Position numbers and translations under genes: made by a program | The notes under the pieces: model-generated | Told to the model about the DNA's origin: nothing | The model's input: the letters and a program-made list of their open reading frames with translations, nothing else | Database searches by the model: none | Assembly: GCF_023705585.1 (NCBI RefSeq) | Contig: NZ_BOQE01000001.1 | Location: forward strand, 857,341-881,340 | DNA from: Collibacillus ludicampi | GTDB taxonomy: Bacteria; Bacillota; Bacilli; Tumebacillales; BOQE01 | DNA length: 24,000 nucleotides | Direction: 5' to 3' | In this document: positions 1 to 24,000 of the stretch, one piece after another | How positions within the stretch are numbered: the stretch's first letter is position 1 | Layout: every line of letters begins with the position of its first letter

Positions 1-1
1 C

Positions 2-73
2 ATCGAATTCGTCTTTCTCGATCTGGAAGAAGGGTCGGAAACGATCGTCAATCACGGTGATTTTATAAAATAA
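2..73 (+). CDS. 3' end of an unidentified CDS (partial, ...IEFVFLDLEEGSETIVNHGDFIK*)
   Basis: Only frame open to the window edge. TAA at 71-73 is followed 8 nt later by a hairpin. 23 aa is too short to recognise a family. Confidence 0.3.
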   Translation: MEFVFLDLEEGSETIVNHGDFIK

Positions 74-106
74 AAACAAAGCCCCTGTAGACGAATCTAC
101 AGAGGC
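67..106 (-). terminator. Rho-independent terminator for the micro-protein genes (possibly bidirectional)
   Basis: Hairpin 81-106 (GCCCCTGTAGA-CGAA-TCTACAGAGGC, UUCG tetraloop on the minus strand). On the minus strand it is followed by TTTGTTTTTATTTT. Confidence 0.6.
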
Positions 107-207
107 GTTCAGGAAGTATAGGCTATTTCCGTGCATATGGAGAGTAGTCGGTTCCGGAAAAACGTAATGCGATCCTCCATTGAGAGAAGTGCGCAGAAGA
201 TGCCCGT

Positions 208-336
208 TTAATACGAGTAAGGAGCTGCCGCTGCAGGAGCCGCGCCACTGTAACCTGGGACGAGCAAGAAGAATAAAACAAAGATGATCAGGAATACCAC
301 TGCCCAACGAGTAAAGATGCCGAAACATCCATCCAT
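208..336 (-). CDS. 42-aa single-TM micro-protein (MDGCFGIFTRWAVVFLIIFVLFFLLVPGYSGAAPAAAAPYSY), paralogue of 385..504
   Basis: Below the ORF-track cutoff. ATG 336 has SD GGGAGG (344-349) 7 nt upstream, and TAA is at 208-210. It differs from the neighbouring paralogue mostly at synonymous sites. Confidence 0.6.
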   Translation of the reverse strand: MDGCFGIFTRWAVVFLIIFVLFFLLVPGYSGAAPAAAAPYSY

Positions 337-384
337 TGAATTTCCTCCCTTCCACCGACATACTTATCAAGAACTTTTTAGTTC

Positions 385-504
385 CTAGTAAACGGGAACG
401 GTCTTGCAAACGGTGGTGTAAGTGGGAATTAAGAGAATGAACAATACAAAGATAATCAAGAAAACTACCGCCCAACGAGTAAAGCCACCAAAAATCCCAT
501 CCAT
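385..504 (-). CDS. 39-aa single-TM micro-protein (MDGIFGGFTRWAVVFLIIFVLFILLIPTYTTVCKTVPVY), paralogue of 208..336
   Basis: ATG 504 is preceded by GAAGGAGGA, and TAG is at 385-387. The hydrophobic core is conserved with the downstream paralogue. Confidence 0.6.
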   Translation of the reverse strand: MDGIFGGFTRWAVVFLIIFVLFILLIPTYTTVCKTVPVY

Positions 505-603
505 TATGAATTCCTCCTTCATCTTTTGAACTATTACATTTAATTCGTACATGAAGACTTTCGAAACGGATAAGTATCATTGGCCACTCGTCTATTTTTG
601 ATC

Positions 604-667
604 TTGAAAATGAGTGCTTGGGTGGATGTATCGCTTTGCGCTTGGGTTCGATGAAGGTCGTTCCGCC
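604..667 (-). repeat. Half copy (type-1 end plus one inner half-stem) of the palindromic element family
   Basis: TTGAAAATGAGTGCTTGGGTGGATGTATCGCTTTGCGCTTGGGTTCGATGAAGGTCGTTCCGC matches the left arm of 11000-11143 almost base for base. No partner arm follows. Confidence 0.8.
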
Positions 668-861
668 GCTAGAGGAATGTGTGGCACTGGCTATCTTCGA
701 TACAAGTAAGGAGATATGCAGGAGAATTGGGAAAATGGGAGAAAGAAGTTTCTAAAAAGGAACCGAATTTCCTCGTTTATCTTCAGAAGATTCGTTATGC
801 TTAAAATAAAGGAACACTAACAATTCGGACGTTGGGATGAATGGCAAAGAGGTGAACCGAT

Positions 862-2475
862 ATGAAAACTTCAGCTCCTCCTGTCACATACATAAGCTTG
901 CGAGCGAAAATCAACGGTCTCGTTTTATTAAATATCGTCTTGGTTTTAACTCTCGTCATGTCGGTTGTTTCTTACTTGATGATTCATACGCAATTTGAAG
1001 AAGTGGGTAAAGACGCACTCACACTTGCCAGGATCGTCGCAGATATGCCACAGATCCGACAGGCGTTTCATGAAAAAGATCCGACTTCCATCATTCAGCC
1101 CCTGGTGGAAGGTCTGCGCAAGAAAGCGGGAGCAGAATTTATCGTTGTTGGCAATATGAGTTTGATCCGCTATAGTCATCCCAATCCCGCACTCCTTGGC
1201 AAACCCATGGTAGGAGGAGATGACGACATCGTTTTGAATGGAAAGGAGAGTATTACAGAGGCAGTGGGTACCCTCGGCCTTTCCATTCGAGGCAAATCCC
1301 CAATTTTCGATGAGAACCACCGACAAGTCGGAATCGTCTCTGTCGGTTTCTTGGTAGATAACATTTGGAAGAAAGTGTTTTCCTTATGGTTAAAAATGCT
1401 CTTCGTCGGATTCGTCGGCTTAGTGATAGGGCTCATCGGCGCACATGTGTTATCCGGTCATATCAAACGCCAAATCTTGAATTTGGAACCTTTCGAAATC
1501 GCTTTCTTGGCACAGAAACAAGCAGCCATCCTCGAGTCGATCCGTGAAGGGGTTCTGGCAGTGGACAGTACCGGAAAAATTGCGGCTTGCAATCAGGAAG
1601 CCAAGCGATTGTTAAAGATTGATCATTTTGATATTTTGGGTAAATCTGTCGATGAAACGGTTCCACACCATCGTCTCGTACAAATCCTGAAAGAAGGTCC
1701 CGATCATCTCGATCTGCCTATGATCATCGGTAATTCGCTTGTGATCGTAAACCGGGTATCTGTCATGTTGAAGGATCGTGTAATCGGAGCGGTAGCCACG
1801 TTTCGCGACAAAATGAAATTGGAGCAAATCGAACAGCGCCTCGCCGATGTAAGTAAATACGCGGAAGCCTTGCGCAGTCAACGTCATGAATTCATGAACA
1901 AACTTCATACCATTTCCGGGCTCATTCAGATGGGGGAACACGAAATGGCTAGAGAATTGATCGCCCAAGTCCATCATGAACAACAGCAACTGCTGCAATT
2001 TTTTATGACTCGTATCCGTGATTCGGCAGTCGTAGGTATCCTCATCGGAAAAATGCATCGTGCAAAAGAATTGGGCATCGAACTGACGGTCGATCCCCGC
2101 TCCCACCTGAAGGAGCCTTGTCCGTATCGGGAGATTCTTGTCACCATTTTGGGAAATGCGATCGAAAATGCGTTGGAAGCGATGACCACTTGTGAAACCA
2201 AACTCCGAGAAAAAAGCATCATCGTATACATCAACGATCAGGATGAGCAGCTCGTCATCAGCGTCAAAGATTCCGGACCCGGAATTGATCCCGCGCTTGG
2301 AGAAAAGGTTTTTGAAGATGGCGTCACAACGAAAGGAGCCGGAAGAGGTTTCGGCTTGTCTCTCTTAGCCAAGTTGGTAGCCAATGTAGGAGGGAAACTG
2401 GCGATTCTGTCCTCGCCGGAAGGAGCCACTTTGGAAGCGCGACTGCCGTTACCTGGTGTACCAGAAAACGAGTAG
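862..2475 (+). CDS. Sensor histidine kinase, CitA/DcuS family (B. subtilis CitS/DctS/MalK-like)
   Basis: 537-aa ORF with SD AGAGGTGA about 6 nt upstream. Two TM segments flank an extracytoplasmic Cache/PAS-type domain. H-box RSQRHEFMNKLHTISGL, N-box GNAIENALEA, G-boxes DSGPGI and GRGFGLSL. Confidence 0.9.
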   Translation: MKTSAPPVTYISLRAKINGLVLLNIVLVLTLVMSVVSYLMIHTQFEEVGKDALTLARIVADMPQIRQAFHEKDPTSIIQPLVEGLRKKAGAEFIVVGNMSLIRYSHPNPALLGKPMVGGDDDIVLNGKESITEAVGTLGLSIRGKSPIFDENHRQVGIVSVGFLVDNIWKKVFSLWLKMLFVGFVGLVIGLIGAHVLSGHIKRQILNLEPFEIAFLAQKQAAILESIREGVLAVDSTGKIAACNQEAKRLLKIDHFDILGKSVDETVPHHRLVQILKEGPDHLDLPMIIGNSLVIVNRVSVMLKDRVIGAVATFRDKMKLEQIEQRLADVSKYAEALRSQRHEFMNKLHTISGLIQMGEHEMARELIAQVHHEQQQLLQFFMTRIRDSAVVGILIGKMHRAKELGIELTVDPRSHLKEPCPYREILVTILGNAIENALEAMTTCETKLREKSIIVYINDQDEQLVISVKDSGPGIDPALGEKVFEDGVTTKGAGRGFGLSLLAKLVANVGGKLAILSSPEGATLEARLPLPGVPENE

Positions 2476-2549
2476 TGCCGCCAGCGGCGCCATCAGAGGA
2501 TGAAAAGCTTCTTGTGCGGGAAGAAGTATAAGGCTATCTCAAGAAACGG

Positions 2550-2790
2550 AGTGGCTTTTGGGTGGGTTGTATCGCTTTGCGGCGCAGAGGTGAGTTGAAG
2601 GTCGTTCCGCTTCCTTTAAACCGTTTCAGAGGACATATTCTTTGCGCGTAATAGCGACCTTGAAGGTCGTCTCGCTACATTTGATTGATGTTCAATGCGA
2701 GACGGCCTTCACGGAGCATGAGCGCAAAGAATATGCCTCAAAGAACCCAAGCGCAAAGCGATACACCCACCCAAGCACTAGTTTTCAAAA
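2550..2790 (+). repeat. Long-form (241 bp) copy of the palindromic element family, between kinase and regulator genes
   Basis: Type-2 end AGTGGCTTTTGGGTGGGTTGTATCGCTTTGC (2550-2580). Central hairpin 2631-2737 (GAAGGTCGTCTCGC / GCGAGACGGCCTTC). Type-1 end GAACCCAAGCGCAAAGCGATACACCCACCCAAGCACTAGTTTTCAAAA (2743-2790). Confidence 0.85.
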
Positions 2791-2828
2791 TAGCACCAAT
2801 TATTAAGTCAATAAGGAGGGTATTCACA

Positions 2829-3530
2829 TTGACCAGCCGTCCAATCCGCGTCGCAGTAGTCGATGACGACTTTATGATCGCTAACCTGCACGCCAAATTC
2901 GTACATGCACAAAAAGGATACGAAGTGATCGGAACCGCATACAACTACGAACAGACATTGTCGCTCATCACCCGTTCCAAACCCGATCTGCTGATCCTCG
3001 ATGTGTATATGCCCGACCGTTCCGGAATCGATCTATTGCATACGTTGCGTACACAAAAAATCGCCTGTGACGTGATCCTCATCACGGCGGCAAAAGAGAA
3101 CGATATCGTAGAGGAAGGGTTTCGCCTAGGTATCTTCGACTATCTCATCAAACCCTTTGATTTCGATCAGCTCAAAAAATCGCTCCACAAATACGCGCAA
3201 TTCCGCTCGCGCTTAACAAGCGTAAGCCATCTCGATCAGGAGACGCTCGACGAACTGAAAAAACTGCGCGCCATCGAGGGTACCTCCACCAAATTACCGC
3301 CATCGGGAATCGATCTGAAAACATTGGAACGGATCAGAAAATGCCTGCAACAAGCGGAAGGTCCACAGAGTGCACAGACGATCGCAGAACGGGCCGGTGT
3401 CAGCCGCTCGACGGCAAGAACCTATCTCGTCTATCTCGTTGAGGAAAACATCGCGGAAGAAGAACTCCTATACGGCTCGGTCGGCCGTCCGCAACGGTTA
3501 TACCGTTTAAAAAATCAGCCCACGGCTTGA
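2829..3530 (+). CDS. Response regulator, CitB/DcuR family (CitT/DctR/MalR-like), receiver plus C-terminal HTH
   Basis: TTG 2829 is in frame with SD AAGGAGGG (2813-2820) 8 nt upstream, giving MTSRPIRVAVVDDD. Receiver motifs are VVDDD, LLILDVYMPDRSG and ITAAKE. HTH is QSAQTIAERAGVSRSTARTYLVYL. The ORF-track start at 2685 lies inside the repeat. Confidence 0.88.
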   Translation: MTSRPIRVAVVDDDFMIANLHAKFVHAQKGYEVIGTAYNYEQTLSLITRSKPDLLILDVYMPDRSGIDLLHTLRTQKIACDVILITAAKENDIVEEGFRLGIFDYLIKPFDFDQLKKSLHKYAQFRSRLTSVSHLDQETLDELKKLRAIEGTSTKLPPSGIDLKTLERIRKCLQQAEGPQSAQTIAERAGVSRSTARTYLVYLVEENIAEEELLYGSVGRPQRLYRLKNQPTA

Positions 3531-3542
3531 ACCTGTGGGCTG
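3509..3542. terminator. Hairpin between convergent regulator and ABC binding-protein genes
   Basis: CAGCCCAC (3516-3523) pairs with GTGGGCTG (3535-3542). The regulator stop codon lies in the loop. A T-run follows on the minus strand (ATTTTTT, complement of 3509-3515). Confidence 0.5.
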
Positions 3543-3563
3543 AACACGACATATTTGCAAAAA

Positions 3564-4628
3564 TTATTGATTCTTCGCTGCTTTCTCGACAAACTCGGTC
3601 GTATACGTTTCTTCCAGTTTGATGTTCGCATTTTTCAATTCCGGGTGAAAGGTTGAGAGAACCTCCAAGACTTTTTCCGGTCCCCCTTGCGGCATTTTGC
3701 CGTCTGCCGTGAACATCGCTACACTGTTTTTGAGTGCTTGTATATACATCGCTTTGTCTCCGGCGTAGTATTCATGCGGCAGTTGATCCGCGATTTCTTC
3801 CGGCGTATGGGTCTTGATATAGTGGAGGGTCTTTACAAACGCATTCGCCAAATGTTGTACGACTTCCGGATGTTCCTTCACAAAATCATTCCTCATATAT
3901 AAAGAGGATGCCGGATAGGTTCCGCCCAAAGCTTGTGTTGTCCCTTCCATCGTCGTCATATCGACAAACGTGGAGGCCAAATGTTTCGCCTTCAGCAGCG
4001 AAATCGTCGGTTCCGTGGTCACGGCCAGATCAATGCGACCCTGTTCCATTGCAGCGATTAATGTCTTTCCTGCTCCGACGGCGACGGGCGTATACTCTTT
4101 CGTGGAATGGCCGCCTTTCGTTACCAAATAATTAGCGAGGAAATTCGTCGAAGAACCGAGTCCGGTTACCCCGATCTTTTTCCCTTTCAGATCCGCCACG
4201 GTTTTAATCTGATCCTTCAATTTGTCGGAGACTACCAACTGCTCTCCGGGAACGGAAGCAAACTGGACAACCGATTCGATCTTTTTCCCTTTCGCCTGAA
4301 TATCGATCGTATGATCATAGAAACCGACGACTCCATCCACTTGCCCGGCGATCAATGCTTCTTCCGCCGTCTGACCGGCGGCTTCGTTCATCAATTCAAC
4401 ATCAATGCCTTCCTGTTTAAAATATCCGAGTCTTTGTGTCAACATAGCCGGCAAATAGATGATTTTCTCCAGCCCCCCTACCATGATCTTTACTTTCGGG
4501 ACGGAGGTTCCTCCTTTCGCAGACGTATCTTCCACCGTTTGTTTCGAACCGGCGCCGCACCCTGCCAAGAGCATTCCTGCCATAGCAATACTTGACGCAA
4601 GAATTCCAAGCTTTCTTCCTACTTTCAT
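3564..4628 (-). CDS. ABC transporter substrate-binding lipoprotein, NMT1/THI5-like (NitT/TauT family)
   Basis: 354 aa with SD AAGGGGGA 7 nt upstream. Signal peptide with lipobox LLAGCGAGS. Fold-level resemblance to SsuA/TauA/ThiY-type binding proteins. Confidence 0.85.
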   Translation of the reverse strand: MKVGRKLGILASSIAMAGMLLAGCGAGSKQTVEDTSAKGGTSVPKVKIMVGGLEKIIYLPAMLTQRLGYFKQEGIDVELMNEAAGQTAEEALIAGQVDGVVGFYDHTIDIQAKGKKIESVVQFASVPGEQLVVSDKLKDQIKTVADLKGKKIGVTGLGSSTNFLANYLVTKGGHSTKEYTPVAVGAGKTLIAAMEQGRIDLAVTTEPTISLLKAKHLASTFVDMTTMEGTTQALGGTYPASSLYMRNDFVKEHPEVVQHLANAFVKTLHYIKTHTPEEIADQLPHEYYAGDKAMYIQALKNSVAMFTADGKMPQGGPEKVLEVLSTFHPELKNANIKLEETYTTEFVEKAAKNQ

Positions 4629-4679
4629 TTACAGATCCCCCTTTTCCCATTTCGTTCCTATCGACACTTCACCTGATGG

Positions 4680-5546
4680 TTATTCTTGCCGCACGTGTCG
4701 CCAAGCGATAAAGCGCTTTTCCAGATTAGACACCAGCTTGTCGGCGATCAGTGCGGTAATCGACAACAGAACCATACCAGCGAAAACACCAGTCGTATCA
4801 AAAGCTCCCTGTGCCTGTGAGATCAAAAAACCAAGCCCCTCCGTAGCACCGATGAATTCTCCGACGACCGCCCCGACAAGCGCGAAACCGAAACTCGTGT
4901 GCAGGCTGGATAGGATCCATGTCAATGCAGAAGGGAGAATCACGTGCCGGGCCAATTGTCGTTTGTTTGCTCCCAGTAACCGCGCGTTATTGACCAGATT
5001 GCGATCAACCTCCCGCACTCCCTGAAAAGCGTTGAAAAAGACGATAAAAAACGTGAGCGTCACTCCCAACGCAATCTTCGAAGACATGCCGAGTCCCAGC
5101 CATAAAATAAAAATGGGTGCCAGTACGACGCGGGGCAAAGCATTGAACATTTGAATATAAGGCCCGAAGATCACCGATAAAATCTCACTCATCCCTAACG
5201 CATACCCGGTAATGACCACCAGCACGACCCCTAAAACAAACGAAATGATCGTTTCTTCGAATGTCACGAGAAAATGGATATAGAGAGGACCCTGGGTCGT
5301 ACCGTTGACAAACCAGTCGATCATGTGTTCCACGATCGCCGAAGGGCTGGAGAAAAAGAATGGATCGATGATCTTCCTGGAGGCTAAAAACTGCCATGAA
5401 CCAACCAGAATGATGAACACCGAGATTTGCAACGCCAAATTGCGCAACCGTCGTTTCAACGCTTTGGCCCTGAGCTCTTTTCTCCGATTCTCAACCTCCG
5501 CTTGCGATTGAGTACGCATGTTTCTAGGTACGGTTTGCGTTTGCAT
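4680..5546 (-). CDS. ABC transporter permease (NitT/TauT family, BPD_transp_1)
   Basis: 288 aa, multi-TM. The conserved cytoplasmic loop is of the ARLLGANKRQLARHVILPSAL type. Its start overlaps the upstream ATPase gene. Confidence 0.85.
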   Translation of the reverse strand: MQTQTVPRNMRTQSQAEVENRRKELRAKALKRRLRNLALQISVFIILVGSWQFLASRKIIDPFFFSSPSAIVEHMIDWFVNGTTQGPLYIHFLVTFEETIISFVLGVVLVVITGYALGMSEILSVIFGPYIQMFNALPRVVLAPIFILWLGLGMSSKIALGVTLTFFIVFFNAFQGVREVDRNLVNNARLLGANKRQLARHVILPSALTWILSSLHTSFGFALVGAVVGEFIGATEGLGFLISQAQGAFDTTGVFAGMVLLSITALIADKLVSNLEKRFIAWRHVRQE

Positions 5547-6378
5547 AACTGATCATCACCTCATCGCGCAAATCATTCCAGATTTGTTCATGCAGTTTCA
5601 TAAATTCCGGGTCGAAGCGGATTTCGGATACATTTCTCGGACGCGGTAGATGAATCGGGTAGTCCCCTTTGATCGTCGCCCCGGGGCCCGCCGTCAGAAC
5701 GATCACACGATCACTCAAAGCGATGGCCTCTTCCAGATCATGGGTGATGAAAACGACAGAGGAAGAAGTCTCTTCCCAGATCGTCAAGAGTTCATTTTCC
5801 ATTAACGCACGCGTATGCACATCCAATGCGGAAAACGATTCGTCCATCAGAAGAATCTCCGGCTGCACGATCAGACATTGCGCGAGCGCCACCCTCTTGC
5901 GCATCCCGCCCGACAGCTGGTGCGGATAATGGTTCTCAAATCCTTTCAAGCCTACTCGTTGAATCCATGTTCTCGCCTTTTCATACGCATCCCCCTTGTT
6001 TTCACCACGCAAACGAAGTCCTAAAGATACGTTATCGATCACCGTCTTCCAGGGAAACGCATTTTCCGTTTGAAACACACAAGCGGCGCGGGGGTTGATT
6101 CCTTGCAAGGGTTCCCCGTGAATCTGTACTTTCCCCTCCGATGGTGGTTCAAAACCTGCGATCAAATTGAGCGTCGTCGATTTTCCGCACCCGGTCGGTC
6201 CAACGATCGATACGAACTCCCCTTTCTCCACTTTTAGATGGATGTTGCTCAGTACGGTATGAATTTCGCCTGTCGGTTTTACAAACTCTTTCGTGACACC
6301 GATCAGTTCGATCACTGGTGTTTGAACCGTCCTTGCCGGTTCGTAGCGTACAAACTCCCGACTGCTGCTCATGGGCAT
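5524..6378 (-). CDS. ABC transporter ATP-binding protein (NitT/TauT family)
   Basis: Walker A GPTGCGKST, signature LSGGMRKR, Walker B LLMDESFSALD, H-loop FITHD. The start is placed at ATG 6378 or 6372, directly after AAGGGGGGG. The ORF-track start at 6525 adds 49 implausible residues. Confidence 0.88.
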   Translation of the reverse strand: MPMSSSREFVRYEPARTVQTPVIELIGVTKEFVKPTGEIHTVLSNIHLKVEKGEFVSIVGPTGCGKSTTLNLIAGFEPPSEGKVQIHGEPLQGINPRAACVFQTENAFPWKTVIDNVSLGLRLRGENKGDAYEKARTWIQRVGLKGFENHYPHQLSGGMRKRVALAQCLIVQPEILLMDESFSALDVHTRALMENELLTIWEETSSSVVFITHDLEEAIALSDRVIVLTAGPGATIKGDYPIHLPRPRNVSEIRFDPEFMKLHEQIWNDLRDEVMISYANANRT

Positions 6379-6525
6379 CCCCCCCTTACCGTTTTCGTAG
6401 AAATGAAAGCGTTTACGATTCAAAGTATATAGCGGAAGAAAGAGAGCGGGAAGAATTGTGTTGAATAATCGAAATAAAATAATAATTTTGTTTTTGGTGA
6501 TTTTGACAAGACATGATCCAAGCAT

Positions 6526-6553
6526 GAAAAAAGAGCCGGATCGAAATCCGACT
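6526..6553 (-). terminator. Rho-independent terminator of the dehydrogenase gene
   Basis: Minus strand reads GAGTCGGAT-TTCG-ATCCGGCTC followed by TTTTTT. One internal mismatch, UUCG tetraloop. Confidence 0.7.
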
Positions 6554-6595
6554 CACATGAGTGATTTTATAAAGACGTCGAGCTTGCAATCATTG

Positions 6596-7483
6596 TTAGA
6601 GCTGTCCGTCGAAAAGCTTGAACAACGCTTGCGTTCCGCTGTTCTCCTCTCCTTTTTCGGCCAGTATCTCATATAGCTCTTTCGCCAATTGAAGGCCAGG
6701 CAACTTCACATCCATTTCTTCTGCCGCTTCCAGTGCGATCTTCATATCTTTAATGAAATGTTTAACATAGAACCCCGGGGAAAAGTCTCCGCGAAGCATC
6801 CTCGGAGCAAGATTGCTGAGAGACCAGCTCCCTGCAGCGCCCGTCTGTATGCTTTGCAGTACCTTTTCCGGATCTAAGCCCGCTTTTTTGGCGTACGCAA
6901 TCGCTTCGCAAACACCAATCATGTTGGAAGCGATCGCGATCTGATTGCACATCTTGGTATGTTGCCCCGCACCGGGCCCTCCTTGAAGCACGATATTGTT
7001 GCCCAGAATCTCAAAAATAGGTTTGACAGCTTCGAACACTTCCGGGTCTCCGCCAACCATAATCGCGAGTCTCGCTTCCCGTGCCCCTACATCGCCTCCT
7101 GAAACCGGCGCATCCAACGCATAGATCCCCTTCGTTCGCGCCTCGTTGTAGATTCTTCGTGCCAACAAGGGGCTCGATGTCGTCATATCAATCACGTATG
7201 TACCAGGCTGAGCATGGGGAACAATCCCATTGGGGCCAAGATACACTTCTTCAACATCTCGCGGAAAACCGACCATTGTAACGATCACATTCGCTTGAGA
7301 AGCCAGTTCGGCGACACTTTCTTTCCAAACGGCCCCTTGCCGAATCAGTTCGTCTGCCTTTGATTTCGTCCGATTGTAAACGAGAACCGGGTAACCCGCT
7401 TTCAACAGATGACCAACCATACTTTTTCCCATGACACCCGTTCCGATAAACCCGATGATCGTGTTATCTTTCGTGAGTACCAC
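6596..7483 (-). CDS. NAD(P)-dependent beta-hydroxyacid dehydrogenase (3-hydroxyisobutyrate / tartronate-semialdehyde reductase family, YkwC/GarR-like)
   Basis: 295 aa with GTG start and SD GGGGGAG 5 nt upstream. Rossmann motif GFIGTGVMGKSM. Family motifs DAPVSGG and GAGQHTKMCNQ. Confidence 0.85.
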   Translation of the reverse strand: MVLTKDNTIIGFIGTGVMGKSMVGHLLKAGYPVLVYNRTKSKADELIRQGAVWKESVAELASQANVIVTMVGFPRDVEEVYLGPNGIVPHAQPGTYVIDMTTSSPLLARRIYNEARTKGIYALDAPVSGGDVGAREARLAIMVGGDPEVFEAVKPIFEILGNNIVLQGGPGAGQHTKMCNQIAIASNMIGVCEAIAYAKKAGLDPEKVLQSIQTGAAGSWSLSNLAPRMLRGDFSPGFYVKHFIKDMKIALEAAEEMDVKLPGLQLAKELYEILAEKGEENSGTQALFKLFDGQL

Positions 7484-7708
7484 GCGATCTCCCCCTTTTT
7501 CGATTTTTTCGACTCTTTTTCTATTATACTTGAGATTGATGGGGTATCAAAATTTGTCATTGTACGAAGAGTAGTCACATGAGTAGTCCAATCTGGAGAG
7601 AGGTTGAAGTTCAGAACAAAAGCCCAACTTTATTAGGGATAAGCGCCCTTTTAGGGGATACGAGCATAGTCTGAATCGTGATCGAAATTACAAAAGGGAG
7701 GATCTCTC

Positions 7709-7921
7709 ATGAGTAAACTTGATTCAGATCGCCAGTATGGTCAATATCACCCTTATCCCCACCCATTGCCATACCCTGGTCATCATTACCCATGGTTCCA
7801 CTATCCGCACCCATTCCCGCATCCCTACTTCCATCACTTTCCTTACCCGTTCCCTCATCATGGTTATTATCCTCACTATTGGCCAACTCATCCGGGAATG
7901 CATCCGTATAGTCAACGGTAA
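7709..7921 (+). CDS. 70-aa His/Pro/Tyr-rich low-complexity protein (candidate spore-coat or metal-binding protein)
   Basis: ATG 7709 has SD AAGGGAGGA 7 nt upstream, and a strong terminator lies downstream at 8019-8062. Counted by hand: 14 His, 17 Pro and 12 Tyr of 70 residues. Confidence 0.6.
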   Translation: MSKLDSDRQYGQYHPYPHPLPYPGHHYPWFHYPHPFPHPYFHHFPYPFPHHGYYPHYWPTHPGMHPYSQR

Positions 7922-8018
7922 TCAACATTGATGATATTCATCTTTATGAAAAACTCCTAAGTCTGCACAAGTGTGCCAGCGTCACTTTTTACATGTCTTT
8001 TATATAACTAAACCTAAA

Positions 8019-8062
8019 CGCCGATCCTCTTGGCCATTCAACCAGGATCGGCGAATCTTTTG
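8019..8062. terminator. Bidirectional terminator between the HPY-rich gene and the GNAT gene
   Basis: Perfect 10-bp stem CGCCGATCCT (8019-8028) / AGGATCGGCG (8044-8053). T-rich runs follow on both strands. Confidence 0.7.
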
Positions 8063-8094
8063 ATTTCGAATTGTATAGGGTGAGCCTCATAATG

Positions 8095-8531
8095 TTATTT
8101 AAATCTCTTCACAAATCGATATCCAGTAATTTCATACCCTAATTCTTTATAAAATGTAGGAGCCTGTTCTTCTCGTCCAAATCCACTCACAAGCCAAGTT
8201 ACGATACATCCCTGCTCAGCTGCTAAATTCTCTGCGAACTCCATGAGAAAGCGACCTACACCTTGACGACGGGCTGCTGAATCAACGACAATCACTGATA
8301 TTTCTCCATATTTACTCACTTCTTCTAAATTCTCACGGACACTAATCCCAATAGTCCCAAAATCGTATCATGATCTTCACAAACATATAGAAAATCGAAT
8401 GGGCTATCATCAATGAACTGTAAGCGATTCTCCATGTCCTCAAAGGATATCTCATGTCCCGTTAATTCATACATTAAATGACATAACGATGGAATATCAT
8501 CTTTTTTAACGGTACGGATGGTGAACGACAT
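8095..8531 (-). pseudogene. GNAT family N-acetyltransferase interrupted by a frameshift
   Basis: The N-terminal part (8325..8531, ...DTILGLLGLVSVRI*) and the C-terminal part (8095..8319 with motif A RRQGVGRFLM) are in different frames. The C-terminal frame is open back to 8367 (..GTIGISVRENLEEVSKYGEISVIVVD), so a 1-nt indel lies within 8325-8367. Confidence 0.75.
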
Positions 8532-8552
8532 ATGACTATCTCCTTCTATCTT

Positions 8553-9335
8553 TTACCGTAGCTCGCCTTTGACAACTGTCACCGCTTGCCCAGCCAATAA
8601 TACACGCCCTTCTTGAATCTGTACTTTCAAAATACCCTCTCGCACCGACAATTGTTTGGCCAGGAAATGGTTTTTTCCTAACTTTGACTGCCAGTAAGGT
8701 GCTAACGCGCAATGGGCCGATCCCGTAACGGGATCCTCATTCACCCCAACAGCCGGAAAAAAGCAGCGCGACACAAAATCAAACGGCTCTTCCTCCGCCC
8801 GACTGGTAACCAAAATTCCCCTTGCTTTTATGGTAGCTAGCTTCGTAAAATTCGGCTGAAGTTCTCGAATTTGACGCTCTGATTCCACTTCTACCAGTAC
8901 ATCCATGCGATTCGATCCGACAAACAGGAGTTCCACACCAAGGGCATCTTCTAACGGCTCAGGCACTTTACAAGGCTCCACTTTTTCAAGCGGAAAATTT
9001 AATTCAATCCAGTCCTCATCCATCTTCGCGGATAACCACCCGCTTTTCGTCAAAAACCGGAGTTCTTTTCCTTTCGGCTCGATCCCTGTCTCCCACAGAT
9101 AATGGGCACTCGCAAGGGTTGCATGTCCACACAGATCCACCTCTTTCACCGGCGTGAACCACCTCAATTCATACCCATCTTTTAACGGATACAGAAAAGC
9201 GGTCTCCGACAAGTTCATCTCCATGGCGACGTTCTGCATCCATTGATCACCTTTTCGTTCCTCCAACAGACACACGGCAGCCGGATTTCCTTTAAACGGT
9301 TCATTCGTGAAAGCATCAATGATGTATAGATTCAT
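8553..9335 (-). CDS. PhzF-family isomerase (YddE/YHI9-like)
   Basis: Start at ATG 9335 (MNLYIIDAFTNEPFKGNPAAV) with SD AAGGAGTGG 6 nt upstream. Conserved FFPAVGVNEDPVTGSAH. The ORF-track start at 9434 adds 33 residues with no SD. Confidence 0.85.
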   Translation of the reverse strand: MNLYIIDAFTNEPFKGNPAAVCLLEERKGDQWMQNVAMEMNLSETAFLYPLKDGYELRWFTPVKEVDLCGHATLASAHYLWETGIEPKGKELRFLTKSGWLSAKMDEDWIELNFPLEKVEPCKVPEPLEDALGVELLFVGSNRMDVLVEVESERQIRELQPNFTKLATIKARGILVTSRAEEEPFDFVSRCFFPAVGVNEDPVTGSAHCALAPYWQSKLGKNHFLAKQLSVREGILKVQIQEGRVLLAGQAVTVVKGELR

Positions 9336-9577
9336 ATGGATCCACTCCTTTGGTATGGATTGATCGCGGGTTCTTTGTATCCAAAATCGCATTCCAGTCC
9401 ATGGGTAGATAATTTTAGATTGGTTACTAATCATGAAAGATTTCTTAACGAGTGTTTGGGAACCTGAGAAAACGATTAACCAGAAAATTCCTAACTCTTA
9501 TTGTACCATCATATACCAAAACAGAAAAGATACTATACAAGAAATATAGTAATTTTAAAAATAATTGAGGAATTGTC

Positions 9578-9706
9578 ATGTCGCGTATTTGTATCATGTC
9601 AAACGTCTTTATTTCATTGGTATATGATGGTATTCTATTAGACAGGAAGTTTTTGGTGGAATACATGGAGATTAAAAAATGGAAGGGAGGTAGAATAGTT
9701 AAATGA
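9578..9706 (+). CDS. 42-aa micro-ORF (MSRICIMSNVFISLVYDGILLDRKFLVEYMEIKKWKGGRIVK)
   Basis: SD TGAGGA 7 nt upstream of ATG 9578. The stop overlaps the next ATG in an ATGA junction (9703-9706). No homologue recognised. Confidence 0.35.
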   Translation: MSRICIMSNVFISLVYDGILLDRKFLVEYMEIKKWKGGRIVK

Positions 9707-9843
9707 AAAATAGCCTATACGTTATATATGCTATCGTTTTGGCAGCAATCTCCATATACACTCGTGAAATAGTAACTTTTATCATGCTTGGATTCATTTT
9801 GCTAACCTTAAATAACATCTTAAAGATATTAGTTAAATTCTAG
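9703..9843 (+). CDS. 46-aa two-helix hydrophobic micro-protein (MKNSLYVIYAIVLAAISIYTREIVTFIMLGFILLTLNNILKILVKF)
   Basis: ATG 9703 overlaps the upstream stop (ATGA). SD AAGGGAGG (9683-9690) lies inside the upstream ORF. Two hydrophobic stretches. A weak hairpin plus T-run lies at 9922-9946. Confidence 0.4.
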   Translation: MKNSLYVIYAIVLAAISIYTREIVTFIMLGFILLTLNNILKILVKF

Positions 9844-9973
9844 ATATCGTAAGCAAAAAGTGAATGATTCAGTTGATCCCGGTCTTAATAAACGAATGGT
9901 TCATTCTCGAATAAACAAACAAATCATTGTCATCGAATGATTTTTTAGATCTTTTATTATTAACAAATTACTC

Positions 9974-10002
9974 TTGAAATAAAGATGGTGAAATTTTAAG
10001 AT
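9974..10002 (+). promoter_or_regulatory. Candidate sigma-A promoter of the BASS symporter gene
   Basis: TTGAAA (9974-9979), a 17-nt spacer, then TAAGAT (9997-10002). It lies about 30 nt upstream of SD GGAGGTGG. Confidence 0.4.
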
Positions 10003-10032
10003 AATACCTAAAGCAAACGGAGGTGGATATGT

Positions 10033-11002
10033 ATGAAAACACTCGAACGAATCAGTCAATTTGTCGGTGGAACCTTTGCAGTTTGGGTACTGCTTTTTGC
10101 AACTCTTGGTTTTTTCTTACCGAACACATTTATAACATTTAAATCCTACATCTCCCCGCTCTTAGGAATTGTAATGTTTGGAATGGGTCTTACTTTATCC
10201 GGTAGTGACTTTAAAGAGGTATTTAAGCGGCCCAAAGACGTGGCTATTGGCGTTATCGGTCATTATATTATTATGCCGCTTGTGGCTTATCTCCTTGCCA
10301 TTGGGCTTCATCTTCCGCCTGAAATCGCCATCGGCGTGATTCTGGTTGGAAGTTGCCCGAGTGGTACGGCATCCAATGTTATGACCTTTCTCGCCAAGGG
10401 GGATGTGGCGCTTGCCGTCTCAATCGCGACCGTTTCCACTCTGCTCGCACCTTTTGTAACGCCGTTTTTAATCTCCGTTTTGGCAGGTAAATGGACACCT
10501 GTCGATCCACTGGCTTTATTTAAAGACATCATTGAAATCGTCATTTTACCGATCGCGTTGGGGATCATTGTCAAAGCGTTCTTTAAAAAGCAAGCCCAGG
10601 CGAGTGTCAAAATGCTTCCGCTTGTCTCTACCTTGGCCATTGTTTTGATCATTTCTGCGGTTGTAGCCGGAAGTCACGACCGAATCTTGAAAACAGGTTT
10701 TTTAAATTTTTGCCGTTGTCATACTACATAACGTTTTAGGCTTTTTGTTAGGCTATTTCTTCACGAAACTGTTTGGTATGGAGCTACCCAAAAGAAAAGC
10801 GGTCGCATTTGAAGTCGGCATGCAAAATTCCGGGCTTGGGGTCGCACTCGCAACCGCCCACTTTCATCCTTTAACAGCCGTTCCAAGCGCTATCTTTAGC
10901 GTTTGGCACAATCTATCGGGATCGATTCTCGCAACGTTTTTTGCCAAAATGGAAGAAAACCGAGAAACAGGTATAGAAACGAGAAATAACCTGACCAAAT
11001 GA
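10033..11002 (+). pseudogene. Bile acid:sodium symporter (BASS, YocS-like) with a +1 frameshift in a homopolymer tract
   Basis: ORFs 10033..10731 and 10745..11002 together cover one BASS protein (GSCPSGTASNV ... [10 protein letters not shown]). Dropping one A of AAA 10704-10706 restores ..[22 protein letters not shown].. Confidence 0.8.
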
Positions 11003-11143
11003 CAAACTAGTGCTTGGGTGGGTGTATCGCTTTGCGCTTGGGTTCGATGAAGGTCGTCCCGCCTGGATTCTTAACAGTGGTTGCGGAACGACCTTCAACT
11101 CACCTCTGCGCTGCAAAGCGATACAACCCACCCAAAAGACACT
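11000..11143 (-). repeat. Minimal (144 bp) copy of the palindromic element family
   Basis: Terminal inverted repeats AGTGCTTGGGTGGGTGTATCGCTTTGC and GCAAAGCGATACAACCCACCCAAAAGACACT. Inner helix GAAGGTCGTCCCGC (11049-11062) / GCGGAACGACCTTC (11083-11096) around a 20-nt loop. Confidence 0.85.
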
Positions 11144-11250
11144 CGGTTGCATTAGGCAGCTTAATTCTCTCTTCCCGTACAAGAAACTTTTCATCCTCTG
11201 ATTTCGCTGATTGCGGCATGGGAGACTATTTTGAAATCGACGGAATGGGT

Positions 11251-11275
11251 GCCCTGCTGATTCAAGCAGCAGGGC
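11251..11275 (-). terminator. Terminator-like hairpin downstream of the SPFH gene
   Basis: GCCCTGCTG / CAGCAGGGC 9-bp stem lying 26 nt after the stop. The T-tract on the minus strand is weak. Confidence 0.45.
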
Positions 11276-11301
11276 GCTTCTGTCTACCGTCGCTCTCTAT
11301 G

Positions 11302-12147
11302 CTATTTGTCGCTTTTCGTTACATCGATAAACGGAGTTGCACCACCCGTCACTTGTGGAAGTTTTCCATCCCATTTCTCGAGCGCTTTTTCTTGAACTTC
11401 AATTTCTTTGAGACGTACAAGTTCGGGTGTCACCTCTTGCTTTTTCAAGCGCAACGCTTCAGCTTCTGCTTTTGCCTGCTCGACTCTTTGTTGCGCTTCA
11501 ATCTGGATTCTTTTCAGGTCGTTCTCTGCTTTCATCGCTTGTTGAGCGGCTACCTGTTTCGCTTCGATCGATTGATTGAACGCATCGGAGAAAGTAAAGT
11601 TTACGATCGATATATCGGCCACTTGCAAATCATAACGAGATAAGCGCTTCGTCAGGCCCTCTTGCACCTGGGAAGCGACCACATCACGCTTGGAAATCAA
11701 TTCTTCCGCAGGATAACGTGCTGTCACCTCTTTAAGCACTTCCTGAATGGCTGGTGCTATAATCTTCGTTTCATATCCTTCACCAACATTCATCAGTAAC
11801 TTATACGCAGATGTCTCGTCCACTCGATAGTTCACTGCGATATGAGTTCGTACAGGTTGCAAGTCTCTTGACGATGCACTTGCATCCGCCTCCGCTTTTG
11901 CCACTTGCACATTGACCTGAATGATGTCCTGAATAAACGGCCATTTAAGATGTATGCCGGGTTGAAGAATGTCCTCCCCCAATTTACCAAATGTTTTTCG
12001 TAGTCCCACATGGCCGTAATCGACTTTAGCGAACGAACCAAAAACTACTGATATCGCGACGATTACAACCACAGCACCTATCATACTCTTTCGAATCCAT
12101 CCAACATTTGCGGAATTCTTTTCAGGATTAGGTTTTAAATCCACCAC
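11302..12147 (-). CDS. SPFH/Band-7 (prohibitin-family) membrane protein
   Basis: 281 aa with GTG start and SD GGAGGG 6 nt upstream. N-terminal TM, PHB-domain body, and a C-terminal Ala/Glu/Gln-rich coiled coil. Confidence 0.85.
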   Translation of the reverse strand: MVDLKPNPEKNSANVGWIRKSMIGAVVVIVAISVVFGSFAKVDYGHVGLRKTFGKLGEDILQPGIHLKWPFIQDIIQVNVQVAKAEADASASSRDLQPVRTHIAVNYRVDETSAYKLLMNVGEGYETKIIAPAIQEVLKEVTARYPAEELISKRDVVASQVQEGLTKRLSRYDLQVADISIVNFTFSDAFNQSIEAKQVAAQQAMKAENDLKRIQIEAQQRVEQAKAEAEALRLKKQEVTPELVRLKEIEVQEKALEKWDGKLPQVTGGATPFIDVTKSDK

Positions 12148-12304
12148 ATCAATCCCTCCGAATTTTTGATTGAATCAGTAGTTTTTTCCATTATCTCATT
12201 ATTTTTTCTCTTTTACCACCTCGATTCACAAGGTCAAGCTTATTAAAAGCTTACGTTTTTATCCGGTTATACGTCCGTTCGCTCATAAGGAATCATATGC
12301 GTTG

Positions 12305-12339
12305 TCAAATAGAATAGCCCTGCCGATTCAAGCAGGGCT
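12305..12339 (-). terminator. Terminator of the YjdF-family gene
   Basis: AGCCCTGC (12316-12323) / GCAGGGCT (12332-12339) stem, followed on the minus strand by ATTCTATTTG. Confidence 0.5.
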
Positions 12340-12361
12340 CCGATTCGCACCGCTATCGATT

Positions 12362-12775
12362 TTATCTTCCGCGGTGTTTCGCTTTTGCTTTTTGGATTTT
12401 AATCTCGCGTTTTTTTTCTTTCAGCAATTCGCGCTGCATTTTTGAAAAGGTTTTTCTTTCTTTTTTCGCACTCTCGAACTGTAATCGGATAGCTTCTTGT
12501 GCTTTGGTTGAAATCCCCTTTTGTTTCAGCGTTTTAGCCACTTCCCTTTGAAGCCGCTTTGGGTTCAGTTTCTTCTCGCGTTTTTGCACGATCTCGATGC
12601 CATCATGACGGCTTTGTGCCATAAGGGGCAGCAACCGGTACTTGACGAAGTGGAAAACTTCCGGGTCACTTGGTTCCGTACCAAAAACATACCGGTACAC
12701 GCTCAACTTGGATTTCATCACTTGTTCGATGACTCCAACCCAAAATTGACCATCATGATATACGGTCAATTTCAC
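12362..12775 (-). CDS. yjdF: YjdF-family protein (DUF2992)
   Basis: GTG 12775 has SD GAGGAGGG 6 nt upstream, giving MKLTVYHDGQFWVGVIE..., plus a Lys/Arg-rich tail (..KIQKAKAKHRGR), as I recall for B. subtilis YjdF. The ORF-track start at 12871 adds 32 leader-encoded residues. Confidence 0.75.
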   Translation of the reverse strand: MKLTVYHDGQFWVGVIEQVMKSKLSVYRYVFGTEPSDPEVFHFVKYRLLPLMAQSRHDGIEIVQKREKKLNPKRLQREVAKTLKQKGISTKAQEAIRLQFESAKKERKTFSKMQRELLKEKKREIKIQKAKAKHRGR

Positions 12776-12900
12776 GTTGATCCCTCCTCTGAAAACACTC
12801 TGTGGAATGATGGACATCCCGAGGAGGGGAAGGTTACTGACATCGTGGTAACGATGCGCCCGGACTACCAACCGGACCGTGTTTTTTCATTCCATAATTG
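12776..12900 (-). promoter_or_regulatory. Structured 5' leader with an SD-sequestering helix (candidate yjdF-type riboswitch or other cis-regulator)
   Basis: CCCTCCTC (12821-12828, minus strand) is perfectly complementary to the SD GAGGAGGG (12782-12789). Further small helices lie upstream (for example 12841-12856). Confidence 0.45.
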
Positions 12901-13065
12901 ATAGTATATGACATTTCTATTTTCAGCGCATTGTATTTGCCGTCGATGACGCACCATTGTGCCTCAATTCCTTGCCGCTTGTCACTCAAACGTGAAAAAT
13001 CCTTTAATATTACTTCATTGCACGAACGGTGACCAATGGAAGAGCGAGCATTGTGACTTTTCCTC

Positions 13066-13095
13066 TTTACTTATTGAAGTAACGGGCAGTATAGT
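13066..13095 (+). promoter_or_regulatory. Candidate sigma-A promoter of the SRPBCC gene
   Basis: TTTACT (13066-13071), an 18-nt spacer, then TATAGT (13090-13095). The -35 overlaps the palindrome TTACTTATTGAAGTAA. Confidence 0.4.
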
Positions 13096-13143
13096 TCAAC
13101 ATAATATGGGGGAAAAATTTAATCTGACTGGAGTGAAATTCAT

Positions 13144-13581
13144 ATGAACTTTGAAGTAAAAACCAAAATTAAAATATTAAAGCCAGTAAGTGATGTATTC
13201 GAAGCTATCGTAGATCCTGCAAAAATGTCCAATTATTGGTTTTCATCGGGTTCTGGAAGATTGGAACAAGGTAAGACAGTTACGTTGAGATATGATGAAT
13301 ATGATGCAAAATTGGATATAAAAGTAATTGAATACGAGGTTAATAAGAAAATTGTGTACTTGTGGTCGGCAAGTGGTGAAGAAACGGTTGTTACAATTAC
13401 ACTGAAAGAGTTAGATACTACGGGTACAATTATTGAAGTTAACGAAAAAGGTTGGAAAAAAGATGATGATTCATTAATAAGCAAATTATTAGGACAAAAA
13501 GAAGGTTGGGTTTATGTATTGACTTGTTTAAAAGCGTATCTTGAATTTGGTGTTAATTTGAGAGGAGCATTGGTATTCTAG
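13144..13581 (+). CDS. SRPBCC-superfamily protein (AHSA1/START-like, YndB-type)
   Basis: 145 aa. The N-terminal pattern ..ILKPVSDVFEAIVDPAKMSNYW.. and the C-terminal helix are typical of AHSA1-domain proteins. SD GGAGTG is upstream. The gene is visibly AT-rich. Confidence 0.7.
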   Translation: MNFEVKTKIKILKPVSDVFEAIVDPAKMSNYWFSSGSGRLEQGKTVTLRYDEYDAKLDIKVIEYEVNKKIVYLWSASGEETVVTITLKELDTTGTIIEVNEKGWKKDDDSLISKLLGQKEGWVYVLTCLKAYLEFGVNLRGALVF

Positions 13582-13659
13582 TGTTTCTCTAAATGGAGTA
13601 CAAATAAAGATCACTTATGCAATAATTTTAATCGGGAATCGATAACGTAATAAACAAAT

Positions 13660-13704
13660 GCCGGTTCTTCCTTCCTTAGCGTAGGAAAAATCGGCTTTTT
13701 GTTT
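13660..13704 (+). terminator. Rho-independent terminator of the SRPBCC gene
   Basis: GCCGGTTCTTCCT ... AGGAAAAATCGGC stem with one mismatch, followed by TTTTTGTTT. Confidence 0.6.
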
Positions 13705-13861
13705 CGAAAATATGTATTATTGCACGTTTTCCGCGTTTTGCTGGTACTACCCCATTAAGCGATTAGGGGTCGAATCATGAAAGCGCACATCACAAGTTGT
13801 CCACCAGTCCTTGGAATCAAAATTTTTCTTTTAGGAAACCTAAAAAGAAGGAGGCGAGAGT

Positions 13862-14380
13862 ATGAAAAAAAGACGATTCGCTAGTATGATGATGGCTGTC
13901 CCGATGACTTTCGGTCTGATCTTGGGAACACCTGTTGCTTTTGCCGGATCCGACATCGATTCCTTTGATGCGTTGGAAGTGCAAACACAGGAACAAACAC
14001 ATCCGCACAAACATCATCGTCCGACGTTTAAAAGCTCTGTTCAACTGACGGATGAACAAGAGAAGGAGGCACATTTAGCAGCCCGGGAAGCGTTCGAGCG
14101 GGCGATGCGTGAAAAACTGGGCAAATTGGCCAAAGTCAGCCCTGAACAAGCAAAGAAAGCGGCGCTTCAAGCATCTCCAGGATACACCGTTCATCACGTG
14201 ATTTTACGCCCCGTCCATCATAACCTGGTATACGTTGTATTCATGACCCACAGAGAGAAGGCCCGTCTCATTGCCGTCGTAGATGCCGGGAACGGAAAAG
14301 TCTTGGAGAAACATGAGTTAAAACCACACCCAGAGCATCATAAACGCACGTTTGAGAAGCAGGTCAACGTGAACGAATGA
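13862..14380 (+). CDS. Secreted PepSY-domain protein
   Basis: SD GAAGGAGG upstream. Signal peptide ending VAFAGS. The C-terminal PepSY pattern is SPEQAKKAALQASPGYTV...VDAGNGKVLE. Confidence 0.75.
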   Translation: MKKRRFASMMMAVPMTFGLILGTPVAFAGSDIDSFDALEVQTQEQTHPHKHHRPTFKSSVQLTDEQEKEAHLAAREAFERAMREKLGKLAKVSPEQAKKAALQASPGYTVHHVILRPVHHNLVYVVFMTHREKARLIAVVDAGNGKVLEKHELKPHPEHHKRTFEKQVNVNE

Positions 14381-14407
14381 ATCATTTCATGAACCTTTTC
14401 CTTCAAC

Positions 14408-14442
14408 AACAGCACCCACGTCTTTTGCATGGGTGCTGTTTT
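14408..14442. terminator. Bidirectional terminator between the PepSY gene and the glutamate-synthase-like gene
   Basis: AACAGCACCCA / TGGGTGCTGTT 11-bp stem followed by TTTT. Confidence 0.7.
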
Positions 14443-14484
14443 CAATCGATTTCATCAATCGAATCAAATGGATCGGCGCTATTT

Positions 14485-15900
14485 TCAATGATGGTAGACC
14501 GGTCGAACCCCAGTCACTTTGGCCGTAAAATCATCGAGAGCCGCGAGATCTTTTTTCGAGACTTCCTTGATGCTTCTTTTTCCAAGTGCGCGAACAGAGA
14601 TTTTCATCTCTTCCATACATGAATGTAAATAATTGGCCAGGTGTAGACTGGCGAGAGCAGGGTCAAGCTTTTCTTTATGTTTCCCCGTGTAGAAAACCAT
14701 TTGTGTAGGAGGCTCCCAAGGAACCGCTTTGAACACTTGTGTATGTGCCATCGCATAGAGAACGGAAGTCCCCAAGTAAACTGCATCAGCCCCGAGAGCG
14801 AGCGCTTTCAAAAAGTGATCGGGGGTGAAGAGACCCCCGCTGACAATAAGACTGATTTGCTCCCGTTTTCCGCTCTGTTCAAGAAAGTGAACCGCACGTG
14901 ATAATGCGTATATGGTTGGCAGTCCGAAATCGTCTTGAAAAATCGGCGGGCTCTCATGTGAACCCCCTTGTCCTCCGTCAATGGCTATCACGTCCACACT
15001 TGCTTCAAGCGCAATTTGCAAGTCCCTTTCCATCCAGTTACCCGCAGCAAACTTGACACCAATCGGAATACCTTCCGTAAGCGTTCGCAACTTCTCGACT
15101 AATTTCCTGAGATCCTCTGGGTCTTGCACCTCTTCATGCCGGGAATGGAGAACGGCATCTTCTCCAGGTCGTAGATTCATGATCCGACGGGCACGCCCTT
15201 GCAATAACTCCGGTTGAATCCGCTCGGCCGCCCCTGCGATCGCACCTTGTCCGAATCGGATTTCAATCATATCCGCCTGTTTAAGAATGCTAGGATCCTT
15301 TGACCATTTTCCTGTGTGATATTGGAGAATTAAGTGTTTCGCGAGATTACGTTCTTCCGGTAGAAAGCCGCCTTTTCCCACATTGCTCGCCGTTCCAACC
15401 ATCGAGGTTCCCAATGCGAAAGCCAGTCTCGCTTGTTCGCTGACACCTACCCCATAGCCCATGGCCGATACAATTAACGGTATATCCAAAACGAGCGGCT
15501 TCTTGCTAGCGGGGCCGATCATTGTCGTCGTTTCCACAGGCGTATCTTCGGGCGTAGGAAGCTTCGCAACCTGAGCGGGAGAAAAAATCAGCCCGTCAAA
15601 GTTCAGAAACTTGCGAGGACTCCCCAGAGGCCGTTGGATAACGCTTCCCGTATGAGCACGGAGAGCATTTTCCAAAACCCATTGGGGTGACATGCGTGTG
15701 AGAGCAGAAACCAGTTCCCATACATTCTCTGCATATCTGTCCGACATGAAACGCTTGACCACACCCTTGACCATCGAAGCAAGGACAACCCTTCTCACCA
15801 TATACATCATGAATAAAAAAACGCTCAGCCCCAGAAAAACGGCAAACACTTGGATGACTATCACTTTCCATGTCGTCAAGCCAGACACTCCATTACACAT
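14485..15900 (-). CDS. FMN-binding glutamate synthase family protein (GltB FMN-domain-like, YerD-type) with an N-terminal TM anchor
   Basis: 471 aa with motifs IEIRFGQGA, IAIDGGQGGS and SGGLFTPDHFLKALALGADAVYLGT. ATG 15900 has no SD. TTG 15879, preceded by GGAG, is an alternative start. Confidence 0.85.
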   Translation of the reverse strand: MCNGVSGLTTWKVIVIQVFAVFLGLSVFLFMMYMVRRVVLASMVKGVVKRFMSDRYAENVWELVSALTRMSPQWVLENALRAHTGSVIQRPLGSPRKFLNFDGLIFSPAQVAKLPTPEDTPVETTTMIGPASKKPLVLDIPLIVSAMGYGVGVSEQARLAFALGTSMVGTASNVGKGGFLPEERNLAKHLILQYHTGKWSKDPSILKQADMIEIRFGQGAIAGAAERIQPELLQGRARRIMNLRPGEDAVLHSRHEEVQDPEDLRKLVEKLRTLTEGIPIGVKFAAGNWMERDLQIALEASVDVIAIDGGQGGSHESPPIFQDDFGLPTIYALSRAVHFLEQSGKREQISLIVSGGLFTPDHFLKALALGADAVYLGTSVLYAMAHTQVFKAVPWEPPTQMVFYTGKHKEKLDPALASLHLANYLHSCMEEMKISVRALGKRSIKEVSKKDLAALDDFTAKVTGVRPVYHH

Positions 15901-15947
15901 TTTTTATAAAATGTGTCCAGAACATGGATTGTATTCAAATGGAGATC

Positions 15948-16892
15948 TCACGCCCGATCAAAATCTTTTTTTAACCATTCGATCAGTTCCCGTTCCCGCT
16001 CTTCGTTCATTTTCTGCGAAAATTCGGGTGTCCATCGATAGAAACCCTCTCCATTCTTCTGGCCATATTTCCCCTCGTCGACCAAACGGCGCATGGTAGG
16101 CAAAGACTCTTGCTGGGTACCTAAATCGGGGAATAAGTAATTGGAAATCGAATCAAATACATCCAAGCCTCCCATGTCAGCCGACATAAACACTCCCGTT
16201 ACCGGGAGACGTCTCCCGATGCTGTAACGGACTGCCGCATCAATATCCTCTACAGTTGCAATCCCTTGTTCGAGGATATTCTGTGCCTCCCTAAACAGTG
16301 CAAACTGCAAACGATTGCCGATAGAACCCAGAATTTCTTTTTTCAAAACCACCGGTTTTTTGTTCATCTTGTGCAGTAACGCCAACGTGCGATCTACAGT
16401 AGCATCGGAAGTATATGTACCGCGAACGACTTCAACAAGTGGGATCAGATGGGCGGGATTCCAAAAATGAGTAACGATCGTTCTCTCCTTATGGACAGTA
16501 TGTAATGCGATATCAGTAGGACTGAGTCCCGATGTATTGCTCGCCAGTATTACATTCGTAGGACATTGCTCATCTAATGATCGGAACCACTCTTGTTTCA
16601 GAGCGAGATCTTCCGGTATCGCCTCAATCAAAAAGGTGGCATTTTGCACACATTCATCCAACTCGCAAGTAAATGTCACTCGCTCTTTAATCGCCTCAGA
16701 CTCAGGTGAACGGATGGCATCATAACGAAGCAGCACCTGAAGTTTCTCCGCGATTCCTTTTCGTCCCCGTTCGATATCTTCTTGATCTTGCCCCCAGACG
16801 TTCACAGACATGCCAGCCAGCGCTGCAGACAAAGCGATCGAATGTCCCATCGTTCCTGTACCCAGTACCACAAGTTTCTCTTGTTCAGTCAT
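15948..16892 (-). CDS. 3-hydroxyacyl-CoA dehydrogenase family protein (lambda-crystallin / L-carnitine-dehydrogenase-like subgroup)
   Basis: 314 aa with SD GAGGGG 7 nt upstream. Rossmann motif VVLGTGTMGHSIA and family motif HFWNPAHLIPLVEVV. Lies 47 nt upstream of the FMN protein gene, so the two are probably one operon. Confidence 0.8.
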   Translation of the reverse strand: MTEQEKLVVLGTGTMGHSIALSAALAGMSVNVWGQDQEDIERGRKGIAEKLQVLLRYDAIRSPESEAIKERVTFTCELDECVQNATFLIEAIPEDLALKQEWFRSLDEQCPTNVILASNTSGLSPTDIALHTVHKERTIVTHFWNPAHLIPLVEVVRGTYTSDATVDRTLALLHKMNKKPVVLKKEILGSIGNRLQFALFREAQNILEQGIATVEDIDAAVRYSIGRRLPVTGVFMSADMGGLDVFDSISNYLFPDLGTQQESLPTMRRLVDEGKYGQKNGEGFYRWTPEFSQKMNEERERELIEWLKKDFDRA

Positions 16893-16973
16893 GACGATTC
16901 CCCTCTTCCAGAGTTTTTCGAAGGCATCAGTAATTAGAAAACGAGCAAAACCACTGAAACGGATATAATTATA

Positions 16974-17002
16974 ATTTTAATATGAGTGGAAATCGTTCGC
17001 AA
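16974..17002 (-). promoter_or_regulatory. Candidate sigma-A promoter of the dehydrogenase/FMN-protein operon
   Basis: Minus strand reads TTGCGA (17002-16997), a 17-nt spacer, then TAAAAT (16979-16974). Confidence 0.5.
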
Positions 17003-17083
17003 AAATTAAGTTCCATCGTCGTATATGAAGAAGCCTGCCGCTTTCGTTCGTGTGAAGCAATATGGTTTCGCAGTGAACACACG

Positions 17084-17114
17084 AAAAAAGCATGCCCTGT
17101 TTCTCAAGGCATGC
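17084..17114 (-). terminator. Rho-independent terminator of the his operon
   Basis: Minus strand reads GCATGCC-TTGAGAAACAG-GGCATGC followed by TTTTTT, 13 nt after the hisIE stop. Confidence 0.75.
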
Positions 17115-17126
17115 CAAGATCATCGA

Positions 17127-17795
17127 TCATTTTGTTTTTCCTTTCATATCCTGTTTTCCATGGCGGCGTTCCAATTCGGCGAGAACTTCATCGAACGGAA
17201 GTCCTTGTTGGCGCAACAGAACGAGCAAATGATACATCAAGTCGCCCGCTTCGCATGTCAATTCATGCGCATCATGATTCTTCGCGGCGACGATCACTTC
17301 CGTGGACTCTTCCCCGACTTTCTTAAGGATCTTATCCAATCCCTTCTCAAACAGATAGGTGGTATATGCGCCTTCCGGCCGTTCCGCGTCGCGACGGGCG
17401 ATCGTCTGAATGAGTTCATCCAAGATGGCGAAACGGTCACCTTCCTGTACATTCCGTTCACCACCTGCAGCCGGTGTAAAGAAACAGGAGTATTTTCCGG
17501 TATGGCAGGCAGCCCCCGTTTGTCTGACTTCCACGAGTAGAGTATCTTTGTCGCAATCATAGGAGATGCGCACCACTTTCTGAATATGACCGGAAGTCGC
17601 CCCTTTGTTCCAATACTCCTGACGTGAGCGGCTCCAAAACCAGGTCGTTCCCGTCTCGATCGTCTTGATCAACGACTCCCTATTCATGTACGCCAGCATC
17701 AGGACTTCTTTGCTCTGCACATCTTGCACAATCGCCGGTATCAACCCGGTCTCTTTATCAAACTGAAGCGTATCGATCCAAGCGTATTCACTCAT
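17127..17795 (-). CDS. hisI: Bifunctional phosphoribosyl-AMP cyclohydrolase / phosphoribosyl-ATP pyrophosphatase
   Basis: 222 aa. The N-terminal HisI part has [11 protein letters not shown] and [11 protein letters not shown]. The C-terminal HisE part has [20 protein letters not shown] overlap with hisF. Confidence 0.92.
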
Positions 17796-18553
17796 CGAAT
17801 CGGAACCCCTTTGCTTTTCAAGTAATTTTTCACTTCGCCGATCGATGTTTCTTTAAAGTGAAAGATCGATGCGGCAAGCGCCGCGTCTGCCTTTCCTTCC
17901 GTAAACACATCATAAAAATGTTCTTTCTTTCCTGCGCCACCTGATGCGATCACAGGAATCGATACCGCTTCGGAAACCAGCGCGGTCAGTTTGAGGTCAT
18001 ATCCGTCACGCTGCCCATCCTGGTCGAACGATGTCAACAAGATCTCCCCCGCTCCCAAACTTTCCACCTTCTTCGCCCATTCGATCACCGAGAGGCCTGT
18101 CGACACGCGTCCTCCACTGATCAACACTTCCCAGTCGCCTTTGTTCCGGTCATATCGTCCGTCGATCGCCACAACGATACACTGCTGGCCGAACCGCTTG
18201 GCGCCTTCCGCAACGAGCTGGGGATTTTTCACCGCCGATGTATTGATCGATACCTTGTCCGCGCCCGCTTTCAAGATCTCGCGGATATCATCGACAGAAG
18301 AGATCCCGCCACCAACCGTGAAGGGGATGTATACCTGTTCCGCCGTCCTGCGCACGATATCCATCATCGTCGAACGACCCTCCAACGATGCGGATATATC
18401 CAAAAGCACCAACTCGTCTGCGCCTTGTTCATCATAAAAGCGCGCGAGTTCCACCGGGTCGCCCGCATCCCTCTGATTGGTAAGAAACGATTGGAATTTG
18501 ACGACACGTCCGTCTTTCACATCGAAGCAAGGAATAATTCGCTTCGTTAACAT
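17792..18553 (-). CDS. hisF: Imidazole glycerol phosphate synthase cyclase subunit
   Basis: [19 protein letters not shown] is the canonical HisF N-terminus (ATG 18553). The ORF-track GTG 18562 lies 2 nt from the GAGG. Confidence 0.92.
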
Positions 18554-18658
18554 CTCATGCACCGCCTCAGCTATTCTAAAACTTTGTGGTTCGTAAGCGT
18601 ATCCATTCTAAGGCAATTTGTACTCATAGGATAGCATCTGCCTATGCGGCAAGGGTGG

Positions 18659-19402
18659 CTACTTGGCAGTCCTTTCAATCTCCGCAATCGCCTGACGCAA
18701 ATCGATATTCCCTGTGTAAATGGCTTTGCCGATAATCGCGCCCGCTACCCCTTGATTCCGGTATTCCGCGAGTTTGAGCAAATCGCTCGTCTCTTTCACG
18801 CCTCCGGATGCGATCACGGAAAGCTCCGTTTGCTTCGCCATTTCGACGATCGCCGGAATGTTAGGGCCCGTCAGCGTCCCATCGCGCGAAATGTCTGTAA
18901 AGATAATCCGTGTGGCGCCCCATTGTTTTAATTGCTTGCCAAGCTCGATAGCAGAAACGCTGGATGTTTCGAGCCAACCATTGACAGCCACCCTACCGTC
19001 TTTCGCATCGATGCCGATAGCGATCTTCTCACCGTACTCTTTTAATGCGTCTTTGACAAAATCGGGCTTTTCCACAGCGGCCGTACCGAGGATACAACGA
19101 GAGACACCGAGTGCAAACAGCGCTTCCAACGTTTCGCCGTTGCGAATTCCGCCGCCCACTTGCACGGGCACCTGCACACTTTTGACGATTTCAGCGATCA
19201 CCGCGCGATTTTGTTGGCTTCCTTCTTTGGCGCCGTCCAAATCGACGACATGTATGAAGCGCGCTCCCTGTTCCTCAAACCCTTTCGCGACAGACGCAGG
19301 GTTGTCGTTATAGACCGTCACCGCATGATAATCACCGCGCAACAACCGCACCGCTTTCCCCTCATGGATGTCGATCGCCGGATATAAGAGAAACTCTTTC
19401 AT
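18659..19402 (-). CDS. hisA: 1-(5-phosphoribosyl)-5-[(5-phosphoribosylamino)methylideneamino]imidazole-4-carboxamide isomerase
   Basis: LYPAIDIHEGKAVRLLRGDY and the GGGIR and ASGG motifs. 4-nt overlap with hisH. Confidence 0.92.
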   Translation of the reverse strand: MKEFLLYPAIDIHEGKAVRLLRGDYHAVTVYNDNPASVAKGFEEQGARFIHVVDLDGAKEGSQQNRAVIAEIVKSVQVPVQVGGGIRNGETLEALFALGVSRCILGTAAVEKPDFVKDALKEYGEKIAIGIDAKDGRVAVNGWLETSSVSAIELGKQLKQWGATRIIFTDISRDGTLTGPNIPAIVEMAKQTELSVIASGGVKETSDLLKLAEYRNQGVAGAIIGKAIYTGNIDLRQAIAEIERTAK

Positions 19403-20019
19403 GCATGCACACCGTCCTTGACGAGCTTGGCGAAATTCGTAAGCATCTGCAGTCCCGCATGGGAACTTTTTTCTGGGTGAAACTGGATACCGAATACGTT
19501 ATTTTTTTGCACGATCGCCGGTACGTCCCCGTGATAGTCGGCCGACGCGAGGATCACCTGCCGATCCATAGGCTCCACATAATAGCTGTGTACAAAGTAC
19601 ACATAGTCACCGTTCTTCACATGCTCGAGAATCGGGCTCTGCGCATGTAAGGTCAGCGAGTTCCAGCCCATATGGGGAATCTTGAAATCCCCTTTGAAAC
19701 GGCGGACATGACCGGGGATCAAATTCAAGCCGACATGCATCCCATGTTCCTCGGATGTGGAAAAGAGCAGTTGCATCCCTAAGCAAATCCCGAGAAAAGG
19801 GGTTCCCTCTTTCACGACTTTCTTGATGGCGTCGATCATGCCTAAGTGTTTCAAATTGTACATCGCATCCCCGAATGCGCCCACTCCCGGCAAAATGACA
19901 CCGGAAGCGCGTTTCACCTCTTCGGGGTCGCATGTAACGATCGCCTGATATCCCACTTTTTCAATCGCTTTCTGTACGGAGCGAAGGTTTCCCATACCGT
20001 AATCGATAATCGCGATCAT
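19399..20019 (-). CDS. hisH: Imidazole glycerol phosphate synthase glutaminase subunit
   Basis: [15 protein letters not shown], catalytic GICLGMQLL, FHPEKS. ATG 20019 follows SD GAAGGGGG by 7 nt, with GTG 20022 as an alternative. Confidence 0.92.
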   Translation of the reverse strand: MIAIIDYGMGNLRSVQKAIEKVGYQAIVTCDPEEVKRASGVILPGVGAFGDAMYNLKHLGMIDAIKKVVKEGTPFLGICLGMQLLFSTSEEHGMHVGLNLIPGHVRRFKGDFKIPHMGWNSLTLHAQSPILEHVKNGDYVYFVHSYYVEPMDRQVILASADYHGDVPAIVQKNNVFGIQFHPEKSSHAGLQMLTNFAKLVKDGVHA

Positions 20020-20615
20020 CACAAAACCCCCTTCGTGGAAAGAACACCACGGATCTTCTCGTCCCGCGCCACCGCTTCCGCAAGCGCACCGCCGAACGCT
20101 TTGAAAATCGCTTCAATCATATGATGGGTATTCGTGCCGTAATGGAGATTCACGTGGAGTGTCACACCGGCATTGCTAGTGAACGCGCGGAAAAACTCCT
20201 CCACAAGTTCCGTCGGGAACGTGCCGACCCTTTCACTGGGGAATTCCGCGTGGAAGACGAGAAACGAACGTCCAGAAATATCGATCGTTACTTGCGCCAA
20301 CGATTCGTCCATCGGTGTGAAGCGATTGCCGTAACGGCGAATCCCTTTTTTATCGCCGATGGCTTGTCGGAACGCCTGCCCCAGGCAAATGCCGATATCT
20401 TCGACCGTGTGATGATCATCGATTTCCACATCGCCTTTCGCGTCAAGCGTTAAGTCAAAGCCGCCATGTTTCGCGAACAAATCCAACATGTGCGCCAAAA
20501 AGGGGACAGGGAGCGAAAGATCCCGTTTCCCTTCTCCGTCCAGATTGAGTGTCAAAGAAATTTGCGTTTCTGTCGTTTCGCGCCGGATCGTTCCTATACG
20601 TCCATCCACGCTCAT
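20019..20615 (-). CDS. hisB: Imidazoleglycerol-phosphate dehydratase
   Basis: Motifs [20 protein letters not shown] and [14 protein letters not shown]. Monofunctional length (198 aa). Confidence 0.92.
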
Positions 20616-21895
20616 TCACCCTTTCCCTCTTTTTCAAGCCGGATGCGGATCGCATTCGCGTGTGCTTCAAGCCCTTCCACCTGAGCCATCTCGATAATTT
20701 TCCGGCCGTTTTTCATGAGTGCTTCTTTGCTGTAACGAATCAGCGACTGTTTCTTGAGGAAATCATCTACGTTGAGCGGGGAGGAAAAACGTGCGGTGCC
20801 TTCTGTCGGCAACACGTGATTGGTTCCGCAGAAATAGTCGCCGACCGGTTCGCTCGAATAGGCTCCCACGAAAATCGCCCCCGCATTTTCGATTTGGGAG
20901 ATGTATTCTTCCGCATCGCGAACCAAGAGTTCCAGATGCTCCGGCGCCACACGGTTAGCGATGGCAACCGCCTCTTGCAGATCTTTCGTCACGACGATTG
21001 CCCCCATGTTGCGGATCGCTGCTTCCGCAATGGCACGACGCGGCAATTTCGCTACTTGGTGAACGATCTGCGCAGCCACCTGTTCGGCCAATGTCCGTGA
21101 AGGGGTCAGCAAAATCGCTTGAGACAGTTCTCCATGTTCCGCCTGTGAGAGCAAATCGGCCGCAACATATTCCGGATCTGCGGAATCGTCCGCAATCACA
21201 AGGATATCGGACGGTCCAGCCATGCTTTCGATTCCCACTTTTCCGAACACCGCTTGCTTGGCTAATGCGACATAGATGTTTCCGGGACCTACGATCTTGT
21301 CGACAGCACGTATCGTTTCCGTACCGTAAGCGAGCGCGGCGATCGCTTGCGCGCCTCCGATACGGTAGACCTCCTTCACACCGAGCTCGTGGATGGCCAC
21401 CAGCACCCCGGGGCTGATATTCCCTTCACGATCCGGTGGGGTGACGAGCACAATTTCTTTCACACCTGCGACCTGTGCGGGAATCACGTTCATCAAAACG
21501 GATGACGGATACGCTGCTGTCCCGCCCGGTACATACACTCCAACCCGTTTCAGCGGGCGAATCAACTGTCCCAATAACACCCCATCCGCCATCGGCGTTA
21601 AAGTGGACGGCCGTAATTGTCCTTCATGATACTTGCGGATATTGCGAATCGCATCACGCAAGGCTTCCAAAAACAGCGGGCTGACTTGTTGGTAGGCAGC
21701 TTCATACTGTTCGAAAGGGACGCGAAAATCATGTAGATCGATTCCGTCAAAACGACGGGTGAAAGCACGTACGGCTTCATCCCCGTGCTGCCGGACCTGT
21801 TTGATCATGTCGATGACGATTTCCCGCTCTTTTGCATGCAAATCCTGTTCTTCCCGTTTCAGCGTGAACTCATCCGACTGTACGATGCGTATCAT
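20612..21895 (-). CDS. hisD: Histidinol dehydrogenase
   Basis: 427 aa with motifs [25 protein letters not shown] and DLLSQAEHG. 4-nt overlaps on both sides. Confidence 0.92.
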
Positions 21896-22527
21896 AGGAC
21901 ATCCCCCTTCACTACTTGGCGCAGACGTGTAATCATGTCGTCAATCAAGGCGCTTTTCAAGCGGAAACTCATGCGGTTGGCGACGACACGCGTGCTGATC
22001 TGGATGATTTCTTCATGGATCACGAGACCGTTTTCTTTCAAGGTTCGCCCCGTTTCAACAAGGTCGACGATCCGTTCGGCCAGTCCGATGAGAGGAGCCA
22101 ATTCCACCGACCCGTTCAAAAATATCACTTCCACTTGCCGACCCTTGTTGCGAAAATGGTTGGTTGCGATTCTCGGATATTTCGAGGCAACGCGTGTCAC
22201 CGCGCTTTCTTTTTCTTCAGGGAGTCCGCATACGCACATGCGGCATTTGCCGATTCCCAGATCAAGCAATTCGTATAGGTCGCGCCCGGCTTCAAGCAAG
22301 ACGTCTTTCCCCACGATGCCGATATCCGCTGCCCCATACTCCACATACGTCGGTACATCGACGGGCTTGGCAAGGATGAACTTCATCTTCATATCGGGGG
22401 ATTGCAAGATCAGTTTGCGCGATTCATCGATATCTTCAGGCACGGAGATTCCCGCATCGCGCATCAAGGATAATGTATCTTTGAGGATGCGCCCTTTTGA
22501 GAGGGCGATCGTGAGTTGTTCGCTCAT
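21892..22527 (-). CDS. hisG: ATP phosphoribosyltransferase, short (HisZ-dependent) form
   Basis: MSEQLTIALSKGRI from ATG 22527, with SD AGGAGTG (22534-22540) 6 nt upstream. The ORF-track GTG 22536 lies inside the SD. About 211 aa with no C-terminal regulatory domain, consistent with the presence of hisZ. Confidence 0.9.
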   Translation of the reverse strand: MSEQLTIALSKGRILKDTLSLMRDAGISVPEDIDESRKLILQSPDMKMKFILAKPVDVPTYVEYGAADIGIVGKDVLLEAGRDLYELLDLGIGKCRMCVCGLPEEKESAVTRVASKYPRIATNHFRNKGRQVEVIFLNGSVELAPLIGLAERIVDLVETGRTLKENGLVIHEEIIQISTRVVANRMSFRLKSALIDDMITRLRQVVKGDVL

Positions 22528-22554
22528 ATCAGTCACTCCTACAGGCCGCTACTT

Positions 22555-22793
22555 TTGAAAGTTTAGTGCTTGGGTGGATGTATCGCTTTGCGCTTGGGTT
22601 CGATTATCGGGCATATGCTTTACGTTCATGCTCCGTGGAGGTCGTCTCGCTTGGAATATATTTAATTGTTGCGAGACGACCTCCAAAGTCGCTGTTTCAC
22701 GCCAAGCATATGCCCCTCACCAGCCAAAAAGGAAGCGAGACGACCTCCAAAGTCGCTTTCTTACGCAAAGCATTACGCCCACCCAAAGACACT
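22555..22793 (-). repeat. Long-form (239 bp) copy of the palindromic element family, between hisZ and hisG
   Basis: Type-1 end TTGAAAGTTTAGTGCTTGGGTGGATGTATCGCTTTGCGCTTGGGTTC. Central hairpin 22609-22715 (GGAGGTCGTCTCGC / GCGAGACGACCTCC). The 45-nt right arm is duplicated (22671-22715 and 22735-22780). Type-2 end is CGCCCACCCAAAGACACT. Confidence 0.85.
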
Positions 22794-22837
22794 ATTCACT
22801 CTTCTGATGGCCCCTCTAAAAGCATGGGTGGCAACAC

Positions 22838-22858
22838 TGAAAGTTAGTGCTTGAGCAG
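22838..22858 (-). repeat. Solo type-1 terminus fragment of the same element family
   Basis: TGAAAGTTAGTGCTTGAGCAG closely repeats TGAAAGTTTAGTGCTTGGGTGG at 22557-22578. Confidence 0.55.
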
Positions 22859-22880
22859 TTACGTTGGAAAAATTCCCACA

Positions 22881-24000
22881 TCAGTGTACTTGCTGCTCCA
22901 AGAAGGCATCATAATGAATACGTACCGCTTCATCTTCTGTTTCCAAACGGCCATTTTCCAGTCGGCAGATGATGGCTCCGTCGCCTTGTTCATTCTCCGG
23001 CAAGTCAAGAATCCGTTGGGTTGTTACCGTATAGCCTTGTCTGCGCAGATAGGCGGCGAAACCTAACGAGATATGGCGATCCCGAGGGAGATAGTATAAA
23101 AGATGCCTTGCTGCTCCCTTTTGATTTCCTTTTCTTTCTAATACTTCCAATACGCGTTCGATCCCGATCATAAACCCTGTCGCCGGGAGAGAACGACCGA
23201 ATTTTTCCAACAAGTCATCATATCTCCCTCCCCCACAGAGAGGAAAGCCAATTTGCGGTGCGTAACCTTCGAAGATCGCACCTGTATAATAGTTGAGACC
23301 AAGAACCAGGCCAAGGTCGATCTGTACCCACTGTTCGACACCGTAGAGCACAAGGATCTCCCATATTTCTTCCAGATTACCGAGAGCTTGAAGCGCCGTC
23401 TCATGCGTGGTGAGCGCGCGGGCCCGTTGCAGGACATCCAATCCCCCGCGCAACTGCGGGATGTGAAGAAGGACTTCGCGTGCGCGCGTATCGTCCACTT
23501 GTGCCACTAGATGCTCAAAACCTACATAGTTTTTGTCCGCGAGCACGAAACGCATGCGGTCGGCAAGTTCGTGATCCGCGACGTGTTCCGCGAGGATACC
23601 ATTCACGAAGCCGACTTGCCCCAAGGCCAACCGAAAGTCTTGCACACCGAGCGAGCGGAGCGTTGTGACTGCCAGTGCAATCATTTCCGCATCCGCGTCG
23701 GGTGAACCGTCTCCGATCAACTCGACGCCCGCTTGCGTAAACTCAGCATCCCGACCTGCAACAAATTCTTGTTGACGGAAAATATTAGCATTATATGACA
23801 AGCGTAAAGGCAAAGGTTCATCGCGCAATAGGGAGGCAACTACCCGAGCGATCGGGGTCGTCATGTCCGGCCGCAAGACAACCGTCTTGCCAGAGCGCTC
23901 AATAAACTTAAACACACGGTCCTCTTCCCCGCGCAAACCGTTTTGAAAGGTTTCCATATATTCAAACGTAGGAGTGATCACTTCTTGATATCCCCAGCTC
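22881..24000 (-). CDS. hisZ: ATP phosphoribosyltransferase regulatory subunit (HisRS paralogue), 5'-truncated by the window edge
   Basis: The frame stays open to position 24000 (..SWGYQEVITPTFEYMETF..), so the ORF-track start at 23981 is an internal GTG. Class-II aaRS-like motif LRPDMTTPIARV. Confidence 0.88.
   Translation of the reverse strand, partial: SWGYQEVITPTFEYMETFQNGLRGEEDRVFKFIERSGKTVVLRPDMTTPIARVVASLLRDEPLPLRLSYNANIFRQQEFVAGRDAEFTQAGVELIGDGSPDADAEMIALAVTTLRSLGVQDFRLALGQVGFVNGILAEHVADHELADRMRFVLADKNYVGFEHLVAQVDDTRAREVLLHIPQLRGGLDVLQRARALTTHETALQALGNLEEIWEILVLYGVEQWVQIDLGLVLGLNYYTGAIFEGYAPQIGFPLCGGGRYDDLLEKFGRSLPATGFMIGIERVLEVLERKGNQKGAARHLLYYLPRDRHISLGFAAYLRRQGYTVTTQRILDLPENEQGDGAIICRLENGRLETEDEAVRIHYDAFLEQQVH

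Follow-up and report, generated by a model that had tools for sequence, protein, structure and literature searches.

Two genes of a two-component system lie on the forward strand of the 24-kb window (the whole stretch of DNA analyzed here), a sensor histidine kinase gene followed by a response regulator gene (Table 1). Pfam domains in the kinase comprise sCache_3_2 (2e-24), PAS, SPOB_a (2e-12), and HATPase_c (2e-17), and those in the regulator are Response_reg (1.5e-26) and a DpiA-like HTH_64 (9e-10). This combination of a Cache/PAS sensor with SpoOB-like dimerization and HATPase domains, and of a receiver with a DpiA-like HTH, is that of CitA/DcuS-CitB/DcuR systems. The spacer between the kinase TAG (2473-2475) and the regulator TTG (2829) measures 353 nt, and the TTG follows 8 nt after an SD (AAGGAGGG, 2813-2820), in agreement with the gene identities and spacing of the original prediction.

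Comparisons drew mainly on two relatives: a metagenome contig with ~91% nucleotide identity to the window and the same gene order (L001), and a 145.6-kb metagenome contig from a conspecific strain (L010/L011). In both, the regulator orthologue is called at 233 aa from the same TTG. Hence, a 48-codon N-terminal extension of the regulator ORF in the window is spurious, as had been proposed, although the codon at 2685, said to be an ATG, is a TTG, and an ATG follows at 2688.

Almost the entire spacer is taken up by one copy (copy A) of a repeat family. A repeat copy inside the operon, between the kinase stop and the regulator start, had been predicted and was found: the window holds four copies of the family, and the L001 spacer holds none. 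The limits first assigned to it (2550-2790, 241 nt) were wrong, given that family homology runs from 2476 to ~2793 and the left module (2476-2549) is present in every full copy. We regard this left region as part of the family because it forms the terminus of the L001 copy (where it adjoins shared flank sequence), accompanies all full copies, and occurs alone elsewhere in L001. Outside the element, only the last 35 nt of the spacer remain, of which ~16 SD-proximal nt are recognizably common to L001.

Table 1. Coordinates of the two-component genes, the modules of the intercistronic element (copy A), and the other family copies in the window.
Feature	Position	Strand	Details
CitA/DcuS-type sensor histidine kinase gene	862-2475	+	537 aa; TAG stop 2473-2475
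Copy A, whole element	2476-2793	+	318 nt; begins directly after the kinase stop codon
Left module TGCCGC..CAGAGGATGAAAAG	2476-2507	+	No inverted partner at right end; in copies A, B, C, and L001-E
Optional 42-nt sub-module	2508-2549	+	Counterpart in copy B; missing from C and L001-E (MAFFT)
Left outer arm, AGTGGCTTTTGGGTGGGTTGTATCGCTTTGCG then GAAGGTCGTTCCGC box	2550-2610	+	Inverted repeat of 2738-2781; matches all other copies
Central hairpin	2631-2737	+	One nested pair of ~45-nt internal units plus loop; fold -58.5 kcal/mol
Right outer arm ..CCCAAGCGCAAAGCGATACACCCACCCAAGCACT, ending CCCACCCAAGCACT	2738-2781	+	Matches end pattern
Tail AGTTTTCAAAATAG	2782-2793	+	Element-associated TTCAAAA(N)TAG motif
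Native regulator leader with SD AAGGAGGG	2794-2828	+	2813 onward common to element-free L001; identical in L011
CitB/DpiA-type response regulator gene	2829-3530	+	233 aa; TTG start
Copy D, internally deleted mini-copy upstream of kinase	601-685	-	342-nt long form at this site in L001
Copy B, short form without internal units	11002-11220	-	Lies between the prohibitin-like and SBF-like genes, which converge
Copy C, long form in the hisZ-hisG spacer	22555-22850	-	Fills this spacer

Alignment of the window copies and one from a related contig shows a modular element, in which a left module precedes a pair of outer inverted arms, each arm can contain 0-3 nested units of ~45 nt, and a TTTTCAAAATAG tail closes the right end. 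Its ends read TGCCGC..GATGAAAAG on the left and ..CCCACCCAAGCACT on the right, and the internal units, which are related to the outer arm, follow the pattern GGGCATATGCTTTGCG...GAAGGTCGTCTCGC. The inverted arms proper span ~32 nt (2550-2581/2750-2781) and are extended by TGAAAA/TTTTCA, the TTTTCA of the tail being, as read from the sequence, inverted relative to the TGAAAA of the left module; a further 20-75 nt at the left end (2476-2549) are unpaired. Complementarity to other copies is 87% between 2525-2610 and 11083-11168 and 96%-97% between the right outer arm and 11004-11050 and 22564-22601. Six occurrences of the end motif GCAAAGCGATACA-N(1,2)-CCACCCAA were counted in the window (0 expected), and the TTCAAAA(N)TAG motif was found only beside elements (3 matches vs 0.22 expected).

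A census of the window and related contigs (~75 kb in all, from three organisms) recovered copies of 85-432 nt. Counting the outer arm, copy B has one unit in each arm, copies A and C have two in each, and copy L001-E has two in the left and three in the right. Strains differ at four of five sites, either in having a copy or in its form. The hisZ-hisG spacer is 344 nt long in the window, where it holds copy C, and 5 nt long in a relative with 81% HisG identity (L006). The dehydrogenase-ABC gap contains a short-form copy and an extra tRNA_edit gene in L010 and a solo left module (13577-13609) in L001, and holds no copy in the window. We infer mobility of the element solely from such presence/absence differences.

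Several observations were made around individual copies. Fragments resembling a right end plus tail were detected on the minus strand at 11226-11251 and 22851-22875 (shuffle P ≤0.003), preceding copies B and C by 7-12 nt upstream of the left module; they may be what is left of tandem copies, or else a long direct repeat flanking the element. In a relative whose HisG is 87% identical, two independent Logan contigs (L008 1-110 and L009 1-108) end ~110 nt upstream of hisG, within a duplicated motif, GAGCYCGWGTGCAAAACGRTA, that resembles a diverged element right arm, which suggests an older, diverged sub-family at the hisG site together with assembly breaks caused by the repeat. A frameshift interrupts the window version of the SBF-like gene (bile acid:sodium symporter family, 10028-10996, plus strand), the stop codon of which is 3 nt away from copy B's right arm: frame 1 ends at ~10731, and the rest of the C-terminal portion is read in a different frame. 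The gene is intact in L010 (322-323 aa), and the window version represents either a pseudogene or a sequencing error.

We compared orthologous operons at the kinase-regulator site, as the original prediction had proposed. The L001 proteins are 98% (regulator) and 93% (kinase) identical to those of the window, and the two genes are separated by 78 nt. This spacer showed no significant similarity to any element copy in a shuffle test (best P ~0.13), and a suspicion, raised by eye, that it might be a decayed copy was rejected on the same result. In a relative with 79% regulator identity (L002), the kinase and regulator genes overlap, and the gap between the homologous genes is 17 nt in Fodinisporobacter and 27 nt in Aneurinibacillus. 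Because the L001 spacer is element-free and the more distant homologues overlap or lie no more than 27 nt apart, the parsimonious reading is that the element was gained in the window lineage after its split from the ~91%-identical L001 relative. The insertion left the kinase stop, the regulator SD, and the regulator start codon intact. As the L001 spacer is unrecognizable in the window beyond ~16 SD-proximal nt, the event would have involved insertion plus loss or divergence of ~55 nt. No consistent short flanking direct repeat was seen at the five sites, and the filled and empty alleles here differ by more than a simple insertion.

That the element was instead ancestral at this site and deleted in L001 is highly improbable. 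In its favor, the 78-nt spacer of L001 does not align with the non-element remainder of the window spacer, and an 8-mer, GCACTAGT, stands at the 3' end of the L001 kinase gene (9733-9740). This 8-mer is identical to the stretch in copies A and B where the final four bases of the right arm run into the tail, but the match is marginal (shuffle P ~0.03, uncorrected for multiple testing). The L001 spacer itself bears no significant trace of a copy, and with three more distant homologues that overlap or are closely spaced, gain is the more parsimonious course. The 8-mer may be either a coincidence or a hint of target preference. Insertion beside right-end-like targets was considered as a general rule and dropped, as the marginal 8-mer in L001 was its one instance and the window's own flank offered nothing comparable.

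The regulator gene has remained conserved since the gain. Between the window and L001, it differs by 30 synonymous and 4 non-synonymous codons, and the polarizable changes split 1:1 by lineage. Judged from these codon differences, purifying selection acts on the regulator in the lineage that carries the insertion; hence, the gene remains functional and must be expressed even now.

In the conspecific strain (L011), the kinase protein is identical to that in the window (7 differences in 1,614 nt), the regulator is 99.6% identical (4 of 702 nt differ), and the element occupies the same site in a spacer of 467 nt. Alignment of the two alleles shows no difference in the first 152 nt and none in the last 93 nt, short gene ends included. 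Between these flanks, in block 2618-2742, which takes in the central hairpin, we counted 26 mismatches in 125 aligned nucleotides and 114 gap columns, the latter corresponding to one extra unit per arm. Such divergence has a Poisson probability of ~7e-33 against a 0.5% background. The simplest explanation would be that the element interior was swapped by exchange with another copy since insertion. Such turnover of the interior between nearly identical strains speaks against fine tuning of its role.

If transcribed, the element would be strongly folded. The 107-nt central hairpin that had been described, with its quoted stems, is present and folds at -58.5 kcal/mol. It forms part of a larger predicted hairpin of ~230 nt (2549-2781, -118 kcal/mol), and the whole spacer folds at -144.8 kcal/mol vs -100.5 ± 5.3 kcal/mol for shuffled sequences (z = -8.3; 0 of 100 shuffles as stable). 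Fold z-scores across six copies lie between -6 and -12. Occlusion of the regulator SD by the element was considered and rejected: the SD pairs with its own coding region in element-bearing and element-free alleles, and therefore the element is not the cause of this pairing.

These folds bear on whether the element could be a selected cis-regulatory RNA (an RNase III site, attenuator, or stability element) that sets kinase:regulator stoichiometry here and the expression of hisG and other genes elsewhere. We consider this unlikely. The element is kept in two strains, and it is co-oriented with transcription in all three co-directional gene gaps (kinase-regulator, hisZ-hisG, and, in L010, tRNA_edit-ABC), but three of three is not significant (P = 0.125). 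The sense-strand fold is more stable than the antisense fold in six of six copies, although the arms contain 23 G-T vs 18 A-C mismatches, which is no clear strand bias, and strand-specific selection on the RNA was rejected on this count. Likewise, four of the 38 pairs in the consensus structure of the central hairpin (three copies) have compensatory changes, but such symmetry can equally come from arm-to-arm conversion, with no need for selection on the RNA. Co-orientation, sense-fold stability, and compensatory pairs provide weak hints of selection on the RNA. Against a regulatory role, moreover, the same operon in L001 does without the element and has an equally conserved regulator; unit number and 26 of 125 interior positions differ between strains whose kinase and regulator genes differ by ~0.5%; and the same family sits in unrelated contexts.

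A stable stem followed by AGUUUUCAAAAU may also recall a terminator or insulator, in which case the two genes would be uncoupled and a separate promoter, within the element or beyond it, would drive the regulator. Resemblance to terminators has been noted for SPRITE-type repeats (PMC3049150). This arrangement is nonetheless very unlikely, as the stem is followed by only four consecutive U, and a scan of the spacer (2476-2828) found no intrinsic-terminator consensus and no sigma-70-like promoter. In addition, termination at sister copy C in hisZ-hisG would cut off the remaining his operon, and the regulator is still under purifying selection.

The element could not be assigned to a known RNA or repeat family. 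Within 2400-2900, the best Rfam 15 matches were at chance level (E = 0.16 and 8.7), and the sole match in the window to reach its gathering score was a yjdF riboswitch outside the element. This yjdF (azaaromatic) aptamer, at 12794-12898 on the minus strand, scores 90.7 bits (gathering score, 45) and lies upstream of ORF 12362-12871 on that strand. A small ORF starting from an ATG in the left module was discarded as a candidate: its frames differ between copies A and B, and therefore the element contains no conserved ORF. Plasmid, phage, and viral collections contained no relative of the element, and when one-genome-per-species and metagenome collections were scanned for exact patterns, the only matches were chance ones (in a gammaproteobacterium, Flavilitoribacter, and a patatin-like coding region). 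HisG in the window is nearest to those of Effusibacillus species (75%-79% identity), and within the collections searched, the family is apparently private to an Effusibacillus-like lineage. The element resembles a MITE in being small, non-coding, multi-copy (4 in 24 kb), and polymorphic for insertion, and its inverted repeats are subterminal, given the unpaired left extension; no transposase was called in ~33 kb of L010/L011.

Enterobacterial REP/BIME sequences are mosaics of palindromic units in alternating orientation, located between operon genes and at their 3' ends. They stabilize upstream mRNA segments or attenuate downstream expression, as in malE-malF (PMC3049150, PMC5927463). The element resembles them as a mosaic of palindromic units plus accessory motifs, but its units are ~45 nt long rather than palindromes of 20-40 nt, the whole element forms one long palindrome, and the host belongs to another phylum.

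The BOX repeat of Streptococcus pneumoniae, boxA-boxB(n)-boxC, is a composite non-coding intergenic repeat with fixed ends, variable internal modules, and strong folding, which has been found co-transcribed at either end (5' or 3') of operons as well as between regulatory elements and varies in composition between strains (PMC3049150). Fixed end modules, a variable number of internal units, a strong fold, and strain-varying composition are all shared by the element. Unlike BOX, in which a tandem boxB array lies between two different ends, its internal units are nested inverted pairs in a foldback layout, and its left module can occur alone; no sequence relationship was detected between the two.

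Correia repeats of Neisseria (CREE/NEMIS) form hairpins in mRNA that are bound or cleaved by RNase III, and their presence varies between strains; they are 70-157 bp long, with 26-bp terminal repeats and a TA (or CA) target duplication, and some create promoters (PMC2649163). The element is likewise an inverted-repeat element located between genes, variable between strains, that would form a hairpin if present in mRNA. It differs in being modular and 2-4 times longer, and its ends and flanks lack the 26-bp terminal repeats, TA duplication, and promoter features of CREE. Eukaryotic Foldback (FB) transposons have long inverted arms of tandem sub-repeats in variable number, and are much larger and sometimes coding. 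The likeness to FB is one of architecture only, in that the arms consist of repeated sub-units whose counts differ between copies. Membership of any named repeat family is thus not supported by these sequence comparisons. By analogy, the element is built like the composite BOX, BIME, and Correia repeats and apparently represents an undescribed family of a well-known kind of element.

Taken together, our preferred interpretation (probability roughly 0.7) is that 2476-2793 is a lineage-specific, non-coding, modular palindromic repeat that was inserted after the split from L001 and persists as a passenger, selfish or close to neutral; that it serves as a dedicated control device is unlikely. As such a passenger, the element would be transcribed with the operon; co-transcription is probably retained, given that the spacer contains neither promoter nor terminator signals, and the purifying selection on the regulator likewise fits read-through. 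The intercistronic RNA would then carry a long, nearly perfect hairpin, and the tight spacing of kinase and regulator would be lost. Intercistronic hairpins can protect mRNA (PMC5927463), and the hairpin may be cut by RNase III, or it may block 3'-exonucleases and thereby favor the upstream kinase segment. By analogy with such cases, changed relative stability or translation of the two cistrons is likely. A modest shift in the kinase:regulator ratio would be the most probable outcome, of which the direction and size are not predictable from sequence.

A more speculative and unlikely reading is that the element is a prokaryotic foldback-type element that remodels itself via hairpin or single-stranded DNA intermediates, with its sense orientation in operons perhaps selected for differential RNA decay. 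Units would then be gained and lost on both arms together, interiors would be swapped between copies, and the left module would move alone. If true, this would constitute a mechanism of mobilization or conversion undescribed for bacterial MITE, REP, or BOX repeats.

The case shows that strongly folding foreign sequence of 318-432 nt can be tolerated between the genes of a tightly linked kinase and regulator. The window, L001, and L011 also provide a natural allele series with no element, one, or two inner unit pairs (spacers of 78, 353, and 467 nt), which is suited to tests of hairpin effects. In annotation, the family gives rise to spurious N-terminal extensions, and it is a probable cause of broken metagenome assemblies in this lineage. 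Given that BOX, BIME, and Correia precedents make this biology expected, its general significance is modest.

Further differences between the window and its relatives were noted outside the element. At window position 6554-6575, L010 has ~800 nt more (15858-16659). This extra sequence contains a short-form copy, a second solo fragment of a right end, and a gene for a 171-aa protein with a YbaK/tRNA_edit domain; in L001, a solo left module is all that is present. The site appears to be a rearrangement hot spot beside a conserved terminator hairpin. At window position 9660, L010 has 326 nt extra (12481-12807) that encode a 70-aa predicted membrane protein and adjoin a 52-nt imperfect inverted repeat (window 9479-9530/9606-9657). 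Upstream of the kinase, a 67-nt direct repeat (271-337/439-505, 79% identity) lies within two small minus-strand ORFs. The gene calls for region 271-505 consist of a single 315-aa gene in the conspecific contig and of 98 and 30 aa in L001, and the region may represent a repeat-containing or decaying gene.

Follow-up and report, generated by a model that had tools for sequence, protein, structure and literature searches.

The hairpin unit and its flanking modules

The window analysed here, a stretch of 24,000 nucleotides from Collibacillus ludicampi (Alicyclobacillaceae), carries directly behind the gene of an SBF transporter an imperfect palindrome of 135 bp on the plus strand (11009–11143), an A1-type hairpin unit. 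The letters of positions 11000–11143 are exactly those quoted in the original prediction, and their first three (11000–11002) form the stop codon of this transporter gene, so that the palindrome proper starts at 11009. From left to right, the unit comprises the left outer stem (11009–11037), a bubble (11038–11048), the inner arm (11049–11062) and the loop (11063–11082), followed on the right side by the second inner arm (11083–11096), the opposite bubble (11097–11107) and the right outer stem (11108–11143). The loop measures 20 nt and the bubbles 11 nt each; the outer stem is imperfect, and the 14-nt inner arms are Watson-Crick paired at 13 of 14 positions, with a single C·A mismatch that becomes a G·U pair on the opposite strand. 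The ends form imperfect terminal inverted repeats of 27–31 nt (AGTGCTTGGGTGG... and ...CCACCCAAAAGACACT). Within the window, the end motif TTGGGTGGN{2,3}GTATCGCTTTGC was found 6 times and the inner arm GAAGGTCGTYYCGC 9 times, against 0.00 and 0.05 expected occurrences, respectively.

The palindrome at 11000–11143 is predicted to fold as a single hairpin, and none of 200 shuffled sequences folded equally well. As RNA, the energies were -73.8 kcal/mol for the plus strand (z -9.4) and -79.6 kcal/mol for the minus strand (z -10.7), and as DNA -42.9 kcal/mol (z -9.4). The match of the covariance model R1 at 11020–11129 scored 95.7 bits on the plus strand and 46.3 bits on the minus strand. Sequence and folding thus agree with the proposed unit of a 14-bp inner helix, a 20-nt loop, a bubble and imperfect inverted ends, the RNAfold-type check suggested along with it having returned one hairpin with z of about -9 to -11.

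The proposal that 144 bp represent a minimal copy was not supported as stated, since a conserved TTGAAAA leader and a conserved right tail of 45–90 bp belong to the element. At this site the element extends about 90 bp to the right (11144–11231), to about position 11231, and the tail is kept in unlinked copies. The leader (10995–11008, plus strand, CCAAATGACAAACT) includes the transporter stop codon and is diverged from the family leader CTAY-TTTGAAAA-NN; across the family, (C/T)TA(C/T) with (T/G)TTGAAA precedes 8 of 11 left ends. Behind the right end lies ext1 (11144–11186, plus strand), an optional module of 43 nt that links the right end to the module ext2 and is flanked by ...AAGA(C/A)ACT direct repeats. 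It is conserved at 2508–2549 of the window (reverse complement) and on contigs L009 (1067–1112), L016 (5441–5483) and L017 (10245–10290), and is missing at L014 7926, L016 5311 and position 22794 of the window.

Module ext2 (11187–11231, plus strand) is a conserved tail, TTTTCATCCTCTGAT..GCGGCATGGGAGACTAT, present after every right end. Its nhmmer profile gave 11 matches at 9 non-orthologous sites, with E values from 1e-10 to 1e-4, behind each right end, and a solitary copy lacking a unit was found once (L014 13578–13618). It contains a small hairpin of 4–5 bp about 12 nt ahead of the CTAY junction. At 11226–11251 (plus strand, CTATTTTGAAATCGACGGAATGGGTG; inverted-repeat match I18) follows the degenerate start of a second left end in head-to-tail arrangement, a junction that is complete at L016 5311–5400. 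The ends of the element are not sharply delimited.

Nested copies in the window

All further copies listed in the original prediction are present, namely a half copy at 601–667, an inverted long form at 2550–2797, a long form at 22548–22793 and a partial left end at 22837–22858, and all the copies in the window are, as had been stated, intergenic. The first belongs to a truncated copy on the plus strand (601–694), in which the leader, the A1 left half and the left inner arm (601–666) are followed by a deletion and the final bases of ext2 (about 664–686).

The long forms are more than extended versions of the unit; they proved to be composites in which homologous hairpin units are nested within an outer unit. 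The composite between the genes of a sensor kinase and a response regulator (2476–2797, minus strand) consists of ext2 (2476–2507), ext1 (2508–2549), the A1 right half (2550–2610), a linker (2611–2630), a nested B unit (2631–2737), the A1 left half (2738–2784) and the leader (2785–2797); the B unit was matched by R1 at 2630–2738 on the minus strand with 111.3 bits. The composite between hisZ and hisG (22541–22865, plus strand) is built from a leader (22541–22564), an A1 left half (22565–22608), a nested B unit (22609–22716; R1 match at the same positions on the plus strand, 118.6 bits), a linker (22717–22734), an A2-type right half (22735–22793), a short ext2 (22794–22836) and a partial second left end (22837–22865). 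The DNA inserted at this site begins with the tail of ext2 and stops within the second partial unit, an appearance closer to a fragment of a tandem array than to the outcome of a clean transposition. The Shine-Dalgarno sequence of hisG is retained directly after the element; the HisG encoded in the window has 214 aa. Across the copies, the positions include 3' regions, spaces between convergent genes, the interior of two operons and some promoter regions, and the orientation relative to transcription is mixed.

The building block of the family is a palindrome of about 108–135 bp with an outer stem, an asymmetric bubble, a 14-bp inner stem and a loop of about 20 nt, and its types, the outer A1 and A2 and the inner B with its subtypes, are homologous but diverged. 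Between 0 and 3 B units are nested at the apex of an outer unit, always co-oriented with it and beginning right after the left inner arm of the host unit. In the first covariance-model search, all 6 contiguous matches to nested B units lay inside an outer unit in the orientation of the host, the 3 other matches being A1 units; the half-units found by regular expression were likewise all inside an outer unit and in its orientation, and one additional nested unit was identified later in L016. The half-units (43–64 nt) are not palindromic themselves, and chimeric elements that join an A1 left half to an A2 right half are present.

An alignment of 6 B and 2 A1 units has a mean column identity of 82%, and its 35 consensus pairs are paired in 94.3% of cases. 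Compensatory changes were found in 10 pairs, compared with 4.0 ± 1.5 in shuffled alignments (0 of 500 reaching the observed value) and at most 2 in slid controls, so that the covariation analysis recommended for aligned copies points to a hairpin pairing maintained by compensatory changes. The match between left and right halves is best when their nesting depth is equal (permutation test; outer stem, p = 0.0006; inner stem, p = 0.02), and halves at equal depth share matching compensatory differences. Left halves are often more numerous than right halves, and the linker ahead of the right arm is not obviously the displaced loop of the host unit; on these grounds the composite forms could also arise via duplication or recombination instead of nested insertion. 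G·U and A·C cells number about 11 and 6, with no convincing strand asymmetry, and the fold energies of the two strands are only a few kcal/mol apart; a preference for one RNA strand, judged from pair counts and fold energies, was accordingly dismissed.

Dispersal, distribution and polymorphism

At least 17 distinct sites on unlinked contigs carry the family. Copies are present on other contigs (L009, L016 and L017) of a strain with 95–99% identity, and 7 more of the sites, on other large contigs, are known as pseudo-ORFs alone. A chimeric pseudo-peptide used as query returned a single called ORF, P0121, and a full HMMER scan with P0121 retrieved 9 more element ORFs together with 2 repetitive proteins, a Coregonus protein at NCBI and a 1,561-aa protein at ENA, whose matches were judged spurious. 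The RefSeq annotation of C. ludicampi contains one element-derived "hypothetical protein" (WP_282198851.1), and JGI data contain at least 9. The high copy number suggested originally is an extrapolation: about one site per 13–35 kb of the DNA sampled would correspond to a copy number in the order of magnitude of 10^2 for a genome of 4 Mb.

The family had not been recognised as a known repeat, and the Rfam covariance-model check agrees: no match to the elements was obtained in Rfam 15, either at gathering thresholds or at E ≤ 10, the sole real match in the window being a yjdF riboswitch at 12794–12898. Plasmid BLAST, phage BLAST and a viral scan returned nothing. The 22/23-mer end motif gave 3 isolated matches in 185,579 species genomes and 4 in JGI metagenome contigs, two collections that evidently lack the source genome, in both cases with no similarity around them; these were discarded as chance matches, one of them lying within a TauE-like gene. 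No unit was found in 58 kb from relatives with 79–81% protein identity, and a literature search on repeats in Collibacillus found nothing. Judged from the exact-motif scan and a few loci, the family appears to be previously undescribed and specific to a lineage formed by C. ludicampi and its nearest uncultured relatives.

Comparison of close relatives revealed the empty sites that the original prediction had proposed to look for, with presence and absence at both hisZ|hisG and kinase|regulator. At hisZ|hisG, about 340 bp in the window compare with a 5-nt gap in L012 and L010/L011 and a 4-nt overlap in L013 (annotated coordinates), the two genes being contiguous in four relatives. In the sister lineage L014, the kinase|regulator site lacks an element (56 bp vs. 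331 bp here), and about 40 bp of flank differ from the window as well, whereas the near-identical strain L004 has 2 nested units at this site vs. 1 in the window. None of the sites compared offers a clean filled/empty pair with intact target. Upstream of the kinase, the element is complete and long in L014 (7624–7966) and truncated in the window (601–694), and a further site (window 6554–6575) has three states among relatives. At an orthologous site the type of element has been switched, and between strains of 98–99% identity the interior of an element has been replaced.

Coding capacity, target duplications and RNA signals

The recurring pseudo-peptides (LVLGWVYRFALGFD...) are, as was first proposed, genuine translation artefacts: reading frames are not conserved from copy to copy, and Pfam has no match to the elements. 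A small conserved ORF in the tail (MKSFL...) was considered and rejected, its frames and stops varying among the copies. The window encodes no transposase, as stated in the original prediction, and no transposase or mobilising gene was found in the about 110 kb of Collibacillus-lineage DNA examined. With unlinked copies, presence and absence at two sites, no coding capacity and no transposase nearby, the description as a dispersed, non-coding and non-autonomous palindromic family is supported. The label MITE fared less well, since no convincing target duplication was found. The best candidate, the direct repeat CATATCAGT/CACATCAGT at the his site, matches at 8 of 9 bases, for which a shuffle test (30 x 30 nt) gave p of about 0.12, element boundaries being uncertain; a target duplication of 9–16 bp at this site is likewise not significant. 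The kinase|regulator and 11000 sites, with equally uncertain boundaries, have no flanking direct repeat.

Several other signals were evaluated and rejected. As an sRNA promoter, TTGAAA-17-TGTATC has a -10 hexamer with only 3 of 6 matches, and the promoter scan made no call. As regards intrinsic terminators, the consensus scan calls no whole unit, the stem being followed by just UUUU; within the elements it made a single call, a stem-loop of 6 pairs at 22748–22731 in the his-site copy. Integron attC sites were discarded as well, with no GTTRRRY core at the ends and no cassette context, the copies lying in core operons (his and a two-component system), and no integrase was present in the gene lists.

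Comparison with known repeats

The REPINs and REP-BIMEs of Pseudomonas and Enterobacteria are mobilised by RAYT (TnpA-REP, HUH Y1) transposases. The present elements are likewise long, imperfect and non-coding hairpins that lie outside genes, and their ends are conserved while the middle varies more. As in BIMEs, palindromic units (here A1, A2 and B) form a mosaic with non-palindromic motifs (leader, linker, ext1 and ext2), and as in REPs a tetranucleotide adjoins the unit, CTAY reading GTAG/ATAG on the other strand. It has been described that REPINs are inverted doublets forming a long hairpin with compensatory changes, that singlets look like decayed remnants, and that ordered tandem clusters include flanking sequence (PMC3116915); the doublet-like hairpin with its preserved pairing, the remnant-like singlets and the ordered clusters are all paralleled here. 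In contrast, the arms do not each contain a 20–40-nt REP palindrome with a 5' GTAG, and CTAY stands at 8 of 11 left junctions, where it is placed at the leader instead of the foot of a REP. The repeated motif is a half-unit of 43–64 nt instead of the short palindrome of REPINs, the units are nested and co-oriented where those of BIMEs alternate side by side, the host belongs to the Bacillota (Alicyclobacillaceae), and there is no sequence similarity.

The BOX element of Streptococcus pneumoniae has the form boxA-boxB(n)-boxC. Both families combine constant outer modules with an inner module whose number varies (0 to several), also between strains, and both are intergenic, including positions within operons, with stable folds. 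Here, however, the inner modules are complete palindromes at the apex and not direct tandem boxB repeats, and outer and inner modules are homologous to each other. ERIC/IRU, the Correia elements of Neisseria and bcr1 of Bacillus cereus are also imperfect palindromes of about 100–160 bp with inverted ends, dispersed between genes and co-transcribed with their neighbours, and ERIC has short and long forms through inserts at fixed internal positions. The inserts of the long forms described here are, unlike in these families, homologous hairpin units. Target duplications are TA for Correia and TTTAT for bcr1, whereas none is evident in the present family. With PATEs derived from IS200/IS605, the elements share the lack of an evident terminal duplication, hairpins as the conserved feature and an orientation-specific arrangement, and the ext2 hairpin before CTAY may recall a right end with its cleavage tetranucleotide. 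They differ in that no TnpA or TnpB gene was seen, that the ends are inverted copies of each other instead of similar hairpins in direct orientation, and that the cleavage sites are putative.

Interpretation and rival explanations

The elements probably constitute a lineage-specific, non-autonomous, hairpin-forming mosaic repeat of the REPIN/BIME/BOX kind that spreads as selfish DNA. An enzyme whose gene lies elsewhere in the genome would mobilise the family in trans, new copies would land preferentially in the apex of existing hairpins in a single orientation, and later recombination and palindrome deletion would shuffle and erode them. We hold only weakly that this enzyme recognises folded single-stranded hairpins, as an HUH/Y1 transposase of the IS200/IS605 or RAYT type would; such an enzyme is favoured by a fold kept equally well on both strands, by the orientation-specific nesting, by the conserved junction tetranucleotide CTAY and by the lack of a consistent target-site duplication. 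When transcribed within the hisZ–hisG and kinase–regulator operons, the element adds to the mRNA a hairpin region with a predicted energy of -107 to -136 kcal/mol, and effects on the host, if there are any, are probably incidental.

Classical MITEs, deletion derivatives of an insertion sequence with a DDE transposase, would move by cut-and-paste on their 27–31-bp inverted ends and leave a fixed duplication. Imperfect terminal inverted repeats do exist, the copies are small, non-coding, dispersed and polymorphic in their insertion, and an 8/9 direct repeat flanks the hisZ|hisG insertion; this repeat is however not significant, and the two other sites tested show none. Conservation also reaches well past the inverted repeats, into the TTGAAAA leader, ext1 and ext2, strictly co-oriented nesting at a single position would not obviously follow from the action of a DDE enzyme on symmetrical ends, and no related insertion sequence occurs in the about 110 kb of lineage DNA. 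We consider a classical MITE unlikely. Structures selected by the host to act in cis, with dispersal as a secondary matter, were judged distinctly unlikely too. Such roles, which would include a 3' stabiliser, a terminator, an insulator, an RNase processing site or a binding site of nucleoid proteins, have been proposed for REP/BIME. They would suit the very stable and compensated fold, the copies in 3' regions, between convergent genes and in two operons, the terminator-like frame TGAAAA ... TTTTCA around the hairpin and the preserved Shine-Dalgarno sequence of hisG right behind the element. Nevertheless, the consensus scan calls no copy a terminator, with 4 U after the stem, the orientation relative to transcription is mixed, some copies lie in promoter regions, and the G·U pairs lack strand asymmetry. 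Gain and loss of sites between near-identical strains, together with many truncations, argue against a site-specific function, and the same operons in close relatives do without the element.

It is highly improbable that the family spread and was remodelled with no transposition at all, solely by homologous or illegitimate recombination, tandem duplication and gene conversion among old arrays. These processes would yield the head-to-tail arrangements and partial second units, the A1-left/A2-right chimeras, the type switch at an orthologous site, the unequal counts of left and right halves and the interior swapped between 98–99% identical strains, but on their own they do not carry new copies to unique and unrelated positions such as the hisZ–hisG junction of 5 nt, they leave at least 17 unlinked intergenic sites unaccounted for, and the depth-matched halves imply the joint arrival of whole units. 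The large conserved secondary structure with covariation might also be expected of independently transcribed, structured ncRNA genes, trans-acting or ribozyme-like. That reading is hardly credible: Rfam has no match, the copies have no canonical terminator and no conserved promoter-like site, either within them or ahead of them, both strands fold equally well, the module number is highly variable with frequent truncation, and close relatives lack copies. A bolder version of the selfish mosaic repeat, which we regard as a speculative and rather doubtful option, is a self-targeting hairpin replicator, in which a putative, probably single-strand-specific enzyme would insert whole units in one orientation, exactly at the 5' boundary of an existing unit's apical loop. 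Cruciforms of up to about 400 bp, nested like Russian dolls, would be built in this way, and the host would tolerate or exploit them in its operons, for example by uncoupling the expression of hisZ from that of hisG.

Significance

As a selfish repeat the family is of an ordinary kind, and it is the Russian-doll nesting of its copies that is unusual. In practical terms, gene callers misread these repeats as "hypothetical proteins", both in RefSeq and in JGI data, and at least one contig end (L016) lies inside a copy, which suggests that such repeats break metagenome contigs. They also represent hypervariable markers among strains of 98–99% identity. Intragenomic sequence populations of the REPIN/BIME/BOX type are best known from Proteobacteria and streptococci, and a Bacillota example is now added to them. 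For the organism, the his operon carries a structured region of about 340 nt in its middle, whose effect on expression is measurable. The strict co-oriented nesting at the apex provides a simple, testable handle on target choice by palindromic repeats; if a mobilising enzyme is found, the family would become a compact model system for hairpin-directed insertion, and if the self-targeting replicator proves true, its insertion specificity would be one that is new among mobile DNA of bacteria.

Structure of the palindrome

The original prediction had described 11000-11143 as a minimal, 144-bp copy of a dispersed MITE/REP-like palindromic family. The observation was confirmed, and its interpretation was supported in part. 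The sequence quoted for 11000-11143 agrees exactly with the window and the palindrome is present, but the limits of the unit had to be redrawn. The palindrome proper comprises 135 nt (11009-11143), as 11000-11002 is the stop codon of an SBF transporter gene, and on the right the repeat extends for a further ~90 bp (11144-11231) as a tail conserved in unlinked copies. To the right of this tail lies a second, degenerate left end (11226-11251). The palindrome is built of an imperfect outer stem (29/36 nt), two bubbles of 11 nt each, an inner stem of 14 bp, in which one C.A mismatch becomes G.U on the opposite strand, and a loop of 20 nt. It is predicted to fold as a single hairpin, with energies of -73.8 (+ strand) and -79.6 kcal/mol (- strand) as RNA and of -42.9 kcal/mol as DNA; fold z-scores lay between -9.4 and -10.7, a stability unmatched in 200 shuffles.

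The other copies in the window were found where they had been placed, at 601-667, 2550-2797 (inverted), 22548-22793 and 22837-22858. For the end motif 6 occurrences were counted (0.00 expected), and for the inner-arm motif 9 (0.05 expected).

Anatomy of the repeat family

A single kind of hairpin unit underlies every copy. Outer units are of two types, A1 and A2, with the left ends AGTGCTTGGGTGGRTGTATCGCTTTGCG and AGTTTGGCGGGCGTATGCTTTGCG, respectively, each with a matching right end, while the inner unit B reads GGGCATATGCTTKGCG, a bubble, GRAGGTCGTCTCGC, a loop, GCGAGACGACCTYC and AAAGTCGCT..CGCMAAGCATATGCCC. Aligned with each other, B and A1 units reach a mean column identity of 82% and are therefore homologous. 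The copies previously termed long forms are outer units enclosing one to three B units. The start of a nested unit immediately adjoins the host's left inner arm, and a linker of 14-20 nt, with AAAGGAA at its end, separates the unit from the host's right inner arm. The module ext2 (TTTTCATCCTCTGAT..GCGGCATGGGNGRCTAY) follows every right end, in some copies after an intervening module of 43 nt, ext1, and CTAY-TTTGAAAA precedes most left ends. In the related contig L016, two elements form a head-to-tail pair, the second beginning immediately after ext2; the window retains remnants of this arrangement in its partial left ends (11226-11251 and 22837-22858).

Conservation of the structure was evaluated in an alignment of eight units with 35 consensus pairs, of which 94.3% are paired. 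Both sides have changed in 10 pairs, compared with 4.0 +/- 1.5 in column shuffles (0/500 reached 10) and at most 2 when partner columns were slid as a control. Left and right halves match best at the same nesting depth (permutation p 0.0006 for the outer and 0.02 for the inner stem), which identifies each nested unit as a coherent palindrome and not as half-repeats stacked up by chance.

Dispersal and copy number

Two proteins of the window, HisG and the response regulator, share 100% identity with proteins of Collibacillus ludicampi (Alicyclobacillaceae). The comparison loci L004, L009, L016 and L017 derive from JGI metagenome 3300077723, L004 being 95-99% identical to the window where they overlap. 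L014 and L012 derive from JGI metagenome 3300078045 and represent a sister lineage (~91-94% nucleotide and 89% HisG identity). More distant are L010/L011 (HisG 81%), L013 (Effusibacillus lacus, 79%) and L015 (regulator 79%). With R1, a covariance model built for the unit, 9 units were retrieved in 131 kb, all within outer-unit contexts and oriented as their hosts, with scores of 91-122 bits on the correct strand against 41-62 on the opposite one; the 58 kb covered in the more distant relatives yielded none. The only extended match to the left-end motif outside the lineage, at L008 1551-1590, was rejected as a chance resemblance inside a TauE/SafE-like membrane-protein CDS (..MLGGRIALQLS..).

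Additional copies were sought through gene-caller translations of the repeat. A chimeric pseudo-peptide query led to the protein P0121 and hence to contig L009, and a full HMMER scan with P0121 revealed nine further element-derived "hypothetical proteins" (P0242-P0247, P0249, P0251 and P0252). Seven of these match no comparison locus and come from other large JGI contigs, and one (WP_282198851.1) stands in the NCBI annotation of C. ludicampi. Such called proteins, of 65-207 aa, WP_282198851.1 among them, arise artefactually from translation of the palindromic repeat; the corresponding ORFs lie, for example, at L009 502-1125, L016 5089-5622 and L017 9945-10355. Overall, the family occupies at least 17 distinct sites, and its density of ~1 site per 13-35 kb, in DNA not selected for carrying the element, extrapolates to a per-genome total in the order of 10^2 sites, a figure not obtained by counting. 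The terminus of a 92.5-kb JGI contig falls inside an element (L016 1-240), and this points to the family as a cause of breaks in metagenome assemblies.

Differences between relatives

Between hisZ and hisG the window holds 344 bp with a composite element, whereas by annotated coordinates the two genes of relatives are 5 nt apart or overlap by 4 nt. The kinase and regulator genes are 331 bp apart in the window versus 56 bp in L014; at this site L004 carries two nested units and the window one, with ~15% divergence within the element and flanks 98-99% identical. On the upstream side of the kinase, the A2-type element of L014 is complete, whereas only an A1-type left half and the terminal bases of ext2 are left in the window. 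One site, which immediately precedes the terminator (6533-6554, - strand) of a dehydrogenase gene in its 3' region, has three states: about 800 bp with a repeat element and a YbaK/tRNA_edit gene in L004 (15805-16606), the ext2 module alone in L014 (13560-13629), and an ext2 tail of about 20 bp in the window (6554-6575).

Neighbouring features

The SBF (bile-acid:Na+ symporter family) gene at 10033-11002 (+) carries a 1-nt insertion in a T-run around 10704, which splits it into ORFs 10033-10731 and 10745-11002; the JGI strain has an intact gene of 322 aa (L004 20350-21318), and the split means either that the type strain has a pseudogene or that its genome sequence contains a sequencing error. 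The AT-rich DNA upstream contains a 52-nt inverted repeat (9479-9530 / 9606-9657, 73% complementary), beside which the JGI strain has ~300 bp extra with a called 70-aa ORF (L004 19707-19919); this inverted repeat has no relation to the palindromic family. A yjdF (azaaromatic) riboswitch (Rfam RF01764, 90.7 bits) lies at 12794-12898 (-), with a DUF2992 (yjdF-like) gene directly downstream (12362-12790, -), the usual pairing. A 67-nt direct repeat (271-337 / 439-505, 79% identical, spacing 168 nt) lies within a putative minus-strand ORF, called as 315 aa in L004 and as much shorter genes in L014.

Nature of the element and probable mechanism

Several identities were discarded. A coding element was rejected, as reading frames vary between copies and Pfam gave zero hits, and so were a canonical terminator or promoter for the repeat copies, and an attC site, given the lack of core motif, cassette context and integrase. 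Plasmid, phage and viral searches returned no counterpart. An ncRNA gene family and a host-selected cis-acting RNA or DNA structure are two rival, less likely readings. No Rfam family matched the repeat, even at E <= 10. Hairpin conservation does not clearly favour either strand: G.U-type cells number ~11 versus 6 of A.C type in the unit alignment, and fold energies of the two strands differ by a few kcal/mol, the right-to-left strand being mostly lower. This lack of a clear strand preference is more in keeping with a constraint on DNA, or on the two strands alike, than with one on a single RNA.

The palindromic units are dispersed, gained, lost, truncated, chimerised, placed head-to-tail and nested in one orientation at one position. 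They probably spread as non-autonomous selfish DNA on which an enzyme encoded elsewhere would act in trans, the apex of existing hairpins being their preferred target; recombination and palindrome-driven deletion would afterwards produce the mosaics, half copies and lone ext2 modules. A DDE-type MITE is a rival and candidate identity, with which the inverted ends, small size and polymorphism agree. No transposase gene occurs in the window or the other lineage loci. We lean weakly towards a mobilising enzyme of the hairpin- or single-strand-recognising HUH/Y1 kind, because the two strands conserve the hairpin equally well, nesting occurs strictly in one orientation, CTAY is a conserved tetranucleotide of the junction, and target duplication is not significant at the sites tested (8/9 bases in the best case, p about 0.12; nothing at two other sites). 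The weak points of this reading are the fuzzy boundaries of the elements, a his insertion resembling ~1.3 units cut out of a tandem array, and a common excess of left halves. A further, unlikely rival reading has recombination alone spreading the copies. A self-targeting hairpin replicator, which would represent a new insertion specificity, appears improbable.

Relation to known repeat families

BOX elements are modular, their ends constant and their internal modules variable in number, and the Collibacillus repeat resembles them in this plan. In function and form, its closest counterparts are REPIN/REP-BIME populations, in which hairpin doublets bear compensatory changes, tandem clusters take in flanking sequence, and mosaics contain additional motifs (PMC3116915). 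Compensated doublets, flank-including clusters and extra-motif mosaics all recur in Collibacillus; however, its arms lack a REP-size palindrome bearing 5' GTAG, and its units are nested, unlike the alternating or direct tandem arrangements of REP-BIME and BOX. The repeat thus fails the defining features of both and is a member of neither. The family is a new, lineage-restricted bacterial intergenic repeat of an already known kind, and its only distinctive trait is co-oriented apex nesting.

Follow-up and report, generated by a model that had tools for sequence, protein, structure and literature searches.

Several families of small palindromic repeats have been described in bacteria. Within the REP/BIME sequences of enterobacteria the REP units are G+C-rich, 20–40 nt in length and placed side by side in alternating orientation. 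Some REP/BIME sequences are described as acting as attenuators or mRNA stabilisers (PMC3049150). The BOX element of Streptococcus pneumoniae is organized as boxA–boxB(n)–boxC, and the variable number of its internal modules gives short and long forms of 67–637 bp (PMC3049150). For ERIC (IRU) sequences of Yersinia and other enterobacteria, the orientation of the element has been reported to be crucial for its effect on the stability of upstream mRNA (PMC2229807). Some elements of the kind represented by Correia (NEMIS) in Neisseria and bcr1 in the Bacillus cereus group fuse to the ends of genes and alter their C-termini (PMC3184786). Here we report on the spacer between hisZ and hisG of Collibacillus ludicampi, which is probably a tolerated, co-transcribed insertion of a non-coding, multi-copy, mosaic concentric-hairpin repeat of the MITE/BIME/BOX-like kind.

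The window (the whole 24 kb stretch of C. ludicampi DNA that was analysed) carries the his operon on its minus strand. The first gene, hisZ (22881–23981, with its 5' end beyond the window), encodes the regulatory subunit of ATP phosphoribosyltransferase (Pfam tRNA-synt_His, E = 6.6e-69) and is followed by hisG (21892–22527), which encodes a short-form ATP phosphoribosyltransferase of 211 aa (Pfam HisG, E = 4.7e-53). The HisG sequence is 100% identical to the C. ludicampi protein P0001, and a permease encoded in the window points to this species as well (P0241). Of the remaining genes, hisD (20612–21895) and hisIE (17127–17795), both also on the minus strand, were identified by Pfam, while hisB, hisH, hisA and hisF were named from the table of open reading frames and from the Pfam assignments of their collinear counterparts in relatives. 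The initial annotation had described an operon that is tightly overlapping except at hisZ–hisG. According to the open-reading-frame table the G/D, D/B, B/H, H/A and F/IE junctions do overlap, by 4 nt each, but hisA and hisF are separated by a gap of ~96 nt. Between the hisZ stop codon (22881–22883) and the hisG ATG (22527) the distance is 353 nt, in agreement with the earlier estimate of about 350 nt.

Comparison of the hisZ–hisG spacing in related genomes, which had been proposed as a check, indicates that the junction is tight in four relatives. The two genes are separated by 5 nt in L006 (HisG identity 89% at the amino-acid and 81% at the DNA level) and in L001 (HisG 80% identical in amino acids), and they overlap by 4 nt in Effusibacillus lacus (L003; HisG 79% identical in amino acids) and in L013. 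Because hisZ and hisG lie 5 nt apart or overlap by 4 nt in all four, the 354 nt at 22539–22892 (minus strand), as bounded against this tight ancestral junction, constitute an insertion. The junction in L006 reads GAACAG|GAGTGACCGACATG, also written GAACAG|GAGTGAC, with the hisG Shine–Dalgarno sequence lying within the end of hisZ; the two halves of this junction are found apart in the window, as GAGCAG| at 22893–22898 and |GAGTGACTGATATG (|GAGTGAC) from 22538. The gap had been described as holding a 239-bp element plus a solo end of 21 nt. Both the long-form copy and the solo end are present, but the foreign DNA is larger, comprising all 354 nt that are absent from the relatives.

By the boundary that we chose, the last codons of hisZ and its stop (CAA GTA CAC TGA, 22881–22892, minus strand) fall inside the inserted DNA. 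The HisZ C-terminus accordingly reads ...YDAFLEQQVH* in the window, as it does in a 145-kb JGI contig (REL) that was reached through its hisZ orthologue (P0121; 408 aa, 97% identical to the window HisZ) and is represented by the pieces L008, L010, L011 and L012 (record positions 93083–137513); the corresponding residues are ...YEAYQEQE* in L006. On the other side, the ribosome-binding region of hisG has been retained before the ATG as AGGAGTGACTGAT (22528–22540, minus strand), which contains the old hisZ stop context GAGTGA and has as its counterparts AGGAGTGACCGACATG in L006 and AGGAGTGACAGATGTG in L001. The insertion point lies within the last two or three codons of hisZ, immediately 5' of an ancestral AGGAGTGA in which the former hisZ stop and the ribosome-binding site of hisG were combined. 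With this boundary the inserted DNA supplies hisZ with a new in-frame stop three codons in, and the ribosome-binding site and start of hisG (AGGAGTGA...ATG) were left intact. The one effect of the insertion that is certain is the conversion of a tight hisZ/hisG junction into a strongly folded spacer of 353 nt.

Read 5' to 3' on the his strand (all coordinates on the minus strand), the spacer begins with a 27-nt left end of unassigned origin (22854–22880), which is present in the L008 piece of REL and is without counterpart in the tight-junction relatives. Next is the solo type-1-like fragment CAAGCACTAACTTTCAGTG (22835–22853), a direct repeat of the right terminus, which had been placed at 22838–22858 in the initial annotation. 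It is followed by a short form of a module that we call ext (22793–22834; 42 nt, TTGCCACCCATGC...GCCATCAGAAGAGTGAATA), which abuts the left arm and aligns with the ext modules at 2476–2548 and 11145–11218 of the window and at 8199–8230 of L009, a second JGI contig. The left arm (22735–22792; GTGTCTTTGGGTGGGCGTAATGCTTTGCG...GGAGGTCGTCTCGC) is of subtype B, as is the left arm at site 1 of L009, and leads into the T-rich linker TTCCTTTTTGGCTGGTGA (22717–22734), which together with the preceding GGAGGTCGTCTCGCTTCC resembles a weak terminator when read in the his sense direction. The inner hairpin layer (22609–22716) is of subtype C and folds with a 46-nt left half, a 20-nt AT-rich loop and a 42-nt right half. 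The right arm (22552–22608) is of subtype A, carries the canonical type-1 end GAACCCAAGCGCAAAGCGATACATCCACCCAAGCACTAAACTTTCAAAAG and is 97.6% identical to the right arm of the family. The insertion closes with a right tail of 13 nt (22539–22551; TAGCGGCCTGTAG) that is identical in L008. The predicted fold of the whole spacer has an energy of -143.9 kcal/mol (z = -8.3) in the sense direction and of -130.7 kcal/mol (z = -6.75) in the antisense direction.

Four copies of the family are found in the window. The his copy was proposed to be collinear, module by module, with a long-form copy on the plus strand, and all of the listed modules were indeed located in both. Positions 22555–22800 of the minus strand match 2549–2795 of the plus strand with 76% identity over 227 nt (E = 1.7e-42; 189/234 in a global alignment), and the alignment score is 246.5, as against 90.5 in the opposite orientation and 10.4 ± 10.5 with shuffled sequences, so that the call of polarity is meaningful in spite of the palindromic nature of the element. 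The full extent of the sister copy is 2476–2795 (plus strand); it occupies the spacer between a sensor kinase and a response regulator gene and consists of an ext module, an A-type left arm, one C layer and a truncated A-type right arm. The third copy (11004–11144, minus strand) is a short form with A arms only, at 11004–11062 and 11083–11144, which are imperfectly complementary over ~60 nt; with its ext module (11145–11218) and a degenerate type-1-like fragment (11226–11251) it sits between the convergent genes for an SBF transporter and a Band-7 protein. The fourth (604–667, minus strand) is a half copy that consists of a right A arm only, at a site where L009 has a full nested long form. 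We note that a hairpin at 11252–11275, next to the third copy, has the better T-rich tail on the plus strand as read from the sequence, which would place it after the element on the SBF transcript.

The unit of the family is a long imperfect hairpin, each half of which follows the order 10–12 nt, a GCTTTGCG-like motif, ~10 nt and TTGRAGGTCGTYYCGC. The outer arms of subtype A are recognized by ...GGGTGGGTTGTATCGCTTTGCG / CGCAAAGCGATACAYCCACCC..., subtype B by ...GGTGGGCGTAATGCTTTGCG / CGCAAAGCATACGCCCGCC... and subtype C by GGGCATATGC... / ...GCATATGCCC. Short forms are single A hairpins, while in long forms an A or B hairpin has one or two C hairpins nested in its loop. In the predicted folds these stems are concentric, and the two-layer and three-layer copies fold fully nested; the energy is -80 kcal/mol with a single layer, -116 to -137 kcal/mol with two layers and -181 kcal/mol with three. 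Most full copies have the ext module 5' of the left arm (consensus roughly CCACCCATGCCGCAATCRGCGCCATCAGAGGATGAAAAG), in a longer form in the A-type copies. The copies range from 141 to 365 nt, further members occur in relatives, and the assignment of modules is consistent between the window and two of these relatives.

The family shares with BOX its non-coding and multi-copy character, complementary outer modules, short and long forms that differ in the number of internal modules, transcribed intergenic and intra-operon sites and extensive predicted RNA structure. There is no sequence relationship between the two, however, and the internal modules of BOX are arranged in tandem whereas the layers described here are concentric, each divided into left and right halves; for BOX, moreover, target-site duplications are defined and a partner insertion sequence has been proposed. 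With REP/BIME sequences the family has in common a mosaic construction from a few palindromic motifs and linkers (here the A, B and C arms and ext) and a location that is extragenic but transcribed; REP/BIME sequences often lie between the genes of operons or directly past stop codons, and the copies described here are found inside two operons and 1 nt past a stop codon. The units found here are, in contrast to REP units, hairpins of ~105–140 nt that are concentric and not tandem, and the host is a Firmicute (Alicyclobacillaceae) and not an enterobacterium. ERIC is likewise an imperfect palindrome (~127 bp) with terminal inverted repeats that is co-transcribed with its flanking genes, but its sequence is unrelated, its hairpin has a single layer and it is flanked by a TA target duplication; moreover, the effect of ERIC has been measured experimentally, while the Collibacillus family is described here from sequence. 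Correia and bcr1 elements resemble the family in being small, bounded by terminal inverted repeats, scattered through intergenic regions, transcribed and polymorphic for presence or absence among strains. Their sequences are unrelated to it; Correia elements carry IHF sites, promoters and RNase III sites, and neither Correia nor bcr1 has the concentric layering or the 5' ext module. As judged by sequence, the Collibacillus family belongs to none of BOX, REP/BIME, ERIC, Correia or bcr1 and appears to be new and lineage-restricted, with concentric layering and the ext module as its own features.

In its size under ~500 bp, non-coding sequence, multiple copies, inverted arms and polymorphism of sites the family agrees with MITEs, except that the ext module lies outside the left arm and the true left terminus is thus uncertain when terminal inverted repeats are considered. 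In two pairs of empty and filled sites (hisZ/hisG in L006 and the window; the kinase–regulator spacer in L009 and the window) only short CAG/TAG or AAGTA-like repeats were seen, with no consistent target-site duplication, and the genes called in ~59 kb of related contigs include no transposase. We also considered whether the ext module might be a transduced flank of the kinase–regulator spacer, but the similarity of the L009 spacer to it is marginal (p = 0.007–0.04 by shuffling), and the stretch in L009 is read instead as a degenerate solo ext module.

At the gathering threshold, Rfam 15 returned no family match for any copy, and relaxed searches with all three full copies gave only chance-level microRNA hairpins (E > 0.1). 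The only Rfam match at that threshold in the window is a yjdF riboswitch. A hidden riboswitch or leader for hisG was considered as an identity for the spacer and was set aside on the absence of an Rfam match. The exact 24-base terminal-repeat pattern had no match in the genome, metagenome or viral contig collections. A degenerate 25-mer, which also fits the variant in the distant relative P0003, had one match, in a Patescibacteria MAG, which is about the number expected by chance, and none in the metagenome contigs; the metagenome result is weak evidence of absence, as a JGI contig with perfect matches (L011/L012) evidently lies outside that collection. Searches with the inner-hairpin pattern in viral contigs and with blastn against plasmids returned nothing. 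In the sequences covered by this analysis, the family was found only in C. ludicampi and its closest uncultured relatives.

Comparison of orthologous sites indicates that the content of the family differs even between close genomes. REL is collinear with the whole window at 96–99% identity, and L009 is 85–95% identical (~92%) across 213–9050 of the window. Four of the five orthologous sites differ among the window, REL (~98%), L009 (~92%) or more distant relatives. At site 1, upstream of the kinase gene, the window and REL have the half copy, and the long form in L009 is a full nested B/C structure with ext. At site 2, the kinase–regulator spacer, the window has 353 nt and REL has 467 nt, including an extra complete C layer with both halves, while L009 has 78 nt with no arms and the degenerate ext-like stretch. 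Site 3 (6554–6578) is empty in the window, contains 800 extra nucleotides in REL (a gene with a tRNA_edit domain and a short-form A copy) and has a solo ext module in L009. The SBF/Band-7 gap, site 4, has the short form with ext in the window and the same arrangement in REL. Site 5, the hisZ–hisG junction, is filled in the window and REL and empty in the more distant relatives. In L009, solo ext modules thus stand at two sites that bear arms in other genomes. No further copies were found in ~23 kb of REL and L009 sequence beyond the span of the window.

The his spacer itself has changed since the window and REL diverged. It measures 353 nt in the window and 362 nt in L008, and the two are 93% identical, whereas their flanks match at 97.8%. 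The left part is nearly identical, the differences being concentrated in the right arm and the inner hairpin. The right arm is of subtype A in the window and of subtype B in REL, and the inner hairpin of the REL his copy is 91.7% identical to the hairpin at 2631–2737 of the window, as against ~87% (counted by eye from the alignment) to its own orthologue. Among five C hairpins, compensatory double changes are found in 5 of 38 pairs, two of which separate the orthologous his copies. The clustered differences taken together with the compensatory changes indicate that blocks have been overwritten from other family members since the genomes diverged. Turnover of the family is fast: whole hairpin layers are gained and lost, and copies exchange arms and inner hairpins, for which gene conversion or re-insertion is the probable mechanism. 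The two halves of a hairpin change together. The predicted fold of the his copy is -116.5 kcal/mol in the window and -136.6 kcal/mol in REL. This weaker predicted fold is not what would be expected of a conserved functional structure at the his locus and, with the partial overwriting, counts against a strong constraint on the his copy.

A further possibility, which we regard as distinctly unlikely, is that the family is a mobile element that inserts into the hairpin loops of its own or related copies and so builds concentric palindromes layer by layer, with the halves of each layer kept matched by copy-correction at the DNA level and with survival in operons limited to the polarity whose RNA permits downstream expression. 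With whole layers and arms differing between genomes that are 98% identical, and with the halves of a hairpin changing together, the family offers a natural system in which to study the building of long palindromes in bacterial chromosomes, their correction and the tolerance of them.

The initial annotation had noted that the two intra-operon copies in the window share a polarity, and had taken an orientation bias relative to transcription to point to a role at the RNA level. The shared polarity is borne out, as both copies read from the left (type-2) to the right (type-1) arm along the direction of transcription, and the next Shine–Dalgarno sequence follows shortly after the type-1 end, at ~11–13 nt for hisG and ~20 nt for the response regulator gene. 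A bias is another matter. In ~80 kb of sequence from the window and its relatives, three transcribed copies are forward and one is reverse, which is not significant, and the chance probability of two copies agreeing in orientation is 0.5. The forward copies are those in the his operon and the kinase–regulator spacer and the site-3 copy of REL, which follows a gene and precedes a terminator hairpin and so lies in a 3' untranslated region. The reverse copy is that at 11004–11144, which begins 1 nt past the stop codon of the SBF transporter gene and is for this reason almost certainly transcribed. The half copy at 604–667 does have the same direction relative to the minus-strand micro-protein genes, as had been pointed out, but it is uninformative, lying in the divergent intergenic region between the kinase gene (plus strand) and two tandem micro-protein genes (minus strand).

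The suggestion nevertheless has a precedent in the documented orientation-dependent effects of ERIC (PMC2229807) and BOX (PMC3049150). In its explicit form, the long hairpins, once transcribed within an operon, would act in one orientation to mark a site of processing or to block decay, and would in this way reset the relative amounts of mRNA on either side, an effect of the kind reported for ERIC and for REP/BIME sequences; at hisZ and hisG such control would have taken the place of translational coupling. We consider this unlikely, though less so than any of the other alternatives. In its favour, both operon copies and the 3' untranslated copy of REL are forward, the sense fold of the his spacer has a strongly negative z score, the hairpin pairing is kept by compensatory changes, and the forward strand is predicted to fold better than the reverse strand, by 3–12 kcal/mol, in all eight copies tested. 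These copies share ancestry, however, and the margin appears from the models to come largely from side hairpins of an unpartnered segment of the left arm; the weak excess of G-U pairs (as against A-C) on the forward strand, 39 compared with 30 on the reverse, was likewise counted in eight related copies that are not independent. Maintained pairing would be expected equally of a DNA palindrome, the SBF copy is transcribed in reverse, the exchange of arms cost the his copy 20 kcal/mol of predicted stability relative to its orthologue, and the content of orthologous sites is not conserved between close genomes. The stability of the forward strand and the three of four transcribed copies that are forward are compatible with some strand-specific constraint. 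That the two operon copies have a common polarity is best attributed to chance, or to a filter that determines which insertions survive, and is not evidence of a built-in RNA function.

The signals within the spacer bear on whether the his operon is still transcribed as one unit. No sigma-70-type promoter-like site was found in the three spacers examined or on either strand of 22400–23000. The terminator-like site on the his sense strand (22748–22731) has a stem of 6 pairs, 3 of them G-C, followed by TTTTTGG. One might suppose that hisZ transcripts end at this hairpin and T-run after the left arm and that a promoter for hisG–hisIE was supplied or uncovered by the insertion, and the initial annotation had drawn attention to the short, fixed distance between the type-1 end and the next ribosome-binding site. 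A split of this kind is very improbable in our view: the short stem competes with far stronger nested pairing, shuffled sequence contains 0.7 such sites on average, the copy at 2549–2795 has no terminator-like site at all, and no promoter-like site for hisG was found. Read-through of the spacer in the his mRNA is the most economical interpretation, since consensus scans gave no promoter-like site and a single terminator-like site that is weak, and since seven essential genes lie downstream. The insertion is probably neutral and simply tolerated.

The spacer might also code for a small protein or give rise to a free-standing small RNA. Several open reading frames of 21–93 aa do lie inside the element on both strands, and that of 21 aa starts at a TGATG overlapping the hisZ stop. 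Its ATG is missing from L008 (TGAATAG), so that this frame is lost there, the frames are broken by insertions and deletions between copies, and no open reading frame in the spacer is conserved. Together with the lack of a promoter-like site and of an Rfam match, this makes a dedicated product extremely improbable. Relay frames that would restore translational coupling between hisZ and hisG were considered in the same way and rejected, none being conserved.

If the interpretation as a tolerated, co-transcribed insertion holds, the locus provides a documented palindromic-repeat case from a little-studied family of Firmicutes, in which the last codons of a gene were hit, its C-terminus was rewritten and the conserved coupled junction of an essential operon was broken, with no sign of loss of the operon. 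The elements also call for caution in annotation and assembly, because gene callers read through them and contigs built from short reads are broken there. Two genomes retain the insertion, and a much more distant relative may have a homologous one at the same junction, which could mean that it is useful there. In this relative (P0003; 75% DNA identity in hisG), three short-read assemblies, independent of one another, are interrupted ~110 nt upstream of hisG. A candidate for the hisZ side, P0129, was discarded, as it came from another sample and its junction is tight. In the sequence that P0003 retains, two stretches in tandem show marginal similarity to the C and B right arms, in the order found in REL (p ~0.03). 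A true match would mean either that an old insertion was lost precisely in the lineage of L006 or that independent insertions occurred at the same junction. If the family does nest in its own loops, a second occurrence at hisZ/hisG in P0003 would point to a sequence-specific target, which might resemble the GGAGTG that is common to the left terminus and the ancestral junction.

In the P0003 relative, a more distant relative with 75% DNA identity in hisG, the assembly breaks approximately 110 nt 5' of hisG in three independent Logan assemblies. The hisG-upstream sequence that is kept (L004 1–111 and L005 1–109) contains two right-arm-like stretches in tandem, GGAGCTCGTGTGCAAAACGATACC and GGAGCCCGAGTGCAAAACGGTATTCC, whose alignment to the his copy of the repeat family, at its C and B right arms, is marginal (p ~0.03). 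The P0003 relative may carry an insertion at the same hisZ–hisG junction, either independent or ancient. The his operon may contain the family a second time, as a decayed remnant at the start of the hisA–hisF spacer (window 18563–18658, particularly 18645–18658, minus strand). This spacer is ~96 nt long and measures 104 nt in the close relative, a collinear JGI contig; in other relatives the junction ranges from a 1 nt overlap to a 45 nt gap. The sequence CCACCCTTGCCGCA, which opens the spacer immediately 3' of the hisA stop, agrees with the beginning of the ext module, but the evidence for a remnant is weak because this pattern was derived after the fact.

Outside the operon, the close relative is longer by 800 nt at window 6554–6578 (L011 11348–12149; L009 2525–2594). 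The surplus consists of a gene for a 171-residue tRNA_edit (YbaK-like) protein, together with a repeat of the short form and a fragment of a B arm. At this site L009, a second JGI contig, has a solo ext module only, and the window has neither the tRNA_edit gene and repeat nor the solo module. The gene and the repeat are gained or lost jointly. A scan of metagenome_contigs for the terminal-repeat pattern returned no matches. The JGI contig Ga0618274_000033 (L011/L012) contains perfect matches to this pattern, so the set scanned lacks that record and its negatives are weak evidence of absence.

Window 9451–9659 shares only ~80% identity with the close relative, compared with 96–98% elsewhere. 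It contains an imperfect inverted repeat of 52 nt (9479–9530 and 9606–9657), which is unrelated in sequence to the his repeat family. Hydrophobic ORFs of 53 and 70 residues are called in the corresponding region of the close relative, and the L009 contig ends nearby.

At window 208–336 and 385–552, on the minus strand, two paralogous genes in tandem encode micro-proteins (MDGCFGIFTRWAVVFLIIFVLFF... and MDGIFGGFTRWAVVFLIIFVLFI...). Both products are hydrophobic and appear similar to YjcZ-type small sporulation proteins. In the close relative the JGI gene caller fuses the micro-protein region with the half repeat copy to give a 315-residue ORF, which has no Pfam match and looks spurious.

The SBF transporter gene (window 10033–11002) and the acetyltransferase gene (8095–8531) are each split by a single-base frameshift relative to the close relative, which is 98% identical, near 10704 and 8345, respectively. 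One frameshift is an additional A in TTTTTTAAATTTTT and the other is a 1 nt deletion; the splits reflect either pseudogene formation of recent date or errors in the assembly of the source genome. Finally, an azaaromatic (yjdF) riboswitch (Rfam RF01764, 90.7 bits) lies at window 12794–12898 on the minus strand, with a DUF2992-family gene (12362–12871) directly downstream. In the close relative, a JGI gene call of 208 residues runs across the riboswitch.
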